This document shows positions 1 through 64,000 of a stretch of 64,000 nucleotides of DNA, piece by piece. How positions within the stretch are numbered: the stretch's first letter is position 1; each line of letters begins with the position of its first letter. The notes beneath the pieces are model-generated. The model saw only the letters and a program-made list of their open reading frames with translations. It did no database searches and was not told the DNA's origin. The stretch comes from a bacterium (GTDB lineage: Bacteria; CLD3; SB21), in contig JAEUSK010000248.1 in the NCBI GenBank assembly GCA_016787925.1, forward strand, positions 26,908 to 90,907. The letters run 5' to 3'. Both the position numbers and the translations under genes were made by a program.

Positions 1-1531
1 ATTTCTCACAGGCGAAAAGGCGTTTCCCGGAAAAAATCTCACAGAAATATTGTACCGGGTTGTTAACGAAAACCCAATACCGCCTTCCATTGTAAATCCC
101 GGATTGCAAGACGGCCTGAACGACGTGATATTGAAGAGCCTGTCCAAGAACGCTGATGAGCGTTTTCAAAGTATAGGCGAATTGGAAGAAGTACTAAAGC
201 ATATCAAAGCAAACCGCACCGTTGCGTTATCCAGAACCAAATTGCTGTTTCGCACCGGCGAGCAAATTATCTTACAGTCTCTTTTTGGGAAATTTTACAA
301 CTGGTTCGGCAATCGTATCTTTTCAATGATTTCTTTTTTCTGGGCCGTTACTGCAACGATCGTTTGCCTCTCCATGATTTTTACGCAATCGAACGGAGAA
401 TCCAGACTGGCCAAAGCGTTGAGCGAAGAGAAGCCGGCCTCTTTGAGGATGAAACTAAACGTTCCTGATGCGGCGGTACTTATCGATGACCAGCAATACA
501 ACATGACCGGTCCCGTTTTGCAGATTGACAGTATCGGCGTTGGGGAACACCGCGTATACGCGACGCGTGAGAATTACCAGCCGTATGAGACGGCAATTAT
601 ATTCGGAAAGGGAGAAACTAAGAATATAGATGCGCATTTAAAATTACTCCCGGTTGAAATTCCCGGCGGCGTGGACACATCCTACGTTTCCATTGTCTCT
701 GTTCCCGCCATGGTCAAGGTTGAAACCAGTTACGGCAAATTTCTCGGTTATACGCCGATTGACAGTTTGGTATTTCCGGCAGGGAAATACACATTTATTT
801 TTTCGAAAGAAGATCATCTCATTAAACGCAGAGACGTTTCGCTAAGGAGAAGCAAATTAGCCCGAATGGATTTCACTCTCGATAAGATGCGAGGATTTGT
901 CTCACTCGAAAAGGTTTATCCTGAAAACGCATCCATTTTTGTGGACGGGAAGAAGCTAAGCCGGAATTACAAAGAAAATAAATACAGTATGGAAGTCGGC
1001 GAAAAGAAAATATTGATTTCCGCAGACGGATATGAGGAATGGGCTAAGAATATTATGGTCACTGCCGACGAGACGCTTGAACTCGCAGACTCTTTGAAAC
1101 CGACTTACGGATCGCTTCTCGTCAAATCAAATCCTTCAGGCGCCTACGTGTATTTGGACGAAGAGGAACAAGCCGAAGGAAAAACGCCGCTGCAAATTGA
1201 CGGTCTATTGGCAAGTTCGCATAAGATTAAAGCCGTTTACAAAAATGAAAAAAAGACACAGAATGTGAAGGTTGCAAAGGACGACACTACGGAGAGCGCC
1301 GTTGTTTTTAGATATCCTAACGGGTTTCTGGAATTGACGACCGACCCGCCGGGCGCGGATATTTATTTAAATACAGCCAGAGAATTCGGTCAAGTCACTC
1401 CTGCGGTGAAAGAAGCGAAACCCGGATTTTATAAAGTGAGGCTGGCGCACCCCAAATTCAGAAAATTTTATGAAATTACCGTTCGAGTAAAAGCGCAAGA
1501 GACTACAAAGATCAGTTATAAATTTGAATAG
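1..1531 (+). CDS. Ser/Thr protein kinase (C-terminal lobe onward; 5' end lies before the window) with a TM segment and C-terminal PEGA-type beta-sandwich repeats
   Basis: The reading frame is open from position 2, and the TTG at 50 is only an internal codon. Residues FLTGEKAFPGKN..ILYRVVNENPIPPS..LKSLSKNADERFQSIGELEEVL match kinase subdomains IX-XI. A hydrophobic helix IFSMISFFWAVTATIVCLSMIF follows, then repeated PEGA-like segments (for example GSLLVKSNPSGAYVYLDEE..GKTPLQIDGL). Confidence 0.7.
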   Translation, partial: FLTGEKAFPGKNLTEILYRVVNENPIPPSIVNPGLQDGLNDVILKSLSKNADERFQSIGELEEVLKHIKANRTVALSRTKLLFRTGEQIILQSLFGKFYNWFGNRIFSMISFFWAVTATIVCLSMIFTQSNGESRLAKALSEEKPASLRMKLNVPDAAVLIDDQQYNMTGPVLQIDSIGVGEHRVYATRENYQPYETAIIFGKGETKNIDAHLKLLPVEIPGGVDTSYVSIVSVPAMVKVETSYGKFLGYTPIDSLVFPAGKYTFIFSKEDHLIKRRDVSLRRSKLARMDFTLDKMRGFVSLEKVYPENASIFVDGKKLSRNYKENKYSMEVGEKKILISADGYEEWAKNIMVTADETLELADSLKPTYGSLLVKSNPSGAYVYLDEEEQAEGKTPLQIDGLLASSHKIKAVYKNEKKTQNVKVAKDDTTESAVVFRYPNGFLELTTDPPGADIYLNTAREFGQVTPAVKEAKPGFYKVRLAHPKFRKFYEITVRVKAQETTKISYKFE

Positions 1532-1539
1532 GAGAATTT

Positions 1540-1875
1540 ATGAGAAAGAAAAAAGCACAATCACCTAAATTACCATCACATTATTCCAAATTCTTGAAAA
1601 AGTATCCAGAGGTCGCTGAGCACTATACGAATCTCTCTAACGCGGCAAAAAAAGTGGGCCCCCTGAATCCCAAGACACGGGCGCTGATCAAACTGGGCAT
1701 TTCCATCGGCCTTAAACATGAAGGAGCCGTCCATTCTCACACACGTAAGTCATTGGAGGCCGGCGCGTCTGCCGTTGAAATACGGCAAGCGGTCATTCTA
1801 TCTTTGACCACCATAGGATTCCCTTCCATGATGGCGGCGCTAAGCTGGGTTAATGATGTATTGGAGCAGCATTGA
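1540..1875 (+). CDS. carboxymuconolactone decarboxylase (AhpD-like/CMD) family protein
   Basis: The 111-aa product has a CMD-like helical core (ALIKLGISIGLKHEGAVHSHTRKSLEAGASAVEIRQAV). A GGAG Shine-Dalgarno lies 6 nt upstream, and the gene starts 8 bp after the kinase gene. Confidence 0.55.
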   Translation: MRKKKAQSPKLPSHYSKFLKKYPEVAEHYTNLSNAAKKVGPLNPKTRALIKLGISIGLKHEGAVHSHTRKSLEAGASAVEIRQAVILSLTTIGFPSMMAALSWVNDVLEQH

Positions 1876-2736
1876 TTGAAGAAATTTGTTTTAATTTATT
1901 CATGCGGTTTACTGCTGATCAATTCATGTAGCCGGAATGAACCGATCAGAGATCCTTCGTTTCGTCTCAATATCATAGTCAACAATCCTGCGAAACCCTT
2001 CAAAGTATCGCTAACCATTTGTCCTGACCCTCATTCTGAACAAACCGGCCTGATTCACATTCAGCGGATTCAAGAAAATTCGTCCGTTCCGGACTATCGT
2101 GAAAGCGGCGTGGTGCGCCGAAAAATCTTGGATACGGTCTCTTTGGAAAGGGATGCCTTCGAGAAATTCGCCTTGTTGATCAAGAAGACAAAAATTTGGG
2201 AACAGCAGAACTCTATCGGCCGACGAACCGACGGCAATGCATATCAATTTACAGTGAAGGACAGTCTGCGGGAACATTCTTTTTCTGTTATGGGCTCATC
2301 CGAAAACACGAATTTAGAGGAGTTGACTACGTTTTGCCTGGATCAGTTTGAATTGCATTTCCCGTCCATTCCTGTCATGGGCGTTGATTCGGAAATTGAT
2401 CTTAGAAAATACAGCCGCCTTACCAACGCTTTTGATTCGGTATGGGTGCGAATGGTCAGTTTCGAGAACACGCTATTAGCCTCTTATGAGAGACGGCCCT
2501 TCCCATTGACAGGAAACCAGTACATCGAATTATGGCAGGTTATGGAAAACAATGATATCTGGAAGCTTGAAACCGCGACAAAATTTGAAACCAAATATCC
2601 GGTGGAGTACCGCCTATCAGTAAGAAGGGGCACTCTCACTAATTCATTTGTGGTGTACGCGCCGTCCAAATTAGCCGATAAGCGTTATTTTAATGTAATT
2701 AATTTTATTGAAATGCTGGCTTCCGAATATCAATGA
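1876..2736 (+). CDS. hypothetical lipoprotein
   Basis: It starts right after the upstream stop codon. The N-terminus MKKFVLIYSCGLLLINSCSR looks like a signal peptide with a lipobox Cys. I see no recognisable catalytic motif. Confidence 0.5.
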   Translation: MKKFVLIYSCGLLLINSCSRNEPIRDPSFRLNIIVNNPAKPFKVSLTICPDPHSEQTGLIHIQRIQENSSVPDYRESGVVRRKILDTVSLERDAFEKFALLIKKTKIWEQQNSIGRRTDGNAYQFTVKDSLREHSFSVMGSSENTNLEELTTFCLDQFELHFPSIPVMGVDSEIDLRKYSRLTNAFDSVWVRMVSFENTLLASYERRPFPLTGNQYIELWQVMENNDIWKLETATKFETKYPVEYRLSVRRGTLTNSFVVYAPSKLADKRYFNVINFIEMLASEYQ

Positions 2737-4991
2737 GGGAAATATTCATAAATAGCCTGATACTGTTGCGTATGTCCAGGGCGCTGCTATTGTTAAGTGG
2801 GCTTCCTGCGCTTATAACCGCCGGATTAATGTTTTTTCCATTATTTCGGGATTTTGATTACGAAATCAATGGGACGCTCGGAGTGATCATGTTTCTGTCG
2901 GGTACGGGAATTTCTATTGCAGCAGAACGCATGAACGCATTGGGAATCAAAGATGAGATTGTTATTGAAATACGAAAGTCTAATCTCTATATTTTTAAAC
3001 ACACACTTGGCATTATTGGTCTCAGTCTTGTAACGTCCCTTACTGTTGTATTGTTTTTTCTATTGTTTTGCGGAACATGTTCTTTGACAAGAGGGTTGCA
3101 GCTGTTTTTGTTGTTACCGGTAACCGCCTCGTTCATCGGCTGGGGTCTCGGACATCTGCTGGCCGTTTTGTTTAGAAAATACGTGTGGCTGGCCGCCGGG
3201 TGCTTTATTATCCTTTCCTTTATGTTGAATATTTTTTGGTTAAAGTGGCATGCTCCAATATATGTCTACAGCATTTTTTGGGGATATTTTCCAGGACCGC
3301 TGTATGATGAATGGATCCCTCTCACATCCACATTGTGGATTCACCGTTTGTGGAGTTTGTGTTTTGCGTTCTTGTTCATTTTATCTTCGTTGCTTTGGCA
3401 GCGCAAGCAGGCGATATCCCGCCCCCACATCATTGCGTTAGTAACGGTACTAGCGTTGGTGATCGGCATATACGGAACGCGATTCAGGATTGGATTTGAC
3501 GCAGGATACAATGAACTTAAGTCGGCATTGGGAGCTGAATTAAAGTCGGACCGAATAGCCATATTTTTCGATAAAAATATAGACAAAGGGGAAATGGAGT
3601 GGGTACGGAATTTGTCTGAATTTTATTATGAGGAGGTCAGTCATTATTTGGATCTTAAGACGGACCGTAGGGTCTCTATATACGTATACCTGGACGAATA
3701 TCAGAAGAAGAAGTTAATGGGCGCCGGAGTAACCAATTTTGCGAAGATCATCAATGATGAGATCCATATTAACTTTGATGATGTCGGCGGCGTTCTAAAA
3801 CATGAGATGACGCATGTGCTTGCAAATGACTTCGGTAATGATATTTACAGCACAACCCGTATGGGATTTCTGGAAGGGTTGGCGGTATCGGCAGAGTGGA
3901 ACGAGAGCTACTTTACGCCGCATGAATGGGCCGCGGCACTAAAAAAACAAAATAAACTGCCCGATGTTCTTTCTCTAATCGACGGGAGCGGTTTCTTAAA
4001 AAATGCCGCAGGCATGAGTTATATTGTGTCAGGATCATTTACCCGTTTCTTATTGGACTCGTTTGGCGTAGCGAAGTTCAAAAAAGCCTATTATGATGAG
4101 GACGTAGAGATTGTGTACGGTATGCCGAAAACTGAACTAGCCGGCCGATGGGTGCGATTTCTAGACGGTATGGCCATTCGCGATGAAGATATCCAACTCG
4201 CAGGGTTACTAATTAAGCCTTCCTTATTCCAAAAAAAATGTCCGCACTATGTTGCCGATATTCTCGAAGAAGCAGGCGCAGCATATTTAAATGAGAATTT
4301 TTCGGACGCCGCAGCTTTGTATCAAAAGGCGCTTGACACGGACACGGAAGATTACAGAATTCAAATTGCCCTTATTAGAAGTAATTTTTATGCCGGACGA
4401 CTTCATGCCGCATTGCACTCGATTGATTCGTTACTTGCAGATGAAAGAATTAACTATCCCGCCAAGGCGATGCTTCGATTATTGGAAGGCGACATCTTAC
4501 TGAGTATGGATAATTTAGATTCTGCAATGATGGCGTATCAGCAGGTGAAACAAAGCTACAAAAATATTCCTTCGGTGTATATGTCCGCAATTCTTCGAAT
4601 GGACTTTGTAAGTCGCGGACTGAACGATCCGTTGAAAGAACTTGCGGGGACGTTAAACCAAAATAAGCACGAGATGGTGCTAAGAACGATTCTTGAGAAA
4701 AATCCAGATTTCTGGTCCGGCCAATTCTGGCTGGCGCGGTTATGTTTCCAACGCTCTGCTTTTACAGAAGCCGTATCCTTAATTGAAAATCCAAGTACTA
4801 TTGTTACCGACACGGCCGTCGCTTTTGCACGGTCAGTAATGATAGCAGATTCTTATTTACGTTTGGCGAAATACGAACAGGCGCAAATGAACTTGGCGGA
4901 AGCAAACATGTGGAGTGTTCGCTCAATGGATCGGGAATTTGTTTCGCAAAAGACTGCGCTTCTAAACTGGCTGGTTCAACGATCGAATTAA
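2733..4991 (+). CDS. polytopic membrane protein with HExxH metallopeptidase-like motif and TPR-like C-terminal region
   Basis: An ATGA start/stop overlap with the upstream gene indicates translational coupling. The N-terminal ~250 aa contain about 8 hydrophobic helices. GVLKHEMTHVLANDFG is an HExxH motif. The C-terminus is helical and TPR-like (AAALYQKALDTDTEDYRIQIAL..). Confidence 0.6.
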   Translation: MREIFINSLILLRMSRALLLLSGLPALITAGLMFFPLFRDFDYEINGTLGVIMFLSGTGISIAAERMNALGIKDEIVIEIRKSNLYIFKHTLGIIGLSLVTSLTVVLFFLLFCGTCSLTRGLQLFLLLPVTASFIGWGLGHLLAVLFRKYVWLAAGCFIILSFMLNIFWLKWHAPIYVYSIFWGYFPGPLYDEWIPLTSTLWIHRLWSLCFAFLFILSSLLWQRKQAISRPHIIALVTVLALVIGIYGTRFRIGFDAGYNELKSALGAELKSDRIAIFFDKNIDKGEMEWVRNLSEFYYEEVSHYLDLKTDRRVSIYVYLDEYQKKKLMGAGVTNFAKIINDEIHINFDDVGGVLKHEMTHVLANDFGNDIYSTTRMGFLEGLAVSAEWNESYFTPHEWAAALKKQNKLPDVLSLIDGSGFLKNAAGMSYIVSGSFTRFLLDSFGVAKFKKAYYDEDVEIVYGMPKTELAGRWVRFLDGMAIRDEDIQLAGLLIKPSLFQKKCPHYVADILEEAGAAYLNENFSDAAALYQKALDTDTEDYRIQIALIRSNFYAGRLHAALHSIDSLLADERINYPAKAMLRLLEGDILLSMDNLDSAMMAYQQVKQSYKNIPSVYMSAILRMDFVSRGLNDPLKELAGTLNQNKHEMVLRTILEKNPDFWSGQFWLARLCFQRSAFTEAVSLIENPSTIVTDTAVAFARSVMIADSYLRLAKYEQAQMNLAEANMWSVRSMDREFVSQKTALLNWLVQRSN

Positions 4992-5006
4992 ACAGGTGAG
5001 GATTAA

Positions 5007-7640
5007 TTGAGCTTATTCAAAAGAATTGTGTTAAGTGGTCTTGTGGTTACATCAATGTTCATGCCGTTGACCGCTCAGGAAAACCCGAAACACAGCATGA
5101 AGACCATTCATTTTAGCTTTGCTGATTCGCTTGTCGGCTGGGCTGTTGGCGGTGTCAAAACAGGCGGCATGGTTCATAAGGATTCCATAAAAAATGTTCA
5201 AAGAAAAAATCTGCATAAATCTATGATCGCCAAGACCTATGACGGCGGTACGACCTGGGATCTTCAGACGGTGATTCAAGCGGGGGATGAAGCTCCGGAA
5301 GTAAGAGCCGTTTATGCGCTGGATCATCAGCACTGTTGGATCGTCATCAGGCAAGATTTCAACGATAAGGATTATATCCTCGCCACGGAAGACGGGAACA
5401 CATGGAAAGCAATGAGTTTTGTTCATCCGGAAATATTGATTAAGAAAATAATCTTTACTGATGCAAGAAACGGGTGGTTGATAGCTGAAGAAATTTTTGG
5501 TGAAGATAAAATATTTCGATCTGCGGACGGCGGCGTAACTTGGTTTGAATACGATATCGGTTACGCCGGAAAATTTCATGACATATTGTTTGCGCAAGAA
5601 AACAGCTATATTCTTGCCAACCTTAAATCAAACCCATCGGTATGTTCAATATTGCGGAGCAATGACGGAGGGGAGATATGGATCATTGCGAATGAGTTCA
5701 AACCTGACACCGGTCAGATCGTTGAAGGTATGGCAATACATTCCTTCCATAACGAGATCTATGTTCTGGCTAAAACGTACGATCCTGAGGTTCCTGAAAC
5801 GGTGCACTCCGATGTCATTTACTCCAACAATAGTTTTGTATCGTATACGTCAAGTAAAATCGATTATGAGAAAGAAAGCAAGGTCAGTGAAACCTTTGTT
5901 GATGATATTTCAATAAGTGGATCGGGAATAATGGCGGTCGACAAGTTGTATTACGATGGGTATGGTGAGGGGCTGCCGTTTAATTCAAATCTGATCCGAT
6001 CGCAGGATAAAGGGCGCAGCTGGAGGAAAATTTCTGAAATTGACAATCTTATTATTGATTATCATGCTGTTGGCGCGCAAAAATCGGTGTGCAGCAATTC
6101 GGAAGGTGAAATAAAAAAATCAGACAACGGCGGAATCTCATGGAACATAGCGGAGATTAATTTTAAAAGTGTTTTTCATAAACCGTCTGCATCGGAATCC
6201 GTCTCGCCGCTAGGCAGTTTATACACTTTTATGGAAGAAGAGGATTTCGGATTAGATCATGATACAACGTATGCGAGCAAATGGGAAAACAGGGCGGACT
6301 CGTTGCTAGCATTAAATTTTAGCAAAATTGCCGATATCAAAAAATATAAAGTTGACACCTCTTTGGACTTCGCTGTTGGGATTGATTCGGCATATTCCAG
6401 TGCGGTAGTTCTCAGTAAACGCGTGCGCTACGGTTCCAAACATCAAACATGGGACCTAATAAAGGAGGAAGCTTTTGCCGGTGAAATCCGCATCCGTAAA
6501 TATAAGACGATTCGGCTCGTTGGAAAAGTGAATGCGTCCAACGGGCGGATGGTAACGCGTTACAGTTGGTCCTCGAGTATCAATGGGGAATTAAGCAATC
6601 AAGCAGCATTCACAACTACGCCGAAACAACTTGTAGCGGGGACGCACTACATTTTTTTTAAAGCTATGGACGATCGCGGCCAATGGTCTGATCCAATGGT
6701 TATTAAAGTTATTGTTGATGATTTCCCGAAATATAAATTTCCATTCGATGGATTGTGGTCAGCCGGGGGCGGCGGAAGTTATTATAACCGCGGACACCAT
6801 ATTCGGGGGATCCGCTACGCTCTGGACTTAAATTATCAGGAAGGGCAAGACGGCGGCGACAGCGATTACGGCATTCCCGTTCGCGCGTCTACAGATGGCG
6901 TCGTTACGTTTGCGGGATATGTGCGGGGATACGGACGCATGGTGAAAATTGATTATATGTACGGCGGGCATAAATACACTACATTAGTATCACACCTTGC
7001 CACGATATCGGTTGAAATCGGAGAAAAGGTAAGGCAAGGTCAGGAGATCGGAGGATGCGGAACTACCGGACGATCCAGCGCGCCGCATATTCATTGGGAA
7101 TTACGTATTGACGACCAATGTACGCCTCCGGAGCCGATTTTTGAAAACGACTCGACGGTCATCCAGACTATTCGTGACGGAGCGGCTTTTCGCTCGGATA
7201 ATGTATATCAGCCTGACCATATCGTTGTTGTCGATGAAGGAGACATTCCAAATACGTACAAGGACTATCGCGGTTATTACCACAGCTATCGTTATGTTGG
7301 CGTTATGAAGAGTACCAAGACTACGGAGGCAACATGGAAACCAAAACTTCCCAGATCGGGCGTATATAAAGTTCAAGTTCACAATCCGAAAAAATTCGCC
7401 ACCGGCATGGCTAAATATCGAATTTATTCAAAGGCGGGCGTCCAGGAAGTTAAGGTCAATCAAAACAAATTTACCGATGAATGGGTGACCCTCGGCACGT
7501 ACGAATTTGATGCAAGCGACGACGTTTACATTGCGTTGGACAATGTGACGGGCCAAACGAGGGGCACTATTGCCTTTGATGCCGTTCGATTCATCGGCCA
7601 GTGGGAAAACAAACATTCAGGTTTGGGACTATCTCAATAA
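5007..7640 (+). CDS. secreted multidomain protein: BNR/Asp-box beta-propeller, Ig-like region, M23 (LytM) peptidase domain and C-terminal beta domain
   Basis: The N-terminus has a signal peptide. Five Asp-box-like repeats are present (TYDGGTTWD, SADGGVTWF, SNDGGEIWI, SQDKGRSWR, SDNGGISWN). The M23 peptidase signature HxxxD...HIHWE is present (GGHKYTTLVSHL..APHIHWELRID). Confidence 0.7.
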   Translation: MSLFKRIVLSGLVVTSMFMPLTAQENPKHSMKTIHFSFADSLVGWAVGGVKTGGMVHKDSIKNVQRKNLHKSMIAKTYDGGTTWDLQTVIQAGDEAPEVRAVYALDHQHCWIVIRQDFNDKDYILATEDGNTWKAMSFVHPEILIKKIIFTDARNGWLIAEEIFGEDKIFRSADGGVTWFEYDIGYAGKFHDILFAQENSYILANLKSNPSVCSILRSNDGGEIWIIANEFKPDTGQIVEGMAIHSFHNEIYVLAKTYDPEVPETVHSDVIYSNNSFVSYTSSKIDYEKESKVSETFVDDISISGSGIMAVDKLYYDGYGEGLPFNSNLIRSQDKGRSWRKISEIDNLIIDYHAVGAQKSVCSNSEGEIKKSDNGGISWNIAEINFKSVFHKPSASESVSPLGSLYTFMEEEDFGLDHDTTYASKWENRADSLLALNFSKIADIKKYKVDTSLDFAVGIDSAYSSAVVLSKRVRYGSKHQTWDLIKEEAFAGEIRIRKYKTIRLVGKVNASNGRMVTRYSWSSSINGELSNQAAFTTTPKQLVAGTHYIFFKAMDDRGQWSDPMVIKVIVDDFPKYKFPFDGLWSAGGGGSYYNRGHHIRGIRYALDLNYQEGQDGGDSDYGIPVRASTDGVVTFAGYVRGYGRMVKIDYMYGGHKYTTLVSHLATISVEIGEKVRQGQEIGGCGTTGRSSAPHIHWELRIDDQCTPPEPIFENDSTVIQTIRDGAAFRSDNVYQPDHIVVVDEGDIPNTYKDYRGYYHSYRYVGVMKSTKTTEATWKPKLPRSGVYKVQVHNPKKFATGMAKYRIYSKAGVQEVKVNQNKFTDEWVTLGTYEFDASDDVYIALDNVTGQTRGTIAFDAVRFIGQWENKHSGLGLSQ

Positions 7641-7663
7641 ATCATAACCAAAGGGGTGACAGA

Positions 7664-9415
7664 TTGAAAAATCCATGGTTACACAAACGAGCGATCCGCG
7701 TTCTAATGATGCTTATGCTCTCCTTTTCATTTTTCGGAGGGTGGTTCGCAGAGTCGCTGGTTGGCGACGATTATTACTATGAGGTCAAACGCGGGATCCG
7801 TCTGTTTGGCGATGTTTATAAAACAGTCACTGAGAAATACGTTGATGAAATTCCTCCAAAAGATTTTATGCGAACTGGAATTGACGGCCTACTGGCGACA
7901 TTGGATCCCTATACCGTTTACTATGAAGGGGATGAAAGCGGCGATCTGGACGCGCTCATGATGGGAAAATATGGCGGGGTGGGAATTTCGGTTGGAATTA
8001 AGGATGGATTTATAACCGTGATCACCACGATGGACGGTTCTCCGGCACAACGGGTAGGAATTTTGCCCGGGGACCGCATCGTCGGCGTGAATGGGCTGAC
8101 AGCGCATGATATTTCACTTCAGGAGATGTCTAATTTTGTTAAGGGTGAGCCGGGAACCAAAGTACGGCTGACGATACTGCGTGAGGGGCAGGATCATCGT
8201 ATGGATTTTGAATTGGTCAGGGAGATGATAGCTGTTGAAAATATATCGTATACGGGCATGATGAACGGCAGCATCGGATATATAAAGATCACAAAGTTTT
8301 CAAAAACGGCGAATTTTGATTTTGTCCGAGCTCTCAAAGATCTTAAAAACAGCGGCATGCAATCTTTAATCTTGGATCTGCGTGGAAACCCCGGCGGCCT
8401 GCTTGATGCGGCAATTGATATAACCAATCAATTCGTCAAGAAAGGTGAAACGATAACTTATACCAAAGGGCGGATTGCGGATGCGTCGCGCAGTTACAAG
8501 GCTATCAACGACCCAATGTTCCCGGATATGCCGCTAGTGGTATTGGTTGACGGCGGCAGTGCAAGCGCGTCGGAAATTGTAGGCGGCGCAGTACAGGATC
8601 TGGATCGCGGTGTAGTGATCGGGTCAACGACCTTTGGAAAAGGATTGGTTCAAACCGTTTATCCGCTTCAGGAAAGAGACGCCGTCATCAAAATTACGAC
8701 GGCAAAGTATTACACCCCAAGCGGGCGCAGTATTCAGAAGGAAGATTACTCGACACGCAAAACAAAGAAAATGGAACGCGGTGATGACGGCGAAAGAGAT
8801 ATTTTTGACACGTTCGGTTCCGGGGATGCAGTTACGGATTCGAATAAAATCCCGCGCGACAGTGGAAATGTGAAACAGGTTTTCAAGACCGCTAAAGGCC
8901 GAAGCGTATACGCGAATGGAGGGATTACGCCGGATATTGAAATTGCCACGCACGAATATACGGTATATTTTAGGGAAGTGTTAAGACGCGGTCTGATCTT
9001 TGATTACGCTACGAACTTCGTAGCCCATCACGCACGAATAGACTCCAATTTTGCCGTAGATGAAAACCTCATGATCGATTTTGAGAAATACATACAGACT
9101 AGACATTTCAATTATATTTCGGCAGCGGAAAAACAAATTGAAGAAATTGAACGGTTAGCAAAGAAGAATAATTACGGCGCAACGGCGACGGATAAAATTA
9201 ACGCCCTGCGTGGCGAACTGACAGCAGAGAAGCAAAAAGATTTTCAGAACAGCAAAACCTTTATTGCAATGACTTTGGAACAGGAAATCGTATCGCGGTA
9301 TTTTGGCAATAGGGCGCGTATTCTGACGAGCTTCAAATACGATAAGCCGTACTTGGCGGCGGTTGCATTATTAAAAAACCAGGAAAAATACCGCCAAGTG
9401 CTCGCAGGAAAGTAA
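7664..9415 (+). CDS. ctp: C-terminal processing (tail-specific) peptidase, S41 family, with PDZ domain
   Basis: The PDZ region reads GIGISVGIKDGFITVITTMDGSPAQRVGILPGDRIVGVNG. The S41 catalytic region reads LILDLRGNPGGLL...GSASASEIVGG...TFGKGLVQ. I chose the TTG start at 7664 because it is preceded by AAAGGGG and followed by a signal peptide; the ORF track's start at 7601 overlaps the upstream gene. Confidence 0.8.
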   Translation: MKNPWLHKRAIRVLMMLMLSFSFFGGWFAESLVGDDYYYEVKRGIRLFGDVYKTVTEKYVDEIPPKDFMRTGIDGLLATLDPYTVYYEGDESGDLDALMMGKYGGVGISVGIKDGFITVITTMDGSPAQRVGILPGDRIVGVNGLTAHDISLQEMSNFVKGEPGTKVRLTILREGQDHRMDFELVREMIAVENISYTGMMNGSIGYIKITKFSKTANFDFVRALKDLKNSGMQSLILDLRGNPGGLLDAAIDITNQFVKKGETITYTKGRIADASRSYKAINDPMFPDMPLVVLVDGGSASASEIVGGAVQDLDRGVVIGSTTFGKGLVQTVYPLQERDAVIKITTAKYYTPSGRSIQKEDYSTRKTKKMERGDDGERDIFDTFGSGDAVTDSNKIPRDSGNVKQVFKTAKGRSVYANGGITPDIEIATHEYTVYFREVLRRGLIFDYATNFVAHHARIDSNFAVDENLMIDFEKYIQTRHFNYISAAEKQIEEIERLAKKNNYGATATDKINALRGELTAEKQKDFQNSKTFIAMTLEQEIVSRYFGNRARILTSFKYDKPYLAAVALLKNQEKYRQVLAGK

Positions 9416-9421
9416 ATAGAT

Positions 9422-10264
9422 ATGTCAGATCCGATATTCTTTTATATTCTGATTGGTTTCGTCGCCGGGACGCTCGGTTCGATGGTAGGTCTTGGCGGAG
9501 GCATCATTATGGTTCCGGCATTGACCATATTGCTCGGTGTGGATATAAAGAGCGCCATCAGCGCCAGCCTGATTTCACTTGTCGCCACTTCCATCATGTC
9601 CGTATCCGTTTTTGCAAAGAAGGAACTGGTGCATTTTAAATTAGGTTTAATTCTCGTTTCGACGACTATCGTCGGATCGTTTGGGGGAAGTTACATCGGA
9701 GTTTACCTTGACCCTAATACTCTGATGATTTTATTTACCGCGCTGATGATCTTCGCGGCGATTATGTTAATTCGAAATTTGAAAAAAAAGACTGAAGATG
9801 GGGATTATGAATCACAAACGGATGTGCACGTTGGCGGCTTTTTTGGTATTAGCGGAAAATATCGATCTGAAAAATCCGGTCAAGTACAGGGATTTACAGT
9901 ACGACGCGTTCCTTTGAATATTGGACTGTCGACGTTTGCAGGTGCTATATCCGGCATGCTCGGCGTGGGCGGCGGCATAATACAGGTTCCCATGATGCAC
10001 ATTGTAGGAGGTGTTCCAATAAAAATTGCATCGGCTACGAGCAGTTTTATGATTGGTTTCACAGGGTTTGCCGGTGCGATCGTTTATTTCATGTATGATC
10101 AGTTTGATGTAGTAATGACATCCGGTTTGATCATCGGCATCATTGGCGGTTCCTATTCAGGATCTAAAATTGCAATGAAAGTGAACTCCAAGTTTCTTAT
10201 AATGGTTCTATTGGTCGTTTTACTTTATACGTCATTTCGCATGATTATGAAAGTATGTAATTGA
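9422..10264 (+). CDS. TauE/SafE (DUF81) family sulfite/anion exporter-like membrane protein
   Basis: The product has two internally repeated 4-TM halves, each with a Gly-rich motif (GLGGGIIMVPAL and GVGGGIIQVPMM). Confidence 0.7.
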   Translation: MSDPIFFYILIGFVAGTLGSMVGLGGGIIMVPALTILLGVDIKSAISASLISLVATSIMSVSVFAKKELVHFKLGLILVSTTIVGSFGGSYIGVYLDPNTLMILFTALMIFAAIMLIRNLKKKTEDGDYESQTDVHVGGFFGISGKYRSEKSGQVQGFTVRRVPLNIGLSTFAGAISGMLGVGGGIIQVPMMHIVGGVPIKIASATSSFMIGFTGFAGAIVYFMYDQFDVVMTSGLIIGIIGGSYSGSKIAMKVNSKFLIMVLLVVLLYTSFRMIMKVCN

Positions 10265-10267
10265 GCT

Positions 10268-10576
10268 ATGCAGGACATCAGCCAAAATTACAGGATATTA
10301 ATGCGGGCAGGGTCGGTTTTGAGTTTGTCTTTTCTACTGCTGGGTCTTGCGGTATATGCCGCCCTGCCAAGCGGCGGAGCGCATGAATGGGAATGGCGCA
10401 ACGGTTACATATATCTCATGATCGGTATAGTCAGTCTGTTGCTTACGCCGTTGATGGGTCTGTTGGCTTTTCTCATTTTTAGTATTCGGCAGAGAGAGTT
10501 TACGATGGCTTTTCTTATTGTCACATTATTGGTTTTATTAATCGGCGGAACATGGTTAATTCATCCCGGTCATTAA
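10268..10576 (+). CDS. small hypothetical membrane protein (3 predicted TM helices)
   Basis: The 102-aa hydrophobic product starts 4 bp after the TauE-like gene. Confidence 0.4.
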   Translation: MQDISQNYRILMRAGSVLSLSFLLLGLAVYAALPSGGAHEWEWRNGYIYLMIGIVSLLLTPLMGLLAFLIFSIRQREFTMAFLIVTLLVLLIGGTWLIHPGH

Positions 10577-10596
10577 GTAGTAGTAAAGGATATGCT

Positions 10597-10968
10597 ATGA
10601 GATTAGGTCTTTCGATCATGAGTTTGTTCGTATTATGCATTGGCGGCTGCGGTCAGGTAAGTAAAACGGTCATATACAACGATCATACCTATAAGGACGT
10701 GTCAAAAGCAGAGAATGTCCGCGTCACACATATTGACGGAAAAACATTCGGATTTTACAGAATGGAAGTTATAACGGTGGACGACAATTTTATTTATGCG
10801 CGCTGCTGGGAAAAAAAGAAGTCAGAGCCAATTGACTACAAATTTGACAAACAGGAAGTGATCATTGAGAGTACTTCATTCAGCGGGGCGAAAACTGCAA
10901 ATTATATTTTTTTTACTGCCGTCACGGTCGGACTTATTATTTTCCTTAACATCATCTTAAGTAAGTAA
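10597..10968 (+). CDS. hypothetical lipoprotein with C-terminal TM anchor
   Basis: The internal Met gives MRLGLSIMSLFVLCIGGCGQ, a signal peptide with a lipobox. The C-terminus has a hydrophobic helix. The ORF track's start at 10552 would overlap the upstream gene. Confidence 0.45.
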   Translation: MRLGLSIMSLFVLCIGGCGQVSKTVIYNDHTYKDVSKAENVRVTHIDGKTFGFYRMEVITVDDNFIYARCWEKKKSEPIDYKFDKQEVIIESTSFSGAKTANYIFFTAVTVGLIIFLNIILSK

Positions 10969-10975
10969 GTAACGA

Positions 10976-11926
10976 ATGATCGATGAACTACATACGGCTG
11001 CCATACAGGTGGAATTTGAAAACACCGCCTGCCCTAATTGCGCTTCTGCAGGAAATAAATCGGTATATACATTTACAGATAAGTTTGGTTCGTATAATGT
11101 AGTTCGCTGCAAATATTGTCAGTTAAGTTATTTGAACCCAAGGCCGACGAAATCAACCATTGGCATATATTATGAGGCCGCACAGTACACACCGTTTTTG
11201 AGTTCGGGCAGCGGTCGTTCATTGTTTGGTCGGGTTTACACCGTCATCAGAAAATATTCTGTTCGCTGGAAGAGGAAAAAAATTGAACGCTACAGGGCAG
11301 GCCACTCGATATTGGACATTGGCTGCGGAACAGGTGAATTCTTGTCTGAAATGCAGTCAAACGGCTGGACGGCCTGTGGGCTGGAACCGTCGCAAGAGGC
11401 ATCGGAATTTGCCAGGAAAACGTATCACCTCGACATTAAAACCGGATTTATCGATCACAAAGACCTGGAATTCTCAATAAGCCGGTTTGACGTAATTACT
11501 ATGTGGCACGTGTTGGAGCATGTTCACATGCCATTGCAAGCGCTGGATAGAGTGTGCACTTTACTCGCGGATGACGGTTTGCTCATAATTGCATTGCCGA
11601 ATATCTCGTCATTTGATGCGTGTGCTTACAAAAGGGATTGGGTTGCACTGGATGTGCCGCGTCACTTACTGCATTTCACGCCCGACACGCTGAAATCCGT
11701 TTTGCATAAAGCCGGCATGGAGATCGCAAAACAACATCAAATGCCTCTGGATACTGTATTCAATTGTCTGATAAGCGAAAAAAAAATTATGGAAAAGGCG
11801 CCTTGGTACACGATTCCATTCTGCCAATTGCGAATGACGTTACTTATTCTTATTTCATGGATTGTTGGGCTGAACAATAAAAGAGGTTCATCTGTAATGT
11901 ATTACATTCGTAAAACCAAATCCTGA
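10976..11926 (+). CDS. class I SAM-dependent methyltransferase with N-terminal Cys4 zinc ribbon
   Basis: The Cys4 residues are in CPNCASAG...CKYCQLSY. The MTase motif I is ILDIGCGTGEF, and motif II/III is WHVLEHV. Confidence 0.65.
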   Translation: MIDELHTAAIQVEFENTACPNCASAGNKSVYTFTDKFGSYNVVRCKYCQLSYLNPRPTKSTIGIYYEAAQYTPFLSSGSGRSLFGRVYTVIRKYSVRWKRKKIERYRAGHSILDIGCGTGEFLSEMQSNGWTACGLEPSQEASEFARKTYHLDIKTGFIDHKDLEFSISRFDVITMWHVLEHVHMPLQALDRVCTLLADDGLLIIALPNISSFDACAYKRDWVALDVPRHLLHFTPDTLKSVLHKAGMEIAKQHQMPLDTVFNCLISEKKIMEKAPWYTIPFCQLRMTLLILISWIVGLNNKRGSSVMYYIRKTKS

Positions 11927-11927
11927 T

Positions 11928-13727
11928 ATGCCAACGATTAAAATATTATCCGAGAATGTGGCCAATAAAATTGCGGCAGGTGAAGTAGTTGAACGCCCGG
12001 CCTCCGTCGTAAAGGAACTCATTGAAAACTCCATCGATGCCGGTTCTGACGAGATCGTTATTACCGTCAAGTCCGGAGGCAAAGGGCTGATTCAGGTCAT
12101 TGATAACGGCTGCGGCATGAATTCAGATGACGCCGTGTTGTGTTTCGAAAGGCACGCCACCAGTAAAATTAGTTCATGGGAAGACCTCCAGCGCGTCAGA
12201 AGTTTTGGTTTCCGCGGAGAAGCGCTGGCGAGTATTAGTTCCGTTTCCGATGTGGAGCTAAAAACCAAAACAACAATTGAGGAAGTTGGAACCATTGTCA
12301 GAATGCATGCCGGAAATATATCAGAGGTGACTAAAGAAGCCTCTTTGCAGGGGACTACGATGACAGTCAAGAACCTCTTTTACAATGTACCCGCGCGGCG
12401 GAATTTCCTAAAAACGAATAACACGGAATTTCGTCACATTACGTCAGTCATTAAGAAATTTGCCATGGCTTATCCGGCCGTCGAATTTACGTTGTTTCAT
12501 GAAGACGAAAAGATATTCCAATTGCGCAAGGCGGATCTTCCGGCGAGGCTGGAAAAAGTTATAGGAAAAGATATCATGTCGTACACCTTGACGCTGGATG
12601 TGGAACAGTTCGGCACTCATGTTAAAGGGTATCTGAGCAAGCCGTCTTTTTCGTACAAAACGAAAGGGGAACAGTATTTGTTCCTTAACGGGCGGCCGAT
12701 AGTCAATCGAACCGTTAATTTTGCCGTATTTTCTGCCTATGGGCATTCGATTCCAAAAGGGGACAAGCCCTTTTTTGTTTTATTCTTAGAAAGCAAGCCG
12801 GAAGATTTTGACGTGAATGTTCATCCCGCAAAGGCAGAGGTGAAATTCAAAGATGAGCAATTGCTCTATCGTACTATGTTTCATGCGGTGCGTGACTCTA
12901 TGAGCACGGACTCTATGATTCCCTCACTGACAAGACCGCCGGTCAATGAAAGTGATCCGGAAAAGACTAATCTGTCGCTGGACTTACATACGCAAAAAGA
13001 GAGTCTGCGGATGCCATTGGGCTCCGGCATGCAGAGTTCAGGTCAGGGTTCGGACAGCGGAACGCAAAGCGAGGACGATGTTGCCCGTTTTTTTGAAACG
13101 CCGGAAGAAGAAAAAAGAGCGATTCAGACACAGCTTACTCAGCCAAAACAGGCTGTCAACCTGAGCAGCTTGGTCTGGCAACTGCATAACCGGTATATTA
13201 TTTCGCAGATTAAAAGCGGCCTCGCGATTATCGACCAGCATGTGGCGCACGAGCGCATTTTATATGAAAGAGCGTTGGACGCTTTTGAGAAGAATCCGAT
13301 TTTTTCTCAGCAATTGCTTTTCCCGCAAACGCTGGAGTTTTCTGCTGAAGACTTTTCTATTTTAGAGGAATTTCTGCCTTTGGTCGAAAGATTGGGTTTT
13401 GTAATCAAGAAGTTCGGCAAACGAACGGTAGTGGTTGAGGCCGTTCCTGCGGATGTGCGGCTTGGAAATGAACAGAAAATTCTCACCGAGATGATCAATG
13501 AGTATAAAATTAACAGTTATAACGACCTGGATCCGAGGGATAACTTGGCAAAATCTTTTTCCTGTAAATCCGCTATCAAATCCGGAGATCCTTTGACGGT
13601 TGATGAGATGAATAGCCTCATCGATCAACTTTTTGCCTGTAAATTTCCGTACGTTTGTCCCCACGGCCGGCCCATCATTATTCAACTGTCATTAGAGGAG
13701 TTGGATAAGCGATTTATGCGTATTTAG
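11928..13727 (+). CDS. mutL: DNA mismatch repair protein MutL
   Basis: The GHKL ATPase N-terminus reads IKILSENVANKIAAGEVVERPASVVKELIENSIDAG. The C-terminal dimerisation domain includes FACKFPYVCPHGRP. Confidence 0.9.
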   Translation: MPTIKILSENVANKIAAGEVVERPASVVKELIENSIDAGSDEIVITVKSGGKGLIQVIDNGCGMNSDDAVLCFERHATSKISSWEDLQRVRSFGFRGEALASISSVSDVELKTKTTIEEVGTIVRMHAGNISEVTKEASLQGTTMTVKNLFYNVPARRNFLKTNNTEFRHITSVIKKFAMAYPAVEFTLFHEDEKIFQLRKADLPARLEKVIGKDIMSYTLTLDVEQFGTHVKGYLSKPSFSYKTKGEQYLFLNGRPIVNRTVNFAVFSAYGHSIPKGDKPFFVLFLESKPEDFDVNVHPAKAEVKFKDEQLLYRTMFHAVRDSMSTDSMIPSLTRPPVNESDPEKTNLSLDLHTQKESLRMPLGSGMQSSGQGSDSGTQSEDDVARFFETPEEEKRAIQTQLTQPKQAVNLSSLVWQLHNRYIISQIKSGLAIIDQHVAHERILYERALDAFEKNPIFSQQLLFPQTLEFSAEDFSILEEFLPLVERLGFVIKKFGKRTVVVEAVPADVRLGNEQKILTEMINEYKINSYNDLDPRDNLAKSFSCKSAIKSGDPLTVDEMNSLIDQLFACKFPYVCPHGRPIIIQLSLEELDKRFMRI

Positions 13728-13838
13728 CTTGTTTCGTTACGCAAGATAATTGTCTATATCTTATTATATTGATAAGCTTAATACAGTTTACCTTACTTCA
13801 TTCAGATACCGCCAAAATGTCGGTTGCTCGACGTATCA

Positions 13839-14780
13839 ATGCCCGAAAATAAACGTAAAATACTCGTCATCGTCGGCCCGACAGCAATTGGAAAAACCAA
13901 CTTAGCGGTTTCTGTTGCAAGAACAATCAACGCGGAAATCATTTCTGCTGACTCGAGGCAAATATTCCGACACATGGATATTTGTACGGCGAAACCTGCC
14001 GTAGCAGAACGAGATTCAATACCACATCATTTTATCGATCACATTGATCCCGATCAATATTACAATGCCGGCCAGTATGGCGCTGATGGGCGCGCAGTAG
14101 TCGAACAAATTTGGGCGCGCAACAAAGAAGTTGTTGTTGTAGGCGGGTCAGGACTATATATTCGCTCGTTGATCGACGGTTTTATTGGTGAAGGTGAAAA
14201 AAGTGAACCAGTTCGTCTCGAAATTCGCGATCGAATTGCGCAGCTTGGATTGAAATCGGTTTATCATGAACTGGAAATAGTTGACCCGGCGGCGGCGTCT
14301 AAGATTCATCCCAACGATGCGAAGAGGATTGAGCGCGCATTGGAAGTTTTTGAATTTACGGGCAAAAGAATTTCAGAAAAACATGCGGAAAAAACGGTTG
14401 AAATAAACTTTACTCCGGTGATGATCGGGTTGACCTGCGACCGTGCGGAACTCTATCGGCGCATTAACATGCGCGTGGAGGACATGATTCGGCGAGGCGT
14501 GATCGAAGAAACAAAACAATTGATCGAGAAAGGCTATTCGCCACAACTGACCTCCATGGAAAGTCTCGGATATCGGGAGATCGTTGCGCACCTTCGCGGA
14601 GATATCACGTATGAACGGATGCTGGTTCTTTTCAAGCAGGGTTCCCGAAATTATGCAAAACGTCAATTGACCTGGTTTCGACGGGATAAACGTGTGCGGT
14701 GGTTTGATGTGACTAAATATACAAGTGGGGAACTGGTTGACGCAGTGATTGTAAGTCTCCAGACTTCTGAAAATCATTGA
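13839..14780 (+). CDS. miaA: tRNA dimethylallyltransferase
   Basis: The P-loop is ILVIVGPTAIGKT, and the protein has the DSRQIFRHMDI..TAKP MiaA core. The first ATG is at 13839; the ORF track begins with a TTG at 13824. Confidence 0.85.
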   Translation: MPENKRKILVIVGPTAIGKTNLAVSVARTINAEIISADSRQIFRHMDICTAKPAVAERDSIPHHFIDHIDPDQYYNAGQYGADGRAVVEQIWARNKEVVVVGGSGLYIRSLIDGFIGEGEKSEPVRLEIRDRIAQLGLKSVYHELEIVDPAAASKIHPNDAKRIERALEVFEFTGKRISEKHAEKTVEINFTPVMIGLTCDRAELYRRINMRVEDMIRRGVIEETKQLIEKGYSPQLTSMESLGYREIVAHLRGDITYERMLVLFKQGSRNYAKRQLTWFRRDKRVRWFDVTKYTSGELVDAVIVSLQTSENH

Positions 14781-14916
14781 CTCATTTTTGTCGTAAGCGC
14801 AATGACATTTTCTATGTCAATTTGCAGCACTTGGGTTATGCCACTGATGTATAAATAGAGTTGGCATTTAACAGAAACTATTGCAGATTCAACAGACACT
14901 AACCGGAGATATTTGT

Positions 14917-16497
14917 ATGAACCAATACCCTAGCATTTTTAACGACGTTATGGGTCCGGTGATGAGAGGTCCGTCAAGTTCGCACTGTGCCGCATCGCTA
15001 CGGATCGGCCGTATTTGCCGCGACCTGGCCGATGAGAAACTGGAAGATGTTCTCATCGAATTTGATCCGAATGGTTCTCTTGCAACCACCCACAAAAGCC
15101 AGGGATCGGACATGGGCCTTTTCGGGGGCTTTCTTGGATGGGAAGCCAATGACGAACGTCTTGCTGATTCTGAAAGCGCCCTTGAAGCCGCCGGCATTAG
15201 AGCCAAAATTGAAATTACAGATATCCATGCAGATCACCCTAATACGTATCAGCTTACGCTAACCAATGCCGAAGAAACACACAGGATCACCGCTATATCA
15301 ACCGGCGGAGGGATGATTGAGGTCATAGCCATTGATGGTAATGAGGTTTCCATGGCAGGAGATTTTTTTGAGACGGTGATCTACGTCAAATCAACGGGTG
15401 ATCTTGCAAAAATCAAAAAATTTATTCTTGATCAGGAATTTACATTTGATGACTTGATTCTTCATGACAGCGCCATCCCATTCATCGAAATTAAATCGCA
15501 ACAATTTCCTGGACAGGAACTTCTCAAAAAACTTCAATCGCTAGAGCAGGTTACTTCCATAAAAAAAATTAGTCCCGTGTTACCTGTACTGTCACGAAAA
15601 GGAATAATGGTTCCCTTCATTACATGTGAGGAAATGCTGGTCTACAATCAGGACAAGCATCTCCCTTTGTGGGAATTGGCCGCACACTATGAAAGCGCGA
15701 GGGGAAGTATTCCCGTGGATGAAGTCATCAGGAAGATGACTTCGATTGTTCACATCATGCAGGATGCGATTGACACCGGTCTCAGAGGCACCAAATACGA
15801 CGCCCGTATTCTGGGCGCGCAGTCGGTAAATTTCAAGAAACAGCTTGAAGATCATAAACTTATCGGCGGCGACACCAACAATCTCATCATCATGTATGTT
15901 TCAGCAGTGTTAGAAGTCAAGAGTTCCATGGGCGTTATCGTTGCTGCGCCGACCGCCGGATCCTGCGGTGTCGTTCCAGGAGCGGTCATTGGTACAGCCA
16001 AAGGGCTGGGCAAATCGGAAGATGAGATCGTCAAAGCCATGCTTGTGGCGGGTTTGATCGGCGTTTTTATTTCTGCGCATGCCACGTTTGCGGCCGAAGT
16101 TGGCGGCTGTATGGCAGAATGCGGTTCAGGATCGGGAATGGCTGCTGCTGCTATTGTGTCTCTTGTTCACGGAACTCTTGAGCAATCGATCTCCGCGGCT
16201 TCAGTTGCGCTGCAGAATTCATTCGGTATGATCTGTGATCCGGTTGCCAATCGTGTCGAAGCGCCCTGTCTCGGAAAAAATGTCATGGCTGCTACAAATG
16301 CGTTGTCGTGCGCAAATATGTCGCTGGCGCAGTACGACCACGTCGTTCCGCTGGACGAAGTGATACAAGCCATGAATGAAGTTGGCAACGCGATTCCTAA
16401 TACGCTCCGGTGCACTTCGCTTGGCGGTCTGTCAACCACAAAAACGTCAAAAGCGCTGGAAGAGAAGATGAACAAAACGTTTTATAAAATTTGTTGA
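14917..16497 (+). CDS. sdaA: L-serine dehydratase (iron-sulfur dependent, single-chain)
   Basis: IFNDVMGPVMRGPSSSHCAA matches the serine dehydratase N-terminal motif. The total length of about 527 aa fits a fused beta/alpha form. GGAG lies 9 nt upstream of the ATG at 14917. Confidence 0.8.
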   Translation: MNQYPSIFNDVMGPVMRGPSSSHCAASLRIGRICRDLADEKLEDVLIEFDPNGSLATTHKSQGSDMGLFGGFLGWEANDERLADSESALEAAGIRAKIEITDIHADHPNTYQLTLTNAEETHRITAISTGGGMIEVIAIDGNEVSMAGDFFETVIYVKSTGDLAKIKKFILDQEFTFDDLILHDSAIPFIEIKSQQFPGQELLKKLQSLEQVTSIKKISPVLPVLSRKGIMVPFITCEEMLVYNQDKHLPLWELAAHYESARGSIPVDEVIRKMTSIVHIMQDAIDTGLRGTKYDARILGAQSVNFKKQLEDHKLIGGDTNNLIIMYVSAVLEVKSSMGVIVAAPTAGSCGVVPGAVIGTAKGLGKSEDEIVKAMLVAGLIGVFISAHATFAAEVGGCMAECGSGSGMAAAAIVSLVHGTLEQSISAASVALQNSFGMICDPVANRVEAPCLGKNVMAATNALSCANMSLAQYDHVVPLDEVIQAMNEVGNAIPNTLRCTSLGGLSTTKTSKALEEKMNKTFYKIC

Positions 16498-16742
16498 CAG
16501 CCGGAGCGCCGAATTCCAGTTGTGGCCATTTTATATTTAACTAATTTGCTTTTTCGACCACGTTTCAAGTATTTGCCGAAAAATCGGATTTGACAATGAT
16601 AAATCACAGACTGAAAAGACTGTTTATTCATAATGCCAATTTATGTAAAATTTGATGCGGTTACACGAAGTTGATATTATACTGACAAAGCCCGGCACGG
16701 TTGAACTTGGAATTTAGCGAACAATAATGGAGGAGGTACCAC

Positions 16743-17540
16743 ATGAAGCGGTTTCGATTGGTAATAATAATGAGCCTTTTTACCTTTGGGGGTTGTACTA
16801 ACTATGCAACAAGTACGAAAAAAGATCCAAATTGCACAACGGTAGTGTGCGGGAAGTTTGTTTGCGCAGAAAAATGGGTCGGAAAGTATCCCGCATTGAT
16901 GATAAAGGATATGGGGGAGACCAAATCCTACTTTGGCGAAATTACAGAAATAGACAGCGCCGGAGTGTGGTTTGATCGTACCAAAGAGGGATTTGTTTTT
17001 TCTTCACCGCGATACTATCCGTTCAAAAAGATTGTGTGCCTGATTGACGAGAATAATGATGTCATTTACGGCTCGATTCCCAAAAAATACGGAGGAACGT
17101 GGGACATGGATATCATGTTGGCGCCGGTTAACGTTCCTGGCGGAAAGGCCATTACGCTGAGACTGGAAGCTAATAAGGAATTTGCCTTTTGTCTAGAACC
17201 AAACGAATATCTTGTCGGTAATATTATGTTCAATAGAGGCAACGATTATATTGACGTGGGAAAAGACATTCCGGTATTAAAGTTTATGGCTCAATCGAAT
17301 AAGTGGAATTATATTGGTGACATTTATATGGATTCAACGGTTGCGAATGTTGCGCCAATCAAAATTACTTGCAAAATTGGGTCCAGGCCTTCAGATGCTG
17401 CGAACGGCGCCATGTTTGGCCTTGTTGGCGCTGTGCTTCTCGAGATGTCACGAAGCGGGGATCGTATTGAGCACAAGATAACAGTGACCAATGCCGGCCG
17501 CCCTGAAAATGCGGTCGAGTCTTTGATCACGACGCAGTGA
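16743..17540 (+). CDS. hypothetical lipoprotein
   Basis: The N-terminus reads MKRFRLVIIMSLFTFGGCTNY, with a lipobox. The gene is flanked by intergenic regions of more than 240 bp. Confidence 0.5.
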   Translation: MKRFRLVIIMSLFTFGGCTNYATSTKKDPNCTTVVCGKFVCAEKWVGKYPALMIKDMGETKSYFGEITEIDSAGVWFDRTKEGFVFSSPRYYPFKKIVCLIDENNDVIYGSIPKKYGGTWDMDIMLAPVNVPGGKAITLRLEANKEFAFCLEPNEYLVGNIMFNRGNDYIDVGKDIPVLKFMAQSNKWNYIGDIYMDSTVANVAPIKITCKIGSRPSDAANGAMFGLVGAVLLEMSRSGDRIEHKITVTNAGRPENAVESLITTQ

Positions 17541-17816
17541 GGTTTATTAATTTTTGAGGAATTCGGCAAAAGAACACATGTAAATGCGCTGTGAAAATCT
17601 GACCAAAACCATTGACAAATCGTTGTTGGCAATGTACATTCCATTGTCTATTCGTAGTTCTTTCTTATCTTAGGGATATTCAACAGTTCTTTTTCAAAAA
17701 AAGCTGAAAATAAGGAAATATACAATTTCAGAAGAAGTACGGAATTTATTCGACACGCGCAATTTTGTTTAGACGCCATTGATAATGGCGGATATGTACA
17801 ATTGTGTTAATCAATA

Positions 17817-18349
17817 GTTATCTGAGATTTGTGGCGCGAACTTCTTCTTACTGCGGTGATATTATGATTTCAAGATTATGTTTCACTCTTTTCCTTATCT
17901 TGATTGTGGTTCCATCATGCGACAAAAACGATGACTCCATAAGTGGAATCACTGAAACTGACGCATTAGGGAACATTATTTCTACGGATGAAAGAGATTG
18001 GCAAATAACTTCATCCAATCATTCTAGCGGCAGCATGCCGTCTCTTCAGCCGGCATATCCAAATCCCACGGATGGACCACTTACATTTCGTTTTGGTTTT
18101 CCTGATACCATGAGAGTAACGATTCAAATTAAGAATTCAAAAAGAGTAATTCGTACGCTTCTTGACAATGAATTTCGACAAATTGGGTATCACACGATAC
18201 AGTGGGACTTGAAAGATGACGAGGGCAACATAGTTCCAAATGGTCTGTACCGTTGTGTCTTCAGTTTTTCGAGTGGAACGAAGACATCTAAAGGATATGG
18301 AGACATAGAAGTAGATGTATTGTAAGCTGCGCCACAAATCTCGGATAAC
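17817..18349. repeat. 21-bp inverted repeat pair (20/21 match) bracketing ORF 17864..18325
   Basis: gttatctgagatttgtggcgc (17817-17837) against gcgccacaaatctcggataac (18329-18349). Confidence 0.7.
17864..18325 (+). CDS. small secreted protein with FlgD-Ig-like (T9SS-cargo-type) C-terminal beta-sandwich
   Basis: The signal peptide is MISRLCFTLFLILIVVPSC. The C-terminus GYHTIQWDLKDDEGNIVPNGLYRCVFSF resembles the FlgD Ig-like domain pattern. Confidence 0.5.
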   Translation: MISRLCFTLFLILIVVPSCDKNDDSISGITETDALGNIISTDERDWQITSSNHSSGSMPSLQPAYPNPTDGPLTFRFGFPDTMRVTIQIKNSKRVIRTLLDNEFRQIGYHTIQWDLKDDEGNIVPNGLYRCVFSFSSGTKTSKGYGDIEVDVL

Positions 18350-18548
18350 ATGCGGCTTACACGTCCGATTCGCGAGCACGATTGAGAATCCCCACAAATG
18401 TGTGTGATTGCTTCGCCAGCAGCTCGCTCACGCATTTAGAATGTTCTTAATTAACTTACATTTTCCTCGCGTGCGAGCTACTTCGTGTAGCCGCCGAGCG
18501 TTGGCGGCAATAACAACGAAGGACTGGTTAACCTAAACAATAGACATA

Positions 18549-19427
18549 ATGAAGACAAGTAAGTACTTATTAATGGTTGTATTGAGTCTGTTGACTTTCT
18601 TGGACTCGAAGTCACAATCTTATTCTGATCTAAATGAACTGGCTGGATTTTCAATTAAGGCATACTATAGCCCAGGTAATGAGGAAAGAGCGAAGGTAAT
18701 TGTTAGACGATGTGAAAGAACAATTGAGTATGTAGAAGGACTCGTGGGATTTAAACCAAAGGTAAGTCTCTTCATATTGAATCCTGAACATTGGAAAAAA
18801 TACGCGACTTTTCCGGTATACGGAATGCCTCATTATCCAGACAGTGAAAGGTTGATTATTGCGTCAGAGGACAACGACTTTTGGAAAAGTTTCATTCCAC
18901 CGCTTGACCAACTCCCAACAGACTTAGCTCATCAGATTAGAAAAGCTTATACCACCTCTGATGGTACATTAAGTATGATGGCGTTCTTTGACCTATTAGC
19001 ACTTCATGAATTGGGGCACGGATTCCACGAACAAGGAGGATTAACAATGCAAAGACTTTGGATGCAGGAATTGTTTTGCAATATCATGCTTCATACTTAC
19101 ATAGCTGAAAAAGAACCAACTAATCTGCCGGCATTAGAAGTATTCCCGGAAATGGTTGTGGCAGCTGGATCAACTGGTTACGAGTTTACCACACTCGCTG
19201 ACTTTGAAAAACGATATGACAATATGGACCCAAAGAATTATGGTTGGTATCAATGCCGACTTCATGTGGCCGGCAAAAATATTTACAATGCAGGCGGAGA
19301 AATTACATTTTTAAAACTTTGGCAAGGACTAAAAGAAAACAAAGAGAAAATGACGGATGAACAGTTTGCTTCTTTTTTAAACGAGAAAGTAAGCCGAGAG
19401 GTTGCAAAAGTTCAAACAGACTGGTGA
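18549..19427 (+). CDS. secreted hypothetical protein with HExxH zinc-binding motif
   Basis: The signal peptide is MKTSKYLLMVVLSLLTFLDSKSQ. The motif is LALHELGHGFHEQ (HExxHxxH). Confidence 0.5.
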   Translation: MKTSKYLLMVVLSLLTFLDSKSQSYSDLNELAGFSIKAYYSPGNEERAKVIVRRCERTIEYVEGLVGFKPKVSLFILNPEHWKKYATFPVYGMPHYPDSERLIIASEDNDFWKSFIPPLDQLPTDLAHQIRKAYTTSDGTLSMMAFFDLLALHELGHGFHEQGGLTMQRLWMQELFCNIMLHTYIAEKEPTNLPALEVFPEMVVAAGSTGYEFTTLADFEKRYDNMDPKNYGWYQCRLHVAGKNIYNAGGEITFLKLWQGLKENKEKMTDEQFASFLNEKVSREVAKVQTDW

Positions 19428-19623
19428 CAAGTTGCTGCCGCCAACAGTGTGTTTATACCGGCTGCGGGTGAAGTGTTAATGTGAAATTTAGTATTTATAT
19501 TTCGTTTCGGCACTTGGGACAAGACGCAGCTTCGAAATCTGCAGACGTCATAAACACGCGTCGTTGGCGGTTATTATAAAACGTGCCATAAGCAATCAAG
19601 ATAAACCGTTAAAAAAACAAAAT

Positions 19624-20190
19624 ATGAGAAAGATAATTGCCGCATTAAATATGACAATTGATGGATTTTGCGACCATACTGCTGGACTACCCGATGATGA
19701 AATACATCAACATTATACGGAACTATTACGTGAGGGAGATGCAATTTTATATGGCAGGACTACGTATCAACTTATGGAATTTTGGCGAACCCTGTTGGAA
19801 AATCCTTCCGAAGAAAAATCAATGAATGACTTTGCTACGGCCATAGACAAAATTCCGAAAATAGTTTTCTCGCGCACCATTAAGAATGTAGAATGGGAAA
19901 GTGCAACAATAGCAAAACGTGACTTAAAGGATGAAGTTTTAGAACTCAAGCAACAATCAGGTAAAGTTATTTTTGTCGGTAGTCGCAGTTTGATTATACA
20001 GCTGATAAAACTTGATTTGATTGATGAATTCCAACTTTGCATTCATCCAGTTGTTGCAGGAAACGGTTTGCCATTATTTGAAAACATAAACGATAGGATT
20101 ATTTTTAGACTCAAAAAAACAAAAATATTTAGAGGTGGTGCGGTAACGCTTTACTATGAGCCGACAAATAAAAAAACAACGAACCGCTAA
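19624..20190 (+). CDS. dihydrofolate reductase family protein (RibD C-terminal-like)
   Basis: MRKIIAALNMTIDGF..ILYGRTTY..VFSRT..VIFVGS matches the RibD_C/DHFR-like pattern. I used the internal Met at 19624. Confidence 0.65.
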   Translation: MRKIIAALNMTIDGFCDHTAGLPDDEIHQHYTELLREGDAILYGRTTYQLMEFWRTLLENPSEEKSMNDFATAIDKIPKIVFSRTIKNVEWESATIAKRDLKDEVLELKQQSGKVIFVGSRSLIIQLIKLDLIDEFQLCIHPVVAGNGLPLFENINDRIIFRLKKTKIFRGGAVTLYYEPTNKKTTNR

Positions 20191-20336
20191 CAAAGTATTG
20201 CCATAAGCCCCACGCTGAACCCGCTCGGGTTAGACTAGGTCATCAAGATTCCGAGAGCCCCGCGTTCTGATCATCGAATCATATCTTTCAGTTCTCACCG
20301 GGCAATCAGGCTAGTTTGTTAACCACTCCCTGTTTC

Positions 20337-20386
20337 CCCCTCCTTTTGCAAATGAGTATCGGGAAACTGTGATACAAAAGGAGGGG
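20337..20386 (+). other. stable stem-loop (12-bp stem cccctccttttg/caaaaggagggg, 26-nt loop) inside a GC-rich ~190-bp intergenic element that is closed by ccccacg...cgtgggg
   Basis: I read this directly from the sequence. There is no U-tract after it. The local GC content is far above neighbouring intergenic DNA. Confidence 0.5.
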
Positions 20387-20401
20387 ACGTGGGGTGGTAT
20401 T

Positions 20402-20428
20402 CTACTCTTCGACTTGCATCGTTTCAAT
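20402..20428 (-). repeat. partial (27-nt) diverged duplicate of the 3' end of the PPIase gene (would encode ..IETMQVEE* against the real ..IETMEIEE*)
   Basis: ctactcttcgacttgcatcgtttcaat is the duplicate, and ctactcttcgatctccattgtttcaat at 20538-20564 is the real gene end. The intervening ~110 bp are bounded by 15-bp palindromes aaaccttcaaggttt (20434-20448) and aaccttgaaggttta (20514-20528). Confidence 0.6.
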
Positions 20429-20537
20429 GTAAGAAACCTTCAAGGTTTATAGAGCCTGATAATTTTTGCATGTGAAATTCTCATATTTCTCTCGTGTCAG
20501 ATTCCGCTCTTATAACCTTGAAGGTTTACACGCTTTT

Positions 20538-21281
20538 CTACTCTTCGATCTCCATTGTTTCAATACTCGTCTTTAGTATCAAGACATTTTCCAGAGGCCG
20601 GTCGCGCGGCCCGCGCTGAACCTGCGCAATTTTATCTACGACATCCATACCGGATAATACTTCACCAAATACCGTATATTCCCCGTCCAGAAAAGGCGTG
20701 CCGCCGATAGTAGTGTAAACGGTTATTTGTTCTTCCGTAAATTGAAAATCGGGTTTGCCCTGCATTTTCATTTGTGATTCGATCCGGTTAAGTTGTTCGG
20801 CCGTAACGGGGCCATTTTGAACGATATAGAATTGACTGCCGCTGGATGCTTTTTTAGGATTAACCTGATCTCCCTGACGCGCCGCAGCAAGCGCGCCGCG
20901 TTTGTGGATGCGTTTGATCTCAGCCGGCGTAGTGTAACCCGGGCCGCCGATACCGTCGTTATTCGGATCGTTGTCTTTGGAATTGGGGTCGCCGCCCTGA
21001 ATCATGAAGTTGGGTATCACGCGGTGAAACGTCGTACTGTCGTAGAATCCTTCGCGGATCAGTTTTCTGAAATTAGCGGCATGTTTCGGCGCGTCTGCGT
21101 CGTAGAGCTGCAGAACGATCTTACCGAATTGCGTTTCCAATACGGCCACTTCACCCTGAACTTTTTTCTTTTCTTTTTTTCCCTGCGCGCATGCGCTGAG
21201 AGTGAACAGGCCGAGCAAGAGCATAGCGAGCATCGCTTGTGTGATCACCCGTGATCGCGGCGTCAAATTTGACTTGAACAA
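20538..21281 (-). CDS. peptidyl-prolyl cis-trans isomerase, cyclophilin type, lipoprotein
   Basis: Cyclophilin motifs FHRVIPNFMIQGGDP..GT.GG and VFGEV are present. The N-terminus has a signal peptide with LSACAQ. Confidence 0.85.
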   Translation of the reverse strand: MFKSNLTPRSRVITQAMLAMLLLGLFTLSACAQGKKEKKKVQGEVAVLETQFGKIVLQLYDADAPKHAANFRKLIREGFYDSTTFHRVIPNFMIQGGDPNSKDNDPNNDGIGGPGYTTPAEIKRIHKRGALAAARQGDQVNPKKASSGSQFYIVQNGPVTAEQLNRIESQMKMQGKPDFQFTEEQITVYTTIGGTPFLDGEYTVFGEVLSGMDVVDKIAQVQRGPRDRPLENVLILKTSIETMEIEE

Positions 21282-21429
21282 TGGAGCCTCCTTTAGTATG
21301 TTTATTTGAAGTGAATAGCCTAATGACGTAGCTTATAAAATGTCAGCCCACGAAATACACGGAATGACACGAAAACTTAGGCATTCATATTTTATAGGCG
21401 TATTTCGCGGGAAATGATTTAAAAAACTG

Positions 21430-22434
21430 TTGTTTTGGTATAATGACTGTAGCCGAAAATTGTTAAACGTGAAAAATATACTCGTTTCAGGCCATAATTT
21501 CAAAAAAAAATATACGTTATTTTGTTGTCTGCTGTTTGTTATCCCCGTTTTCACTCTATCGGCTCAAGACAAAACCAGAATGTCATTTGAGGTTAATACC
21601 GTCATCGATCTTAGCGGCGAGGGTATTGGTCAGTTGGAAAACCCGCAATCGCTGTCGGTGAGTTTCATGGGCGATATTTACATCGCCGACACCGGACATA
21701 ATCGTATTGTCAAGCTGGATGCGAAAGGTAATTACGCTAATCACGTCGGCGGATTTGGCTGGAAGAATAACCAATTTGACGCTCCGGTGGACATTTTCGC
21801 CATCGACGGACTAAACATTTACGTTGCTGACCTGAATAATCAGCGCATCCAGCGTTACAGCAAGAAATTAGAATATGTTTCATCATTCGGCGGATCGAAG
21901 CTGACAGAACTCAGTATAGACGCTTCCAGGACATCCAATGAACCGCTTGGGTATCCTTCGGGTATTGCGGTTTCGTCTCAAGGCGACTTATTCTATTCAG
22001 ACAGCGAAAAGGATCAGATCGTAAAAATCAATCGATTCGGAAAAAAAGAAAGTGCATTTGGCGGTTTTTCTGAGGGTAGAGGAACATTAAGAAGTCCGGG
22101 AAAAATATTTGTCACGAGTAGGTTTGTTTACGTGATTGATGAAAATCGGGTTGTCGTTTTCGATTATTATGGTAATTATATCCGCGACGTCGGAATGAGT
22201 GTTTTGAAGAAACCCGCGGACATTACGATCGATAAGAAAGACCGAATTTACGTAGCGGATGCGGAATTGCGAACGGTTGTAGTTTACGATTCGGCGGGAA
22301 ACTTTCTCACGTCGCTTCTGTCCCACGCCTTTGACCGGCCTGTCTCCGTCGATTGTGTTCTTAACAAATTATATGTTCTCGACGGCAAAGCAGCTTCGAT
22401 CATTGTTTTCAATATTCTTGAAAGCGGCGATTAA
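21430..22434 (+). CDS. NHL-repeat beta-propeller protein, secreted
   Basis: The signal peptide is YTLFCCLLFVIPVFTLSAQ. Repeated NHL-like blades occur (IYIADTGHNRIVKLD; IYVADLNNQRIQRY; LFYSDSEKDQIVKI; VYVIDENRVVVFD; IYVADAELRTVVVYD). The start codon is uncertain; TTG or GTG candidates lie at 21430-21469. Confidence 0.65.
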   Translation: MFWYNDCSRKLLNVKNILVSGHNFKKKYTLFCCLLFVIPVFTLSAQDKTRMSFEVNTVIDLSGEGIGQLENPQSLSVSFMGDIYIADTGHNRIVKLDAKGNYANHVGGFGWKNNQFDAPVDIFAIDGLNIYVADLNNQRIQRYSKKLEYVSSFGGSKLTELSIDASRTSNEPLGYPSGIAVSSQGDLFYSDSEKDQIVKINRFGKKESAFGGFSEGRGTLRSPGKIFVTSRFVYVIDENRVVVFDYYGNYIRDVGMSVLKKPADITIDKKDRIYVADAELRTVVVYDSAGNFLTSLLSHAFDRPVSVDCVLNKLYVLDGKAASIIVFNILESGD

Positions 22435-25400
22435 ATGACGCGCTGTATTCATGCGGCCCTACTTATGATGTTATGTCATATTCATTCTGCATCTGCGCAA
22501 GACGAGTCCGATTCATTGTTTACAAAAGTGATCATAGATTCGACGATCAGCCGGCATTTCGAAAACCCGAACTCAATCAACCTATGGACGCGGACGTATT
22601 CCTTTTATGGAGCGGGTGTGGACACGGTGTACAAACTTCCGGACGAACTGATTGCCGTCGAGAGTGAAACGGTCAGCGCGGGCAAGATGCATCTATACCG
22701 AGGCTCCGACTATGTCATACACTACCGCCGAGGTGAAATTCAGTTTTCATCAATCCTTGCTGAAGACCTGGAAATCACGATTCAATACAACATCCTGCCT
22801 TTTAACTTGCGTACAGAATACGCGCACCGTCAAATACAAAATTGGGCCGTCGATGATTCCGTGAGGGTGAGTATCATGACGAGCGGTTTTCAATCTTCGA
22901 CTCCGGCGCAGGATAATCCGTTTGAGTCGTCCCAAATGGTGGGAACGGGGAGCATTACGCGAGGGTTTACTGTCGGCTCCAACCAGGACTTCACATTAAA
23001 TTCAGGTCTGAATGTACAGATATCCGGCAAAATAAGTGACGATGTGACCATTGAAGCATCACTGACCGATGAAAATATTCCGATTCAGCCGGAAGGCAAC
23101 ACGGAAAAACTGCAGGAGATCGATAAAATATTTGTCGAAGTTAATAAAGCCGATAATTACATCGCCACGTTTGGCGATTTTGAGGTGAGTCTGGCAGGAA
23201 CAGAGTTCGGTAATTATTCAAGAAAACTGCAGGGCGTAAGGGGCGCTGTGCGAACCGATGCAGTCACGGCTGACATTGCATTTGCGTCCACCAAAGGTAA
23301 ATTTTCGTCCAATACCCTGGTGATCATTGAAGGTAATCAGGGTCCTTATGCATTGACGGGTCTGAATGGGGAAAGCAATATTCTCGTAATTGCCGGAACG
23401 GAAAAAGTATGGTTAAACGGCGTTCAGCTTAGGCGCGGAGAAGACAATGACTTCGTTATTGACTACAATGCGGGGCAGATCACATTTACACGCAGGCGGT
23501 TGATCACGCCGGAATCGCGAGTTACTGTTGACTTTGAATACGCCGACGATGTTTTTAAGCGCACCACTTTCGCAAGCGGCATTAGAACCAATTGGTTCGA
23601 TCAAAAGATTTCGTTTGGCGGAGTTTTTATCAATGAATCGGACGATAAAAATAATCCCATAAATTTATTTCTTTCCGACCAAACTATCGATTCGTTGTCC
23701 GAAATTGACGATGACCAAATCAACTCGCAGGGCACGACGGTGTATGTTGACGGGGCAAGGCGGGTTGATTTCGGGCGTGGAGCGTATGTCCGGATATTTA
23801 ACCTTTCGGCCAACGACAGTATTTTCCTTTACGTCGGCGCTGACAGTTCAGGAGATTACAATGTGCGGTTCACGGACTTTGGCGCCGGCAACGGCGATTA
23901 TGTTCGCGGTAACATCTTAGGTGAATTCGTTTATGCCGGTAAGAATAGCGGAGCCTTCTTACCTTTGGTAGCATTACCTCTGCCCACACGCACGCAATTG
24001 GCAAGTTTCTTTCTTGAAACGCGGCCGATTAAGAACATGGTATTTGGCAGCGAGGTGGCCTTTTCGACCTTTGATATAAATTCATTTTCACCCGAGGATA
24101 TTAGCGGGAAAGCGTATCATCTGAAAGCTAATATTCAAAAACAAAAAATAGGATGGCATGGGAAGAAGCTGGGTGAATTTGACATGAACGCCCGTATTAG
24201 CCATATTGACAGCACATTTAAGGAAATCGACCGCATCAATGATCCGGAGTTCAATCGGTCATGGAATATTCACGGCACATACGGGGCTCCTTTAAGTTCA
24301 CTGGGCGCAGAAGAGAATCTAAAGGAAATTCATTCGGCGTACAGGCCGGTGGGAGAACTGCAATTTGCGGGATTTTACGGAGACCTTACAAGGGGCAACA
24401 AAGTATTCAGGTCTTCCCGATACGGCGGCGGTGTGCAGGCATCCTTTGATCAATTGCCGCAGGTGAATTATTCCATTGAAGAAATAAATTCAGAGAATCG
24501 AAATTCGTCCGATACATATCGCAGTGATGTGACACGTCAAAGTTTTCTCAGCAGTTATCAGTTGTGGAAAGTGAGACCGGGATTTGATTATGAAGACGAA
24601 ATCGTACGCAATCGTTTTGCCTCCGTCGACTCCGGTTTTGGTACTGCATATTTTACGTACCGTCCGCGTATTGATTTTAACAGGCTTAAGAAAATGCAGT
24701 TCGGTGTTATGCTGGAGACACGTCTTGATGAAAGCAGGAACTCACTGGTGGATTCGCTGGACGGACGGATTTCGACAGCAACGACTCAACGGTATTATTG
24801 GAATATGCTTGATTGGAATAATATCAATGCTACCGTCGAATACGTGCGGCGCCAAAAAGAATATCACGGCAAGTTTCGCACAGTAGAGAATCTTGATAAC
24901 ACATCGCATCTGATCAATTCGGCTTTGGATTACCACCGATGGAATCGCGCGATGACGAGCAGCATCAGTTATCAGGTGTCCGAACAAAGCTTGCAGGATC
25001 GTAAGCTTATTTTTGTTCCGGTGCAGGCGAATACCGGTAACTTCATTCAGGCCGCACGGGACAGTTTTATTCAGGTTCCGCAGGGACAAGGCGACTGGAT
25101 TCAAAGTACGGTACGCGTGGACGGATTTACACCTATCGTGGAAATAAAATTCGGTGTCCGTGTACGATTTGAGTTTTTGAGGTTTTACAAGAATACGGCG
25201 AATAAAGACACTGTCACAGAAGGAAAAGAAGGGGGTCTCACAAGTCTGTTGAAAAAAATGTCCACTGAGACAATTTTCAGAATCGAAGAAAATCAAAAAG
25301 AGCCGGACCTGTCTGTATATTTTATCGATCTGAGAAAGTACCAGAACAACGACAATACGCTGCGCGGCTCGCTCTTTTTCAGGCAGGACGTCTTATCGAC

Positions 25401-26013
25401 GGATAACGAGCGCCGTACGTCGATCAGATTGAGGTATGAACTTCAAAAGAACATATCTGGATTACTGACCGACGGAAATGAACGCAGGCGCAGAGAACTT
25501 GAGAACATACGTATTCGCACCCAGCCGTTTGAAAAAACGGCCTTTGAGAACGAATTAGAATACGAAACAAACCTGAAACGCTCGACCATTTCGGTTTCTG
25601 CATTTAACAGAGATTTTGATTTCTATAAAGTAAAATGGATTCCACAAATGTCGTATAAGCCAATTTACGAAATCGAGTGGATCAATAAAGGGATTCTGAT
25701 TTATTCGAACGACGCGTTCTCACGTCTGACCGCGCGCAGTTTTTCCTATGCGCCCGAACTGATCTATTCATTCAAAAATAAAGGCCGGGCGGCGCTGTCG
25801 TTCGACCTGTCGAGAGTATTTCTTTCGAAAGATATTTTTGTTCCGTTTGAAATTCTGAATGGGTTAAAAAAGGGATGGAACGCAAGCTGGCTGGTGACCA
25901 TGGACTACAGGATCAATAATCACGTATCGGCATCGTTGAATTATTCAGGGAGGAAAGAGCCAAAGCAAGATGTGATTCACCTGGGCAGCGCAGAGTTCAG
26001 AGCGTTTTTCTGA
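22435..26013 (+). CDS. very large (1192 aa) secreted protein, probable outer-membrane beta-barrel/assembly-type protein of unknown family
   Basis: The ATG sits immediately after the upstream TAA, which suggests coupling. The signal peptide is MTRCIHAALLMMLCHIHSASAQ. The sequence is rich in alternating beta-strand patterns and ends in an aromatic residue (...EFRAFF), as outer-membrane beta-barrels typically do. Confidence 0.6.
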   Translation: MTRCIHAALLMMLCHIHSASAQDESDSLFTKVIIDSTISRHFENPNSINLWTRTYSFYGAGVDTVYKLPDELIAVESETVSAGKMHLYRGSDYVIHYRRGEIQFSSILAEDLEITIQYNILPFNLRTEYAHRQIQNWAVDDSVRVSIMTSGFQSSTPAQDNPFESSQMVGTGSITRGFTVGSNQDFTLNSGLNVQISGKISDDVTIEASLTDENIPIQPEGNTEKLQEIDKIFVEVNKADNYIATFGDFEVSLAGTEFGNYSRKLQGVRGAVRTDAVTADIAFASTKGKFSSNTLVIIEGNQGPYALTGLNGESNILVIAGTEKVWLNGVQLRRGEDNDFVIDYNAGQITFTRRRLITPESRVTVDFEYADDVFKRTTFASGIRTNWFDQKISFGGVFINESDDKNNPINLFLSDQTIDSLSEIDDDQINSQGTTVYVDGARRVDFGRGAYVRIFNLSANDSIFLYVGADSSGDYNVRFTDFGAGNGDYVRGNILGEFVYAGKNSGAFLPLVALPLPTRTQLASFFLETRPIKNMVFGSEVAFSTFDINSFSPEDISGKAYHLKANIQKQKIGWHGKKLGEFDMNARISHIDSTFKEIDRINDPEFNRSWNIHGTYGAPLSSLGAEENLKEIHSAYRPVGELQFAGFYGDLTRGNKVFRSSRYGGGVQASFDQLPQVNYSIEEINSENRNSSDTYRSDVTRQSFLSSYQLWKVRPGFDYEDEIVRNRFASVDSGFGTAYFTYRPRIDFNRLKKMQFGVMLETRLDESRNSLVDSLDGRISTATTQRYYWNMLDWNNINATVEYVRRQKEYHGKFRTVENLDNTSHLINSALDYHRWNRAMTSSISYQVSEQSLQDRKLIFVPVQANTGNFIQAARDSFIQVPQGQGDWIQSTVRVDGFTPIVEIKFGVRVRFEFLRFYKNTANKDTVTEGKEGGLTSLLKKMSTETIFRIEENQKEPDLSVYFIDLRKYQNNDNTLRGSLFFRQDVLSTDNERRTSIRLRYELQKNISGLLTDGNERRRRELENIRIRTQPFEKTAFENELEYETNLKRSTISVSAFNRDFDFYKVKWIPQMSYKPIYEIEWINKGILIYSNDAFSRLTARSFSYAPELIYSFKNKGRAALSFDLSRVFLSKDIFVPFEILNGLKKGWNASWLVTMDYRINNHVSASLNYSGRKEPKQDVIHLGSAEFRAFF

Positions 26014-26117
26014 GATACCTATAGTTACCTGCCAAAGGTCACAAAAAGGAATCACATAAAAATGTTCTAGAAGAGTTGATTCTCAGTGTTCCCGGTGTTC
26101 TCGGTACTTATGAAACG

Positions 26118-27164
26118 CTATTTGGATAACTCGTTTTTAAATTGCGTAATGATGTCAACCGGAGTCGGGTCTGTTTTTCGTACTATTGCCATAAAGTAGC
26201 TCAGCCAATCACCCCGGTAAATTAGCGACATAAATTTGCTGAAGGAATCAGGCCCTTCAGAATACATTTCATATAGCGCCGTTTTTTTTGACAGGATTTT
26301 CTTCAGTATATCGAATCGTTTTTGAATCTGCGGATGATCGCCCGCATCGCGAATCAACATAACCGAAAACGGCGCGCTGGACTGAACGCCATCCCAGCCG
26401 ACAATCTCGTTGTGATTCATTTCAGGAAGGGTATTGGCGAATGCGAGCAGTTTGGCATTCTCGCAAATCTGACCTTTGAATCGAAGTGCGGCGGGAAACA
26501 TTTTTTCTGATGAATAAATTATGACCGGTTGAACGCTCAGGTGTTCCGCCCAGTTCCAAAGTTCATTTCCCGATGGGGATGACCACAATTTTTGTTTCTC
26601 GTTTATCCACGCGATATTTCCGCTGATCAGATTTGCGTCGTGAGATTCCATGAACAAATGTTCCATCATTCTAAACAGAGTGACCAGTGAATATCCTATC
26701 GCCTGACGCGGCTGAAATCCTCCAGGAATCGCGATGTGGGGGATGCTGTTGTTATTTGACAACTCCTTAATGGCGCCACCCGTAGAAATCGTGATTATTC
26801 TTGCGTTGTGCCTTACCGCATCATTAAAAGCGGAAACAGTCTCTTCTGTATTACCGGAATAACTTGACAGGATGACCAGCGTTTTCTCGTTGACATACGG
26901 CGGCAGGGTATAATCGCGGTTAACATTAATAGGAATGGAAAGATGGTCGGAAAAAATTTGTTTAACAAAATCACCGGCAATTGCAGACCCGCCCATACCG
27001 CAGATAACAATATTGCGAACGTCAGCCGCAGAGGTTTTCAAACCGGTCAATTGAGAATAATGATTCGAAATATTATTTTCAGCTGAAAGTAACTGTTCAT
27101 GGAACGACAGCAACACCGTCAGGTAATTTTGTTTGTCGTATGTTTCTATCAGGGACTTATTCAT
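26118..27164 (-). CDS. SIS-domain sugar isomerase (bifunctional phosphoglucose/phosphomannose isomerase-like)
   Basis: ICGMGGSAIAGDF is a SIS nucleotide-binding-like motif. The 348-aa two-SIS-lobe size fits the archaeal/bacterial PGI/PMI family. Confidence 0.6.
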   Translation of the reverse strand: MNKSLIETYDKQNYLTVLLSFHEQLLSAENNISNHYSQLTGLKTSAADVRNIVICGMGGSAIAGDFVKQIFSDHLSIPINVNRDYTLPPYVNEKTLVILSSYSGNTEETVSAFNDAVRHNARIITISTGGAIKELSNNNSIPHIAIPGGFQPRQAIGYSLVTLFRMMEHLFMESHDANLISGNIAWINEKQKLWSSPSGNELWNWAEHLSVQPVIIYSSEKMFPAALRFKGQICENAKLLAFANTLPEMNHNEIVGWDGVQSSAPFSVMLIRDAGDHPQIQKRFDILKKILSKKTALYEMYSEGPDSFSKFMSLIYRGDWLSYFMAIVRKTDPTPVDIITQFKNELSK

Positions 27165-27176
27165 GATACGTTCGAA

Positions 27177-27872
27177 TTAGGACATGAAAGGTTTGACAAT
27201 TTGAAGAAAATTCTGCGGGGCCAAATTAGTAAGCGGTTGATCCCACGCGACTTTTCCTTTGTCAAATACGACTGCTCGTTTGGCAATACCGGCAATGCGT
27301 TCAATGTCGTGAGTCACAACGAGAATACAATTGCCGGCTTGATGATAGTCGAGCAGAATGGCATCAAGAAACTCACAGGCTTTTTGATCAAGGCCGGTAT
27401 AGGGTTCGTCCAGCAGTAATATTTTCGGATTGTGAAGAAGCGCTCGGGCGATCGACAATCGTTGCTGCATGCCGCGTGAAAAACGGCGAACCGATTCATC
27501 AGCCCTATGCGCGAGGCCAACTTTCTCTAACAGGTTTTGAATTCGTTCGGCCGGATTTTCCACATCGTAGAACTTAGCATAAAATGATAGATTTTCTTTT
27601 GCCGTCAGGTCGCTGTAAATGTACGTTTGATGAGAAACCATACCCATCTGCTGTAAGATTACAAAGGAGTCTTTGCGGATATTATATCCATTGATGTGTA
27701 CTTCACCGCCGCTGGGCTTCAGAAGAGTAGCGATAATTTTCAGCAAGGTCGTCTTTCCGGCTCCGTTGCGTCCGAGAATAGCTATGAAATCGTTTGCGCC
27801 TATTTTCAGATCGAGGTTATCGAGGGCGCGGAATCGTCCGTAGAGTTTAGTGATATTAATGATATCGATCAT
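27177..27872 (-). CDS. ABC transporter ATP-binding protein (CcmA-like by size and context)
   Basis: Walker A is GRNGAGKTTLLK, the signature is FSRGMQQRLSIARAL, Walker B is ILLLDEPYTGLD, and the H-loop is VTHD. The product is 231 aa with no fused permease. Confidence 0.8.
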   Translation of the reverse strand: MIDIINITKLYGRFRALDNLDLKIGANDFIAILGRNGAGKTTLLKIIATLLKPSGGEVHINGYNIRKDSFVILQQMGMVSHQTYIYSDLTAKENLSFYAKFYDVENPAERIQNLLEKVGLAHRADESVRRFSRGMQQRLSIARALLHNPKILLLDEPYTGLDQKACEFLDAILLDYHQAGNCILVVTHDIERIAGIAKRAVVFDKGKVAWDQPLTNLAPQNFLQIVKPFMS

Positions 27873-27929
27873 AATGAGGTGATGCCGTCATTGAGTGTAA
27901 TTTACAGCACAGCCATCGTAGCTCAACCA

Positions 27930-29141
27930 CTAGAGGGCATGAATATCTTCCGCCGCCTTTCGCAATTGCGATTTCAGGCTATCACGGCGTTTCTGATATG
28001 TTGGGGAATCTATTTTATTGTCATGGAATGTATCGTCCAGTTGAGCGATCTGCTGTGCCAACGTGTCCCGCTTCTTTAGCATGGCGTTGCGTTGTTGATT
28101 GTTTTGTTTCTTCTGGCCTACAGCCGGTTGATACGGTTTTGCAGCGGCTTTGCGGTTTAACCCAAAAAACAATGCGAATGACAAAATGCTCAGCATAAGA
28201 AATATCCATACGAAAGATTTTTTCTGAACCATGTTTTCTGATGCCGCGATCGTCTCGTTATTTTGTTCTGTCTGGCGAGTGCCGCCGCCGGAAAATGTCA
28301 TTCCAACCATATTGTTGGCTTTAATGGCGGTTGCAGCATAAATCGAAAAATTATTTGCCTCCATGCGTTCATCGTGAACGTGGGTCAATTTATCGGAAAG
28401 CACTTCAATGTCCTTAGGGGAAACAAACACATTGCATTCTAGTATATCGTAATACCATTGCGACTTTAATGCAAACGTATTCGCGGAATAATCCGCGGTA
28501 TACGTGACCTGTATCTGGGTCACGCCGGGCCGCAATGGTTGATTAATGCCCATGCCGTCCTCATACGCAAAAGGCGCGGCAGCAACCGCCATACTCTGAT
28601 TGTGGGAAGTCTGCGCATTCTGGAATTGAGTTCGTTCCGGCAGCTTAAACCGGAATGTCGGTTTATTAATATCCGAAAGCACGTAAGCTGTTTGTCCTAA
28701 ATTATTAATTTCAAAGGTCTCTTGAATTTCAAGTTGATTGCCGTTACGAAGAACAACCATGTGCGGAATACGCACGGAAATATTTTGCCATCGGTCCGTC
28801 GCTTCATACACAACCAGATCGACATTGTAATTTCTATTTTCCTGAATCATCAGGTTTTGCGTATATACGACGCCCTTGTACGACGCGCGCAGAAGGTATG
28901 GCGCATTGGGCAGAGGAGGTATATTTGAGAATTCATAATCGGAAACCTGATCGAATTGCTTTACGGTTTCGAGGCCTTGCCCTGTTTTTACGAGCACAAC
29001 CCAATCTGCGGTAACTTTCTTGTTAATCGTTTTATCGTAGATTTTGCCGATGATCGAGGCGCCGCTTTGTGCATGGACGTCAAACGTATACAGCGCTGCG
29101 GTAAGAAAGAAGAAAGTAAGTATGTAAACCCGACGTATCAT
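27930..29141 (-). CDS. hypothetical single-pass membrane protein (periplasmic beta-rich domain, TM, cytoplasmic coiled coil)
   Basis: The signal peptide is MIRRVYILTFFFLTAALYTFDVHAQ. An internal TM reads FVWIFLMLSILSFALFFGL. The C-terminus is charged and helical. Confidence 0.5.
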   Translation of the reverse strand: MIRRVYILTFFFLTAALYTFDVHAQSGASIIGKIYDKTINKKVTADWVVLVKTGQGLETVKQFDQVSDYEFSNIPPLPNAPYLLRASYKGVVYTQNLMIQENRNYNVDLVVYEATDRWQNISVRIPHMVVLRNGNQLEIQETFEINNLGQTAYVLSDINKPTFRFKLPERTQFQNAQTSHNQSMAVAAAPFAYEDGMGINQPLRPGVTQIQVTYTADYSANTFALKSQWYYDILECNVFVSPKDIEVLSDKLTHVHDERMEANNFSIYAATAIKANNMVGMTFSGGGTRQTEQNNETIAASENMVQKKSFVWIFLMLSILSFALFFGLNRKAAAKPYQPAVGQKKQNNQQRNAMLKKRDTLAQQIAQLDDTFHDNKIDSPTYQKRRDSLKSQLRKAAEDIHAL

Positions 29142-29162
29142 GATATCATCCGTTTGTTTAAG

Positions 29163-29642
29163 TTAGTCCTTAACCAGTTTAGTTCCGCATTCGGAACAAA
29201 ATTTGGCCTCTATGTTGTTTTCGCGCCCGCATTGCGAACAGGAAAGTATTGCCGGTTGTGATTCTATTACGATTTCGCCCTGCGCAACTTTTATTTTTCG
29301 CTTTGCAGCTATCAATTTTTCCAGATAATCATCCGTGATTTTACCGTTACCGGCGGGAGATTCGCCCCCTCCGATATCGATCTGTCGGATCACATCCGCC
29401 ACTTCTGCCATGGATTGTTTACGCAATGATCGATAATCTTCTTCAGCCATTTTACCGATGCCGAATTCAAAATCAAGATCCTTGATGTCCATGTAAATCT
29501 TGTTCTTTTTTGAAATGAGCGCATCCAGCTTGGCCGTCTTTTCATCGCGCTGGTCAAATGCAATATAGTCTTTTGCCAGAAGGGGTTTTAAAACGAATGC
29601 AAGTGCGATCAATCCTGTTGAGATGATAATAAAACTTAACAT
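29163..29642 (-). CDS. membrane-anchored zinc-ribbon protein
   Basis: The N-terminal TM reads MLSFIIISTGLIALAFVL. The C-terminal Cys4 residues are in CSQCGRENNIEAKFCSECGTKL. Confidence 0.45.
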   Translation of the reverse strand: MLSFIIISTGLIALAFVLKPLLAKDYIAFDQRDEKTAKLDALISKKNKIYMDIKDLDFEFGIGKMAEEDYRSLRKQSMAEVADVIRQIDIGGGESPAGNGKITDDYLEKLIAAKRKIKVAQGEIVIESQPAILSCSQCGRENNIEAKFCSECGTKLVKD

Positions 29643-29662
29643 ACTGTCATTTCTCCAAATCG

Positions 29663-30199
29663 TTATTCCAATTTCTTTAAGTCTTCTTCGATGCGCCGGT
29701 CGACATCGGACGATGGCATCGGGGTTGAATCGTTCTTTGCCGAAGTCGTGTTGACGCGCGTGGCTCTTTTAACTACAACGAAGAGAACCACGGAGAATAG
29801 TGCGAACAGAATGAACGGCAGGACCCATGCCATGAGGTCAAATCCTGTGGTGCCTGGTTGTGACAAAATCACCTTGCCAAAAGGCCCTTTCCCGCGAAAA
29901 GTGTATTCATTCAGGAAATAATCCATTATTTCTGTTCTTGTTTTTTGAGCGAGAATCATCTCCTCGATCTTCTCGCGCATGGGAACAGCCGACGGGCAAT
30001 TAACGTGTCCGCATTGTCCCAGCACGAGATTGCATCCGCATTGACACATAAGTTCTTCGGAAATCTCTGAAAATAAAACGGCCTGCTCGCCGCTGAGTTT
30101 GGACGAATGGGCTGATCCTTGGGCGTAAGTGATTCCAACAAAGCTAACCAGAGCGAAACTGACTAAGAAAATAAGCCATATCCAACTATATTTTTTCAC
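29663..30199 (-). CDS. ccmH: cytochrome c-type biogenesis protein CcmH/NrfF-like
   Basis: The motif ..MCQCGCNLVLGQC..EEMILAQKTRTEIMDYFLNEY resembles the CcmH LRCxxC...GxSxxEIxDxxVxRYG pattern. I chose the GTG at 30199 because it is preceded by AAAGGA and followed by a signal peptide; the ORF track's start at 30298 would overlap ccmF by 113 bp. Confidence 0.65.
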   Translation of the reverse strand: MKKYSWIWLIFLVSFALVSFVGITYAQGSAHSSKLSGEQAVLFSEISEELMCQCGCNLVLGQCGHVNCPSAVPMREKIEEMILAQKTRTEIMDYFLNEYTFRGKGPFGKVILSQPGTTGFDLMAWVLPFILFALFSVVLFVVVKRATRVNTTSAKNDSTPMPSSDVDRRIEEDLKKLE

Positions 30200-32222
30200 C
30201 GATATTTTCCTTTCTGCGAACTTTAACTTCCTTACGGTCTTCCGTATAAGCAGGCAGCAAACAAATGATAGTTCCGAATACCAATATTTCTGTGCCAAAC
30301 CATATCCATGAGACCAGCGGGTTCACATAAATCTGCAGCACGGCTTTTCTCTCAGTTTGATCCAGCCCGGTAAATACCACATACAAATCTTCCTGAATCG
30401 TCTTATACAATGCGACTTCAGTGGTGGGCTGCTGGCTGGCTTTATACATTCGGTATTCCGGTTTTAACTCATGCACTTTGCGTCCGTCTTTGTAAACACC
30501 GAGAACACTGAAAGAAGATTCATAATTAGCGTTCGATTCAAAACCGATCTTGTCGCATTTCAGCGTGTAGTCTTTGACCTGAAATGATTGCCCTTCGCCC
30601 AATTCCGTCTTGGTTTCGAAGTTGAATATGACTCCGGTAATGCCGACGAAAATGATTACCATGGCAAAGTGAACGATATAGCCGCCGTATCGTGGTTTGT
30701 TCTTCCACGTCAAATTTTTAAGCGCGATGAGAAAATTTTCTTTCGTTGAATGCATTCGGGCCGCCGTGCCTTTTACGAATTCAATGACAATAACGGCAGT
30801 AACAAATATGGACAATGTGAATGAAATTAAGCCGTAAAGATGCTGGGTCAGAAAAATAAACACAATGATACCGCCGGCTAATGCGATGAGGCTCGGATAG
30901 AGAAATGCCTTTCTTAAACTTGCCAGCGAAGTTTTTCGCCATGCAAAAAGAGGACCTGCGCCGGTAAGAAAAAGTAAGAATAATGCAATCGGAACATTCA
31001 CCTTATTGAAAAAAGGAGCTCCAACAACAATCTTTTCTCCGGTAACTGCTTCCGAAATCACAGGAAATATGGTTCCCCATAGAACGGCAAAACAGGAAAT
31101 CAATAATACAAGATTGTTGAATAAGAAACTGCTTTCGCGTGACAATGCGGAATCGAGCTTTCCTTCGCTCTTCAGTTGGGGAAGCCTGTATATGACTAAC
31201 GCAACCGAAAACGCAAGGGTAATAATGATGAACGTCATGAAGAATATGCCGATGGATCCTTCGGCAAATGCGTGAACGGACGAGACTACGCCCGATCGTG
31301 TTAAAAAAGTGCCAAAAAGGCAGAGGAGATACGTTGCGATGATCAGCGTTACATTCCAAACCTTGAACATATTCTTCTTTTCCTGGATCATCACGGAGTG
31401 GAGAAAAGCCGTTCCGGTAAGCCACGGCATCAATGATGCGTTTTCAACAGGATCCCAAGCCCAATATCCGCCCCAGCCGAGTTCCTCATAAGCCCACCAT
31501 CCGCCCATCATGATGCCGGCGCTTTGGAACAGCCATGCGAAAAGTGTCCAGCGACGTGACAATTTGATCCATTGGTCATCTAATTGTCCACTCAGTAACG
31601 CGGCAATAGCAAATGCAAACGGAATGACGAATCCGACATATCCAAAAAATAAAGTCGGCGGGTGAATGATCATTGCCGGATGCTGCAGTAAGGGATTCAA
31701 TCCGCGGCCGTCAACTGGAAAAAAGGGCGTAGTCGAGCCGTCACCATGAACGGTTACAAGCTCACTGAATGGATTTGCCGACCACAGGTTGAGCGACAGA
31801 AAAAATATTTGGCTGATCATCGTGGTCATAATGACATAAGGAATCAATTCCCCATGTGTGTTGCGGTACCTATACGTCACGGCAAAACTGTAGCCGGCAA
31901 GCAGCAGGGACCACAAAAGTAATGAACCGGCCTGTCCTGCCCAAAACGTAAATTTAAAAAAGTATGGCAGATCGTGGTTGGTATATGAGGCAACGTATTC
32001 GATATTCATGTTGCTGGTAACCAGCAAATAGATGAGACAGAACGACGCAAACACCACACTTACGAATACCGTATAAACGGAGCGTTGAGCAACGCGGATC
32101 AGATCGCCTCGTTTTTGTCTAATGCCCCACACCGATGTTATCACGGCAAATGCGGCCATTACGATAGCCAAAATGAGGGCGAAATTACCGATGGGCCCGG
32201 CATATCTATCTAGAAATTCCAT
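30186..32222 (-). CDS. ccmF: cytochrome c-type biogenesis protein CcmF/NrfE family (haem lyase)
   Basis: The WWD domain reads WGGYWAWDPVENASLMPWL. The 678-aa product has about 15 TM helices and conserved His residues. Confidence 0.85.
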   Translation of the reverse strand: MEFLDRYAGPIGNFALILAIVMAAFAVITSVWGIRQKRGDLIRVAQRSVYTVFVSVVFASFCLIYLLVTSNMNIEYVASYTNHDLPYFFKFTFWAGQAGSLLLWSLLLAGYSFAVTYRYRNTHGELIPYVIMTTMISQIFFLSLNLWSANPFSELVTVHGDGSTTPFFPVDGRGLNPLLQHPAMIIHPPTLFFGYVGFVIPFAFAIAALLSGQLDDQWIKLSRRWTLFAWLFQSAGIMMGGWWAYEELGWGGYWAWDPVENASLMPWLTGTAFLHSVMIQEKKNMFKVWNVTLIIATYLLCLFGTFLTRSGVVSSVHAFAEGSIGIFFMTFIIITLAFSVALVIYRLPQLKSEGKLDSALSRESSFLFNNLVLLISCFAVLWGTIFPVISEAVTGEKIVVGAPFFNKVNVPIALFLLFLTGAGPLFAWRKTSLASLRKAFLYPSLIALAGGIIVFIFLTQHLYGLISFTLSIFVTAVIVIEFVKGTAARMHSTKENFLIALKNLTWKNKPRYGGYIVHFAMVIIFVGITGVIFNFETKTELGEGQSFQVKDYTLKCDKIGFESNANYESSFSVLGVYKDGRKVHELKPEYRMYKASQQPTTEVALYKTIQEDLYVVFTGLDQTERKAVLQIYVNPLVSWIWFGTEILVFGTIICLLPAYTEDRKEVKVRRKENIGEKI

Positions 32223-32250
32223 GAAATTCCTTTCATTTTATACGGTTACG

Positions 32251-32262
32251 TATAGCGCTATA
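32251..32262. promoter_or_regulatory. perfect 12-bp palindrome tatagcgctata about 29 bp upstream of ccmF start
   Basis: Seen in the sequence. Its position suits an operator or promoter-overlapping regulator site for the ccm operon. Confidence 0.3.
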
Positions 32263-32336
32263 TAACTATTTTTACAAGCAAAAAAAATGATATTCATCAT
32301 GTTTTATCAATGAAATTTTGTAATAAATTTGTAATG

Positions 32337-34067
32337 TCAGCCTTTCCATAAGATCTCATATACTGTCACCGGTTCTGCTATGCCTTTCAATACGACCTGT
32401 TCAATGGCGGAAGCGATTTCTTTGTTCGGCAGAAGATCATAAGTTGACTGACTGATGATGATTTGTCCCTTCTTTGCAACACTGCAGAGACGATTGGCAA
32501 TATTTACTGTTTCTCCAATGACCGTATATTCCAGCCGCTTATTTGAACCGATATTTCCTACAATCACATCGCCCGTATTAATGCCGATACCGATGTGAAT
32601 CGGATCTTTTCCTTCGATTTTACGCTGGAAATTAAATTTTTCGACGGCGCGTTGCATTTGCACGGCGGCATTTATCGCACGCATAAAAAAATCGTCATAG
32701 TGAACCGGGGCGCCAAAAAAAGCCAGAATTGCGTCGCCGATGAATTTGTCTAACGTACCTCCGTAACGGTCAATAATATCGATACTTTCGTCGAAATGCG
32801 AATTAAGTAAATTGATCAGCGCCTGCGGGTCCATGCCGCGCGACATAGGCGTAAAACCGCGAATGTCAGTAAACAAAACGCTCAACATGGCTTTTTCGCC
32901 TTTCAAAATGCCATCGATGGACTGTTCCGCCAATACTTTTTTTGCGACATCCGGGGACAGATATTTCCCGAAGAGTCCTTCGACGCGTTTCTTTTGTTTC
33001 AGCCCTTTGGTCATCTCATTAAACGACGAGGCCAAAAGCCCTATCTCGTCTTTGCTTTTTACTTTTACTTCGAAATCTAAGTTACCTGCTGCAATTTCCC
33101 GCGTCGCGCTTGCAAGTAAGGCTACAGGTCGAGCTACGCCATGTGAAATAATGATGCCGATAAATAATGCAATGGCAGCAACGCCCAATCCGATAATGAG
33201 CATCAGTTTCTGCGAATCCACGAGCGGTTCGAGCGCTTTGTCGAGGGAATTGAAAAAGACGTAAGTTGCTATAACTTTCTTGTCTTCGCCTTCGGTTCCT
33301 GGCGATGCAAATACCGGAGAAGCTACACCCAAATATTTTTCTCCGCCGACCGTAAATTCAAATGCGGAACTGGATGTTTTCTTGATCATCGCATGATCCA
33401 GTTCGGATTTATGCTGCTGGAATTGGTCAAACAATTCTTGCCTCTTATCATGCATGTTGGTAGAGACAATCTTGTTGCTGACCAGGAATGCGATATGGCT
33501 GTTGGTTACCTTTGAAATGACTGCGGCTACCGTGTCCGTGACTTCGTAGCCCAATGCGATTGCGCCGAGAACCTGATCGTTGGCAATGGTGGGCGATGCG
33601 GCCACGCGGATCAATTTACCGTTTTCCTCCCAAAAACCGCCGTTATCGATGCCGCTGAGGGCGCCGCTAATCTCAGGTCTCTGCGATAGATTAATGTTCG
33701 ATTTCATTTCAGTTCCGACGTAGGCCAAAACCTCTCCGGATGGACTTAGCGCAACGAAGATGTCCGAATTAAAACCATTTATCCTGTTGGTTTCATCAAG
33801 ACCCTGCTGTACCGTGGCTTTATCGCCGGTACTGAGCTGAGCGGCAAATTTGGGGTTGTCGGACACACTGCGAGATTGCAGTATAAGCTGACTAAAATAG
33901 CTTTCGTTAAATTCCTCGTACGTGACATTGCTGCGTGAAAGCCGGTCGACAATGTCGCTTTTAATGCGTTTTGCCAACTGCACGGATACGAAGAAATAAG
34001 ATGTTCCGGCTATAATCAATATAACCAGAACAAGCAGGATAAGCTTGTCTCTGAATTTTAGAGTCAT
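32337..34067 (-). CDS. class III adenylate/guanylate cyclase with N-terminal TM, periplasmic sensor domain and HAMP
   Basis: The HAMP region is followed by VLFTDIRGFTPMS...IGDAILAFFGAP...GINTGDVIVGNIGS, which are CYC-domain motifs. Confidence 0.8.
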   Translation of the reverse strand: MTLKFRDKLILLVLVILIIAGTSYFFVSVQLAKRIKSDIVDRLSRSNVTYEEFNESYFSQLILQSRSVSDNPKFAAQLSTGDKATVQQGLDETNRINGFNSDIFVALSPSGEVLAYVGTEMKSNINLSQRPEISGALSGIDNGGFWEENGKLIRVAASPTIANDQVLGAIALGYEVTDTVAAVISKVTNSHIAFLVSNKIVSTNMHDKRQELFDQFQQHKSELDHAMIKKTSSSAFEFTVGGEKYLGVASPVFASPGTEGEDKKVIATYVFFNSLDKALEPLVDSQKLMLIIGLGVAAIALFIGIIISHGVARPVALLASATREIAAGNLDFEVKVKSKDEIGLLASSFNEMTKGLKQKKRVEGLFGKYLSPDVAKKVLAEQSIDGILKGEKAMLSVLFTDIRGFTPMSRGMDPQALINLLNSHFDESIDIIDRYGGTLDKFIGDAILAFFGAPVHYDDFFMRAINAAVQMQRAVEKFNFQRKIEGKDPIHIGIGINTGDVIVGNIGSNKRLEYTVIGETVNIANRLCSVAKKGQIIISQSTYDLLPNKEIASAIEQVVLKGIAEPVTVYEILWKG

Positions 34068-34366
34068 AAATATCTGATGTTTCGTTGGGGATTAAATCGG
34101 AAAAAACATACATTTTAATGGTAAAAAAAACAAGTCTAAAATGTGTCATACAAATCGTTTTTCAGATAACCGGGCTTGGGGGAAATTAAGTTACTTCAGA
34201 AATAATTATTTGAAAAGCGCATGAATAATCTTATATTGATTACAAGGTTCTTGCTATTTGCCTATATTTCTCTTTAACCTGACACATCCTTGTGTTTTTC
34301 CTGATCTAATATCCTAATCTGTTCTTCTTTTCATTGATCAACATATGTACCAATAACTAATCGCTT

Positions 34367-37180
34367 ATGAAGCTGTTTGATATCTGGCAATTCAGGGTCG
34401 TTGTCGCTGTCTTTGTTATTGTCGCCATAGCGGTTCCGGCTTTGGTTTTCCTGTTGCCCTTTCAATTGCCTGAACCTGCATTATTAAACATCCAATCGCT
34501 GACGGTAAGATTAGTCATATGGCTGATTTGCGTGGCCGCCGGTGTTTTTTTCCTCATAATTAACCTGCAGTCACTCGTCAAGAGACACGAAGTCACAAAA
34601 AAATCACAGCAATTCGACGTCCTTAACGCCGTGCATGAATCCCTTATACGGGAAATCGAACTGGAGAAGGTATTGGAAAAGATTATTGAATTGGCCATCA
34701 CGGCAATACCGGCGGCCGAAAAAGGCTGTGTACTTATTCTGAATGAAGAGAAACGTTATTTAGAAGTAAGGGCTCAAAAGGGATATGATGAACTTCCTGC
34801 AAATTTTCATATCAAACTGGGAGAAGGATATGGGGGAGAAGCTGTATCGCAAGGAAGGAATTTCCTTATTCACGATCTCGATAGGGAGGATGCGCGATTA
34901 CGAACGATCAAGTCGTTTGGTGTAAATAGGCCGCGCATCAAATCCGCAGTGACCACTGTTTTAAAGATGAGAGATAAATGTGTTGGAACGATATCTCTGG
35001 AAAACGGCACAGTCACTCATGCCTTCACAGAACATGATTTGAAACTTCTGGTGTCTCTGGCGTCGCCGGCTTCATTGGCCATCGAGAACGCGATGTTGTA
35101 TGAAAGCGTCCGCAAACATGCCCGTGAACTTGAAATGCTTAACAGGGTTAATTTTGATCTGATCCAATCTCTTGACCTTCAGACGGTTCTGCAAAAGGTT
35201 ATTGATTCAGCTATTACGGCCATTCCAAAAGCAAAGATGGGCACCGTCCTTCTGTTGGATGAAGAAAACAAAAATCTTGTTGTTAAAGCGTTTCGCGGAT
35301 ACGATCCGGAAGTTCTCAAAGGATTCGTTTTGCCTGTGGGTAAAGGCTTTTCAGGCGTAGCAGTATCCCAAAGAAAAAGTTTTATTATTTCTGATTTGAG
35401 TTTGCCCTTATACAAGAAATTTTGGCTTAAGGACGAACAATCTGCGCCGATGAAAATAAGGTCGGCGATGACGGCGGTATTGATGGTCAAAGATAAATTG
35501 ATCGGTACGATTTCTCTTGAGAATCCGCATGAAGCGGATGTCTTTAAAGAGAACGATCTTAAAATTCTTACATCATTTGCTTCGCAGGCCGCGATGGCCA
35601 TTGAAAACGCTAAATTCTATGAGACCCTGGAAAGGGAAGTCGAACAGCGAACGTCCAAACTTCGTGAAATGAACATGAAAATTGTCGAGGCCGATCGTCT
35701 AAAATCGGAATTTCTTGCCAATATGAGTCACGAACTCCGTACTCCGCTGAATGCAATCATCGGCTTTTCAGAATTATTACTTGATGAAGCACAAGAGGAA
35801 GAGATCAAAAACAAACGCGAATGTCTTATTGACATATACCAAAGCGGAAGACATTTGCTTCAGCTGATCAATGACATTCTTGATCTCTCAAAAATCGAAG
35901 CGGGCAAAATGGAACTCCATCTTGAAAATTTTATTATTACGGATCTTATGTATTCAGTTCAAAGAACGGTTGCGCCTTTACTCGACAAGAAAGCGCAAAA
36001 ATTGAAAATCGAGATACCGAAGAACTTCCCTGTGGTATTTGCCGATCCCAAGAAAATAAGGCAAGTGATGTTGAACTTGGTAAGTAATGCCATTAAGTTT
36101 TCGCCCAATCAAACTGAGATTTGCGTGACGTCATCCTATCATGAGGAAAATAAAGGCAATGCGTTTGAAATTACCGTGGCCGATCACGGCCGCGGCATTC
36201 GTGAAGAAGACCAGAAGATTATTTTTGACGAATTTCGTCAGGTCGATGGAAGCACAACGCGAGAAGATCAGGGCACAGGCCTCGGCCTCGCACTTTGCCG
36301 CAGACTCGTCGAAATGCACGGCGGCAGGATATGGGTCGACAGCATTTACGGACAAGGAAGCACTTTCAAAGTTCGCATTCCGCAGAGTCAATCAAAAATG
36401 GAAGAAGTCATTGGAGATCTTAGTCAGGAACGTGCGTATTCCAGCGATTTCATTCTGGTCGTTGAAGACGACCTTCAATCAGCAAATTTGATGAAACGGT
36501 TCTTAGAACTCGAAGGGTATCGCGTGGTGAATGTTCGGAACGGCAATGAAGTCCTGGCCGAAGCAAAAAAGATAAGGCCGCTGGCCATCACACTAGACAT
36601 TATGCTTCCCGGAAAAGACGGTTGGGACGTTTTACAGGAATTGAAGTCCGACAGTGTTACACAGTCTATTCCCGTATTTATCGTATCTGTAATGGACAAG
36701 AAAGACAAAGCGTATGGTCTGCACGCCGATGATTATTTTGTCAAGCCGCTGAATCGCATTCAGATTCTAGACCGAATCGGAGCATTGAAGAAACGTAACG
36801 GAGCTAAAAATCAGATCGACCGCATTTTGGTTGTGGACGATGATGATAACGCACTTTTCTTGACAACCTCTTTCCTGCAGAAAGAGGGGTTTGAAGTCAT
36901 GAATGCCCGGGACGGACGAAAGGCGCTTGATATGATCCGGATGGACAGGCCGGATCTGGTCATTCTCGATCTCCTGATGCCGAATATGAGCGGCTTTGAA
37001 ATGATGGAGATCATGCGTCATGAAAACGAGCTTAAAAACATCCCTGTGATAGTGCTGACAGCGAAGGAATTAACTCCGGAAGACCGTGCGCATATGAGCG
37101 GTCAGGTTAAGAAATTTATGCAGAAATCATCTTACAGTATTCACGACCTTCTGTATGAAATTAAGAGAGTGGTGGGTTAA
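34367..37180 (+). CDS. hybrid sensor histidine kinase: 2 TM, GAF, GAF, HisKA, HATPase_c, REC, REC
   Basis: The H-box is FLANMSHELRTPLNAI, the G-box is DHGRGI...GTGLGLALC, and two receivers carry the phospho-acceptor Asp (ITLDIMLPGKDG and LVILDLLMPNMSG). Confidence 0.85.
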   Translation: MKLFDIWQFRVVVAVFVIVAIAVPALVFLLPFQLPEPALLNIQSLTVRLVIWLICVAAGVFFLIINLQSLVKRHEVTKKSQQFDVLNAVHESLIREIELEKVLEKIIELAITAIPAAEKGCVLILNEEKRYLEVRAQKGYDELPANFHIKLGEGYGGEAVSQGRNFLIHDLDREDARLRTIKSFGVNRPRIKSAVTTVLKMRDKCVGTISLENGTVTHAFTEHDLKLLVSLASPASLAIENAMLYESVRKHARELEMLNRVNFDLIQSLDLQTVLQKVIDSAITAIPKAKMGTVLLLDEENKNLVVKAFRGYDPEVLKGFVLPVGKGFSGVAVSQRKSFIISDLSLPLYKKFWLKDEQSAPMKIRSAMTAVLMVKDKLIGTISLENPHEADVFKENDLKILTSFASQAAMAIENAKFYETLEREVEQRTSKLREMNMKIVEADRLKSEFLANMSHELRTPLNAIIGFSELLLDEAQEEEIKNKRECLIDIYQSGRHLLQLINDILDLSKIEAGKMELHLENFIITDLMYSVQRTVAPLLDKKAQKLKIEIPKNFPVVFADPKKIRQVMLNLVSNAIKFSPNQTEICVTSSYHEENKGNAFEITVADHGRGIREEDQKIIFDEFRQVDGSTTREDQGTGLGLALCRRLVEMHGGRIWVDSIYGQGSTFKVRIPQSQSKMEEVIGDLSQERAYSSDFILVVEDDLQSANLMKRFLELEGYRVVNVRNGNEVLAEAKKIRPLAITLDIMLPGKDGWDVLQELKSDSVTQSIPVFIVSVMDKKDKAYGLHADDYFVKPLNRIQILDRIGALKKRNGAKNQIDRILVVDDDDNALFLTTSFLQKEGFEVMNARDGRKALDMIRMDRPDLVILDLLMPNMSGFEMMEIMRHENELKNIPVIVLTAKELTPEDRAHMSGQVKKFMQKSSYSIHDLLYEIKRVVG

Positions 37181-37181
37181 T

Positions 37182-40100
37182 ATGAAACTGACCATGCAAA
37201 AAGGGCTGATCCGCTTGATCTTACCGGTTATTGTAATCCTCGGATTGGAATCGGCATGCACGGCCCAGGAACTTGAAATCGACTTTGAGAGAATAACGAT
37301 TGAACAGGGACTATCACAAAGCAGTATCAACTGTATAATTCAGGACAGTCGCGGTTTCATGTGGTTCGGCACGCAGGACGGATTGAACCGATATGACGGA
37401 TATGATTTCATGGTGTATAAACGCAGTTCTGTAGACACATTTACTTTATCAAGCAACTGGATTACTTCGTTGTTTGAAGATGTGTCCGGTTCGATATGGA
37501 TAGGCACTCAGGGCGGCGGCCTAAATAAATTTGACCGGTTTACAGAAAAATTTGTTTCCTATATGCACGATCCAAACGACTTGTCCAGTCTAATAAGTAA
37601 TGACGTGCGTTCGGTGCACGAAGATAAAAGCGGAACATTTTGGATCGGCACCGGGAGCGGCGTCTGTACTTTTGACCGCAGAACAGGTAAATTTCAACGT
37701 CTGACTAACGGCAATGGCATTGAGAAAGCATACGTTTCCGCGATATTTGAGGACCGGATCGGACAAATATGGTTTGGCACACAGGGGTCCGGTTTGTATA
37801 AACTGACTAAACAAAAGAATCGCACAACTGTTGTGCATTATACGCATCTGCCGGATTTTGCAAATAGCCTGAGTAACGATTTTGTTAACGCAATATATCA
37901 GGACAACAACAAGACCATTTGGGTCGGTACAGCTGGCGGGCTCAATAAACTACTTTCCGAAGAGACCGGCAGTTTTATTTCATTTAAGAAGAACGACAAA
38001 AACCCTGCAAGCCTTTCTTTTGATCGTGTTCAGACCATTTTTGAAGATCGTCTAGGGATGCTCTGGATAGGCACGGACGGCGGCGGACTCAATTGTTTTG
38101 ATCCGCGTGATCCCACGCGGACTAAGTTCGTTAGTTACACGCAAGACCCGATTAACCTCCGGAGTCTCAGCGAAAATCGTGTCTTCTCTTTGCTTGAAGA
38201 CAAGTCAGGAACCCTGTGGATCGGGACGGGCGGAGGGTTGAGTAAGTTCGACCGAAAGCCCAAGAAATTTGCACATTTTAAAACAGAGCCATACAACCCC
38301 AACAGCCTTAACGTGAGCGAAGTGTGGTGTTTTTACGAAGACAGTGAGGGCATTCTTTGGATAGGCACTAATGGCGGCGGATTAAATCGTTTCGACAGGA
38401 GGACCAATACATTTTCATTTTATCGAAACGAAATAAAGAATGGCCTGAGTCTGAGTGAAGATCGCGTATGGTCAATTCTGCAGGACGATGGCGGAGCGCT
38501 TTGGATAGGCACCAATGGCGGCGGACTGAATAAAATGAATATTGGTGCGGAATCATTTACGCGATACCGTAATGATGCGGCGAATCCAAAAAGCCTCAGC
38601 GATAACCGCGTCAAAGCCTTACTGAAGAGCCGTGACGGTAATATTTGGATCGGCACCCGCGCAGGCGGGCTTAATAAGCTCGATCCGGTATCGGAAACGT
38701 TTGAATCCTATGTGAACGATCCCCTTGATCCCAATAGTCTCAGCAGTAATAATATCTACTCGCTCTATGAAGACCGCGATGACGTATTATGGATAGGAAC
38801 GTTTGGAGGCGGCCTTAATAAATTTGACCGACGAACAGGAAAATTTACGGTATACAGAAACAATCCTAAAGACCCAAGTTCGATCAGTTCAAATGGCATC
38901 CTAAGTATGTGTGAAGATACGAACGGAAATTTTTGGATTGGAACTCAGAACGGCGGGCTGAACAGATTGGACCGGGAGAAAGGTACATTTACAAATTATT
39001 CCCGTGAAGCCGGATTACCCAACGAAGTCGTGTACGCCGTACTCGAGGATAATCAGGGTTATCTTTGGATCAGTACTAATAAAGGGTTATCCCGGATCCG
39101 ATATGACCAGGCCACGGGCAATATGGAAATTCGCAATTACGATCAGCATGATGGTTTGCAGAGCGACGAATTTAACGGCGGCTCTTATTATAAGAATCAC
39201 AAAGGCGAATTGTTCTTTGGAGGAGTAAACGGATTTAATGTATTTCTTCCCGAGGAAGTGAAAGATAATTCGCATGTTTCTCCCGTCGTTCTGACCGCCT
39301 TCAAAAAGTTTGATCGTATTCAGAAACTTGAAACATCCGTTTCTGAGATCAAAGAAATTAAGTTGTCGTACAGGGAAAACGTTTTTTCATTTGAATTTGC
39401 TGCGCTTGATTTTACCAGGCCGGAGAAAAATCAATACGCCTATAAAATGGACGGCTTCGACATTGACTGGATTTACTGCGGTTCGCGGCGTTATGCGAGC
39501 TATACCAATCTGGACGGCGGGACGTACACTTTTAGAGTCAAAGGCACGAATAACGACGGGCTATGGAATGAAGCCGGAGCTGCCGTCACGATTATTATCA
39601 CGCCGGCATTTTGGAATACATGGTGGTTCAGGCTATTGGTCGTATTGTTGGTCGGTTGGGCCGCAGTAGGGTATTACCGTTCGAGGGTAACTGCCGTTCA
39701 AAAGCAAAATGAGATTCTCGAAACAAAAGTAGAGGAACGTACGAAGTCACTTCGCGAAATGAACTCTAAAATCATAGAAACGGACAGGCTGAAGTCAGAA
39801 TTTCTCGCGAATATGAGTCACGAGCTGCGTACACCGCTGAATGCGATCATCGGTTTTTCTGAATTGCTTCAGGATGAAATGAAAGAAAGCGCGACGCCGG
39901 ATCAAATGCAGAGTTTACAGGACATTCACCACAGCGGGAAACACCTTTTACAGCTGATTAATGATATTCTGGACCTGTCAAAGATCGAGGCGGGTAAAAT
40001 GGAACTAAATCAGGAGCATTTTGAGGTGCGGCAATTGCTGGAATTGATCAGACGTACTGTCACGCCGTTATTGGACAAGAAGAGCCAGTTACTGGAAATA

Positions 40101-41270
40101 CGGATCGATGGGGAAATGAAAATTTTTGCCGATCCGAATAAGATTAAACAAGTTATAATCAATTTACTGAGTAATGCGATTAAGTTTTCTTCGCCGGGTA
40201 CCGTGATCGGCATTGAATCCGCTATGCTGCACAACAACCAGCCGCCCATTTTTCAATTGGCCGTGAAGGATAATGGCCGTGGTATTCCGAAGGAATTTCA
40301 CAATGTAATTTTCGACGAATTCCGTCAGGTGGACGGCAGCAGTACACGGGAAGATCAAGGCACAGGACTTGGTCTTGCATTGTGCCGCCGATTGATCGAA
40401 ATGCACGGCGGAAAAATATGGGTTGAGAGTGAATTGAATAAAGGTAGCAAGTTTATTTTCGTGATCCCGCAGAGCCCCGATGGCGAAGAGGCTCATAGCA
40501 AACAAGTGGTTGACGATGGGATTGTAATTGACAACAATTTTATACTGATTATCGAAGACGACGTGCAGTCAGCGAATCTCATCAAACGATTTCTGGAGCT
40601 GGAAAATTACAGAACGATTCACATTAGTAATGGAGCTGACGCGCTTGTCGAAGCCCGAAAGATAAGGCCATTGGCCATTACGCTTGATATCATGCTCCCG
40701 GGAAAAGACGGGTGGGAAGTATTACAGGAATTAAAATCCGATCCCGTGACTCGAGTAATTCCTGTCTTTATTGTGTCCGTAACTGAAAATAAGGACCTTG
40801 CATACAGCCTGCATGCGGATGATTATTTTATTAAACCGCTAGATCGCGACTTGCTGATCGAGAAAATCAATAAACTTAAAAAGTCAAAAAAGAGAAAGAA
40901 AAACGTTTCACAGATATTAGTTGTGGACGATGATGAAAAGGCGCTAACATTGACAGGGACGTTTCTTGAGAAAAAAGGTTTCGACGTTGACAGAGCAAGA
41001 GACGGCGTGGAAGCTCTGCGGAAGATTAAGAACAGTAAGCCCGATCTTCTGATCCTGGATCTGATGATGCCACAGATGAGCGGGTTCGAAGTAGTGGACG
41101 TGATGCGGCAGGATCCCAACCTGAAAGAAATTCCGATCATTATCCTCACCGCTAAAGAACTGACGAAGAAAGAAAAAGATACTCTCAGCGGACAAGTCCG
41201 CTGCCTCATGCAGAAAGCATCTTACAGCACCGACGATCTTTTGTACGAAATAAAACGTGTAATCGGGTAG
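37182..41270 (+). CDS. hybrid sensor histidine kinase: signal peptide, about 13 two-component-regulator propeller repeats, Y_Y_Y domain, TM, HisKA, HATPase_c, REC, REC
   Basis: The repeats are W(I/F)GTxxGGLN(K/R)FD units. A Y_Y_Y-like region ([14 protein letters not shown]) is followed by a TM helix. The kinase-REC-REC module is paralogous to the upstream gene. I used the ATG 1 nt after the upstream stop; the ORF track's start at 37155 overlaps it. Confidence 0.85.
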   Translation: [1362 protein letters not shown]

Positions 41271-41281
41271 AAGGGAAAATC

Positions 41282-41659
41282 ATGGCATCAAAAAAAATTC
41301 TGCTGGTGGAAGACAATGAAGTCAATATGAGACTGGTCAAATTGACACTGAAGAATCAGGACTACGACTTCATTGAGGCGAGTAACGGTGAGGACGCTAT
41401 CGATCTGGCAGAAGAACAAAGACCCCATCTGATCATCCTGGACATCCAGCTTCCAAAAATGGATGGCTACGAAGTCGCTCGAACGCTCAAAAACACGGAA
41501 TCACTTAAGCACATTCCGATCATCGGTCTCACCGCACATGCCATGAAGGGGGACGAAGAACGTGTGCTCAACGCAGGATGCGACGCGTACGTAAGCAAAC
41601 CGCTTGATACCAACCAATTCAGAGGATTGGTAAAATCATTTTTATCTAAAAAAATATGA
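41282..41659 (+). CDS. stand-alone response regulator receiver (CheY-like)
   Basis: The receiver motifs are ILLVEDNEVN...LIILDIQLPKMDG...YVSKP. The gene starts 11 bp after the second kinase gene. Confidence 0.8.
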   Translation: MASKKILLVEDNEVNMRLVKLTLKNQDYDFIEASNGEDAIDLAEEQRPHLIILDIQLPKMDGYEVARTLKNTESLKHIPIIGLTAHAMKGDEERVLNAGCDAYVSKPLDTNQFRGLVKSFLSKKI

Positions 41660-41666
41660 TCCCTTT

Positions 41667-42296
41667 TCAGTAAGCAGAGCTTTTGAAGTCGGCGATTGTA
41701 AAACTCTTTCCATTGGGCAAATCAATTTCTTCTTGCTCAGTTTTTTGAAAGCCAACTTGGCCAAATTCAAAAATCAAGTCCTCAATTGAAACTTCATGGA
41801 ATAAAGGCACGAGCCTGTTCAAACTATCGATGCCCGTCTTGCTTATACTGCTTAGACCGTTGTTATTTTGAATTACAACAGAGGCCACACCTCCGGCCGT
41901 TACCTTCTGAGAAATCTTGTCAATCACTATTCCGGCACTAACATATTCAAATATCAGATGACAAGCCACCATGTGAACTTCGGGTATTGGAATCTCATCC
42001 ACCTGGAGATCCAGCTGACAAAGATGCAAACCGGGCAAGGCCTTTTTATACCGTTCCTCGCAAAGTTTTAGGAATGATGCATTAATATCTATTCCATAAA
42101 CTTCGGGAGTAATACGGCGATCGACATGCTCCAATCCGTTACCCGAGCACACACCCAAGATGGCAACGGAGGACGGTTTGTATTTGTGAAGTTTGGCCTT
42201 AAAAATTTCACTTAACGTTTGTAACTGATAAACGCCAGGATCGGACATATGCCGTTCATAGTCTTCGATCGTGATGCCGGTCCATGGATTCACCAT
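41667..42296 (-). CDS. putative class I SAM-dependent methyltransferase
   Basis: VAILGVCSGNGLEHV is a Gly-rich motif I-like element, and the 209-aa product fits a Rossmann fold. Confidence 0.45.
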   Translation of the reverse strand: MVNPWTGITIEDYERHMSDPGVYQLQTLSEIFKAKLHKYKPSSVAILGVCSGNGLEHVDRRITPEVYGIDINASFLKLCEERYKKALPGLHLCQLDLQVDEIPIPEVHMVACHLIFEYVSAGIVIDKISQKVTAGGVASVVIQNNNGLSSISKTGIDSLNRLVPLFHEVSIEDLIFEFGQVGFQKTEQEEIDLPNGKSFTIADFKSSAY

Positions 42297-42314
42297 AGAA
42301 ACATACTCAGCTGT

Positions 42315-43067
42315 TTATTTCTCCTTCGGCATAAATGCGCGGATAAAATCCATCGGAATAGGGAATATCGTAGTGGAATTATTTTCCGTTGCGATCTCCG
42401 AAAGCGTCTGTAAATAACGCAGCTGTAATGCCGCAGGGGACTTACTTATGATTTCAGAGGCCTCGAATAATTTAGTTGCCGCCTGATACTCTCCGTCAGC
42501 AGCGATAACTTTGGCGCGTCGTTCGCGCTCGGCTTCGGCTTGTTTTGCCATTGCACGTTTCATCTCCTGCGGCAGGTCGATATGTTTGACTTCTACCGCC
42601 GAAACCTTGATTCCCCAAGGTTCCGTCTGATTGTCGATAATCTGCTGAAGTTTTTTATTTATCTTCTCCCGTTCAGCCAGAAGATCGTCGAGTTCAAATT
42701 CGCCTAAAATACTACGCAGGGTAGTCTGCGACAATTGCGAAGTTGCCGTTAGATAATTCTCTACATCGACAATGGCTTTATCCGCGGCGACCACGCGAAA
42801 ATAAATAACAGCGTTGACCTGAACCGAAACGTTATCGCGCGTGATGACGTCCTGAGGCGGCACGTCCATGACGACGGTACGTAAACTGACCTTTACCATT
42901 TTATCAACGATCGGAATAAGTATGATCAGACCTGGTCCTTTGAGGCCAATCAATCGTCCTAGGCGGAAAACTACGCCACGCTCATATTCGCGCAATACTT
43001 TTATCGCGCTCGCTAAAAAGAAAATAGCAATGAATACCAGGAAGGGGAATATAAATTGAAAATTCAT
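42315..43067 (-). CDS. SPFH/band-7 (stomatin-like) membrane protein
   Basis: The N-terminal TM reads [17 protein letters not shown]. The SPFH core reads VVFRLGRL...[17 protein letters not shown], and the C-terminal coiled coil reads [14 protein letters not shown]. Confidence 0.8.
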
Positions 43068-43116
43068 AACGGCTCCTTTTGTGTTAGTTTGAATTCTTCG
43101 ACATAGTATAGGAAAT

Positions 43117-44403
43117 TTAGAATAATTTAACCACTTTTAGGGTCAGGTTATCAATGCCTACCACTTTAACGCGGGTTTGCGCCTCGATTACCTGATCGCT
43201 TTCCGCATTCCATATCTCTCCATGTACACGAATTTTCCCTGTTTTACCTGCAATAATTCCATCAATGACGATTCCTATTTCGCCGATCATGCCTTCCATG
43301 CCGGTAGTAACTCTGCGGCTTTGTGCCTTGATTCCAAATCCTACTACGAAAAGAAAAAACAACAAAGTGATCAGCACGACAGGAATAATCACGCCCCATG
43401 AAATTCGAACCATGTCTTCAGGAGAATCTATTAGCATTATGGAGCCCAAAAAAAGCGAAATGACGCCGCCTATAGACAAAGCGCCATAACTTGTGACTTT
43501 GATTTCAAGTAAGAATAGAATCAGGCCAAAAAGAATCAGCGCTAAACCTGCGTAATTGATCGGCAGTGTTTGAAAGGAATAAAACGCCAGAATAATACAG
43601 ATACCTCCAACGACGCCAGGAAAGATCGAACCGGGATTATAAAACTCAAAGAATAGTCCGTACATACCCAGCATCATCAGAATATATGCAATATTAGGAT
43701 CGGTTAATATATCGAGTAGTCCAAATCGCCAGCTGCGTTCTATCTTTTCGATTTGGGCGTCTTTAGTAACGATCGTCTTTTTGCCAACGACCGTTTCAAC
43801 TGTCATAGAATCAATTTGAACGAGCAGACTATCGAATGATTTCGCCACCATATCGATCACGTTTTTTTCCATGGCCTCTGTTTCCGTGATAGACACACTC
43901 TTACGAACAGCTTCTTCCGCCCAGTCCGAATTTCGTTTATTTTTTTCGGCGATACTTCGGATATAAGATACCGCGTCGTTGGTGACTTTTTCCATCATCA
44001 CTTGAGATAAACTGTCGGTCTTGCCTTCGCCGAGATTAACCGGATGAGCCGCTCCGATATTTGTTCCGGGTGCCATTACAGCTATATGGGCTGCCATCAT
44101 GATAAAGACGCCTGCCGACGCGCAATGTGATCCTCCGGGTGAAACATAAACGATCACTGGAACTTCCGAAGCAAGAATATCTTTCACAATAAGATTCATC
44201 GATTTCATCAAGCCTCCCGGCGTGTCTAATTCAATAACCAAGCACATGGCACGTTCCTCATTGGCCTTTGCGATCGTTTTATTAATAAATTCAGCCGATG
44301 CGGGGTTGATCACGCCGTCGATGGACATGCGATATATTTTATTCTGCGCAATAGAAGGTTGCGCAAGAAGCAGTATGAATAAAGCGACGAGTGGTTTTAT
44401 CAT
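43117..44403 (-). CDS. NfeD family membrane-bound ClpP-class serine protease
   Basis: The product has a signal peptide and a ClpP-like domain (IDTPGGLM...[10 protein letters not shown]), then multiple TM helices and a C-terminal OB-fold (GEIWNAESD...[13 protein letters not shown]). It follows the SPFH gene, which is the classic stomatin-NfeD operon arrangement. Confidence 0.75.
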
Positions 44404-44727
44404 GTTATGACATTCGTTTTTTTTGATTATGGCCGGTTATTCGATCATTTGTGATCATAATTTACGTTTATTTTACGTAAAAAACCATGACTTTGGTCAT
44501 GATATCATATTGTTGAAATAAGACGCGCCGCAGGCTTGGTTACCTGATTTTTGATGGTTTTTGAGGTCATTTATGAAAGAAAACTCTTGCGATGGCTATA
44601 TAGGCTATGTAATTGGAACTTTTTGCAGTTTGGTGCAGTTAAAATAATAGGTTCTTCTGCTCTTGTTCATTACTGCGCAGTTCCGACCGTTAATTATCTT
44701 TTTTATTAAATAAGGAAGGGGTCTGAG

Positions 44728-45099
44728 ATGGCTAAAATCTATGTGATAGAGGATGAGCCAAGCTTAAGACTTTTGTATCGAACTGAATTGGAAGGGATGG
44801 GTCATAATGTGACCTGTTTGTCCAATGGGCGGGAAGCGATATCTAGACTGAAAGAGGATCAGCCCGATCTGATCGTGTTGGATATCATGATGCCCGAGGG
44901 TGATGGTATGGAGTTTTTGACAAAGATGCTGGATCATCGTATGGATATTCCTGTGATTATTAATTCTGCTTATTCACACTACAAGAATGATTTCATGAGT
45001 TGGGCGGCGGAGGCGTATGTGGTAAAATCGTCCGATATGACGGAATTGAAATCAGAAATTCACAAAGTTCTTGACAAGAGTCAGATGGCCACGGTCTAG
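44728..45099 (+). CDS. stand-alone response regulator receiver domain protein
   Basis: The receiver motifs are IYVIEDEPSL...LIVLDIMMPEGDG...YVVKS. Confidence 0.75.
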   Translation: MAKIYVIEDEPSLRLLYRTELEGMGHNVTCLSNGREAISRLKEDQPDLIVLDIMMPEGDGMEFLTKMLDHRMDIPVIINSAYSHYKNDFMSWAAEAYVVKSSDMTELKSEIHKVLDKSQMATV

Positions 45100-45128
45100 A
45101 TTTTGACCGTGTTTCCGTTCTTTTAACG

Positions 45129-45160
45129 AAGCCTGTGCAAACTTGCACAGGCTTTTTTTA
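45129..45160 (+). terminator. rho-independent terminator
   Basis: aagcctgtgcaa-ac-ttgcacaggctt forms a 12-bp stem, followed by TTTTTTTA. Confidence 0.7.
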
Positions 45161-45238
45161 TTGTTATTCAAATTCAAAAAAAGTACATTGCGACGCAATT
45201 CTAACTATAGTTGATTGAAAATAAATGGGAGAAGTCAA

Positions 45239-46096
45239 ATGGAAATTAAACAAGTAGCCGTCATCGGCGCCGGAACTATGGGAAATGGTATCGCCCATGT
45301 ATTTGCCCAATTCGGGTACCAAGTAAAACTGATCGATGTTAATCAAGCTCTTTTAGACAAAGCGAAAGCAACAATTGAGAAGAACCTGAGCCGGCAGGTC
45401 ACCAAAGGAACGTTAACAGAAGAATTAAAGCTGGCAACCCTTGCGCGGGTCGCACTTTCTACGGAAATAAAAGATGCCGGCACAAGCGAACTGGTCATCG
45501 AAGCCGCAACTGAGAATTTTGAGATCAAGACTCAGCTATTTAAAACATTAGACTCGGTATGCCGGCCGGAGGTGGTCTTGGCGACAAACACTTCCTCGAT
45601 ATCCATCACGCAAATTGCCAGTGTCACCCAACGCGCCGATAAGGTGATCGGGATGCATTTTATGAACCCGGTGCCTGTTATGAAATTGGTCGAGATTATT
45701 CGCGGACTGGCAACCAGCGACGAGACTTATGCTGTTGTGAAATCGTTAACGGAAAAACTTGAAAAAACTCCGGTTGAAGTTAACGACTATCCCGGCTTTA
45801 TTTCAAATCGTGTACTTATGCCCATGATCAATGAAGCTGTGTTTTGTCTAATGGAAGGTGTTGCCACAAAAGAGTCAATTGATTCTGTTATGAAATTGGG
45901 CATGAATCATCCGATGGGGCCGCTCCAGCTGGCTGATTTTATCGGTTTAGACGTGTGCCTTTTCATCATGAATGTGATGCATGAAGGTCTCGGCGATGAT
46001 AAGTATCGCCCATGCCCGCTGCTCAAGAAAATGGTGAATGCCGGGTATCTCGGGTATAAGAGCGGCCGCGGTTTTTATGACTACCCTAAGAAATAA
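45239..46096 (+). CDS. hbd: 3-hydroxybutyryl-CoA dehydrogenase (3-hydroxyacyl-CoA dehydrogenase family)
   Basis: The NAD-binding motif is [19 protein letters not shown]. The HCDH fingerprint is [13 protein letters not shown]...[24 protein letters not shown] lies upstream of the ATG at 45239. Confidence 0.85.
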
Positions 46097-46244
46097 CGCA
46101 CAGAAAGTAAATATGGAAACCCATAAGTAATTTGGCAAAAACTCTCATAAATGAAAATTTTTGTAGAATTTCAGGCGATTTATGTGTATTTTTGAGCTAA
46201 TAATTCAGGCGTGTTTTTAACATTTATTTCGCAGGAGGTATCCC

Positions 46245-46697
46245 GTGAAAAGCTTCGTGGTTGTTTTATTCGTTTTTTTGAGTTCTCATCTGTTTGCGCA
46301 GGAGAAACATACGATCACAGCAGGCAATGAGCGGATTGAAATCAAATGTACTCCAGTTGGCACCGGTGGATTCTCCAAAGAAGGAGAAATCAGCGGAACG
46401 GTTCCCATCCGAATTGTTTTCAAGAAGAACGATAAGAGCGACGTTGATATGTTTGGCAAAGTTGTTCGCTGGAGTTATAAAAGATCGGAACAAGGCGACG
46501 ACGTTGCGGATATCTACATTGATGGGAATAACTGGTGGTCCACGCGATGTATTTTCTTTATAACGACCTACGTCAACGCGCAGAGCATCAACTACGACGG
46601 TGAAAAAATTCGAATAGGGCAGGGAGTTGACTTTCTGCAGAGATTAGGCGTGCCATTTAGCGTTTCGAGCAGCACGTCCGGCAACGCGGCTAATTAA
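46245..46697 (+). CDS. hypothetical secreted protein
   Basis: The GTG start follows AGGAGG. The signal peptide is VKSFVVVLFVFLSSHLFAQ. Confidence 0.45.
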   Translation: MKSFVVVLFVFLSSHLFAQEKHTITAGNERIEIKCTPVGTGGFSKEGEISGTVPIRIVFKKNDKSDVDMFGKVVRWSYKRSEQGDDVADIYIDGNNWWSTRCIFFITTYVNAQSINYDGEKIRIGQGVDFLQRLGVPFSVSSSTSGNAAN

Positions 46698-46727
46698 TGA
46701 AACTAGCATAAGAAAATGTAACTGTAT

Positions 46728-46753
46728 AAAGTCCCGTTTACGGGACTTTTTTA
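46728..46753. terminator. bidirectional rho-independent terminator between convergent genes
   Basis: aaagtcccgt-tt(a)-acgggacttttttat. The hairpin abuts the stop codon of the minus-strand rhodanese gene. Confidence 0.65.
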
Positions 46754-47263
46754 TTTCTTAGGATTGTAAACTTTGTTGCCTCGTTGCAGCCATTTCCCCC
46801 AGAAGCCATTGTACGGATGGACATCTGCCGTTTCAGTTTCTTCCCGAAAAACCGGGTATGCTTGATTAACCCATTCAAATATGCCGCCAAAAAGATTTTG
46901 CACTTTGTGATATCCCAAAGTTGTTAGTCGTTCTGCAATGACTGAGCTTCTATAACCGACCGAGCAATACGTAATGATGCGAGATGATTTGGGAATATCA
47001 TGCATCTTGGCTAATTCAAATGTGTCAAAATCCATCCACCGGGCGCCTTGAATGTGACTTACCAAATATTCGCTCTCAGAGCGCGTGTCAAGAACTATGA
47101 CGGAATCGGATATCAGAAGCTTTGATAAAGAATCAGCTGAAATATGATCGACATTGAACTTTTCATACAACGCATTAAGGAAAACACGGTATTCGGTATC
47201 TTGCGCATGAAGCATAACGCTGAGGAAACACGCCATGATGCATGACTTGAGAATGGATTTCAT
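46751..47263 (-). CDS. rhodanese-like sulfurtransferase domain protein, secreted
   Basis: The catalytic Cys loop is ITYCSVGYRSS. I used the internal Met MKSILKSCIMACFLSVMLHAQ as a signal-peptide start. Confidence 0.7.
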   Translation of the reverse strand: MKSILKSCIMACFLSVMLHAQDTEYRVFLNALYEKFNVDHISADSLSKLLISDSVIVLDTRSESEYLVSHIQGARWMDFDTFELAKMHDIPKSSRIITYCSVGYRSSVIAERLTTLGYHKVQNLFGGIFEWVNQAYPVFREETETADVHPYNGFWGKWLQRGNKVYNPKK

Positions 47264-47513
47264 TTCAATGATTCGAAAGAATTGGGAAAAGCGGAACATG
47301 AACCAAAATTATTTACATGTTAATGCGGGCCGGCTCAAAACACAAGTAAATCTTAAGTGAATTTCGTAACGTCATGAAGCCCGGAGTACACTCAGTCGGA
47401 TATTTTGTGCTTGAGTTCGTTCGACGATTCATGTATTTTAAAAAGGAATATATTCTTGCATGTCGTCGTTGTATACTCATTCACTCTTGTCACATTCCAT
47501 TGCTAAATTTGTT

Positions 47514-48272
47514 ATGCAAAAAATTGTTTTTTGCGGAAGGTTAGTTCTAATTCTCGCGTTTTTTTCCGGCTGCGATAAGGAGAAGGTTAGCGAAGACGCT
47601 CAGATCACGCTTGGCCGGGAATTATTTCATGACACGCGGTTCTCCTCTTCTGGCGAGCAGAGTTGCGCAACTTGCCATCCCGACGGCCACACAGATAATC
47701 GAAAATGGCATTTCCCTGCAATTCACGACTCATCCAGCGGCAAGCCCGATTCGTTAAAAACACTTACGCTCTGGGGTATTGCGCAAACGGGGCCGCCGTA
47801 TTTATGGTCGGGAAGAACGACAGGACTTTACGAAATTACGAAACTTTACACAGATACGATAATGGGCGGCCTGGCGAGCCATGAGGAACTTGAAGCTTTG
47901 GTGGCGTATCAGAAATCTTTAGTTGCTCCTTCAAATCCTTGGATTCGGAACGACGGCGAACTGACGATGGAACAACAAAGAGGAAAAAAAATTTATGAAA
48001 CAAAGGGTTTCTGTTCTCCGTGCCATCCCGCTCCAACGGGCACCAATGGTTTTGTCAAGGATATCGGTACCGGCGGTTTTTTCAAAACGCCAAGTCTTAT
48101 TGCAATGTATTCTAAATCGGATTTTTTTCATGATGGCCGAGCTAAGACGCTACGCGATGTTATTCATTTTTATATTGCCGATCCGGAGAATAAGCTGCGG
48201 GACCATGATTTCATAATTAATTTAAGTGATCAAGAAATTAGTGACCTAATCGAATATTTGAAATCATTCTAA
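47514..48272 (+). CDS. di-haem c-type cytochrome, cytochrome c peroxidase (CCP/MauG)-like, lipoprotein
   Basis: The lipobox is FFSGCDKEK. There are two CxxCH motifs (SCATCHP and CSPCHP). The N-terminal LGRELFHDTRFSSSG...CATCH pattern is CCP-like, but the 252-aa product is shorter than canonical CCPs. Confidence 0.7.
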   Translation: MQKIVFCGRLVLILAFFSGCDKEKVSEDAQITLGRELFHDTRFSSSGEQSCATCHPDGHTDNRKWHFPAIHDSSSGKPDSLKTLTLWGIAQTGPPYLWSGRTTGLYEITKLYTDTIMGGLASHEELEALVAYQKSLVAPSNPWIRNDGELTMEQQRGKKIYETKGFCSPCHPAPTGTNGFVKDIGTGGFFKTPSLIAMYSKSDFFHDGRAKTLRDVIHFYIADPENKLRDHDFIINLSDQEISDLIEYLKSF

Positions 48273-48278
48273 GATAAA

Positions 48279-49064
48279 ATGAGTATGAAACACATAATGT
48301 ACAAGTTAATGATCGGAACGGTCTTAGTTGCTTCCCTTTGTTGTGTTGCATGTGACAAAGAGAAACCAGGTGAAGACCCGCAAATTGCTTTTGGGAGACA
48401 GTTATTCAACGATACCAAGTTTGACAATATTGCCGGTCAAACTTATAGCTGTGCAACTTGCCATCCGGGTGGCGATATGGATCATAAAAAATGGTTATTG
48501 CCGCCTTTATCCACAGATTCAGTTGCCACGCCGACGTTATTTGGGGTTAGCGATACACCTCCTTATTTGTGGTTTGGTGAAGGAGGAAGTGATATTAAGG
48601 CCGTTACGCGCGTAGTCATAGACAGCGTTTTGCATGGCTCCGCGACGGAGGAAGAACTGGACGCACTTGCCGCCTATCAGCTGTCGCTGATTGTACCGGC
48701 GAATCCATGGAGAAATTCCGACGGCTCGCTGACAATGCAACAGCAGAAAGGAAAGGCGGTTTTTGAAGGGCAGGGCAAATGCGGTGTCTGTCATTCAGGG
48801 GAAGCGCTTACGGGAAAGTTTAAAATTCAAATTAAAAAATTGAATCCGCAAGTCGACGTGCCTTCGCTTCGCTGGGTATTTGCCACGGCGCCATATTTCA
48901 GAGATCATTCTGCGGCCACATTGTGGAAAGTTGTTAGTCATTACGCGGATTCGGTTCAGACTGGACAAATGACAACATGGGGATGGAATACACTGGGAAT
49001 TTACGATATTAGTCTAACTGAACAGGAAAAGACTGATTTAATCGAATATTTAAAAACGTTATAG
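48279..49064 (+). CDS. di-haem c-type cytochrome, CCP-like lipoprotein (tandem paralog)
   Basis: The lipobox is LCCVACDKEK. The two haem-binding motifs are CATCHP and CGVCHS. FGRQLFNDTKF is shared with the upstream paralog. The gap to that paralog is 6 bp. Confidence 0.7.
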   Translation: MSMKHIMYKLMIGTVLVASLCCVACDKEKPGEDPQIAFGRQLFNDTKFDNIAGQTYSCATCHPGGDMDHKKWLLPPLSTDSVATPTLFGVSDTPPYLWFGEGGSDIKAVTRVVIDSVLHGSATEEELDALAAYQLSLIVPANPWRNSDGSLTMQQQKGKAVFEGQGKCGVCHSGEALTGKFKIQIKKLNPQVDVPSLRWVFATAPYFRDHSAATLWKVVSHYADSVQTGQMTTWGWNTLGIYDISLTEQEKTDLIEYLKTL

Positions 49065-49096
49065 TATTAAACGTGCCATACATCAGGATTCGCACT

Positions 49097-50320
49097 ATGA
49101 AAAAGACATTGACAGGCCTTCTTTTGATATTAACCTTAGCGCCATGCGAAAGTTTGTGGGCGCAAGAGGAGTCTTTGCCGGATGAGTTTGGTGAAATGAC
49201 GGAGACGTCGGACAACACTACCGGCATTGGCGGTATTGTTGATGCGGCCACTACTTTCGGAAATAAGCCACATCTTAACGCCAATACGCTGAATGATAAC
49301 AATTTTAATAATATCCGCGCGCTCTTGAATTTTCGATTTCAGCACAAAGAAAAATTACGGGCGGATGTAGAAGTTTTGTTTGACGATGCTTCGAAAGAAA
49401 AGGTTCGACTTCAGGGCGCCTTCATTACCATCTTTGATGTGCCGAACGAGAAAATTAATTTTATGGTTGGGAAAATACCCAATCTTTTCGGAAATTTTGG
49501 TAAACGTGAATTCTCAGACGTCAACCCTCTGATCGGTCAGCCGCTCATGCGTCAATATCGAACCAGTCTGGACTGGAATAATCTGTGGAATAATCAAGAA
49601 CAACTCATTTTAAAGGAAAAAAGGAAAGCACATAAAGGGAACTTACCCGTTGATGTATTAGCCGGGGCAACGCCAACCGTTTACGACGCACGTTGGGATT
49701 TTGGTATAGAGTTATTTGGAAATATTTCGTTTGTGGACTATCAAATAGCCGTCACTGAAGGGTCCATTTCAAATCCTGATGCGAACCAAAACAAGGGAAA
49801 GCAATTCTTAGGTCGTTTAGGTTTTGCACCCGTTGCGGGATTAAAGTTTGGTTTTTCGGGCGCAAGCAATCCTTATTTGTCAGGCGCCGATCCTCAAAGG
49901 CTGCTGGAAGAGGGCAAAGGAAAGGGCGAATATCGGCAAATGGCTTATGGGGCGGACTTGGAGGCTAGTTACCGTTATCTAATCGTTTTCAGTGAGTTCG
50001 TTAAAAGCACCTGGGATGCGTCGGTGGATGAGGGGGAATTATCCAATTGGAGTTGGTATGTGGATGCTAAATATAAGCTGCATCCCAAACTCTACGTCGC
50101 AGCGCGGTATGATATGATGAATTTCAGCAAGATCAAAGATCCTGCGACGGCCTCAAATGAATCCTGGGATTTTGACGTGAAACGATATGAAGTTGGGTTG
50201 GGATTTAGAATTACTGCTGACGCAACGCTTAAGTTAGTCGAGCAGTGGACTGTTTTTGATGAAAAGTCTAATATTAAGAGCGTACGGTTCACAGCAGCAC
50301 AATTGTCTGTTCCATTTTAA
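49097..50320 (+). CDS. putative outer-membrane porin-like beta-barrel protein
   Basis: The signal peptide is MKKTLTGLLLILTLAPCESLWAQ. The sequence has alternating amphipathic strands and ends in AAQLSVPF, with the terminal Phe typical of outer-membrane proteins. Confidence 0.5.
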   Translation: MKKTLTGLLLILTLAPCESLWAQEESLPDEFGEMTETSDNTTGIGGIVDAATTFGNKPHLNANTLNDNNFNNIRALLNFRFQHKEKLRADVEVLFDDASKEKVRLQGAFITIFDVPNEKINFMVGKIPNLFGNFGKREFSDVNPLIGQPLMRQYRTSLDWNNLWNNQEQLILKEKRKAHKGNLPVDVLAGATPTVYDARWDFGIELFGNISFVDYQIAVTEGSISNPDANQNKGKQFLGRLGFAPVAGLKFGFSGASNPYLSGADPQRLLEEGKGKGEYRQMAYGADLEASYRYLIVFSEFVKSTWDASVDEGELSNWSWYVDAKYKLHPKLYVAARYDMMNFSKIKDPATASNESWDFDVKRYEVGLGFRITADATLKLVEQWTVFDEKSNIKSVRFTAAQLSVPF

Positions 50321-50348
50321 CTGATTGAGATTTCGGAGGAATAAAAAT

Positions 50349-51089
50349 ATGAAAATTGTAATTTTGGTATTTGGTTTTGCAACGGCGCTTATTTTTACGC
50401 TTCTGGGCGAGGACGTCAAGTTCTTTCAAATCATGTCGGATGCCGGTTTGGTTAAATACTCTGAATCGGAATCCATTGAAAACCGGGCAGCTTTGCCTGC
50501 GGAAGGAAAAATCACCGGGAAAGTGTTTGTCAGCAAGTCCGGAGGGACTGCGGCCAGGTCTGCCAAGGGATTATATGGAAAAAGTTCCTCGCGGTTGACT
50601 AAGAGCGCCGGTATCGATCAGAGAGCCATTGTCTTTATCGTGAAAGCGCCCGGCAAATATCCGCTACCGCAAAGCAGGCCGGTGATGCGCCAGAAAAACA
50701 TAGCCATTGTGCCGCATGTTTTGCCTGTTTTACTTGGTACGACCGTTGACTTTCCGAACGAAGATGAGATTTATCACAATATTTTTTCACTTTCAGATAC
50801 TAAAACTTTTGACCTCGGCCGGTATTCCAAAGGAAAATCGAAATCGGTGACGTTTAACACATTAGGTACGGTCAAGGTTTTCTGCGATATTCATTCCCAG
50901 ATGGGCGGAGTTATTCTGGTGCTGCAAAATCCGTATTTTACCACTGTCGGCATTGACGGCAGCTATAGTATCAGCGGTGTTCCTCCGGGAAATTATGAAG
51001 TTGCCGCATGGCAGGAAAACGGGGGAAGCAAAATTCAAAAAATAACCGTTAGGAGCGGGGAACAGGTTGATCTTGATTTTTCATTCTGA
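50349..51089 (+). CDS. carboxypeptidase-regulatory-like (CarboxypepD_reg) domain protein, TM-anchored
   Basis: GGAGGA lies upstream. The N-terminus has a TM helix. The C-terminus GSYSISGVPPGNYEVAAWQENG is the typical Cna-B/CarboxypepD_reg motif. Confidence 0.5.
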   Translation: MKIVILVFGFATALIFTLLGEDVKFFQIMSDAGLVKYSESESIENRAALPAEGKITGKVFVSKSGGTAARSAKGLYGKSSSRLTKSAGIDQRAIVFIVKAPGKYPLPQSRPVMRQKNIAIVPHVLPVLLGTTVDFPNEDEIYHNIFSLSDTKTFDLGRYSKGKSKSVTFNTLGTVKVFCDIHSQMGGVILVLQNPYFTTVGIDGSYSISGVPPGNYEVAAWQENGGSKIQKITVRSGEQVDLDFSF

Positions 51090-51116
51090 CCATCTATATT
51101 CAAATATTATTGAGTT

Positions 51117-51148
51117 TAAGTCCCGTAAGGCATTACGGGACTTTTTTG
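51117..51148 (+). terminator. rho-independent terminator
   Basis: taagtcccgtaa-ggcat-tacgggactttttt. The stem sequence is nearly identical to that of the terminator at 46728. Confidence 0.7.
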
Positions 51149-51245
51149 TTAGTGCGTGCATAAAATCTTGCATGGCGCATTTTTAATTTGTAAATTGACC
51201 ACCGAAAAAAATCTGAACTAACGTTAATTTTAAAGAGGTATTTTC

Positions 51246-51761
51246 ATGAGAAAGCAATGGATTCTTTTATGTGCTTTATCGTTTCTCATTATGTGCGGGG
51301 CAGGTTGCGGCAAGAAAGAAACCGTTGACGAGTACTTTGCGCAGGCGGATAGTCTACGCGTGAAAGGAAAATTGACCGAAGCCGTCAAAAAACTAAGCGA
51401 AATTGCAGAGAAATTTCCGACGGACACTCTGAACGCAATTAAATCTCTGACGGTAATGGCCGACATTTACGGAGCCGATCTTAGGGATTTTACTAAGGCA
51501 ATTGAGATCCATAAGAAAATAATCGATTTGTATCCGGATTATCCGGTGACGGCAAAAAGTTTTATCATTATTGCAGTCACTTATGAAAACGAAATTAAAG
51601 ATATAGAAAAGGCGCGTCAAGCGTATGAGCAATTCCTGGAAAAATATCCGACTCATGAATTGGTACCGGGTGTCAAGGGCGCGCTGGACTTGCTCGGCGT
51701 TAGCGACGAAGATTTAGAAAAGATGATACTGGAAAAAAACAAGAGTATCCCCTTGAAGTAA
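51246..51761 (+). CDS. TPR-like repeat lipoprotein
   Basis: The lipobox is LIMCGAGCGKKE. A helical repeat segment reads AYEQFLEKYPTHELV. Confidence 0.55.
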   Translation: MRKQWILLCALSFLIMCGAGCGKKETVDEYFAQADSLRVKGKLTEAVKKLSEIAEKFPTDTLNAIKSLTVMADIYGADLRDFTKAIEIHKKIIDLYPDYPVTAKSFIIIAVTYENEIKDIEKARQAYEQFLEKYPTHELVPGVKGALDLLGVSDEDLEKMILEKNKSIPLK

Positions 51762-51791
51762 GTTCAACTCAAAAAGAAAGAGTTTATTGCT

Positions 51792-53231
51792 TTGTCAAAA
51801 AGTAGTTTTTTTGAAACCCGCGCTAAAATAATCTGCACCATTGGCCCTGCTTCCAGTAATTATGAAACGATATTAAGAATGATCGCAGCCGGCATGGACA
51901 TTGCCCGGCTCAATTTCTCTCACGGAACCCACGACGCGCATCACATGGTTATACGTAATATCAGGGAAGCCGCAAAGAAATCAGGTAAACACGTTGCCAT
52001 TTTACAGGACCTGCAAGGCCCAAAGATTCGAGTCGGAACATTTAAGGACGGTTCGGTTGATCTGATTAATGGAAAAACATTTACGCTCACAAGCCGTGAA
52101 GTGGAAGGCAGTGAACATATTGTGTCCACAACGTATCACGCCTTGTCTCATGACGTGAAGATCGGGGACGAATTACTGATTGATGACGGCCTGTTGAAGG
52201 TTGTAGTAGTCAAGAAAACAAGTGAAGACGTCGTATGCGAAGTTGTAAACGGCGGGAAAATAAAGAATAATAAGGGGATCAATTTACCCGGTGTCAATGT
52301 CAGTGCGCCTTCATTAACCGAAAAAGATACGGAAGATTTACTGTTTGGCCTTCAAAACGAAGTGGACTATGTAGCGCTTTCCTTTGTTCGTAAACCGGAA
52401 GACATTCTGCACGTTAAGGAAATCATTCGATCCAATCAGAAAGACACTCCGGTTATTGCAAAGATCGAGAAACCTGAAGCGCTGAAGTGTATTGACCGCA
52501 TCATTGCCATAAGCGACGGCATCATGGTAGCGCGGGGCGACCTTGGAGTGGAGATGAAAACGGAAGAAGTTCCGCCAATTCAGAAACGTCTGATCGGTTT
52601 ATGTAATAAAGCAGGCGTGCCGGTCATTACCGCAACACAGATGCTCGATTCAATGGTGCAAAATCCACGTCCGACGCGAGCAGAAGCATCCGATGTTGCC
52701 AATGCTATTCTCGATGGAACTGACGCGGTTATGTTATCCGCGGAAACGGCATCCGGGAATTATCCTATCGAAACGATAACCGTGATGAAACGCATCATAA
52801 AGTTGATGGAAAAAGAAACGCCGGTGGATTACGTTCGCCGTCGCCGCCTTTCGAACGAACAAATGCTATTACAGGACGGCATTGCGGGTGTTTCCTGTAA
52901 TCTTGCCGAGATATTGAATGTAAATGCCATTGTCAGCATTACGCTAACCGGTGCGATGTCGCGGCTCATTGCCAAATACCGCCCGAAAATACCCATTATT
53001 GCGGTTACGCATAGTGAGAGGGTGTTGAGGCAGTTGAATCTGGTGTGGGGTGTTCAGGGGTTGATTCTTCCCGATCTGAAAAACAATATTGACGACAGCG
53101 TTAATGAAGTTAAGAAAGCTTTGCTCGAATCCGGATTCCTGAAGAAAGGAAATAGATTCGTCATTACCGCCGGCCTTCCATTTGGCTCGCGAGGCCCTAC
53201 CAATAGCGTGCGTGTCGAGGAAATGGACTAA
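51792..53231 (+). CDS. pyk: pyruvate kinase
   Basis: TKIICTIGPAS...ARLNFSHG...DLQGPKIR...MVARGDLG are canonical pyruvate kinase motifs. Confidence 0.9.
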   Translation: MSKSSFFETRAKIICTIGPASSNYETILRMIAAGMDIARLNFSHGTHDAHHMVIRNIREAAKKSGKHVAILQDLQGPKIRVGTFKDGSVDLINGKTFTLTSREVEGSEHIVSTTYHALSHDVKIGDELLIDDGLLKVVVVKKTSEDVVCEVVNGGKIKNNKGINLPGVNVSAPSLTEKDTEDLLFGLQNEVDYVALSFVRKPEDILHVKEIIRSNQKDTPVIAKIEKPEALKCIDRIIAISDGIMVARGDLGVEMKTEEVPPIQKRLIGLCNKAGVPVITATQMLDSMVQNPRPTRAEASDVANAILDGTDAVMLSAETASGNYPIETITVMKRIIKLMEKETPVDYVRRRRLSNEQMLLQDGIAGVSCNLAEILNVNAIVSITLTGAMSRLIAKYRPKIPIIAVTHSERVLRQLNLVWGVQGLILPDLKNNIDDSVNEVKKALLESGFLKKGNRFVITAGLPFGSRGPTNSVRVEEMD

Positions 53232-53234
53232 GGT

Positions 53235-54989
53235 TTACCTTACCACCGCAATCTTGCCCGTTTTCTTGAAGCCGCTTCCCGTAAATTGGTAAATATATAC
53301 ACCGCTTGGAACTAAATGCCCGTCTGTGTCTCTTCCGTCCCAGTATAATCCGCTGTTCCCATCATAAGGTCCTTCTCCGAATTCACCATAATTGATCTTT
53401 CGCAATAGCTTACCCGAGATCGTATACACCTTGAATTCGATCTTTGATGTTTTGCTCAATACGAACTTAAAATTCATTTTATCGCTACCAGACCTAAGAA
53501 CAAAAGGACTCGGGTAAAAATGGAAATTAGTGAGTGGATCAGGAGTGATTGCATTTTGTTTAATGGACAAGCTCAAATTGTAATTGTAATTATTACTGAG
53601 ATTCTTGTCGATTACTTTATTTACTGCCAGGAATAACAATGTATCTCCCGGCAGGAGATTATTAAGAGCAATAACGGATGAACCGCCATGGTTGATGAAA
53701 AAGTTTTTCCCAGTGGCTTTATTATATTCTATCGTGTAAACGTCGAAATAGCTGTTAGATTGAACTCCGTTAAAGGTGATCTCGCAATGAGTGGTATCCA
53801 GAACATAGAAGCTGTAATAGTTTGCCGCCAGCGTCGAAACACTGCGTTGGACAAGCGTATCCAGTATTTGGCGATTAGCTAATAGTTTTATCTTTGGATA
53901 GTTTACCGCTTCTGGGAAATAAGTGATACTGTCTGTTCGTCCGGCGGTGTAATAATTCCAAACGGCAAATTCCGAGAAATTCTTGGATAAATTTGAACTG
54001 GAATTGTCTTTGATCGCATCGTCGATGGACGTTATGGCATTTCGGGTTGGCATATATTCCCATGATTTCTTAATGACACCTCGTCCGTATTTTTTTTCAA
54101 TCATGTGATTCCAGTGCGCTGCCGAGTATCCGTCTGTCGCATCAAGTGAAATATGAGGACTGTTGAAATATCCTGGAAGGTATGCATAATAATCATTTAC
54201 ATAGTCATAAGTCACGTCTTCCATCCATGTCGATGAAAGTTCGTAATACCAAGCATCAGAGAAACGGAAGTTATAGCTAAATTGTATGGCATGAAAAAAT
54301 TCATGGCCGACCGTTACTCGTAAAGCATCATAACCGTGAGTGGCAAATCCTTCGATGTAATCATTTTCAATATAAATGGCGGACGTATAAGTGTCGGGAT
54401 TTGTCGAAATCTGTGTAACCGTCTCCGTATATCCGTACGTATCGTTTAAATCAAGAATAAATACTTCGTAATATCCGAAGGACGAAAAAGAAAGAGGCTC
54501 ACGGTAGCCCATGGTATCAACTTCCAGCCGATAAGAATGTTCCAACGCGGCTGCCGTCTCCTCGATCCAGTCAGGCAGGCTGTTCGCATTAAGATTTTCC
54601 GGGGGAACAGCGTCAGGACCTGTTACGTCATAATTTATACGAAAAGTTTTCGCCTGCCCATTTTTATTTATGAAGTTGTAGTTATAAACGGCCTGCATCG
54701 CTTGTTTTTCTAAGCGGATTCTCTTTTCCGGGCGGGTCTTTAGGTAATCCTGCACTTCAGCTGATATACCGAAAGCGCATTTAATGGGAATAACGGAACG
54801 GAAAGACTCCGGCAGTGTCTCACCTTTCAATATGTTTATCTTCAGATCCATTGCCTCGTCTTCAGTAATGGCTCCGGTTGCCAGTGCTTCATTAATCATA
54901 TGTAACGAGTTTCTGGTCTGATCTTTCTGCGCAAAAGCCGGATTGGCAAAAAACAATAATAAGGCTGTGATTACAAACAAATATCGCAT
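53235..54989 (-). CDS. secreted protein with HExxH metallopeptidase-like motif and T9SS (Por) C-terminal sorting domain
   Basis: The signal peptide is MRYLFVITALLLFFANPAFAQ. The zinc-binding-like motif is VGHEFFHAIQF. The C-terminal ~80 aa (KIEFKVYTISGKLLRKI...GLYWDGRDTDGHLVPSGVYIYQF...GKIAVVR) matches the Por secretion tail pattern. Confidence 0.75.
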   Translation of the reverse strand: MRYLFVITALLLFFANPAFAQKDQTRNSLHMINEALATGAITEDEAMDLKINILKGETLPESFRSVIPIKCAFGISAEVQDYLKTRPEKRIRLEKQAMQAVYNYNFINKNGQAKTFRINYDVTGPDAVPPENLNANSLPDWIEETAAALEHSYRLEVDTMGYREPLSFSSFGYYEVFILDLNDTYGYTETVTQISTNPDTYTSAIYIENDYIEGFATHGYDALRVTVGHEFFHAIQFSYNFRFSDAWYYELSSTWMEDVTYDYVNDYYAYLPGYFNSPHISLDATDGYSAAHWNHMIEKKYGRGVIKKSWEYMPTRNAITSIDDAIKDNSSSNLSKNFSEFAVWNYYTAGRTDSITYFPEAVNYPKIKLLANRQILDTLVQRSVSTLAANYYSFYVLDTTHCEITFNGVQSNSYFDVYTIEYNKATGKNFFINHGGSSVIALNNLLPGDTLLFLAVNKVIDKNLSNNYNYNLSLSIKQNAITPDPLTNFHFYPSPFVLRSGSDKMNFKFVLSKTSKIEFKVYTISGKLLRKINYGEFGEGPYDGNSGLYWDGRDTDGHLVPSGVYIYQFTGSGFKKTGKIAVVR

Positions 54990-56350
54990 TAATGTCGATC
55001 CTTACTTTTTTTACGAAAGGTGAGGGATAGGGGAACGCCTTCAAAACCGAACTGTTCCCGCATTTGTTTTTCCAGATACTGCCGATAATTTGCCGGTATG
55101 AGTTCCGGCGCGTTAGAAAAGAAAGCGAATACAGGCGGCCGGGATTTTACCTGAGTCACGTAATTAATTCTAAGATCTTTTCCCTGCACGGCTGGCGGAT
55201 GATTCTTCTCAATTGCTTTTTCCAGGAAGGCATTCAATGCCGACGTGGAAATGGTCCGGTTTCGCTCCTCAAACACCTTGTGGGCCAGCTCCAAAACCTT
55301 GACAACGCGCTGCTTGCCGGTGGCTGAAATAAAAATGTACGGCACATAGCCGGTCGATCCGAGCGATCGGGTCAGATATTTTTCAAAATCCAGATACGTT
55401 GTGCTCGACTTGTCCACGAGATCCCATTTGTTGACCGCGATCACAAGCCCCTTCTTCAATTGTCGCGCTTCTTCAAGCACATGAATATCCTGCATGGCCA
55501 AACCTTCAATAGAATCAATCAATAGTACGGCAACATCGCATTCCTGTATCGACTTGATAGTGCGTAATGTACTGTAAAATTCGAGATTCTCTTTGACTTT
55601 TGCCTTTTTTCGAAGTCCTGCAGTGTCGATCAATTTGAAGTGAATGCCGTTGTATTCAAAGTCGGTGTCGATCGAGTCGCGAGTGGTTCCAGGAATATCC
55701 GATACGATGTGCTTGTTCTTGCCGATCACGGCGTTAACATAGGAAGATTTGCCGACGTTGGGCTTGCCGATGATCGCTAACTTGATAATATTCTTTTCGT
55801 ATTCAATGTCTTCCACATTGCCGCGAAAACCGTCACCCAGTTCAGATAAAATATCATCCAGGAAGTCGCCTATGTTTCTGCTGTTCAGTGCGGAAATACT
55901 CTTAGGTTTTCCTAATCCAAGCTTGTAAAAATCTTTATTAGCAGCAACGTCTAAGTCAATAGTTTCATTGTCCGCTTTGTTGACGCAGAGTAGATGCTTT
56001 TTCTTGGCGCGTTTGATATTATCCGAAATTTGTAATTCGGTTGTCGTAAGCCCGGAAACGGCATCGACCAGCAATATGACTAAATCGGATTCTTCAATGG
56101 CAAATTGCGCCTGCTCTCGGATTGCCACGTTGATCGCGTCGCTCGCTTCAGGCATATATCCGCCGGTATCAATGAGAATAAATTGTTTCCCGTTCCAATC
56201 GGTGATCTCGTAGTGCCGGTCACGCGTGACGCCGGGTGTGCCGTGAACAATTGCGTCCTGGCGCCCTATGATTCGGTTGAATAAGGTTGATTTGCCGACG
56301 TTGGGACGTCCTACGATTGAGACAACCGGTATCCGGTTAATACGTTTCAT
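54989..56350 (-). CDS. der: ribosome-associated GTPase Der (EngA), tandem GTPase domains plus KH-like domain
   Basis: The two G-domains have P-loops GRPNVGKSTLFN and GKPNVGKSSYVN, with DTGG / DTAG and NKAD / NKWD motifs. Confidence 0.9.
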   Translation of the reverse strand: MKRINRIPVVSIVGRPNVGKSTLFNRIIGRQDAIVHGTPGVTRDRHYEITDWNGKQFILIDTGGYMPEASDAINVAIREQAQFAIEESDLVILLVDAVSGLTTTELQISDNIKRAKKKHLLCVNKADNETIDLDVAANKDFYKLGLGKPKSISALNSRNIGDFLDDILSELGDGFRGNVEDIEYEKNIIKLAIIGKPNVGKSSYVNAVIGKNKHIVSDIPGTTRDSIDTDFEYNGIHFKLIDTAGLRKKAKVKENLEFYSTLRTIKSIQECDVAVLLIDSIEGLAMQDIHVLEEARQLKKGLVIAVNKWDLVDKSSTTYLDFEKYLTRSLGSTGYVPYIFISATGKQRVVKVLELAHKVFEERNRTISTSALNAFLEKAIEKNHPPAVQGKDLRINYVTQVKSRPPVFAFFSNAPELIPANYRQYLEKQMREQFGFEGVPLSLTFRKKSKDRH

Positions 56351-56453
56351 TTATTTGCAGCAATAATAGTATTGAATTTATGCGTCGAATTAAATATGAT
56401 AGTCATTATTCGGTATTGATTCAAGTCCAAACTTCCGGTTCAGAGCACAATTC

Positions 56454-58319
56454 ATGATGGTTTTCAAGGAAATAGAGCTATTCAACATTCGCCAATTTGA
56501 ACACAGACTTATGAATTTCAAAACAGGATTCAATCTGATCGCAATGGGTCCTGCACAAGGGAAGTCCACTTTGACTGAGTCATTACGAACGGCTTTGTCA
56601 ATTTCAGAGCTAAACCCGCCTGATTATTTCAGAGAAGGAACATCCGATTCTGCAGTCAGGTTAGTAGCAGTAATTAATCACAAAGAATATTCTATCCGGA
56701 AAGAATGGACAGGGCAGAGAGTGAACCATCATACCGTCAGATCGGAAGACGGGAAACTGGCGTTTGACCTGACTGATTCGGCTCAAGTAATGAGGTGGTT
56801 ACTTCATTTTCTGAAACTTGCAGATAAAATGTTTGATGAAAGTATGGAAACCATGCCGGTGAATTTATTATCTCAGCGTTATCATACTATTTGTGGGATT
56901 ATGTTCCCGGATAATCATGATGAGAGCGCTTCACATTCTATCAGGCTTCACACTCTCCTGAATATTCATTTATACGATCATATCAATTTAGAATTGAATA
57001 ATATCCGCCAGATTGCTTCGGATTCGCTAAACGAATTTAAAATGAAAAGACAGGCGGCCATAATTGATCGGAAAATCGTCGAACGATTCGAAGAAGACCT
57101 CAGACAAACGGATAATCAAATCAAACAGCTTCTCGCGGTTATTGATCAAGTGTCGGCCAGTATACAGGCGGATGAGGCAGACCTTCGGCAGGCTGATAAG
57201 ATATACGAATTTATTGTGGCGAAGAAACATGAAATCGAAAAGATCGATTTTGAGTTGCGCAGCTACAATTCAATATTGAAAAATGATATAGGCCACGAAT
57301 TTACTGATGATGAAATTCGGGAAATTGAAAAGAAAAAGAAAATGTATGAACAAATATCATTACGGGAAGAGTCCCTCCACAAGAAAATTGTTGAGCGGGG
57401 GCACCTGGAACGGAATTTGAACGGCATTCTCAAAGAAATTAGTCAATATCAAATTTCTCAGACGGCATCGGATACCGGAGTCGGCAAAACAAAGTTGGAT
57501 GCATACACGTCAGAAGTAAATAGAATTCGCGAAACGCTTAAATCCTATTCAAGTCTTGATCAGGACATGGAGGCTGCCAAGCGCGACAAAAACCTGTATC
57601 AATCATCTCATGACAAACATCTCGTAATCGGCAAACTCAAACAATTCGTGTCGCAAAACGAACAAAAGAAGGTCAAATCTCTGATTGAAAAACTCGAACA
57701 GGATCGTGACATTATCGTCAAAGAACTTGAGCAAATGCAATCGACGGTGCATGAAGATCGTTATCGGGATCTTTTTAGCAAAGTCCAGCAGTTCAGACAG
57801 CAGATAGTTGAACTGCAGAAGCGAATTGAACTTTTATACGATAAGAGATTGGAAACATTGCGAAACTTCGAAGAAAACCTCAGCGCCGAACCGGATCTTA
57901 TGGCCATGGAAAGCAAGTTCCGTCGACAGGTTCATCTGAAAAAATATCTCTCGGTGATAACCGAAGTCGCGCAGTTTCTTCAGGAGGATTTGCGGGCATC
58001 ACGTCGCGCGGAATTTCGACAGCATATTCTCAGACACGGTCCCATATTACCTGACTTTTTTGTTCAGCTGGTTGAGTATGTTCTTCAGTTTCAGGACAAG
58101 AGTTTTCTCCAAGCGCAATTTAAACGTTATTCGCATTCACAGATTGCCGAATTTAATTTGATCTTCCGTTTGCTCTGCATTGATTATGCAACGCACCATT
58201 CCGAAGCCGTATTAGATGAACACTATCGTTGGCTATTGGACCCGGTGCAAATGTCGAGAATTGACACGGTGCTTCAACATTTAAATTTCGGACAGTGCAT
58301 TGCTTTTGATAAAGCCTAA
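56454..58319 (+). CDS. SMC/RecN/SbcC-like ABC-type ATPase with long coiled coil and degenerate C-terminal motifs
   Basis: The N-terminal head FKEIELFNIRQFEHRLMNFKTGFNLIAMGPAQGKSTL carries a Walker A and SMC_N beta-strands (VRLVAVINHKEYSIRKEW). The central ~350 aa are charged heptad-rich coiled coil. The C-terminus AVLDE..LLDPV is Walker B/D-loop-like, but no clear LSGGQ signature is present. Confidence 0.55.
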   Translation: MMVFKEIELFNIRQFEHRLMNFKTGFNLIAMGPAQGKSTLTESLRTALSISELNPPDYFREGTSDSAVRLVAVINHKEYSIRKEWTGQRVNHHTVRSEDGKLAFDLTDSAQVMRWLLHFLKLADKMFDESMETMPVNLLSQRYHTICGIMFPDNHDESASHSIRLHTLLNIHLYDHINLELNNIRQIASDSLNEFKMKRQAAIIDRKIVERFEEDLRQTDNQIKQLLAVIDQVSASIQADEADLRQADKIYEFIVAKKHEIEKIDFELRSYNSILKNDIGHEFTDDEIREIEKKKKMYEQISLREESLHKKIVERGHLERNLNGILKEISQYQISQTASDTGVGKTKLDAYTSEVNRIRETLKSYSSLDQDMEAAKRDKNLYQSSHDKHLVIGKLKQFVSQNEQKKVKSLIEKLEQDRDIIVKELEQMQSTVHEDRYRDLFSKVQQFRQQIVELQKRIELLYDKRLETLRNFEENLSAEPDLMAMESKFRRQVHLKKYLSVITEVAQFLQEDLRASRRAEFRQHILRHGPILPDFFVQLVEYVLQFQDKSFLQAQFKRYSHSQIAEFNLIFRLLCIDYATHHSEAVLDEHYRWLLDPVQMSRIDTVLQHLNFGQCIAFDKA

Positions 58320-58609
58320 TACTCAAGATCGGCCACAATCAGATCCTCTCGTATCGGCTGGATCTTTTCTTCTATAACCTTCCGATGTTCCGGATGATCT
58401 ACGTATATTTTAAGGTCTTCCTTATTTCTGAAACGGCTCACCAGCATAACGCCAAAATCTTTATTGCGATCAGAAAAATTGATGCCTGCGTGCATGTCGA
58501 TCAATTCAGGGATTTTATTCTTCAATCCGTTTAGAGACTCCGTCATGGCTTTAACTTTATCTGCCGGTGTGTTTTTTTTGATTTTAAAAATGACAACGTG
58601 TTCTACCAT
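58316..58609 (-). CDS. Dabb (stress-responsive alpha/beta-barrel) family protein
   Basis: The 97-aa product MVEHVVIFKIKKNTPADKVKAMTESLNGLKNKIPELIDMHAGINF matches the Dabb fold pattern. Confidence 0.65.
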   Translation of the reverse strand: MVEHVVIFKIKKNTPADKVKAMTESLNGLKNKIPELIDMHAGINFSDRNKDFGVMLVSRFRNKEDLKIYVDHPEHRKVIEEKIQPIREDLIVADLEY

Positions 58610-58636
58610 AGTTTTCCCTAAATATGAGAATGAAAA

Positions 58637-60121
58637 TCAAAATGCAAATTCGACTTCCACTTGTTTGGTAAAATATCGGTTATAAATATAATTAGTCTTG
58701 GCTTCTATTCGAATCTTATATAATCCGGGTTGCGCTGTCGAGTGTGGTAAAGCCGTTATTCCGGAATCCTTTGGAGCGCCATGTCCAATAAAAGAAGATG
58801 AATCAGCCGCTAATCTGCGTTTGAGAACATCGTTTGGAAAAATACCGCTAACCGTTCCTTGGACCAACTGACGATTCCATACGAGAGAATTGTTTCCGAC
58901 AGAAAATGATTTATTCAGGCACAACAATCCTACGGGACTGTTTTTGTCGTCAAAAATTCTCGCGGTTATTTTCGAGTGTTCTGTCAGCATAAAATCAAAT
59001 CTGATTGAACTATCTTGAAGCGATATCTTCAAATCGATAATATCAGTTCCGATATGAAAATATTGTGCACTCTTCTTATCATTGATAAATACTTGTCCGT
59101 AATTCCTTCCTATAGCGATGCCCCGGGGCTCGAAAAACTGATTATCTCCGTCGCCAATGTTTCCAAAACGTGCAATGTAGTTCAAGTGTCTGTCAAACTT
59201 GTGCACGCAGTGATTGAACATGTCCGTGACCCAAATGTTTGAATAGTAATCAACCGCAACGGAAGTTAAATACACCTGCTGATAACCGTAATCCGTTGAG
59301 TTAACCCCTGCAATAAATTGTCCGTCCGGAGTTAGCTTCCGAATACGGGTATTATTCAGATCGATGACCGTTATGAATTCTTCTTTAAAAAACAAATCGT
59401 TCTCCGTCGGATCGGCGAAAGCTATTGCGTCAGGCCGAACCATGGACACCGCAAGGCCCGTCGAATCATTCTTATCTCCTAAGGCATATAGAAATTTCAT
59501 ATTTTTATCAAATACCTGAATACGGTCATTGCCGGTGTCCGTGACGAAGATTCTTCCATCCGTTCCGAGCGCAATCCCGCTTGGCTCGTTGAATTCAGCC
59601 GGTTTAGACCCTCTTTTTCCAAAGGCATCTACGAAGGTGAGGTAACTGCCCGGATTCAATAATTTTACGACACGGTTATTGCCCGAATCGGCGATGTAGA
59701 CATCCCCGTCGGAATTACAGGCTATGCCGCGGGGTTTTCGTAATTTTTGTTTTGGTCCTTTTCCTTCGTATATATCAATACTCTGCATTGAACTGTTAAA
59801 GATAATGTTATTTTGTCCGGAATTAACTCCATAGACGGTGAGATCATCATCGTCGTTTCTATTCTGAGGATCATCCGTGCTTTTTAACCTCGTCGCGGCA
59901 AGGCCCTGTGGATCATCTGGAGTGACGTCGGTTCTTCCAATCAATGCCATAAATGCGAACAGATGCACAGCGGTTGCTTTGTGCAGCGGGGCGTGGCGAG
60001 ATGGAGGATAAACCAGCGTCGTAGCTTCACGGACTCTTTTTGTAATAGTTTCCTGAGTCGACACAGAAGCCGCCAATCCGAAAAGAAGAATATAAATCTG
60101 AATACAGCGCATTATTGGCAT
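58637..60121 (-). CDS. secreted NHL-repeat beta-propeller protein with C-terminal beta-sandwich
   Basis: The signal peptide is MPIMRCIQIYILLFGLAASVSTQ. The NHL-like blades are VYIADSGNNRVVKL; IFVTDTGNDRIQVFD; VTDMFNHCVHKFD; VFINDKKSAQYF. Confidence 0.6.
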   Translation of the reverse strand: MPIMRCIQIYILLFGLAASVSTQETITKRVREATTLVYPPSRHAPLHKATAVHLFAFMALIGRTDVTPDDPQGLAATRLKSTDDPQNRNDDDDLTVYGVNSGQNNIIFNSSMQSIDIYEGKGPKQKLRKPRGIACNSDGDVYIADSGNNRVVKLLNPGSYLTFVDAFGKRGSKPAEFNEPSGIALGTDGRIFVTDTGNDRIQVFDKNMKFLYALGDKNDSTGLAVSMVRPDAIAFADPTENDLFFKEEFITVIDLNNTRIRKLTPDGQFIAGVNSTDYGYQQVYLTSVAVDYYSNIWVTDMFNHCVHKFDRHLNYIARFGNIGDGDNQFFEPRGIAIGRNYGQVFINDKKSAQYFHIGTDIIDLKISLQDSSIRFDFMLTEHSKITARIFDDKNSPVGLLCLNKSFSVGNNSLVWNRQLVQGTVSGIFPNDVLKRRLAADSSSFIGHGAPKDSGITALPHSTAQPGLYKIRIEAKTNYIYNRYFTKQVEVEFAF

Positions 60122-60230
60122 CGTACTTACATAATTTGGTTTTTTGCGGGTTTGAAATTAGACGAATCAATTACTATTTGCAAGTTCTAAAAATTAATTA
60201 TATTATTGGAATAATAATTATCGAATATCG

Positions 60231-60806
60231 TTGAAACAAACGGCTTTACGAATGACAGCAAAAGATTTTGAAGAACAGGCGATGCCTCACGCCGATTCTT
60301 TATATAATACGGCTTTGAGGTTGACTCGGAATCCGTCGGATTCTGAAGATCTTGTTCAAGAAGTATTTTACAAGGCCTTTCGGTCTATTAACCAATTCGA
60401 AGCAGGGACCAATATGCGGGCGTGGCTTTTTAAGATATTGGTTAATACGCATATCTCGCAATACCGGAAAACGGCAAAGGACCCGTCGGTCGCGGGATAC
60501 GATGATATTGAAGAGTTCTCATTATACGGGCAAGTTCACAGCCGTTCCAGTTCTTTAACCGATTCGCCTGAAAGCATTCTGGACCGTTTTTTGGATGAGG
60601 ATATCCGAAAGGCCATCGATAAGTTGCCGGACCAGTTTAGGGATGTGGTCATGCTGGTAGACATCGAAGGGTTTTCATACAAAGAAGCGTCGGATATTTT
60701 GGACGTTCCCGTTGGTACGATTATGTCGCGCTTATTCAGAAGCCGGAAATTATTGCAGAAGTATCTTTGGGAATATGCCGTAGAATACGGTTACGTCAAA
60801 CCATAA
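60231..60806 (+). CDS. ECF-type RNA polymerase sigma-70 factor
   Basis: Region 2 reads EDLVQEVFYKAFRSINQFE...RAWLFKILVNTHI. The region 4 HTH reads YKEASDILDVPVGTIMSRLFRSR. Confidence 0.8.
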   Translation: MKQTALRMTAKDFEEQAMPHADSLYNTALRLTRNPSDSEDLVQEVFYKAFRSINQFEAGTNMRAWLFKILVNTHISQYRKTAKDPSVAGYDDIEEFSLYGQVHSRSSSLTDSPESILDRFLDEDIRKAIDKLPDQFRDVVMLVDIEGFSYKEASDILDVPVGTIMSRLFRSRKLLQKYLWEYAVEYGYVKP

Positions 60807-60832
60807 TAAAATTGAATTCTAAAGGAAATCTC

Positions 60833-61132
60833 ATGAAGACACCAAATGGTAATGAAACCGATCTTCACGCTCACGACCATACCCTCAAATGCGGGGAAGT
60901 CGTTCATCGTGTCTATGCCTTTTTGGACGGGCAGATGAATTTAGACGATGTGCTGGTTTTTAAGGATCATTTAAAAGTATGTTTGCCTTGTCAGGCATAC
61001 GTACAGTTCGAAGAAAAACTGATCAACATGATTAAGTCAAAAAGCTGTAACGACGAAACAAAAATACCTGCTACACTGATGGATAAAATAAAGAAAGCGA
61101 TTGAAGTGTCTAATCTGCCTCCCAAGAGCTGA
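60833..61132 (+). CDS. zinc-binding anti-sigma factor (ZAS family, HxxxCxxC), soluble
   Basis: AAAGGA lies 7 nt upstream of the ATG, which is 26 bp after the sigma-factor stop. C..(H)..KDHLKVCLPC is the HX3CX2C ZAS motif, together with an upstream Cys. No TM helix is present. Confidence 0.6.
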   Translation: MKTPNGNETDLHAHDHTLKCGEVVHRVYAFLDGQMNLDDVLVFKDHLKVCLPCQAYVQFEEKLINMIKSKSCNDETKIPATLMDKIKKAIEVSNLPPKS

Positions 61133-62767
61133 TCACCGCCATCCTTGCGCAATAGGCAATCTTCTTCCGAAACCGAACGCCTTTGTCGTAACTCTTAGAC
61201 CCGGAGCCGCTTGCCTGCGTTTATATTCGTTATGATCCACCAACTTAAGCACTTGTTTTACAATTTTTTCATCATATCCTAATTGAATAATTTCCTCTTC
61301 TTCCCGCATATTTTCTATGTATGCCTCCAAGATACCATCGAGCAAATCATACGGAGGCAGAGTATCCTGGTCAGTCTGGTTCGGCTTGAGTTCTGCTGAT
61401 GGCGGTTTAATGATCGTATTACGTGGAATGATTTCCTTTTCTCTGTTGATCCATCGGGCAATGCGATAGACCATCGTTTTTGGAACATCACTGATGACTG
61501 CTAAGCCGCCGCACATATCTCCATAAATAGTGCAGTAGCCGACTGCTAACTCGGATTTGTTGCCTGTGCTTAACACCATAGCATTTAATTTATTTGATAA
61601 AGCCATCAAGATATTTCCGCGTAACCGCGCCTGAATATTTTCTTCGGTAATGTCTTCGGGCAGATTCTCAAATTGTGGATGTATGGATTCCAGAAATGCA
61701 TTAAACATGGATTCAATTGGAATAGAACGGTATTCAATTCCCAGATTGGTAGCCAGTCTTTTCGCGTCGTCCTTGCTATGCTCGGATGAATATCTCGATG
61801 GCATTGAAACACCTATAATATTCTCTTTACCCAGCGCTTCGACTGAGATTGCTGCGACTAATGCCGAATCGATTCCGCCGCTTAGGCCGATGATCGCTTT
61901 CTTGAATCCGCATTTACTCATATAATCGCGTATCCCCAAGGCAAGCGCTTCATAGATCTGTTGTTCATCAGGGGCTGTCCAGCCATTTGAAATAACGCGA
62001 TTGGCTTCGATATCAACTACAGTCAGTTCCTCTGCAAAGGACTGAGCCTGAGCCAAAAGTTGTCCTTCTGCATCCAGAACAAAACTACATCCATCAAAAA
62101 TCAGGCTGTCATTTCCGCCGACCAGATTCACAAATGCGCAAGGGATATGGTATTTTTGAGAAATGCTCTTGAACATATTTAACCGGAGATTGCTTTTATT
62201 GACATGAAAAGGGGATGCGGATACATTGATAAGGATATTTGCACCTTGATTGATTAACTCCTCAATCGGATCTGAGTGGTAGAGCCGTTGTTTCCAAAAA
62301 TCTTTATCATTCCAGCTGTCTTCGCATATACCTATGCCCAAATTCATTCCCCGGAATGGAAATACTTTTTTTTCTTTAGCCGGTTCGAAATGGCGCATTT
62401 CATCAAAAACATCGTAATTTGGCAACAGGGATTTGTGTTGGATTCCGATAATTTTACCGTTCTCCATCAGAGCTGCGGCATTGAATACACGATGGCCCTC
62501 CGGATTTTCATTGGGCGAGACGAATCCGCATAAGACGCCGATGCCGTCGGTATGTTTCAGTATTTCGTCCAGTGTCTCCGCATTCCTCTGAACAAATATC
62601 TTCTTTTCGACAAGATCTTCCGGTGGATACCCGCAAATGCTGAGTTCCGGAAATACGGCCAGGTCGGCCTGCGCTTTACGTGCCCGATGTATGAAGTCGA
62701 TAATCCGGATGGAATTATTTTTTAAATCGCCGACGCGGGTGTTGATTTGTGCGAGAGCTATTTTCAT
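61133..62767 (-). CDS. nadE: glutamine-dependent NAD+ synthetase (N-terminal CN-hydrolase/glutaminase domain plus C-terminal NAD synthase)
   Basis: The N-terminus has the ALAQINTRVGD..FPEL..GYPPEDL nitrilase-fold motifs. The C-terminus has the GLSGGIDS PP-loop. Confidence 0.9.
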   Translation of the reverse strand: MKIALAQINTRVGDLKNNSIRIIDFIHRARKAQADLAVFPELSICGYPPEDLVEKKIFVQRNAETLDEILKHTDGIGVLCGFVSPNENPEGHRVFNAAALMENGKIIGIQHKSLLPNYDVFDEMRHFEPAKEKKVFPFRGMNLGIGICEDSWNDKDFWKQRLYHSDPIEELINQGANILINVSASPFHVNKSNLRLNMFKSISQKYHIPCAFVNLVGGNDSLIFDGCSFVLDAEGQLLAQAQSFAEELTVVDIEANRVISNGWTAPDEQQIYEALALGIRDYMSKCGFKKAIIGLSGGIDSALVAAISVEALGKENIIGVSMPSRYSSEHSKDDAKRLATNLGIEYRSIPIESMFNAFLESIHPQFENLPEDITEENIQARLRGNILMALSNKLNAMVLSTGNKSELAVGYCTIYGDMCGGLAVISDVPKTMVYRIARWINREKEIIPRNTIIKPPSAELKPNQTDQDTLPPYDLLDGILEAYIENMREEEEIIQLGYDEKIVKQVLKLVDHNEYKRRQAAPGLRVTTKAFGFGRRLPIAQGWR

Positions 62768-62860
62768 AAGTTATTTAGAATACTTTTGTATGGGTTTCAA
62801 TAAAAAAATCCGACTTTAAATAAAAATCGGATTCTCAAAAAAAATATTTATCAAACATTA

Positions 62861-63283
62861 TCAATTACGGACGACATCAATGACTTTTCCGCCGACACGA
62901 AACTCGGAAAAAGCAGGGTCAATTTCAATGGGTTCAAGTTCTGAATTGGCGGGCTGAAGAACGATCTTCGAGCCTCGTTTGTAAATACGCTTGACGGTAG
63001 CCTCCTCATTGACATAGGCGATAACGATATCTCCATTGACAAATTCCGTCGTATACTTCACAACAATATAGTTTCCGTCATAAATCCCGTCTTCGATCAT
63101 GCTGTCACCGACGATCTGAAGCGCAAAAATATTCTTGTTCCTAGCCATGTCTTTTGCCGGCATCGAAGTCAAAAATCCCATGTCCACGTTTTCAGAGAAT
63201 CTTGGCGTTCCTGCGGCAACTTTGCCAAGAATGGGAATGCCGGTGGGATCATTATCCGTTACGTAATTTAGATTATTTTCCAT
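62861..63283 (-). CDS. LexA/UmuD-like S24 peptidase domain protein lacking an N-terminal DNA-binding domain
   Basis: Ala-Gly cleavage-site context is at GKVAAGTP, catalytic Ser at VGDSM, and catalytic Lys at ATVKRIYK. Only 19 residues precede the cleavage site, so there is no winged helix. Confidence 0.65.
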   Translation of the reverse strand: MENNLNYVTDNDPTGIPILGKVAAGTPRFSENVDMGFLTSMPAKDMARNKNIFALQIVGDSMIEDGIYDGNYIVVKYTTEFVNGDIVIAYVNEEATVKRIYKRGSKIVLQPANSELEPIEIDPAFSEFRVGGKVIDVVRN

Positions 63284-64000
63284 ATTCGAGTTCTCGCATT
63301 AATTTGGAAAATAAGAGTTCATTTTGTTTTTTTATACGAGATAGGTGCTCTAACAGACGATTGTCTTTATTTAATTTACAAAATTTTGATAGAAAAGCAA
63401 GCTGTTTTTCGTCACTCGGCAATTTATTGGACTTACGCTCACATGCCAAATAGTTAAAGACTTCCAATTCACGTAAAAAAGAGTAGTTTTGGTCCAAGAC
63501 TTGAGCGTCATCGTCTGAAATTAATGATATATCTTGAAGCAATCGAAGCGCCCGCAGCGTATTCTCTATTTGAAGTACATGATGGGTTTTTCCAAATTTC
63601 ATTTGATACGCCTGAATGACATATTCAATATCGAGTAATCCGCCTCTGGAAAACTTTAAATCGTGTATGCTGTCGGATATAGTTTTTATTTTTTCCTTTG
63701 TTTGCTTTTGCCTCATGTCAATAATAGCCTGTATTTCATTCTCTGTAAAGTCTTTATCATAAACGATTTTTCTGAACAGTTGCCGCAACTGTTCGCTTAA
63801 CAATTTTGCTCCGCATATAAATCGCGATTTGATCAGCGCCTGCCTTTCCCAGAACATGGCGCGGCTATCAAAATAACTCTCATATCGGGATAAGGTGACA
63901 ACAAGCGGGGCCTGTTTACCTTCGGGCCTGAGCCTCGCGTCTATTTCATAAAGCCTGCCGCGAGGTGTTATTTCCATGATCCGCCGCAGAAAATCTCTGG
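63273..64000 (-). CDS. GlnE-like (glutamine synthetase adenylyltransferase family) nucleotidyltransferase domain protein; N-terminus lies beyond the window end
   Basis: The frame is open to position 64000. YEIDARLRPEGKQAPLVVTLSRYESYF..AMFWERQALIKSRFICG matches the GlnE/GlnD DxRLRPxG...WERxAxxKxR signature. Confidence 0.6.
   Translation of the reverse strand, partial: RDFLRRIMEITPRGRLYEIDARLRPEGKQAPLVVTLSRYESYFDSRAMFWERQALIKSRFICGAKLLSEQLRQLFRKIVYDKDFTENEIQAIIDMRQKQTKEKIKTISDSIHDLKFSRGGLLDIEYVIQAYQMKFGKTHHVLQIENTLRALRLLQDISLISDDDAQVLDQNYSFLRELEVFNYLACERKSNKLPSDEKQLAFLSKFCKLNKDNRLLEHLSRIKKQNELLFSKLMRELEYGK

Follow-up and report, generated by a model that had tools for sequence, protein, structure and literature searches.

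ORF153, an open reading frame of 154 codons, is closely framed by a 21-bp inverted repeat, and we interpret its two arms as probably the halves of an attC hairpin base that was split when ORF153 was inserted as an integron gene cassette. Elements of this kind are well known, whereas the present locus and its host lineage are undescribed. All positions refer to the window, i.e. the whole 64-kb stretch of DNA that was analysed, and the features of the locus are listed in Table 1. A slash within a sequence marks the crossover point or boundary under discussion.

Table 1. Features of the ORF153 locus with their positions in the window
Feature	Position	Strand	Details
Sigma-70-like promoter match	17612-17640	+	TTGACA-17-TACATT, 10/12, consensus scan only
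Left arm of the repeat	17817-17837	+	upstream-junction G and cassette nt 1-20; base-paired to the right arm when the joined circle is folded
Parts of the left arm		+	GTTATCT (17817-17823), remainder of the core site (R'); GAGATTTGTGGCGC, 14-nt stem extension
Proposed ORF153 cassette	17818-18500	+	683 bp, from after the G of G/TTATCT to the G of G/TTGGCG
ORF153 CDS	ATG 17864 to TAA 18323-18325	+	153 aa (154 codons), identical to NCBI MBL7996322.1 (JNM05_13210)
Right arm of the repeat	18329-18349	+	14-nt stem extension GCGCCACAAATCTC plus R'' GGATAAC (18343-18349)
Putative ORF153 attC	18343-18506	+	164 nt; R'' GGATAAC 18343-49, spacer AT, L'' GCGGCT(T)ACACG 18352-63, branched variable region
3' half of the ORF153 attC	18484-18506	+	L' CGTGTAGCCGC 18484-94, spacer CGAGC, R' G/TTGGCG 18500-06, chimeric with the next cassette
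Second cassette	18501-19563	+	CDS of 292 aa, 18549-19427; demonstrably mobile unit
attC of the 292-aa cassette	19439-19569	+	131 nt; R'' CGCCAAC, AGT, L'' GTGTTTAT … L' ATAAACAC, GCGTC, R' GTTGGCG; folded
Third cassette	19564-20320	+	CDS with RibD_C domain 19624-20190, Pfam E 1e-15; 3' end of the array approximate
Third attC, degenerate	~20185-20320	+	~136 nt; R'' CGCTAAC over the stop codon, AAA, L'' GTATTGCC … L' GGCAAT; folded

The inverted repeat around ORF153

Repeat and sequence searches of the window reproduced the structure described in an earlier note on this DNA, a 21-bp inverted repeat with 20/21 identical positions bracketing a 154-codon ORF. The left arm reads GTTATCTGAGATTTGTGGCGC and the right arm GCGCCACAAATCTCGGATAAC; both comprise 21 nt, are complementary at 20 of 21 positions and lie 491 nt apart, and pairing stops at both ends. 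The gap between the left arm and the ATG amounts to 26 nt and that between the stop codon and the right arm to 3 nt, so that the distances of 27 bp and 4 bp given earlier are right as offsets. The outer ends of the repeat are exactly GTT (17817-17819) and AAC (18347-18349), the crossover triplets of integrons. Judged from base composition, 0.0012 pairs with at least 20/21 matches and arms within 1 kb are expected by chance per 64 kb (0.04 pairs at any distance), and the 21-mer, allowing up to 3 mismatches, was present in none of 100 dinucleotide-preserving shuffles of the window, which bears out the claim that such a repeat is unlikely to arise by chance. No third copy of the 21-mer was found within the window, and among the repeat pairs listed for the window no other near-perfect inverted repeat of such length has its arms within a distance of 1 kb.

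The product of ORF153 carries a lipoprotein-type signal (…VVPSC/DKN) and shows a weak match, below the cut-off, to a FlgD-Ig-like beta-sandwich domain (PF13860, E 3e-4). Relatives are few: only one other cluster was retrieved among 5.8 billion protein clusters, consisting of MAG proteins with 57-61% identity, one copy of which is located on a contig labelled phylum CLD3, and no relatives were found in the JGI metagenomes. The homologues from CLD3 MAGs have other gene neighbours and are devoid of a bracketing repeat, an attC or a structured downstream region. Therefore the repeat does not travel with the ORF153 family at 57-61% identity. In exact-protein look-ups the 153-aa form and both neighbours were absent from the record, while the 173-aa form with a GTG start retrieved one Logan contig (L006), which is discussed below. 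The ORF153 cassette itself is known from a single genome. As a separate observation on the homologous loci, G-rich hairpins flank the ORF153 homologue in the CLD3 MAGs (L002, 9826-9951), and comparison of two closely related MAGs of this lineage (L002 10478-10545 versus L007 10478-16081) revealed about 5.5 kb inserted immediately behind the homologue. The insertion contains a 286-aa ORF, a 1240-aa FlgD_ig/fn3 protein and CsgG, and is followed by a glyoxalase gene.

A mobile cassette and its attC family downstream of ORF153

The gene next to ORF153 encodes a 292-aa protein that belongs to no Pfam or NCBIfam family. Homologues with 80-92% amino-acid identity are present in MAGs annotated as Saprospiraceae, Chitinophagaceae, Ignavibacteriae, Bacteroidetes and others, and in the three loci compared (L010, L016, L019) their neighbourhoods are always different and unrelated to the window; copies at about 91% identity stand in such unrelated contexts, and the data suggest a widely shared cassette to which no function has been assigned. 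On plasmids the 292-aa gene gave only a weak partial protein match. The window and L016, an ENA contig, are unrelated up to CG/TTGGCGGCAAT (18500) and share at least 90% identical DNA beyond this point. The boundary of the alignment reads …C/GTTGGCGGCAAT, with the crossover G/TTGGCGG at 18500, and the similarity passes the 292-aa stop codon and the adjoining 131-nt hairpin (Table 1) before it stops past the GTT box.

In L016 small ORFs are arranged on the same strand with imperfect hairpins of 110-140 nt between them, which start with CCGCYAAC (R'') and end with GTTRGCGG (R'). At least six cassettes are found between 3900 and 9130 of this contig (SLATT, DUF4240, TPR, the 292-aa gene, a split beta-lactamase-like ORF and others), their attC sites are fairly homogeneous and have an inner GTGGGACAA motif in common, and no integrase was detected within the 12.9 kb fetched. 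Features described for attC sites are an R box with AAC and GTT, an unpaired spacer, an L box, a variable terminal structure and a chimeric R' at cassette junctions (PMC5027507), and the features of the hairpins in L016 and behind the 292-aa gene are these defining ones.

The L stem covaries over five attC sites, with 7 of 8 pairs changing on both sides; the observed score was reached in 0 of 500 shuffles, and controls with slid positions collapsed. A family covariance model (R1) was built from five attC sites including that of the 292-aa cassette, which as a training sequence scores 117 bits. R1 recovers the held-out sites L010 1260-1394 (84 bits) and L016 8112-8251 (25 bits) and, in additional contigs, detects sites that precede the 292-aa gene.

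The putative attC of ORF153

Comparison of the next cassette with L016 fixes the 3' boundary of the ORF153 cassette. The sequence from the ORF153 stop codon to 18500 terminates with the core site that belongs to the following junction, and for this reason we assign it to the attC of ORF153's own cassette. The 5' boundary would be set by the GTT with which the repeat begins on its outer side and by the complementarity of this end to the cassette's own R''. The right arm is followed by 2 nt and then by an L-type stem of 11 pairs with one bulged T in L''. The spacers of this site measure 2 nt and 5 nt, those of the neighbouring attC 3 nt and 5 nt. An L stem of this kind at attC-like spacers was obtained with P ~4e-5 in 200,000 shuffles of the interior with the anchors AAC at 18349 and G at 18500 held fixed. 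This anchor-conditioned test replaced a generic scanner for AAC…stem…GTT, which was unspecific (7 matches compared with 7.1 in shuffles). When 18500 is joined to 17818, the sequence folds into a hairpin whose 22-bp base is the repeat; an internal loop separates this base from the L stem, which carries a branched structure at its tip. Folding of the joined circle on both strands yielded -50 and -53 kcal/mol. An arrangement in which a single giant attC has ORF153 as its loop was rejected, because its polarity is wrong, with GTT and AAC at the outer and not at the inner ends of the arms.

Complementarity between the start of a cassette and its own R'' was found in 7/7 comparison cassettes (2 from the window, 5 from L016) and extends over 8-15 bp, with 8-10 bp in five of them and 14/15 in two of L016. 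Own pairs score at least as high as nearly all cross pairs, the main exception being the two copies of the 292-aa cassette when paired crosswise. The 20/21 repeat is the extreme end of this family-wide pairing. The geometry of ORF153 suits a cassette, with R'' beginning 17 nt after the stop codon and the ATG at a distance of 46 nt from the cassette start. For the sister cassettes the distance from the stop codon to R'' is about 10-20 nt, unless R'' overlaps the stop codon.

Model R1 gave a weak match in the ORF153 region at 18411-18509 (14 bits, E 0.006 within 4.3 kb). Leaning on conserved loop sequence, it picks another R'' (CGCCAGC, 18414-18420). In no other array or context was the ORF153 cassette found (one instance), unlike the 292-aa cassette. 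Within the variable region, the stretch 18390-18409 (CCCCACAAATGTGTGTGAT) partially repeats, in direct orientation, the inner portion of the right arm (CGCCACAAATCTCGG) and resembles the family consensus of R'', spacer and L''; this segment may be a decayed attC half-site.

Genomic context of the array

ORF153 and the 292-aa cassette are followed by a third cassette with a degenerate attC (Table 1). Its R' may be GTTTGTT or GTTAACC, and the site ends near 20314-20324; R1 failed to detect this site, and its 3' end is the least certain of the boundaries. The array is preceded by an AT-rich spacer of 276 nt, and the promoter match in this spacer could drive the otherwise promoterless cassettes. 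No structure resembling attC or attI was recognisable upstream of 17817. We also considered the 265-aa gene upstream as a fourth cassette and rejected it, as no attC-like structure lies between 17541 and 17816. When this gene was used to search for an empty site, only few homologues (36-61% identity) on short, non-syntenic contigs were obtained.

The earlier note had stated that the window contains no recombinase, and this was substantiated: 52 ORFs (at least 90 aa, chosen greedily without overlap) over the 64 kb gave no Pfam match to an integrase, resolvase or transposase, with E-value limits of 1e-4 to 0.1 that varied by search. Housekeeping genes lie on either side of the array: mutL, miaA and the serine dehydratase gene precede it, and the peptidyl-prolyl isomerase gene follows. 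Elements with at least two attC sites and no nearby integrase (CALIN) are common (Cury et al. 2016, PMC4889954). In the window one strong attC site and two sites argued from structure occur within the 4 kb applied to this category; of the intI and attI that stand beside the array in a complete integron, the former is missing among the 52 ORFs of the 64 kb and the latter is not recognisable upstream of 17817. Because no recombinase is present among the 52 ORFs and housekeeping genes are on both sides, the array of three cassettes fits the CALIN category.

Some further structures in the window were noted. Downstream of the array, before the convergent gene for peptidyl-prolyl isomerase is reached, there is a strong hairpin at 20330-20400 (CCCCTCCTTTTG…CAAAAGGAGGGG) and, in the same intergenic stretch, a second one at 20434-20527 with 22-nt arms that are 86% complementary and a 50-nt loop; the fold z-score of 20188-20540 is -4.3. 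Two adjacent hybrid histidine kinase/response-regulator genes (34367-37180 and 37155-41270) share several blocks of 70-77% DNA identity at a spacing of about 4090 nt and look like a tandem pair of paralogues, the second of which contains repeated 64-nt propeller units. Tandem paralogues are likewise found at 47460-48272 and 48279-49064, where two genes resembling di-haem cytochrome c peroxidases have blocks of 73-75% identical DNA spaced by about 790 nt.

Proposed origin of the repeat

Integron integrases integrate circular cassettes with a cut in the attC hairpin between the G and the TT of R'. In the origin that we propose, the 3' half of the hairpin base (TTATCT…) would after insertion come to lie upstream of ORF153, and behind the stop codon attC would begin with the 5' half (…GGATAAC, R''). 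Owing to this position of the cut, an integrated cassette starts with bases that are complementary to its own R'' (PMC5027507). At this locus the integrase would have inserted the cassette at the G/TT of 17817/17818. In the excised circle the arms would pair again as the base of the attC hairpin, followed by the unpaired spacer, the bulged L stem of 11 bp and the branched variable region. The predicted junction of this circle is …CCGAGCG/TTATCTGAG…, i.e. CTTCGTGTAGCCGCCGAGCG/TTATCTGAGATTTGTGGCGC; an array without the cassette would read ACAATTGTGTTAATCAATAG/TTGGCGGCAATAACAACGAA and the site without the array ACAATTGTGTTAATCAATAG/TTTGTTAACCACTCCC. From its structure and its neighbourhood we infer that the ORF153 cassette is mobile.

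The 14 bp of complementarity past the R box are not predicted by the standard model. The long stem may stabilise the folding of the long attC (164 nt). A more general suggestion, which we regard as doubtful, is that a long base stem is a functional trait of this attC family, which folds long hairpins (130-165 nt) or fits a divergent integrase, or else a relic of cassette making. In the latter version the ORF may first have been bracketed by an inverted repeat during cassette formation. This bears on the unsolved question of how gene cassettes originate. The only homologue of ORF153 is a non-cassette CLD3 gene without attC. If the long stem is functional, it would extend the structural rules for attC sites, which are relevant to the prediction of cassette mobility and to engineered attC recombination.

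With this locus, a poorly known uncultured lineage gains a record of a small cassette array, and the 292-aa cassette is common to this bacterium and to MAGs annotated as Saprospiraceae, Chitinophagaceae and Ignavibacteriae. A near-perfect inverted repeat whose GTT start precedes an ORF and whose AAC end follows it can serve as a sign of integron cassettes, also where no integrase is nearby and standard attC models may fail.

Alternative explanations

An unlikely variant of the integron reading uses another register, in which the inner GTGGCGC and GCGCCAC form the crossover box and the left arm is the remnant of an identical upstream attC, left for instance by duplication and deletion. The inner boxes indeed resemble the family boxes GTTGGCGG and CCGCCAAC, GCGCCACAAA located 3 nt after the stop codon resembles the family consensus CCGCCAACAA, and a second partial copy is present at 18390-18409. 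This register would however require GTG and CAC in place of the conserved GTT and AAC. In addition, the matching L'-R' half (GTTATCCGA…GTGGCGC) is absent near 18500 and the matching R''-L'' half upstream of 17817, both with up to 3 mismatches allowed, and the exact ends of the repeat at GTT and AAC are left unexplained. The two registers differ in the excision junction, which would be placed at 17831/17832 in this variant and at 17817/17818 when the outer GTT and AAC are the crossover triplets.

It was also suggested that the arms are transcribed and pair as a duplex of the 5' and 3' UTRs, which loops the mRNA and affects its stability or translation; as the cause of the repeat we find this quite improbable. 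The predicted duplex was obtained, as the RNA minimum free energy fold of 17810-18356 has a terminal stem of 22 bp (z = -5.3). Since the repeat itself guarantees this stem, the fold adds no independent evidence. No Rfam match was found between 16 and 20 kb of the window, and the only homologues are without the repeat. A duplex would form if both arms were transcribed, is unneeded for explaining the repeat and could be a consequence of the cassette structure instead of the reason for it.

A further proposal, that of an invertible segment, holds that the arms are crossover sites of an invertase encoded elsewhere and that flipping of 17838-18328 switches the lipoprotein gene off relative to a promoter outside. 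Short inverted repeats around such segments are the geometry of known invertons, and both the near-perfect 21-bp repeat around 491 bp and the promoter-like site at 17612-17640, outside the segment, agree with it. We nevertheless judge it very unlikely. No recombinase is encoded in the 64 kb, and the two assemblies available share one orientation: the independent Logan contig L006 (run SRR12144677, 1002 nt) is 100% identical to 17724-18725 of the window, which derives from the NCBI MAG, and unbroken at the arms. An inverted orientation is recognisable only across the whole arm (TCAATAGTTATCYGAGATTTGTGGCGCAGCTTACAAT), as a short junction k-mer also occurs, as the reverse complement, at the native right junction. 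An inverton moreover explains neither the GTT and AAC ends nor the L stem that follows nor the adjoining cassette.

The arms could finally be the terminal inverted repeats of a MITE-like non-autonomous transposon carrying ORF153, since they closely bracket a single small ORF, an explanation that we consider hardly credible. No target-site duplication surrounds the repeat (flanks …ATCAATA and ATGCGGC…), no other copy of the 21-mer was found in the window, in metagenome contigs or in viral contigs, a search of 185,579 species-representative genomes yielded one single-arm match in Leptospira, apparently due to chance, and a plasmid collection contained no DNA similar to the ORF153 element. The broader suggestion of a small non-autonomous mobile element survives in part: a mobile unit is apparent and the repeat marks a recombination site, but the unit is most likely an integron cassette (17818-18500) and not a transposon with terminal inverted repeats. 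Nor is the right arm an end of the unit: with its R'' it opens, on the 5' side, the putative attC of 164 nt, which reaches 18506. A chance origin of the repeat was rejected as improbable (~1e-3 per window) and would leave the adjoining stem unaccounted for.

Comparison with known systems

Among known systems the ORF153 locus is most readily compared with integron cassettes and their attC site (59-base element), with which it shares an ORF followed by an imperfect hairpin on the same strand, an R'' ending in AAC and an R' starting with GTT, as well as the unpaired spacer, the L stem and the variable region. It departs from them in several respects. A textbook R box has 7 bp, whereas the complementarity at ORF153 extends over 21 bp. 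Its R boxes match the consensus at 5/7 positions each (GTTATCT compared with GTTRRRY and GGATAAC compared with RYYYAAC); the sister boxes CGCCAAC and GTTGGCG also deviate from this consensus. The spacers are 2-3 nt and 5-6 nt as opposed to 5-6 nt on both arms. A single extrahelical base is seen, the bulged T in L'' (GCGGCT[T]ACACG), and not the two or three bases at a defined spacing that canonical sites have. With 164 nt the site lies outside the usual range of attC sites, quoted as 57-141 bp (PMC5027507).

With invertons the locus has in common the short near-perfect inverted repeats around a few hundred bp; it differs from them in that no invertase occurs in the window and no second orientation in the two assemblies, and in that the repeat stands in an attC-like context. 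The resemblance to CALIN elements (PMC4889954) comprises two to three attC sites within 2.5 kb, no integrase nearby, cassettes with unassigned functions and few homologues, and housekeeping genes on the flanks, with the difference that one of the three sites in the window is strongly supported by a covariance model, R1, which was trained on it. Cassettes can also insert at genomic GWT sites (Loot et al., bioRxiv 10.1101/2022.09.11.507474). As in such insertions at attG or secondary sites, the upstream junction …AATCAATAG/TTATCT has the G/TT of a GWT insertion point and is preceded by neither attI nor attC. Insertion at a secondary site is one of several possible origins of the array, beside the loss of an integrase and rearrangement.

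Follow-up and report, generated by a model that had tools for sequence, protein, structure and literature searches.

Very few single-chain outer-membrane barrels exceed 30 strands; SprA, which forms a 36-strand barrel, and Deinococcus SlpA, with 30 strands, are the examples met here. Each of them has revealed a new principle of transport or of the envelope. Proteins with genes of their own, namely Plug, PorV, and a PPIase, act together with SprA and close or occupy its pore (PMC10994853). We analyzed a 64,000-nucleotide stretch of a bacterial contig (JAEUSK010000248.1; hereafter the window), in which a gene for a putative giant outer-membrane barrel directly follows a gene for an NHL β-propeller protein. 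A first-pass annotation had interpreted the two as an uncharacterised two-gene envelope module. The observation underlying this interpretation was confirmed, the module was supported as a co-encoded pair, and the interpretation as a whole was supported in part.

Two abutting genes and their conservation

The NHL gene (21469..22434, + strand) encodes 321 aa from a GTG at 21469 to a TAA at 22432-22434. At its full extent the ORF spans 21430..22434 (+), with a TTG at 21430 as an alternative start; the GTG is the more likely start, because a normal signal peptide then results (MKNILVSGHNFKKKYTLFCCLLFVIPVFTLSA/QD). As had been annotated, the TAA is followed directly by the ATG, at 22435, of the 1192-aa ORF of the barrel gene (22435..26013, +), which belongs to an unnamed family. 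The junction (TAA-ATG, 22432..22437, +) reads GGC GAT TAA ATG ACG, with a gap of 0 nt and both genes in the same frame. Judged from this sequence, co-transcription and translational coupling of the two genes are likely. A scan for sigma-70 promoters and terminators gave counts no higher than the shuffle level.

Outside the Ignavibacteria-type groups, all 24 loci that are informative carry an NHL orthologue just upstream of the barrel gene (26 loci fall outside these groups, but two are the same contig, which starts at the barrel gene). The barrels of these NHL-linked loci are ≈30-34% identical. In those window-clade loci where an NHL ORF was called (L001, L005, L006, and L008), the two genes have a gap of 0 nt; the gap is 3 nt in KSB1, and -4 to 24 nt in 16 of the 21 loci with an NHL ORF. 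Because this short gap recurs across loci, the abutment of the NHL and barrel genes is not chance. By contrast, an NHL gene is next to the barrel gene in none of 58 Ignavibacteria-type loci, and thus the propeller is not universally linked. The adjacency, which the first-pass annotation had proposed to check, is kept among relatives of the window genome and also in highly divergent genomes, but it is lineage-specific. Neither a known, unrelated family for the large protein nor non-adjacency in relatives, both of which we looked for, overturned the proposed module.

The 58 Ignavibacteria-type loci, together with the commonness of NHL proteins in the window genome, would fit an alternative in which the NHL and barrel proteins are functionally unrelated and share an operon only in some lineages. 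This alternative is very improbable, given that a gap of 0-24 nt is kept over at least five deep sub-lineages, in which the barrels are ≈30% identical and the flanking genes wholly different. The one line of evidence for contact between the two proteins is this synteny, which suggests that they probably form a physical complex. A second NHL protein in the window (58637..60121) shares 33% identity over 137 aa with the first, corresponding to generic NHL repeats only, and has no link to the barrel module. Hence, the envelope-stress or assembly theme that had been proposed for the two NHL proteins is unsupported.

In 17 loci from KSB1/Calditrichota, an Omp85/POTRA gene lies directly downstream of the barrel gene. 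In the KSB1 loci, its product is TamA-sized (588 aa) and matches PF01103 (1.1e-20) and PF07244 (3.9e-20). This neighbor is absent from the window locus and from the window clade, and likewise is not adjacent in Ignavibacteria. The KSB1 cluster adjoins rpmH-rnpA-yidD-yidC-mnmE, and each locus retrieved has one copy of the barrel gene and housekeeping neighbors. No substrate, motor, or other secretion genes are linked in any locus examined. We considered two-partner secretion (TpsA/TpsB) and rejected it; the Omp85 protein is of the BamA/TamA type, with a ShlB match of only 1.5e-4, and the barrel protein, as a candidate TpsA, is a predicted barrel with a β-signal and not a β-helix.

Divergent from the NHL gene of the window is a gene for a cyclophilin-type peptidyl-prolyl isomerase (20538..21281, - strand; Pfam Pro_isomerase, E=2.9e-47). 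Loci L001 and L005-L009, all of the window clade, have the cyclophilin gene at this position, whereas it is absent from KSB1 loci; its membership in the module is uncertain. A link to the T9SS PPI subunit was not supported, since the T9SS chain was not among the top 60 PDB matches, and we therefore treat this adjacency as clade-specific context.

The two products and the barrel family

The NHL protein has a signal-peptide-like N-terminus (aa 1-32; 21469..21564, +) ending in FTLSA/QD, and no L-x-x-C lipobox is present at this cleavage site in the translation. It matches the Pfam NHL family (PF01436, E=5.5e-21, with 3 scored repeats) and, in the PDB, can be aligned over its full length with NHL propellers of six blades (best E 9e-24); its sequence matches there include Pizza designs, TRIM71, Brat, and PknD. 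The product of the first gene thus has the six blades of an NHL propeller.

The barrel protein likewise starts with a signal-peptide-like segment (aa 1-21; 22435..22497, +), which ends in HSASA/QDE and reads MTRCIHAALLMMLCHIHSASA/QDE in full. Signal peptides had been annotated on both products, and such N-termini are present in both translations as judged by eye. The last strand of the barrel protein (25975..26010, +; DSSP strand 1181-1191) carries the C-terminal AEFRAFF, which resembles the β-signal of outer-membrane proteins. Across 59 family members, residues R1173, A1190, and F1192 do not vary, and the C-terminal RAFF is invariant. A second conserved segment is a near-invariant loop, SLTDxNxPIQPEGNTxxLQEIDK (aa 208-231; 23056..23127, +), in which columns A208, D212, P216-G221, T223, and D230 are invariant in the 59 sequences. 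D212, P216, P219, G221, and T223 remain invariant in 41 more diverse sequences. The AF2 model has low pLDDT at aa 212-230, with values below 50 in the loop. This loop is a probable contact site for a partner or a ligand.

The barrel protein is identical to the NCBI entry "hypothetical protein JNM05_13235" (bacterium). It has more than 2544 homologues, and none of the 120 listed has a precomputed Pfam domain. At E≤1e-3, the family comprises 4993 representative clusters, of which 2421 remain at E≤1e-30; its members (≈1100-1240 aa) are annotated as hypothetical proteins. It is distributed over KSB1/Zhuqueibacterota, Calditrichota, Ignavibacteriota, and the clade of the window; the carriers include a MAG clade labelled "Bacteroidota". 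Classical Bacteroidia genomes account for none of the best 80 genome loci, and a tblastn search against PLSDB plasmids found nothing. Melioribacter, a genus that carries the barrel family, has Por-CTD enzymes (PMC3534657). The window itself encodes a probable T9SS-type CTD cargo.

Pfam and NCBIfam searches, of the kind that had been suggested with the annotation, gave NHL for the first gene and only a sub-threshold SprA match for the second. The barrel protein has no Pfam domain at E<0.1, and the profiles of the family and of its small domain (see below) found no SprA and nothing meaningful among PDB sequences. The Pfam and NCBIfam searches agree with the statement of the first-pass annotation that no motif assigns the protein to BamA, LptD, or TamB. 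In our best reading, the family would be a new, separate lineage of giant barrels distinct from BamA, LptD, TamB, and SprA.

Predicted fold and proposed function of the barrel

A transmembrane β-barrel is predicted for aa 167-1192 (22933..26010, +), with ≈41 DSSP strands and insertions at aa 296-362 and 404-518. The AF2 model contains ≈40 long amphipathic strands (DSSP on the model) with dyad hydrophobicity. For the C-terminal two-thirds, predicted from the window fragment and full-length database homologues, pLDDT was 88 and pTM 0.76. The structural neighbors found by Foldseek are all outer-membrane barrels, and the top query-normalised TM-scores, although low, belong to the widest of them, SprA, SlpA, and MtrB. 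These matches, the AF2 model, and the invariant RAFF agree with the annotated β-rich outer-membrane barrel with an aromatic C-terminus. SprA structures are the four best matches of the full model (TM 0.24); without the N-terminal third, SprA is no longer the top match, and Deinococcus SlpA scores highest with the C-terminal model (query-normalised TM 0.36-0.37).

Covariation between strand columns was scored as MI-APC, with controls; mfDCA was dropped as too noisy at Neff 269. Among 317 sequences, adjacent predicted strands scored 0.060, compared with 0.026 for non-adjacent strands. The last and first strands scored 0.055, a value matched by 0 of 23 null windows; this closure signal is weak and non-specific, as strands 4, 8, and 9 also give a score with the last strand. 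The covariation is consistent with, and weakly supports, one closed barrel. Based on the model, the protein probably forms a single closed barrel of ≈40 strands.

The explanation that we prefer, and hold tentatively as falling somewhat short of probable, is that the pair forms a propeller-gated, very wide outer-membrane channel. The two genes would be expressed together; the propeller would be exported by Sec as a soluble, six-bladed NHL protein, and the barrel protein, also exported by Sec, would form a single, very wide barrel in the outer membrane, of the size class of SprA and SlpA. The propeller would then sit at or inside the periplasmic opening of this barrel, where it would serve as a plug, a gate, or an adaptor for substrates, and macromolecules would cross the outer membrane through the wide bore of the barrel. 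In KSB1/Calditrichota, the co-encoded TamA-sized Omp85 protein would probably insert or partner the barrel. A conduit or export function, for which the local SprA similarity (see below), the probable CTD cargo of the window, and the Por-CTD enzymes of Melioribacter speak, is itself possible but doubtful. In a more specific form that we consider unlikely, the family would be a previously unrecognised, minimal wide-bore pore for export in FCB bacteria other than Bacteroidia, either a cap-less SprA ancestor or an independent channel, composed of a ≈40-strand barrel, an NHL gate, and a TamA-like insertase.

The likeness of the C-terminal model to SlpA raises another alternative, that the barrel serves as a giant SlpA- or porin-like pore for general diffusion or uptake, and that the propeller binds or processes in the periplasm what enters. 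Many NHL propellers bind ligands or are enzymes, and the NHL protein has weak matches to SGL/gluconolactonase-like and Vgb lyase families in Pfam and NCBIfam; the wide distribution of the family and its housekeeping neighbors would also fit. We regard such a pore as quite unlikely. The barrel protein lacks an SLH domain, a coiled coil, and a TonB-plug domain, and the genes linked to the pair include none for transport or catabolism. Moreover, an unplugged 40-strand pore would be lethal, and therefore a gate would be needed in any case.

The family is of interest for several reasons. It has thousands of members in several poorly studied phyla and appears to pack ≈40 strands into 1150-1200 residues. 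A loop that is apparently disordered is nevertheless invariant, and many lineages tie the barrel to a periplasmic propeller and an Omp85 protein. If the barrel is a gated conduit for macromolecules, the assembly, closure, and opening of very wide outer-membrane pores could be studied on a much smaller protein that is easier to work with, and it could show how SprA evolved. If the minimal export pore is the true reading, no larger compact single-chain barrel would be known. If it is instead a biogenesis factor, the picture of envelope assembly in the carrier phyla changes. Cultivable carriers exist in Melioribacter and Ignavibacterium, and so the function of the barrel is testable.

Comparison with known systems

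Like SprA (compared as PDB 6H3I, 6H3J, and 8GL8), the barrel protein is a predicted single-chain, very wide outer-membrane barrel of the FCB superphylum, and both contain two copies of a small β-domain (DY.vDY..G.v.i) followed by similar strands. Copy 1 (aa ≈50-120; 22582..22794, +; pLDDT 80-88) carries the motif SE.V....L.R..DY.IDY..G.I.F and aligns by hhalign with SprA/Sov residues ≈659-718. Copy 2 and the next two strands (aa 318-403; 23386..23643, +) match positions 604-688 of the 2319 in the NCBIfam SprA model TIGR04189, with E=1.2e-12 and 46 bits, whereas the curated cutoff is 200 bits and a SprA protein would cover most of the model. TIGR04189 is matched by 26 of 41 family members, none better than E=1.2e-12, and is the only recurrent curated family match in these 41 besides a phage-tail domain. 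We compared the family profile with two SprA profiles (23 and 33 sequences), built with Sov/SprA sequences from a PeerJ supplement, which cover Bacteroidales and Cyclobacteriaceae only. Alignments spanned 58-60 columns (E=1.3e-3, 5.9e-4, and 1.2e-4; probability 18-55%), and the best extended one, at a probability of 48%, paired barrel aa 68-400 with Sov 425-754.

Profile alignment detects no homology along the barrel itself. N-terminal barrel segments did not match the SprA profiles in default or relaxed hhalign modes. Homology of the whole barrel was rejected, as hhalign found the small domain alone and "global" alignments at low mact were junk; an alignment by eye of the TDxNxPxxPE loop with the SprA N-terminus was also rejected, having no statistical support. 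SprA_N (PF14349), present in 240 of 240 listed canonical SprA proteins, has no match in the barrel protein at E<0.1. At 1192 aa compared with 2300-2550 aa (2159-2547 aa among the SprA proteins listed), the protein is half as long as SprA and has no room for the >150-kDa extracellular cap. It ends in RAFF, whereas SprA ends in NLSQ or NLTQ; its barrel starts with strands placed after the first and before the second small domain, whereas in SprA the first barrel strands precede both; and its partner is an NHL propeller. Sequence comparison thus indicates that the family shares one real β-domain of ≈60-85 residues with SprA, yet is not SprA. The first-pass annotation had found no T9SS family by motif, which overlooked this small link, but because the link is limited to one small domain, it was correct in declining the name SprA for a protein of about half the size.

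These similarities bear on an alternative in which the barrel is a T9SS translocon, namely a cap-less "mini-SprA" orthologue that exports CTD cargo in FCB bacteria outside Bacteroidia, with the NHL protein as Plug or adaptor. The TIGR04189 matches, the four best Foldseek matches of the full model, and the co-linearity of both small domains and following strands with Sov are consistent with this alternative, as are T9SS-type cargo in the carrier phyla and the lack of classical Bacteroidia among the best 80 genome loci. The low bit score, the missing PF14349, the ≈60 columns of profile homology, the length, and the C-terminus make it rather improbable. Furthermore, no PorV, PorU, GldKLMN, Plug, PPI, or SprE gene is linked in any locus examined, and a Sov query found nothing in the retrieved loci or the window. 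Homologues of SprA, PorV, and Plug detectable by BLAST have been stated, unsourced, to occur in Ignavibacterium and Melioribacter (PMC11705866); if these are canonical SprA, the barrel family coexists with SprA, which would argue against this alternative.

Deinococcus radiodurans SlpA (PDB 8AE1, 8AGD, and 7ZGX), at ≈1100 aa, is similar in total length and gives the best query-normalised TM with the C-terminal model, but it comes from another phylum, has an SLH domain and a coiled-coil stalk that the barrel protein lacks, and shows 8-10% identity in the alignments, which is no sequence similarity. Likeness to TonB-dependent receptors is limited to the barrel wall (237-298 aligned residues), and neither PF07715 nor PF00593 is matched.

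The Omp85 gene downstream in KSB1/Calditrichota and the housekeeping contexts of the family led us to consider that the barrel, propeller, and TamA-like Omp85 protein form an outer-membrane biogenesis machine, LptD/LptE-like or associated with BAM or TAM, that inserts lipids, LPS, or complex outer-membrane proteins. The single copy per locus and a propeller partner reminiscent of BamB agree with such a machine, which we nevertheless consider an unlikely reading. OstA_N/LptD, POTRA/Omp85, and TamB/AsmA domains are absent from the barrel protein in Pfam and NCBIfam searches (E<0.1), and neither the window clade nor Ignavibacteria shows the Omp85 link. LptD has an OstA/LptA-like jellyroll, a C-terminal barrel domain of 26 strands, and a small lipoprotein as partner; the barrel protein has ≈40 predicted strands, a soluble six-bladed propeller as partner, and only generic fold similarity to LptD (query-normalised TM 0.13-0.24, below SprA and SlpA). 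TamB/AsmA proteins have a membrane anchor, a β-taco, and DUF490, whereas the barrel protein has a cleavable-type signal peptide and closed-barrel fold neighbors. BamB is an eight-bladed, PQQ-like lipoprotein with a lipobox Cys; the 321-aa NHL protein is six-bladed and of NHL type, without a lipobox, and unlike BamB or LptE. The POTRA repeats and 16-strand domain of Omp85 proteins are found in the separate downstream gene of KSB1 and not in the barrel protein. The pairing with BamB/BamA and LptE/LptD drawn in the first-pass annotation thus still stands as an analogy. As in the BamA-BamB and TamA-TamB systems, a propeller and an outer-membrane barrel are co-encoded, and in KSB1/Calditrichota the pair is followed by a genuine, TamA-sized Omp85 gene.

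Two abutting genes for exported proteins

The TAA stop codon of the NHL gene (22432-22434) is followed immediately and in the same frame by the ATG of a 1192-aa ORF (22435..26013, +; junction GGC GAT TAA ATG ACG), as the first-pass annotation had noted and as the DNA and the ORF list agree. The longest ORF of the NHL gene (21430..22434, +) encodes 334 aa from a TTG, but GTG 21469 is the more plausible start (321 aa), because initiation there gives the putative signal peptide MKNILVSGHNFKKKYTLFCCLLFVIPVFTLSA followed by QD. The large protein starts with MTRCIHAALLMMLCHIHSASA followed by QDE and ends in AEFRAFF, and RAFF, a beta-signal-like C-terminus, is invariant in the family alignment. Judged by eye, each N-terminus resembles a Sec signal peptide with an Ala-x-Ala-type site, consistent with the signal peptides assigned earlier to both products, and no lipobox was found at either N-terminus in the translations.

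HMM searches proposed in the first-pass annotation were performed on both proteins. The product of the NHL gene matches Pfam PF01436 (NHL; E=5.5e-21) and aligns with six-bladed NHL propellers of the PDB (E down to 9e-24), which indicates a genuine NHL propeller. By contrast, a noise-level lectin match is the only Pfam result at E<0.1 for the large protein, whose sequence is that of NCBI "hypothetical protein JNM05_13235 [bacterium]". Its >2544 word-indexed homologues (about 1100-1200 aa) are all unnamed, save one labelled "DUF2460 domain-containing", and carry no Pfam domains in the NCBI listing. Scanning all 1.84 billion representatives by HMM gave 4993 clusters with E<=1e-3, of which 2421 have E<=1e-30, and at least 465 barrel-encoding loci were found with one genome per species. 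Carrier labels include KSB1, Zhuqueibacterota, Calditrichaeota/Calditrichaceae, and Ignavibacteriota, the last with Melioribacter sp. Ez-97 and with MAGs that bear the names Ignavibacterium album and Melioribacter roseus. The window's own clade consists of "Bacteroidota bacterium" MAGs with 48-57% identity, and classical Bacteroidia isolates are missing from the best 80 of the at least 465 loci.

Predicted fold of the large protein

The structure of the large protein alone was predicted with AlphaFold2 from a 59-sequence alignment (pLDDT 74.9, pTM 0.58). The model contains a small beta-domain (aa 50-120), a disordered linker (aa 128-166), and about 41 long strands in successive hairpins (aa 167-1191), interrupted by a second copy of the small domain (aa 296-362) and a further insertion (aa 404-518). 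The C-terminal 688 residues modelled alone gave a confident fold of about 30 strands (pLDDT 88.0, pTM 0.76). Foldseek comparison of these models with the PDB returned exclusively outer-membrane barrels, which bears out the earlier description of a strand-rich protein of outer-membrane type. The top four matches of the full model are SprA, the T9SS outer-membrane translocon (8gl8_A, E=1.4e-11; 8gl6_A; 6h3i_A; 6h3j_A), with low query-normalised TM-scores of 0.23-0.24, followed by TonB-dependent receptors, MtrB, SlpA, and LptD. For the C-terminal fragment, Cir and LptD have the best E-values, and query-normalised TM-scores are highest for the widest barrels (SlpA, 0.36-0.37; SprA, 0.29-0.36; MtrB, 0.33) compared to LptD (0.20-0.26) and TonB-dependent receptors (0.20-0.28). 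Hence the sheet, as predicted, curves only gently, as expected for a very wide barrel.

When averaged over the family, hydropathy shows a period-2 alternation in most of the predicted strands, including the N-terminal ones. In MI-APC covariation analysis of 317 sequences (Neff 269), adjacent predicted strands had a mean score of 0.060 compared to 0.026 for non-adjacent strands (95th percentile 0.051), and the best partners of most strands are their sequence neighbours. The last and first strands score 0.055, a value reached by 0 of 23 length-matched null windows; this favours one closed barrel only weakly, because strands 4, 8, and 9 score with the last strand as well. Based on these predictions, the large protein is very likely an outer-membrane barrel, and likely a single one of about 40 strands.

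Several N-terminal motifs are invariant in the family alignment: SGSITRG, LTDxNxPIQPEGNTxxLQEIDK, EGxQGPY, and AGTE.VW.[DN]G...RGE.ND[YF]VIDY..GQITFT. The loop SLTDxNxPIQPEGNTxxLQEIDK (aa 208-231; 23056..23127) is almost invariant in a family otherwise about 30% identical, and is modelled at pLDDT <50; it resembles a motif with a binding or other functional role that would fold only with a partner.

Conservation and surroundings of the gene pair

The pair lies among housekeeping genes: miaA, serine dehydratase, RibD_C, and a divergent cyclophilin (20538..21281, -) upstream, and convergent PGI, ABC ATPase, ccm genes, and sensor kinases downstream. No RNA genes were found in the window. A 70%-identical relative has the same order, cyclophilin(-)/NHL/barrel/PGI(-). 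In KSB1 genomes with barrels only 32% identical, the order is a 170-aa unknown/NHL (307 aa)/barrel/Omp85+POTRA (about 590 aa)/SpoU, adjoining rpmH-rnpA-yidD-yidC-mnmE. Across 84 loci searched by tblastn, an NHL gene is directly upstream of the barrel gene in 24 and an Omp85 gene directly downstream in 17. When loci were grouped by barrel clustering, NHL is upstream in 5/5 of the window clade (the window and four loci with full-length barrel ORFs; no Omp85 downstream), in 14/17 of the main KSB1/Calditrichota group by ORF clustering (15 by tblastn; the other two are a single contig that begins at the barrel gene; Omp85 in 13/17), and in 3/3 singleton lineages (Omp85 in 1/3). The gap between NHL and barrel genes is 0 nt in the window clade, 3 nt in KSB1, and -4 to 24 nt in 16 of 21 ORF-defined cases.

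The persistence of this tight pair across such divergence, with every other neighbour exchanged, argues strongly that propeller and barrel are functional, probably physical, partners. The uncharacterised two-gene envelope module proposed earlier is thus a real, conserved pair, and a trio in some lineages. Conservation of adjacency, also raised in the first-pass annotation, extends to distant KSB1 but fails in the three Ignavibacteria-type groups (37, 18, and 2 clustered; 58 loci in all), which have neither an NHL nor an Omp85 gene next to the barrel gene and place it beside housekeeping genes (Nudix, PfkB-type kinase, MtnA, RecO, HtrA, and AroC). As these loci demonstrate, the barrel gene need not adjoin the NHL gene; that the two genes have no functional link at all is nevertheless highly improbable given the pairing elsewhere.

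Other features accompany these loci. KSB1-type loci conserve the 170-aa protein upstream of NHL, which has no Pfam match (L002, 6473..6985), a 588-aa, TamA-sized Omp85/POTRA protein directly after the barrel and before SpoU (L003, 11060..12826), and, two genes beyond, an M1 peptidase with a CHU_C/Por_Secre_tail domain; L010, L018, L019, L032, and L034 are similar. The cyclophilin PPIase (20538..21281, -) has a signal peptide and occupies the same place in every locus of the window clade (L001, L005-L009), though not in KSB1. A PPIase is one subunit of the SprA translocon (PMC10994853); the T9SS chain is not among the top 60 PDB matches of the cyclophilin.

A second NHL protein (494 aa; 58637..60121, -) lies beside an ECF sigma factor (60231..60806) and a zf-HC2 anti-sigma factor (60767..61132). 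The envelope-stress or assembly theme suggested for the NHL proteins is unsupported, because this protein and the propeller have only generic NHL repeats in common (33% identity over 137 aa). Elsewhere, 47460..51089 encodes two adjacent di-haem CCP/MauG-like cytochromes c, then OMP_b-brl-like (415 aa) and CarboxypepD_reg proteins, and may be a periplasm/outer-membrane redox cluster. Tandem, very large hybrid sensor kinases (34367..41659; 937 aa with GAF, and 1371 aa with Reg_prop propellers and Y_Y_Y) are followed by a stand-alone response regulator and preceded by an adenylate cyclase with Cache/HAMP (32337..34067, -). An exported envelope/peptidase run (50..9415) includes PEGA-domain and TPR + Peptidase_MA proteins, an 877-aa M23 peptidase (BNR, Golvesin_C), and an S41/PDZ tail-specific protease.

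Relation to SprA/Sov and possible function

The one notable NCBIfam match of the large protein is sub-threshold, to TIGR04189 "T9SS outer membrane translocon Sov/SprA" (E=1.2e-12; 46 bits, where the cutoff is 200), and is confined to aa 318-403 (model positions 604-688). Among 41 diverse family members, 26 match TIGR04189 and 15 match the phage distal-tail family (TIGR02217/DUF2460) through the same small domain. This domain may be a module that recurs widely, not a sign of descent from SprA. Canonical SprA proteins, gathered using Sov/SprA sequences from the supplement of PMC7323717, are 2159-2547 aa and all contain PF14349. Pairwise BLAST and HMM comparisons with P. gingivalis Sov, Cyclobacterium SprA, and F. 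johnsoniae SprA matched a short domain only. Profile-profile comparison aligned only 58-60 columns (aa 60-119 with Sov ~659-724; E=1.3e-3, probability 18%, against 23 Bacteroidales SprA sequences; E=1.2e-4, probability 55%, against 33 from two orders). A slightly different profile aligned aa 68-400 co-linearly with SprA 425-754 (probability 48%), mapping both small-domain copies and two strands after copy 2 onto SprA; aa 160-300, the first barrel segment, did not align with the SprA N-terminus. Together, these comparisons imply that the element in common is the small beta-domain (aa 60-117 and 318-370; 22612..22785 and 23386..23544).

We rejected SprA-family membership, since each defining trait that could be tested sets the protein apart: score (46 vs 200 bits), lack of PF14349 at E<0.1, length, and profile-profile homology along the barrel. 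The earlier decision not to call the protein SprA was therefore sound, and the statement that no T9SS component family could be assigned by motif needs amending only for the match at aa 318-403. Probable T9SS-type CTD cargo is encoded in the window, namely a 584-aa MXAN_6640-type HExxH metalloprotease (53235..54989, -; C-terminal FlgD_ig/TIGR04183 Por_Secre_tail-like, 21.7 bits, cutoff 23) and a 173-aa protein (17804..18325, +; FlgD_ig/PorU-CTD-like tail), so the organism likely has some CTD-dependent export route; such cargo also occurs in other genomes carrying the family. Despite the SprA matches, it is quite unlikely that the barrel is a true mini-SprA, that is, the T9SS translocon itself. 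One paper (PMC11705866) states, without accessions, that BLAST detects homologues of SprA, PorV, and Plug in Ignavibacterium and Melioribacter, and another (PMC12611786), again without accessions, takes every FCB phylum but Chlorobiota to have SprA. If these SprA proteins are canonical, the barrel family exists alongside SprA and has another role.

We tentatively favour, as possible but short of probable, a propeller-gated conduit. The barrel would conduct large substrates, the propeller would bind its periplasmic face or lumen as plug, gate, or adaptor, and the TamA-sized Omp85 might be its insertase or partner. A pore as wide as the predicted barrel must be sealed, so a dedicated protein partner is plausible; a giant diffusion or uptake pore seems doubtful to us. 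LptE fills LptD, and that pair is one model for the proposed role of the propeller. An outer-membrane biogenesis machine, considered in view of the Omp85 neighbour, which is absent from the window clade and Ignavibacteria-type loci, is unlikely.

SprA, which is closed or occupied by Plug and PorV (PMC10994853; PMC8754138), provides the other model for the propeller. Like SprA, the large protein appears to be a giant FCB outer-membrane barrel, and the small beta-domain occurs twice in each, but the barrels have no homology detectable by profile-profile comparison. We conclude that the sequences define a new family of giant outer-membrane barrels that resembles SprA in kind and in one module, not in membership.

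Follow-up and report, generated by a model that had tools for sequence, protein, structure and literature searches.

The locus

The window, as we call the whole 64-kb stretch of DNA analysed here, contains six co-oriented genes on the minus strand, with intergenic gaps of -14, 20, 21, 57 and 12 nt, as described in the original prediction. The first gene, ccmF (30186-32222), encodes a 678-aa haem lyase subunit that matches the Pfam models CcmF_C (2.5e-67) and Cytochrom_C_asm (2.9e-40) and carries the PGAP label 'heme lyase CcmF/NrfE family subunit'. This protein matches CcmF of Thermus thermophilus (PDB 6ZMQ) over its full length (E 2e-94) and is 45% identical to the CcmF encoded in a full Chloroflexota ccm cluster. 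In the alignment with the Thermus protein, the WWD segment (LGWGGYWAWDPVENAS) is recognizable, and the His residues of four further segments (HPP, FLHS, SVHAF and VHFA) are identical in both proteins. In System I, the WWD domain and the His segments of CcmF accept haem from holo-CcmE.

The second gene, ccmH (29663-30199), starts with GTG and shares its first 14 nt with the end of ccmF. It encodes a 178-aa variant of CcmH (PF03918, 9.4e-14) with CQCGC where the canonical CxxC would be expected; a CxCxC motif is present in 59 of the 85 CcmH open reading frames of related clusters, many of the others being cut by contig ends. The fifth gene, ccmA (27177-27872), encodes the 231-aa ATPase of the haem-handling ABC complex (TIGR01189 CcmA, 143 bits, cut-off 131.6; PGAP label 'heme ABC exporter ATP-binding protein CcmA'). 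Its product is 44% identical (2e-58) to a Chloroflexota CcmA whose gene directly precedes ccmB-ccmC; ccmB is not adjacent to ccmA in the window.

Between ccmH and ccmA lie two genes whose products we call ZnI and X400. ZnI (29163-29642) is a 159-aa single-pass membrane protein with a zinc ribbon (Zn_Ribbon_1, 4.6e-07). Its N-terminal part (about nt 29358-29642) holds a module with a cytoplasmic helical motif, discussed below, and its C-terminus a 4-Cys zinc ribbon (about nt 29172-29246). It is 30% identical to its Chloroflexota orthologue (tblastn E 1e-13), and all 67 family members share K54, L56, F58 and the four Cys.

X400 (27930-29141) is a protein of 403 aa whose AlphaFold2 model has a pLDDT of 83. 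Its signal peptide is followed by two beta-sandwich domains predicted to lie in the periplasm (aa 28-111 and 121-284); a TM helix (aa 304-328) then leads to a C-terminal cytoplasmic helical hairpin (aa 343-402; C-terminal module at nt 27933-28232). Neither Pfam nor NCBIfam has a model that the window's X400 matches at E<=0.01. The family, which comprises 6014 representative clusters at E<=1e-3 in a profile search, has no Pfam or NCBIfam model of its own and no paper devoted to it in the literature searched; 70 of 116 members match CarboxypepD_reg. The best Foldseek matches were ribophorin I/Ost1, a likeness in predicted fold and overall layout only (about 10% identity, TM-score about 0.27), and M1-aminopeptidase N-terminal domains score as well. 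As common ancestry with ribophorin I/Ost1 is not demonstrated by this resemblance, we treat it as an analogy and a lead only. In two loci (L053 and L055) a cytochrome c domain is fused to the N-terminus of X400, which places this end of the protein in the periplasm.

The sixth gene encodes a bifunctional phosphoglucose/phosphomannose isomerase of the SIS type (26118-27164; NF006426, 311 bits, cut-off 295; PF10432, 2.6e-43). Located 12 nt downstream of ccmA, it is a co-oriented neighbour outside the ccm component set: no such gene occurs in the ccm clusters of other phyla. Upstream of ccmF, a co-oriented gene for a dCache-HAMP adenylate/guanylate cyclase (32337-34067, minus strand; Guanylate_cyc 3e-29, HAMP 2e-13) is present in the window and in the related loci L001, L003, L005, L016 and L097, only 4 nt away in L016 and 1 nt in L097.

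The region between the cyclase gene and ccmF contains two repeats. A perfect 12-bp palindrome, TATAGCGCTATA (32251-32262), to which the original prediction had drawn attention, occurs once, 28 nt before the start codon (ATG) of ccmF. With 20 perfect 12-nt palindromes in the window and 16.4 +/- 4.2 in shuffled sequences, such palindromes are no more frequent than expected by chance, and L001, L003 and L005 lack the one upstream of ccmF. The second, an inverted repeat ATGA-N6-TCAT with a T run (32287-32300), forms a conserved block in the alignment of the upstream regions; besides the window, 8 of the 10 scanned loci of the clade have it in front of ccmF, and it is missing where the cyclase gene abuts ccmF. 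It is a candidate regulator site or weak terminator.

Gene neighbourhood in the clade and in other phyla

The order F-H-ZnI-X400-A is kept across the window's clade, down to 29% X400 identity. These relatives are metagenome-assembled genomes labelled Bacteroidota (the JNM05 assembly, GCA_964415295.1, GCA_964563165.1, GCA_031402315.1 and GCA_964602985.1), in which ccmA keeps its position in every locus and the cluster always ends after it. The sixth member of the predicted operon is less constant: the isomerase gene follows ccmA in L001, L003, L005 and L016, and an aldolase gene takes its place in L097.

Outside the clade, the full order ccmE-F-H-ZnI-X400-A-B-C-D is found in a Chloroflexota genome and on many metagenome contigs, where 4-nt overlaps of start and stop codons are frequent. 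Our metagenome survey yielded 313 confirmed loci, 80 of which were kept for neighbour statistics, almost all in a ccm context. ZnI is preceded by ccmH (55) or ccmF (10) in 65 of 68 loci and followed by X400 in 41 of 55; ccmA comes after X400 in 18 of 22, and ccmB after ccmA in 15 of 17 evaluable loci. Thus, the two proteins that the original prediction listed as unknown accompany ccmF and ccmH as a conserved accessory set, also in other phyla, and its view of the operon as non-canonical is borne out. No paper in the searched literature links either family to cytochrome c maturation.

It could be argued that ZnI and X400 are passengers functionally unrelated to this pathway, for instance an adhesin-like or surface protein and a small zinc-ribbon regulator. 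Zinc ribbons and CarboxypepD_reg-like domains are indeed generic, and public annotations call the pair 'hypothetical protein' and 'zinc-ribbon domain-containing protein'. However, a gene position that different phyla have in common, with start and stop codons that overlap, the consistency of the ccm context in the survey, the module that both proteins share and their fusion inside a ccm cluster (see below) make this the least probable of the readings considered here, and a very improbable one.

The missing genes and the idea of a reduced system

As originally predicted, ccmB, ccmC, ccmD and ccmE are missing from the whole window: tblastn queries taken from a full Chloroflexota ccm set matched none of them there, and Pfam scans covering practically every other large open reading frame agree. 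The same scans found no ccsA/resB, ccdA/dsbD or thioredoxin. Neither were ccmB/C/D/E detected within +/-10 kb of the fetched clade loci, and the description of the ATPase as permease-less holds over this range.

These absences led to the proposal of a reduced system lacking CcmB/C/D/E, in which CcmF and CcmH would act as an NrfEFG-like dedicated lyase while ZnI, X400 and the ATPase would export or deliver haem in place of the missing components. In its favour, the gene arrangement is both ancient and stable in the clade, and a search seeded with a Chloroflexota CcmC had only Dehalococcoidales-like proteins, and no clade CcmC, among the 120 matches listed. The window also resembles NrfEFG in having CcmF-like and CcmH-like genes without ccmBCDE beside them. 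Nevertheless, the comparison with NrfEFG breaks down in several respects. CcmF fell far short of the NrfE model (431 bits, cut-off 927), the cluster has neither nrfA nearby nor a TPR-containing NrfG, and it does contain ccmA. Moreover, the nearest CcmF homologues outside the clade lie in full ccmE-F-H-...-A-B-C-D clusters, which are complete, general-purpose Ccm systems in other phyla. The substitution part of the proposal fares no better: outside the clade, ZnI and X400 share an operon with CcmE, CcmB, CcmC and CcmD, and are thus additions to these proteins rather than replacements. With one TM helix each, they would be unable to form an ABC permease, and CcmF retains the WWD domain and the His segments described above. 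Finally, other lineages split the ccm cluster at other points (for example, L084 and L055). We therefore regard a reduced system as highly unlikely, and ccmB, ccmC, ccmD and ccmE of the clade are likely to be located elsewhere in the genome.

A module related to CcmI in both proteins

Profiling both families with HMMs, as had been suggested, showed that ZnI and X400 each carry a module related to the N-terminal domain of CcmI. It comprises one TM helix, running from outside to inside, followed by the cytoplasmic helical motif LDxxF-x-G-x(6)-Y-x(3)-R. The HMMs of the two modules match each other reciprocally, and hhalign aligned the N-terminal module of ZnI to the C-terminal module of X400 with a probability of 98.2% (E 4.8e-14), a score that helical transmembrane segments can inflate. 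TIGR03142, the CcmI N-terminal domain, is matched at E<=0.01 by 47 of 67 ZnI family members, and by 28 of 116 X400 members; the Chloroflexota ZnI orthologue reaches 2.4e-06 and 27.8 bits (cut-off 29.3). The window's own ZnI and X400 fall short of this model and connect to CcmI by way of their orthologues and of profile comparisons.

A natural fusion of ZnI and X400, P0163, is encoded inside a ccm cluster, with a ccmH/thioredoxin pair on one side and a ccmD-like gene on the other. Its order (TM, motif, zinc ribbons, TM, beta domains, TM, motif) establishes a topology like that of CcmI, as it repeats the succession of TM, cytoplasmic loop, TM and periplasmic domain.

Canonical CcmI is a subunit of CcmFHI and an apocytochrome chaperone (PMC3884852). 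We compared the pair with CcmI/CycH of Rhodobacter capsulatus and Pseudomonas aeruginosa, with the C-terminal half of E. coli CcmH and with NrfG. Besides the TIGR03142 domain, the two families share with CcmI the gene position beside ccmH, and probably also its nature as a membrane-anchored accessory of the CcmF/H lyase. In contrast to CcmI, they lack tetratricopeptide repeats (TPR), the periplasmic part being the two beta-sandwich domains of X400; the function would be divided between two single-pass proteins; there is an additional zinc ribbon in the cytoplasm; and in X400 the periplasmic domain precedes the CcmI-N-like module instead of following it. No canonical TPR-type CcmI was found in the clusters bearing ZnI/X400. 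Together, ZnI and X400 appear to stand in for CcmI.

A different assignment, to the haem-export side, would have ZnI and X400 regulate or scaffold CcmAB(CD), for instance through contact of the zinc ribbon with CcmA. The pair lies between ccmH and ccmA and has remained with ccmA in the window's clade, where B/C/D/E probably lie elsewhere, and the cytoplasmic modules of both proteins could reach the ATPase. In six loci ccmA directly follows ZnI; in L019, L029 and L068, where this is the case and X400 lies upstream of ccmE, a role with the ABC module is possible. Against this, the steadiest neighbour of ZnI is ccmH or ccmF, some loci keep the pair or ZnI with the lyase genes (C-D-E-F-ZnI-X400 with ccmA/B elsewhere in L053 and L055; H-G-F-ZnI in L072 and L096), and the shared module is homologous to a domain of CcmI, a CcmFH partner. 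We consider this role unlikely, if less so than a reduced system.

A probable variant of System I*

System I* is the Ccm variant whose CcmE is of the cysteine type (Allen et al. 2006, Goddard et al. 2010, reviewed in PMC3601427). It occurs in Chloroflexi, and CcmH is retained in roughly one in three of these systems (PMC3601427). The window has CcmF and CcmA in common with it, to which the related clusters add CcmB, C, D and E. Each of the 24 CcmE proteins detected in ZnI-bearing loci is of the Cys type, with CPSKY/CPSRY-like motifs. The window differs from System I* in that the cluster of its clade is cut off after ccmA.

We therefore favour, as the probable explanation, that the locus encodes the haem-ligation half of a System I*-type pathway together with CcmA, with ZnI and X400 doing the job of CcmI and ccmBCDE of the clade residing elsewhere in the genome. 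In this pathway, CcmF and the variant CcmH with its CQCGC motif would form the haem lyase. ZnI and X400 would pair through their shared module and dock onto CcmF/CcmH in the membrane, where the periplasmic beta-sandwich domains of X400 may hold unfolded apocytochrome c at the lyase. The zinc ribbon of ZnI would face the cytoplasm, with CcmA or the secretion machinery as candidate partners, and CcmABCD would load haem onto a Cys-type CcmE, which would pass it to CcmF.

In the table of variants in PMC3601427, the apocytochrome-handling partner is either TPR-type CcmI or NrfG only, and the zinc-ribbon protein, the ~400-aa beta-sandwich protein and the CxCGC form of CcmH are all unmentioned there. 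While the System I* variant itself was already known, the ZnI/X400 pair is, within the literature searched, new to cytochrome c maturation.

A ccm lyase cluster that ends after ccmA

Six genes lie on the minus strand where the original prediction had placed them, and an ORF check returned the same gaps of -14, 20, 21, 57 and 12 nt between them. They are ccmF (30186-32222; CcmF_C, PF16327, 2.5e-67; Cytochrom_C_asm-type domain, PF01578, 2.9e-40), ccmH (29663-30199; GTG start; PF03918, 9.4e-14, 51.3 bits against a cut-off of 25), a gene for a 159-aa membrane protein that we call ZnI (29163-29642; zinc ribbon by Pfam and NCBIfam), a gene for a 403-aa protein, X400 (27930-29141; no Pfam or NCBIfam match at E<=0.01), an ABC ATPase gene, ccmA (27177-27872; TIGR01189), and a SIS isomerase gene, PGI/PMI (26118-27164; Pfam and NCBIfam). 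The window proteins are identical to MBL7996329-MBL7996333, which PGAP names CcmA, 'hypothetical protein JNM05_13250', 'zinc-ribbon domain-containing protein', CcmH and 'heme lyase CcmF/NrfE family subunit'.

The reported absence of ccmB, ccmC, ccmD and ccmE from the window was borne out by tblastn with a full ccm set and by scanning the remaining large ORFs against Pfam; ccsA/resB, ccdA/dsbD and thioredoxin genes were likewise missing from the Pfam results. In the window ccmA has no adjoining ccmB, and PGI/PMI comes next instead. We rejected PGI/PMI as a ccm component, as it is missing from ccm clusters outside the clade formed by the window and its relatives, and is swapped for another gene in one clade locus, L097.

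The only c-type cytochromes encoded in the window are two dihaem genes (47460-49064). They lie in tandem within a stretch at 47460-51089, are CCP_MauG-like with two CXXCH motifs each, and are followed by a gene for a 415-aa protein without a Pfam match and by one for a CarboxypepD_reg-containing protein; the tandem dihaem cytochromes are likely substrates of the maturation system. Separately, 22435-26013 encodes a 1192-aa protein without a Pfam match. Its N-terminus resembles a signal peptide, and its last residues, ...AEFRAFF, look like the terminus of an outer-membrane beta-barrel. Its gene adjoins that of an NHL-repeat protein (21430-22434), a pairing kept in two related loci (L001, L003).

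CcmF, CcmH and CcmA

In the alignment with T. thermophilus CcmF (6ZMQ), the WWD segment of the window CcmF (LGWGGYWAWDPVENAS) is the same, and its histidines in HPP, FLHS, SVHAF and VHFA pair with identical histidines. We take these four, following published CcmF work, to be the functional histidines, two flanking the WWD domain and two lying in TM helices for haem b. The original prediction had proposed a dedicated haem lyase of the NrfEFG type, a reading that is not supported: CcmF failed both NrfE models (TIGR03145, 431.5 bits against a cut-off of 927.3; NF007691, 348.9 against 394), and, whereas NrfEFG is partnered by nrfA and a TPR-type NrfG, the cluster contains neither a multihaem NrfA nor any TPR gene, NrfG included, and no nrfA is found among the c-type cytochrome genes of the window.

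The translated CcmH has a hydrophobic segment close to its C-terminus, so that the PF03918 match is accompanied by a C-terminal membrane anchor. The canonical redox motif CxxC (LRCxxC) is not present; the window reads ELMCQCGCNLVLGQC (CQCGC) instead, and most CcmH ORFs of related clusters (59 of 85; L001-L096) have a CxCxC form, CxCGC. CcmH of this kind, again in 59/85 ORFs, also carries two further conserved cysteines (window, CQCGCNLVLGQCGHVNC).

The ATPase passed the CcmA model TIGR01189 (143 bits; cut-off 131.6) and failed a second one, NF010061 (145 bits; cut-off 195); by the former curated cut-off, the window ATPase is CcmA. Compared with a complete ccm cluster from a Chloroflexota MAG, the window CcmF, CcmH and CcmA show 45%, 33% and 44% identity, respectively, to their counterparts.

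The same gene pair in complete ccm clusters

This Chloroflexota cluster also codes for a remote homologue (24% identity) of the window X400. The cluster's genes run ccmE-ccmF-ccmH-[141-aa zinc-ribbon]-[388-aa]-ccmA-ccmB-ccmC-ccmD, with 4-nt start/stop overlaps and adjoining haem biosynthesis genes; its zinc-ribbon protein is the orthologue of the window ZnI (30% identity, E 1e-13). A metagenome scan with the ZnI alignment confirmed 313 loci, 80 of which were kept and annotated by local HMMs. The upstream neighbour of ZnI was ccmH (55 loci) or ccmF (10) in 65 of the 68 evaluable loci, and its downstream neighbour was X400 in 41/55 and ccmA in 6. The gene after X400 was ccmA in 18 of 22 loci, and the gene after ccmA was ccmB in 15 of 17 related loci from other lineages. 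One could place ZnI and X400 on the ABC side of the pathway, since ccmA sometimes comes directly after ZnI; however, ccmH and ccmF are its steadiest neighbours, and we regard a role away from the lyase as less likely.

Wherever CcmE was detected in ZnI-bearing loci it was Cys-type (24/24; CPSKY, CPSRY and variants), and these clusters belong to the published System I* variant, the form of Ccm with a Cys-type CcmE. System I* occurs in Chloroflexi, and about one third of such systems keep CcmH (2011 review, PMC3601427).

Gene order varies among these loci. L084 has F-H-ZnI-X400-A followed by divergent genes, while L053 and L055, from a low-GC lineage, have C-D-E-F-ZnI-X400 with ccmA/B elsewhere and ccmH not detected. 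In two other loci a second ZnI-like gene lies upstream of ccmE (L035, 5011-6000; L079, 815-1405).

The ZnI and X400 families share a CcmI-N-like module

ZnI consists of one N-terminal TM helix, a highly conserved cytoplasmic motif (window, IKDLDFEFGIGKMAEEDYRSLRK) and a four-cysteine zinc ribbon; across 67 sequences, K54, L56, F58 and the four cysteines are invariant. TIGR03142, the model of the CcmI N-terminal domain, matches 47 of these 67 family members at E<=0.01, and the Chloroflexota orthologue at 2.4e-6 (27.8 bits; cut-off 29.3), while the window's own ZnI and X400 have no TIGR03142 match at E<=10.

According to its AlphaFold2 model (pLDDT 83), X400 has a signal peptide followed by a beta-sandwich of the transthyretin type (aa 28-111) and another beta domain (aa 121-284). 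After these come a TM helix (aa 304-328) and a cytoplasmic helical hairpin (aa 343-402), in which the motif L-x(6)-L-D-D-x-F-x(9)-Y-x(3)-R-x(3)-K is nearly invariant. Among 116 members of its family, 28 match TIGR03142 (E<=0.01) and 70 match CarboxypepD_reg; none of the members' Pfam/NCBIfam matches is to a model dedicated to the family. A profile search of 1.84 billion representatives shows how large the family is: 6014 clusters match at E<=1e-3, of which 856 reach E<=1e-30, and nearly all matches are full length (360-430 aa). When the N-terminal module of ZnI and the C-terminal module of X400 were compared profile to profile, they aligned over 94 columns (probability 98.2%, E 4.8e-14), and HMMs of the two modules cross-match; thus, the ZnI and X400 families share a CcmI-N-like 'TM plus cytoplasmic helix' module.

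Natural fusions indicate how the two proteins are oriented. In P0163 (686 aa), an X400-family protein, a ZnI with two zinc ribbons is joined to X400 through a second TM helix; its gene has a ccmH/thioredoxin pair on one side and a ccmD-like gene on the other. This fusion fixes the topology as TM, cytoplasmic loop, TM, periplasmic domain, TM, cytoplasmic helix. In L053 (5382-6923) and L055 (1289-2830), X400 is 513 aa long and has a monohaem cytochrome c domain (CVRCH) at the N-terminus, before the beta-sandwiches, placing that end in the periplasm. An apparent second ZnI-X400 fusion in L060 was discarded, being an over-extended ORF in GC-rich DNA, where the two genes lie in different frames.

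Other variation was seen in the periplasmic part of X400. The periplasmic module is duplicated in tandem in another family member, P0164 (661 aa), and a vicinal cysteine pair, MxCC, is found in the second periplasmic domain of 47 of 161 members (e.g. L004, 10001-11167, residues 194-195). These are the sole periplasmic cysteines in the members inspected, and the window's clade is without the pair. In the Chloroflexota-type subfamily, the pair may serve in redox reactions or in contact with haem.

Conservation in the clade and the location of ccmBCDE

A profile scan of genome contigs with the X400 alignment gave seven loci from one clade only, the pattern being clade-specific; related MAGs carry the label 'uncultured Bacteroidota bacterium'. 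The order dCache-HAMP cyclase-ccmF-ccmH-ZnI-X400-ccmA is identical in all relatives with a readable locus and is kept while the 403-aa protein diverges from 88% to 29% identity. PGI/PMI is the usual next gene after ccmA, and in one lineage an aldolase gene takes its place. In L005, a Crp-family regulator gene lies directly downstream of the cluster. None of ccmB, ccmC, ccmD and ccmE occurs within +/-10 kb of the cluster in any clade locus read. Together with the constant order, this indicates that the truncated arrangement is old and stable, and that the ZnI and X400 genes are conserved with ccmF/ccmH; that they are passenger genes is very unlikely.

The absence of these four genes near the cluster could be read as a truly reduced system, in which the clade lacks CcmB/C/D/E and CcmF-CcmH-ZnI-X400-CcmA alone matures cytochromes c. 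If so, two CcmI-N-like proteins and an orphan ATPase would constitute a haem route without a CcmE chaperone or CcmC. We consider this unlikely, and four observations suggest that ccmBCDE lie elsewhere in the genome: an intact ccmA is kept throughout a deeply diverged clade, single-TM proteins are unable to form an ABC permease, CcmF keeps its CcmE-accepting features, and other lineages split their ccm clusters at different points. The clade's own CcmC was not seen among the best 120 of 5088 homologues of the Chloroflexota CcmC, all 120 being Dehalococcoidales-like; since the clade branches off deeply and on its own in a neighbour-joining CcmF tree, and none of the fetched loci is its close sister, the chance of its CcmC being among those 120 was judged to be below about 10%. 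That the cluster ends after ccmA in the window is most likely a matter of gene arrangement.

Upstream of ccmF, the perfect 12-nt palindrome to which the original prediction drew attention (TATAGCGCTATA) is present at 32251-32262, but such palindromes are at chance level (20 in the window vs 16.4 +/- 4.2 in shuffles) and this one is unconserved in relatives, so we rejected it as a regulatory site. An inverted repeat, ATGA-N6-TCAT, with a T run lies at 32287-32300, between the cyclase gene and ccmF. It is kept in the window and in 8 of 10 clade loci scanned (L001 6849, L003 6856, L005 6820, L007 6843, L008 1400, L011 6827, L012 1500, L013 6842) and is missing in L016 and L097, in which the cyclase gene and ccmF directly adjoin. 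A Crp/Fnr-type site and a weak terminator are two possible readings of this repeat. The dCache-HAMP adenylate/guanylate cyclase gene (32337-34067) is co-oriented with and upstream of ccmF in every clade locus. In L016 and L097 only 4 and 1 nt, respectively, lie between the two genes, which suggests that they are co-transcribed. Cytochrome c maturation is possibly under cyclic-nucleotide control.

Discussion

We read this arrangement as a probable form of System I* in which two proteins without TPR domains make up a CcmI-like accessory module and CcmH carries CxCGC. CcmI, the usual TPR-type partner of the CcmF/H lyase, has two TM helices with a cytoplasmic loop and a periplasmic domain after them (PMC3884852). 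In CcmI/CycH this membrane part belongs to one protein, whereas in the window ZnI has one TM helix and X400 a signal peptide and one TM helix. P0163 alone shows the TM, loop, TM layout, its first part repeating that of CcmI. The periplasmic domains differ as well: that of CcmI/CycH is a TPR domain, while X400 has no TPR match and its periplasmic part is all-beta in the model. For this role, the variant table of the System I review (PMC3601427) names TPR-type CcmI and NrfG and no other protein, and a full-text literature search found no papers linking ccmF or CcmI to zinc ribbon, zinc finger or carboxypeptidase-regulatory domains. In fold and domain order the predicted X400 model resembles Ribophorin I/Ost1, a likeness at the fold level only; Pfam Ribophorin_I is absent among the 25 Pfam families listed as matching the most X400 members, and the window X400 has no Pfam match of any kind at E<=0.01.

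We propose that ZnI and X400 would pair through their shared module and dock onto CcmF/H, by analogy with CcmI in CcmFHI. The periplasmic domains of X400 would hold apocytochrome c in place of a TPR domain, and the zinc ribbon of ZnI would meet a cytoplasmic partner. Haem would come from a Cys-type CcmE loaded by CcmABCD, with the genes missing from the cluster located elsewhere in the genome.

The result bears on how the CcmF/H lyase retains unfolded apocytochrome c and on what CcmI really does, questions that are unsettled in System I and have hardly been studied in System I*. For genome analysis, our results caution that split ccm clusters in MAGs are not to be taken as reduced systems, and they offer annotators two family definitions for what are now a generic 'hypothetical protein' and a 'zinc-ribbon domain-containing protein'. 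Experimenters gain a compact candidate complex. With about 6000 X400 clusters at 50% identity and 313 ZnI loci, the finding suggests that an alternative to the TPR-type CcmI is widespread. It is made of two small proteins that share a CcmI-N-like membrane module, with a ribophorin-I-like periplasmic domain in one and a cytoplasmic zinc ribbon in the other.

Follow-up and report, generated by a model that had tools for sequence, protein, structure and literature searches.

Known di-haem and blue copper systems

MauG, MbnH and BthA bind two c-type haems in a CCP_MauG fold, with a Tyr at the second haem and a Trp between the haems. His/Tyr as opposed to His/Met ligation discriminates MauG-type enzymes from canonical bCcPs, and the MauG-type enzymes are poor peroxidases (PMC11892367). 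The locus described here lies in a stretch of 64,000 nucleotides, referred to as the window, of an uncultured Bacteroidota-related bacterium that carries a four-gene operon (cytA, cytB, OMP, P4). Its two cytochromes, CytA and CytB, appear to share the above features with MauG, MbnH and BthA. Unlike these enzymes, however, they are lipoproteins, about 80-120 aa shorter, and have two segments deleted.

Cupredoxins are established physiological donors to di-haem peroxidases, as pseudoazurin, azurin and Laz are to CCP. The same pairing of blue copper protein and di-haem peroxidase fold as in the present operon is seen in Neisseria (Laz and a lipoprotein CCP, with lipid-anchored components) and in Paracoccus (pseudoazurin and CCP). 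The Neisseria and Paracoccus CCPs are canonical His/Met enzymes, and their genes are not operonic with a porin. In contrast to Laz and pseudoazurin, the cupredoxin found here is fused into an Ig-like domain.

The operon also resembles MbnH-MbnP-MbnT and MopE/CorA in combining a MauG-type di-haem enzyme, a copper-binding envelope protein and an outer-membrane channel. However, the partner here is predicted to be a canonical type-1 cupredoxin, and the channel is a passive porin, whereas MbnT is a TonB-dependent transporter. Family searches of the neighbouring proteins gave no match to the MbnP, plug or TonB-dependent-receptor families, and the window's system shows no sign of the kynurenine chemistry of the Mbn/MopE systems. 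An earlier reading of the same DNA from its letters (the sequence-only reading) had invoked the logic of MbnH and MbnP; there is neither an MbnP nor a TonB-dependent transporter among the neighbours, and the MbnH cutoff is missed.

Organization and conservation of the operon

The four genes form an operon closed by an intrinsic terminator after P4 (Table 1). The terminator, also delimited as 51118-51143, folds with a dG of -19.3 kcal/mol (z = -3.8 against shuffles). The start of cytA was placed at the ATG agreeing with the orthologue starts, although the longest ORF would begin at 47460. Upstream of cytA, GATATTTTGTGCTTGAGTT is the sole block conserved in the window and in loci L010 and L001, and it is partly present in L014. 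It resembles the Bacteroidota -7 element, TAnnTTTG, though one base short, which hints that it might be the promoter of cytA.

Table 1. Coordinates of the genes and signals at the cytA-P4 locus.
Feature	Position	Strand	Description
Candidate promoter element GATATTTTGTGCTTGAGTT	47399..47417	+	about 100 nt 5' of cytA
cytA	47514-48272	+	252 aa; predicted short MauG-type di-haem cytochrome c lipoprotein
cytB	48279-49064	+	261 aa lipoprotein; starts 6 bp past cytA
OMP	49097-50320	+	407 aa porin-like beta-barrel; 32 bp past cytB
P4	50349-51089	+	246 aa exported protein, predicted type-1 blue copper; 28 bp past OMP
Intrinsic terminator	51118..51149	+	11-bp stem with 5 G-C pairs, then T-run
TPR lipoprotein	51246-51761	+	beyond the terminator; weakly BamD/YbgF-like

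Orthologues with 50-94% identity on independent contigs and MAGs keep the four-gene order, indicating that the genes are real and conserved; the order is identical in all full-length orthologous loci. A total of 23 orthologue clusters of cytA were identified. In L006 and L012 the upstream context differs and the cluster itself is intact; L012, a genome of the window's lineage, has a single cytochrome gene of the cytB type, cytB being the copy that invariably adjoins the porin gene. Since the four-gene form was found in one lineage only, shared ancestry accounts for part of its conservation. The genes for pyruvate kinase and Der keep synteny with the cluster in this lineage, and a gene for the haem-maturation protein CcmF is present within the window.

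The sequence-only reading had described the genes and their spacings, the CxxCH motifs and lipoboxes, the terminal F of the barrel and the terminator correctly, and its proposed neighbourhood check found the genes downstream of the cytochromes to be conserved neighbours. That reading had also counted the TPR lipoprotein as part of the module, which does not hold up. The protein scores 45.2 against TIGR03302 (cutoff 81.4), and among the loci compared its homologues occur only in those of the window's own lineage, 11 in number, in which pyruvate kinase and Der also keep synteny. Because its gene lies beyond the terminator and its co-occurrence is limited to the lineage, the TPR lipoprotein is probably unrelated to the module and its proximity mere lineage synteny.

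CytA and CytB

Both cytochromes have a lipobox Cys, an LGRxLFxDTxF...CATCH pattern and two CxxCH motifs (CATCH/CSPCH in CytA and CATCH/CGVCH in CytB). The haem motifs of CytA are C51xxCH55 and C167xxCH171, accompanied by Trp98 and Tyr220; CytB, a paralogue 40% identical to CytA, has its haem motifs, Trp and Tyr in the same places. Both pass the gathering score of Pfam CCP_MauG (PF03150), with 66.6 bits for CytA and 27.4 for CytB against 25.6. The CxxCH pairs are invariant across the orthologue clusters except one, P0028, and the lipobox Cys and the four haem Cys are the only invariant Cys residues in the cytochrome orthologues.

In hhalign alignments, Trp98 pairs with the Trp of the FWDGR motif. 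Tyr220, which is invariant, pairs with the Met of the Shewanella CCP 3o5c, and likewise with the 'VIDIY' Tyr of MbnH (6e1c) and the 'FY' of MauG-type proteins. CytA and CytB are thus predicted to carry the Tyr axial ligand and inter-haem Trp of the MauG/MbnH type. By hhalign, the segment following FWDGR that runs from the distal Gln to Pro-x-Glu-Met is absent (a 25-column gap), the column of the CCP distal Gln holds a variable hydrophobic residue, and a second segment of 17 columns is likewise deleted. Solved CCPs and MauG measure 308-373 aa, in line with the claim that both proteins fall about 80 aa short of canonical length. The cytochromes miss all equivalog cutoffs by far, including those of MauG (TIGR03791; 57.7 and 45.9 bits against 443.85) and MbnH (TIGR04039; 56.4 and 62.0 bits against 362.85). 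With Tyr in place of the Met ligand, the distal Gln/Glu segment missing and the equivalog scores this low, a housekeeping bCcP identity is rejected, and the outcome named as refuting the sequence-only reading, a grouping with housekeeping CCPs beside non-conserved downstream genes, did not arise.

The nearest solved relative is the gamma subunit of hydrazine synthase (5c2v_C; E = 9e-18 with a single sequence and 4.5e-27 with a profile), in which the region from the Trp position to the linker helix is likewise shortened. However, the gamma subunit has a third haem-binding Cys, to which a Lys aligns in CytA/CytB, and lacks the Tyr at the position where CytA/CytB have it. Genes for the alpha and beta subunits, or for a propeller protein, were absent from the examined orthologous loci. 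A hydrazine synthase gamma identity is rejected, given a score of 68.6 bits against a cutoff of 625 and a host that is not an anammox bacterium.

Both cytochromes have a conserved C-D-K-E-K tether following the lipidated Cys. The surface-export signal of Bacteroidota is C-X-K-(D/E)2-X (PMC5080379), and the tether misses this minimal signal by having only one acidic residue past the Lys.

The porin and P4

The OMP has a signal peptide, an OprP-like beta-barrel fold and a C-terminal Phe (...LSVPF), and its size (about 400 aa) and fold are those of a 16-stranded porin. Conservation is very strong in the loop at residues 121-160. A 16-stranded barrel of this size is not wide enough to enclose a di-haem or cupredoxin domain. 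No CxxCH motif occurs in its 407 aa. A porin-cytochrome conduit (Cyc2, MtrAB/PCC) is rejected, as the barrel has no haem motif and 16 strands instead of at least 20.

P4 has the beta-sandwich fold of a cupredoxin at about residues 110-192, with His143, Cys179, His182 and Met185 as predicted copper ligands, inserted in a CarboxypepD_reg/transthyretin-like Ig domain (strand 53-60 and residues 195-246). The four ligands are invariant across 21 diverse P4 sequences and are retained in the Burkholderia and Sinorhizobium homologues. The score against Pfam Copper-bind (18.3 bits) is just under the gathering score of 21.2, so that membership in the cupredoxins rests on the fold and the ligands; these identify P4 as a putative type-1 blue copper protein with a complete canonical copper site. 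The sequence-only reading had recognized the CarboxypepD_reg fold of this protein but overlooked the inserted cupredoxin. Amicyanin and plastocyanin-type proteins share the His/Cys/His/Met set, and the C-x2-H-x2-M loop has the length of that in amicyanin. In contrast to P4, these proteins are not inserted in a CarboxypepD_reg-type domain, and they are genetically tied to a dehydrogenase or photosystem, whereas P4 is tied to a porin and a sensor protein. Residues 65-88 of P4 have low pLDDT, and a disordered loop holds a K-G-x-Y-G-K-x-x-S-R-L motif found only in the cytochrome-bearing lineage.

The porin and P4 pair in other bacteria

The porin and P4 form a widespread conserved two-gene module, with about 580 such loci in species-representative genomes; 77 of the 80 retrieved P4 loci, across phyla, carry the porin, and the gene order varies. 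In nearly all other lineages the pair occurs without any cytochrome. The porin and P4 are the older half of the operon, and the cytochromes are a lineage-specific addition at the position held by a sensor kinase in other phyla. Of 51 full-flank loci outside the window's lineage, 49 have a histidine kinase gene within 4.5 kb of P4 and on its strand, and it is the kinase gene that intervenes whenever P4 and the porin are not adjacent. In the window's lineage, all eight genome loci lack a kinase or GGDEF/EAL gene, and the di-haem pair without a kinase is unique to this lineage.

In Proteobacteria, a dCache_3-HAMP-GGDEF-EAL protein replaces the kinase, often together with a periplasmic truncated haemoglobin. 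In Alpha- and Betaproteobacteria an EAL-domain protein of about 780 aa, with this architecture in Burkholderia, is encoded 2-12 bp past the P4-like gene. P4 thus follows a periplasmic sensor, be its output a kinase or c-di-GMP turnover. In L008 and L076 the P4 and receptor genes overlap or lie a few bp apart. In addition, no strict sigma-54 promoter was found ahead of the porin and P4 pair, suggesting that the pair is not obviously a regulated target. The truncated haemoglobin gene adjoining the P4-like gene in Burkholderiaceae and Novosphingobium encodes a signal peptide, and on pSymA of S. meliloti the adjoining gene encodes a SoxA/TsdA-like cytochrome c. H-NOX and NosP similarly have a gene for a small cofactor protein beside that of a receptor, with kinase or c-di-GMP enzyme output; they are cytoplasmic haem proteins, whereas P4 is an exported copper protein. 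The porin and P4 module with its sensor kinase, and the cytochromes as an addition to it, lay beyond the view of the sequence-only reading.

Possible function of the operon

A periplasmic/outer-membrane redox module, as first proposed for these genes, is still the best reading. We tentatively favour, at somewhat short of an even chance, that cytA-cytB-omp-P4 is one operon for an electron-transfer unit in which electrons would pass between blue copper and MauG-type haems. A small diffusible oxidant, by default H2O2 for the CCP/MauG superfamily, would enter the periplasm, possibly via the dedicated porin, and react at the five-coordinate N-terminal haem of CytA/CytB. The second haem, ligated by His and Tyr, and the Trp between the haems would relay the oxidising equivalents, and P4 would act as the one-electron partner, either re-reducing the haems or being oxidised by them. 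Simple H2O2 detoxification is doubtful, given the deletion of the distal Gln/Glu segment and the poor peroxidase activity of MauG-type enzymes (PMC11892367). Other substrates are conceivable, among them a protein side chain and, as in hydrazine synthase gamma, NO or hydroxylamine. Most other bacteria appear to couple the state of P4 to a histidine kinase or GGDEF-EAL protein as periplasmic receptor; in the window's lineage the output would more likely be catalytic, that is, oxidant consumption or electron delivery. The electron-transfer reading draws on the tight spacings and single terminator, the shared gene order, the haem and copper ligand residues, the OprP-like barrel, the pairing of porin and P4 across phyla, the periplasmic haem proteins encoded beside P4-like proteins elsewhere, cupredoxin donation to di-haem peroxidases and the CcmF gene in the window. 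The cytochrome-free pair in nearly all other lineages, the lone cytochrome of L012 and the restriction of the four-gene form to one lineage count against it.

The constant partnership of porin and P4 with a sensor protein elsewhere points to signalling over catalysis. We infer this link entirely from gene neighbourhood, and it is possible, though doubtful, that the pair is the input device of an unrecognised widespread periplasmic signalling system. P4 may then serve dCache_3-type receptors as a co-sensor of redox state, oxidants or copper; these receptors are GGDEF-EAL proteins or histidine kinases, the latter often accompanied by an NtrC-type regulator. Periplasmic haem proteins may be optional front ends, namely a truncated haemoglobin in the Burkholderiaceae and the MauG-type di-haem pair in the window's lineage, and the window may be a variant in which the receptor has lost its coupling to the haem proteins or given way to them. 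We consider it unlikely that the window's own genes are a sensory module. In such a module the haem proteins would react with the ligand, much as H-NOX or NosP do for adjacent kinases and cyclases, and the cytochromes would pass an oxidant, NO or O2 signal on as a redox change of P4 to a receptor that, in this lineage, is encoded elsewhere. The nearby or intervening kinases, the closely spaced or overlapping EAL and receptor genes and the lack of a strict sigma-54 promoter argue for it, but the eight lineage loci contain no kinase or GGDEF/EAL gene, type-1 copper proteins are not known to act as sensors, and a regulated substrate-specific porin operon would equally adjoin a two-component system.

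The remaining readings are less probable than a sensory role. MauG's own operon includes the cupredoxin amicyanin with a C-x2-H-x2-M loop, which would suit a maturation in which CytA/CytB form bis-Fe(IV) with H2O2 and alter a P4 or porin residue by oxidation, giving a cofactor or extra copper site as MbnH does in MbnP and MauG in methylamine dehydrogenase. Such a role, with which the Tyr at the E-haem ligand position and the conserved inter-haem Trp (PMC11892367) and the lineage-restricted P4 motif are consistent, is nevertheless quite improbable: the copper site of P4 is already complete and hundreds of genomes use P4 without such enzymes, the distal-pocket segment of MauG is missing, the scores stay far under the MauG and MbnH cutoffs, and no dedicated protein substrate (MbnP, MopE or pre-MADH) was found among seven neighbouring proteins. 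An outer-membrane barrel together with cytochromes and a cupredoxin is reminiscent of the rus pathway of Acidithiobacillus, and surface di-haem lipoproteins might exchange electrons across the outer membrane with periplasmic P4 at the porin, for extracellular electron exchange or metal redox, much as the Cyc2-rusticyanin pathway or porin-cytochrome conduits do on a larger scale. The tether is partly like the surface-export signal (PMC5080379) but falls short of it, the narrow barrel has no haem motif, and multihaem partners are absent from the operon, making this exchange very unlikely. Finally, ordinary peroxidases might simply lie beside an unrelated porin and Ig-domain protein, given that the four-gene set comes from one lineage and that the housekeeping flanks are syntenic too; the tight spacings and single terminator, the intact cluster in L006 and L012 despite their changed upstream context, the non-canonical haem ligation and the redox nature of P4 leave this hardly credible.

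Implications

If the electron-transfer reading is correct, CytA and CytB would represent a new branch of short proteins in the CCP/MauG superfamily, in which Tyr ligation of the MauG type occurs together with an active-site region like that of hydrazine synthase gamma; this would matter to the field of high-valent haem chemistry. Likewise, proteins now labelled 'carboxypeptidase regulatory-like' or 'methylamine utilization protein' would be blue copper proteins. A triad of porin, blue copper protein and sensor would exist in hundreds of soil and water bacteria of the Acidobacteriota, Bacteroidota, Ignavibacteriota, Gemmatimonadota and Proteobacteria, and its culturable carriers, such as Caballeronia, Burkholderia, Novosphingobium and S. 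meliloti, would open the triad to direct testing.

Organization of the operon and its surroundings

The genes of the two short di-haem lipoproteins (cytA and cytB), the porin (OMP), the blue copper protein (P4) and a TPR lipoprotein appear in the ORF table as five successive genes on the + strand, and the analyses show that cytA to P4 form one operon for two di-haem lipoproteins of the MauG type, a porin and a type-1 copper protein. The features on which the sequence-only reading had built its proposal of a redox module are all present, as seen in the ORF table, the motifs and the hairpin. Upstream of cytA, footprinting revealed a single short promoter-like block and nothing else, with no operator palindrome. 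Neither Rfam nor a tRNA scan gave a match in the window; therefore, the 214-nt leader contains no riboswitch.

Features of the window and of the comparison loci (L-numbers)
Feature	Sequence	Position	Strand	Remarks
1192-aa ORF	window	22435-26013	+	no Pfam match at E <= 1e-5
CcmF gene	window	30186-32222	-	system I cytochrome c maturation
Two successive large hybrid kinases	window	34367-41270	+	GAF-HisKA-HATPase-REC and Reg_prop/Y_Y_Y-HisKA-HATPase-REC
Receiver gene	window	44728-45099		stand-alone
150-aa protein	window	46245-46697	+	signal peptide; no family match
Hairpin	window	46728-46749		after the 150-aa gene
Rhodanese-domain protein	window	46751-47299	-	NF045521 'rhoda_near_glyco', 163 bits
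cytA	window	47514-48272	+	252 aa; ATG matching orthologue starts (longest ORF from 47460)
cytA tether	window	47571-47585		mature N-terminus
cytB	window	48279-49064	+	261 aa; 6 bp past cytA
cytB tether	window	48354-48368		mature N-terminus
OMP	window	49097-50320	+	407 aa; 32 bp past cytB; C-terminus LSVPF
P4	window	50349-51089	+	246 aa; 28 bp past OMP
Terminator hairpin	window	51118-51143		11-bp stem and T-run; dG -19.3 kcal/mol, z = -3.8 vs shuffles
TPR lipoprotein	window	51246-51761	+	171 aa; beyond the terminator
621-aa ORF	window	56454-58319	+	no Pfam match at E <= 1e-5
Porin/blue-copper-Ig protein/sensor kinase triad	L007; L076; L020	5775-10900; 4747-8416; 6001-9500		examples from L018-L089
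ORF with C-terminal short di-haem domain	L094	4576-6654		example from L094-L169
~985-aa ORFs	L120; L121	3757-6705; 3733-6696		10 CxxCH
Plasmid P4-like loci	L170; L174; L173; L172	4730-8943; 3578-7881; 3363-7860; 3952-7906		Burkholderiaceae, Comamonas, Novosphingobium

The order cytA-cytB-OMP-P4 is kept in the orthologous loci of the window's lineage, at 50-94% identity, and in one of them (L006) the cluster is intact despite an altered upstream context; another (L012) has the cytB type only. The genes for the TPR lipoprotein, pyruvate kinase and Der are likewise syntenic with the cluster, and TPR homologues are confined to the loci of this lineage. The 150-aa protein has counterparts of 146-149 aa at this place in L001-L005 and none in L006. 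Between its gene and cytA lies the rhodanese-domain gene, at whose position L001 has only a 52-aa ORF. The terminator hairpins after the 150-aa gene and after P4 have almost identical stems (AAGTCCCGT...ACGGGACTT) and may be copies of a repeated terminator/REP-like element.

CytA and CytB

Both CytA and CytB carry a lipobox Cys, two CxxCH sites and the LGRxLFxDTxF...CATCH signature, score above the Pfam CCP_MauG gathering threshold, and share 40% identity. The sequence-only reading had put them about 80 aa short, which agrees with the 308-373 aa of solved CCPs and MauG. By sequence, the closest solved structure is hydrazine synthase gamma (HZS-gamma; E = 9e-18 for cytA, 4.5e-27 for the family profile), followed by MbnH, CCPs and MauG, and every NCBIfam equivalog score lies far under its cutoff (68.6 vs 625 bits for HZS-gamma, 57.7 vs 444 for MauG, and 62 vs 363 for MbnH). 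In a profile-profile alignment with full-length MauG/MbnH-like relatives (probability 100%, E = 1e-45), the invariant Trp98 aligns with the Trp of FWDGR and the invariant Tyr220 with the 'FY' Tyr of MauG-type proteins, while the Ca-site Asn column is taken by an invariant Thr or an adjacent residue. The same alignment shows that the distal Gln...Pro-x-Glu-Met segment has been lost in a 25-column deletion, and that a second deletion of 17 columns falls just ahead of FKTPSL. The Tyr220 column is Tyr in MbnH (VIDIY) and Met in Shewanella CCP; a His/Tyr ligand pair is of the MauG type, whose members perform bis-Fe(IV) chemistry and are poor peroxidases, and His/Met is that of canonical CCPs (PMC11892367). 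HZS-gamma has a three-thioether haem (PMC12607021), which CytA and CytB lack because no third conserved Cys exists in their alignment. The family is tiny, with about 28 clusters at 90% identity including both paralogues, beyond which the score falls from 179 to 106 bits. Grouping of CytA and CytB with housekeeping CCPs would have spoken against the sequence-only reading, but they do not group so and have Tyr at the Met column. Within the CCP/MauG superfamily they form a short branch of their own, outside the MauG, MbnH and HZS-gamma families.

The closest database relatives of the cytochromes match weakly a propeller-bearing HZS-BC fusion model (about 100 bits vs a cutoff of 1250). The distant metagenome relatives (26-35% identity) are mostly C-terminal domains within ORFs of about 640 aa. 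Since neither a porin nor P4 was found near any of them (0 of 80 loci) and their Trp and Tyr positions vary, they are uninformative on function and were dropped as a guide to it. Many metagenome contigs with such a short di-haem CCP-like domain at the end of ORFs of about 630-690 aa (L094-L169) are of high GC content (57-70%), and the ORFs of L120 and L121, ending in the same domain, appear to be multihaem fusions.

Downstream of the lipidated Cys, both cytochromes keep a tether, C-D-K-E-K-x-x-E-D, which has partial similarity to the signal for surface-lipoprotein export in Bacteroidota, C-X-K-(D/E)2-X; judging from this motif, surface exposure of CytA and CytB is possible. The CcmF gene in the window fits with an organism that produces c-type cytochromes.

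P4 is a type-1 blue copper protein

In Pfam, P4 residues 121-189 match Copper-bind below the threshold and residues 195-245 match CarboxypepD_reg, and the PDB sequence matches are the cupredoxin domains of NirK, amicyanin and plastocyanin. His143, Cys179, His182 and Met185 are invariant in the alignment (21 sequences, 39-81% identity), with an amicyanin-like C-x2-H-x2-M spacing. P4 is thus a type-1 blue copper protein; the earlier CarboxypepD_reg-like assignment holds for the C-terminal domain but had missed the cupredoxin. Residues 53-60 (GKITGKV) form a confident N-terminal strand belonging to the Ig-like domain, so the cupredoxin is inserted into that domain. A motif of a disordered loop at residues ~72-84, K-G-x-Y-G-K-x-x-S-R-L, is kept only in the P4 orthologues of the lineage with the di-haem cytochromes.

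The porin-P4 module across phyla

A scan of species-representative genomes gave at least 580 confirmed P4 loci; the matches listed fall in Acidobacteriota (mostly Vicinamibacterales), Bacteroidota, Ignavibacteriota, Gemmatimonadota, Planctomycetia and Gammaproteobacteria. Among the best 80 of these loci, 77 have a same-strand porin homologue, which is immediately beside P4 in 69, in both orders, and di-haem genes occur in the loci of the window's lineage only. A same-strand histidine kinase lies within 4.5 kb in 49 of the 51 full-flank loci outside the lineage, and in none of the eight loci within it. Where P4 and the porin are apart, the gene between them is a dCache_3-HAMP-HisKA-HATPase kinase; in the closest outgroup (L076), the genes of porin, P4 and kinase follow one another in this order and overlap. 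Conservation of this triad, in varying order and frequently together with an NtrC-type sigma-54 regulator, extends over Acidobacteriota, Bacteroidota, Ignavibacteriota, Gemmatimonadota and some Gammaproteobacteria. NtrC-type regulators are frequent near porin-P4 outside the lineage, and a strict sigma-54 promoter pattern was found upstream of the pair in none of 69 loci, nor in the window. Among genes upstream of the pair, Pfam counts in other phyla gave no recurrent partner past within-order synteny (e.g. Oxidored_q6/Fer4, 8 of 128 ORFs). These data show that porin and P4 constitute an old module of wide distribution and that the cytochromes are a lineage-specific addition in the position of the sensor gene. 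The two hybrid histidine kinases and the receiver gene of the window contain no recognisable dCache_3.

The porin family comprises 898 cluster representatives (E <= 1e-3), and the most conserved stretch of OMP, residues 121-160, is a low-confidence loop. Four protein representatives (P0287, P0305, P0309 and P0318) are predicted histidine kinase-porin joins of 560-1020 aa with an internal signal peptide; they are most probably artefacts of merged gene calling rather than true fusions, and as such they again show the adjacency of the two genes.

P4-like loci on plasmids of Burkholderia, Caballeronia, Comamonas and Novosphingobium were taken from PLSDB. Their proteins retain the ligands and are annotated as 'methylamine utilization protein' or 'carboxypeptidase regulatory-like'. 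An EAL-domain protein of about 780 aa is encoded 2-12 bp downstream (dCache_3-HAMP-GGDEF-EAL in Burkholderia), and the neighbours usually include DUF3034 and a truncated haemoglobin, which has a signal peptide in Caballeronia, or DUF4394. DUF3034, found beside P4-like genes in Proteobacteria, was rejected as a homologue of the window porin, with no detectable homology (hhalign probability 0.8%). On pSymA of S. meliloti, the neighbours are an SCO protein, a metallophosphoesterase and a SoxA/TsdA-like cytochrome c.

Possible function

We propose that P4 and CytA/CytB would exchange electrons and that the porin would deliver a small oxidant as the reactant, H2O2 by default; NO or hydroxylamine may also be considered, since the pocket is HZS-gamma-like. 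Maturation of the MbnH/MbnP type is a weaker explanation, as is an extracellular conduit; OMP contains no haem motif. A strong alternative is signalling: what stays constant beside P4 in the comparative data is a periplasmic receptor, a kinase or GGDEF-EAL protein, with a variable output domain. The accessory sensors H-NOX and NosP are encoded beside receptors whose output domains vary, and P4 resembles them in accompanying such receptors.

Literature searches yielded no paper describing the gene combination or the triad, nor a function of the latter. The closest parallel in regulation to the triad is CorSR of Myxococcus (PMC3707914), where a copper-responsive kinase and a sigma-54 regulator share an operon with a cupredoxin-domain protein. 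However, the porin and P4 have no Met/His-rich tracts, so copper homeostasis of this style is only a possibility for the triad.

P4-like proteins repeatedly accompany periplasmic haem proteins. In either case, catalysis or signalling, the central step in the window would be a periplasmic haem-copper electron transfer, and the difference would lie in the output. The components of the operon all come from known superfamilies, and P4 possibly founds a class of blue-copper co-sensors.
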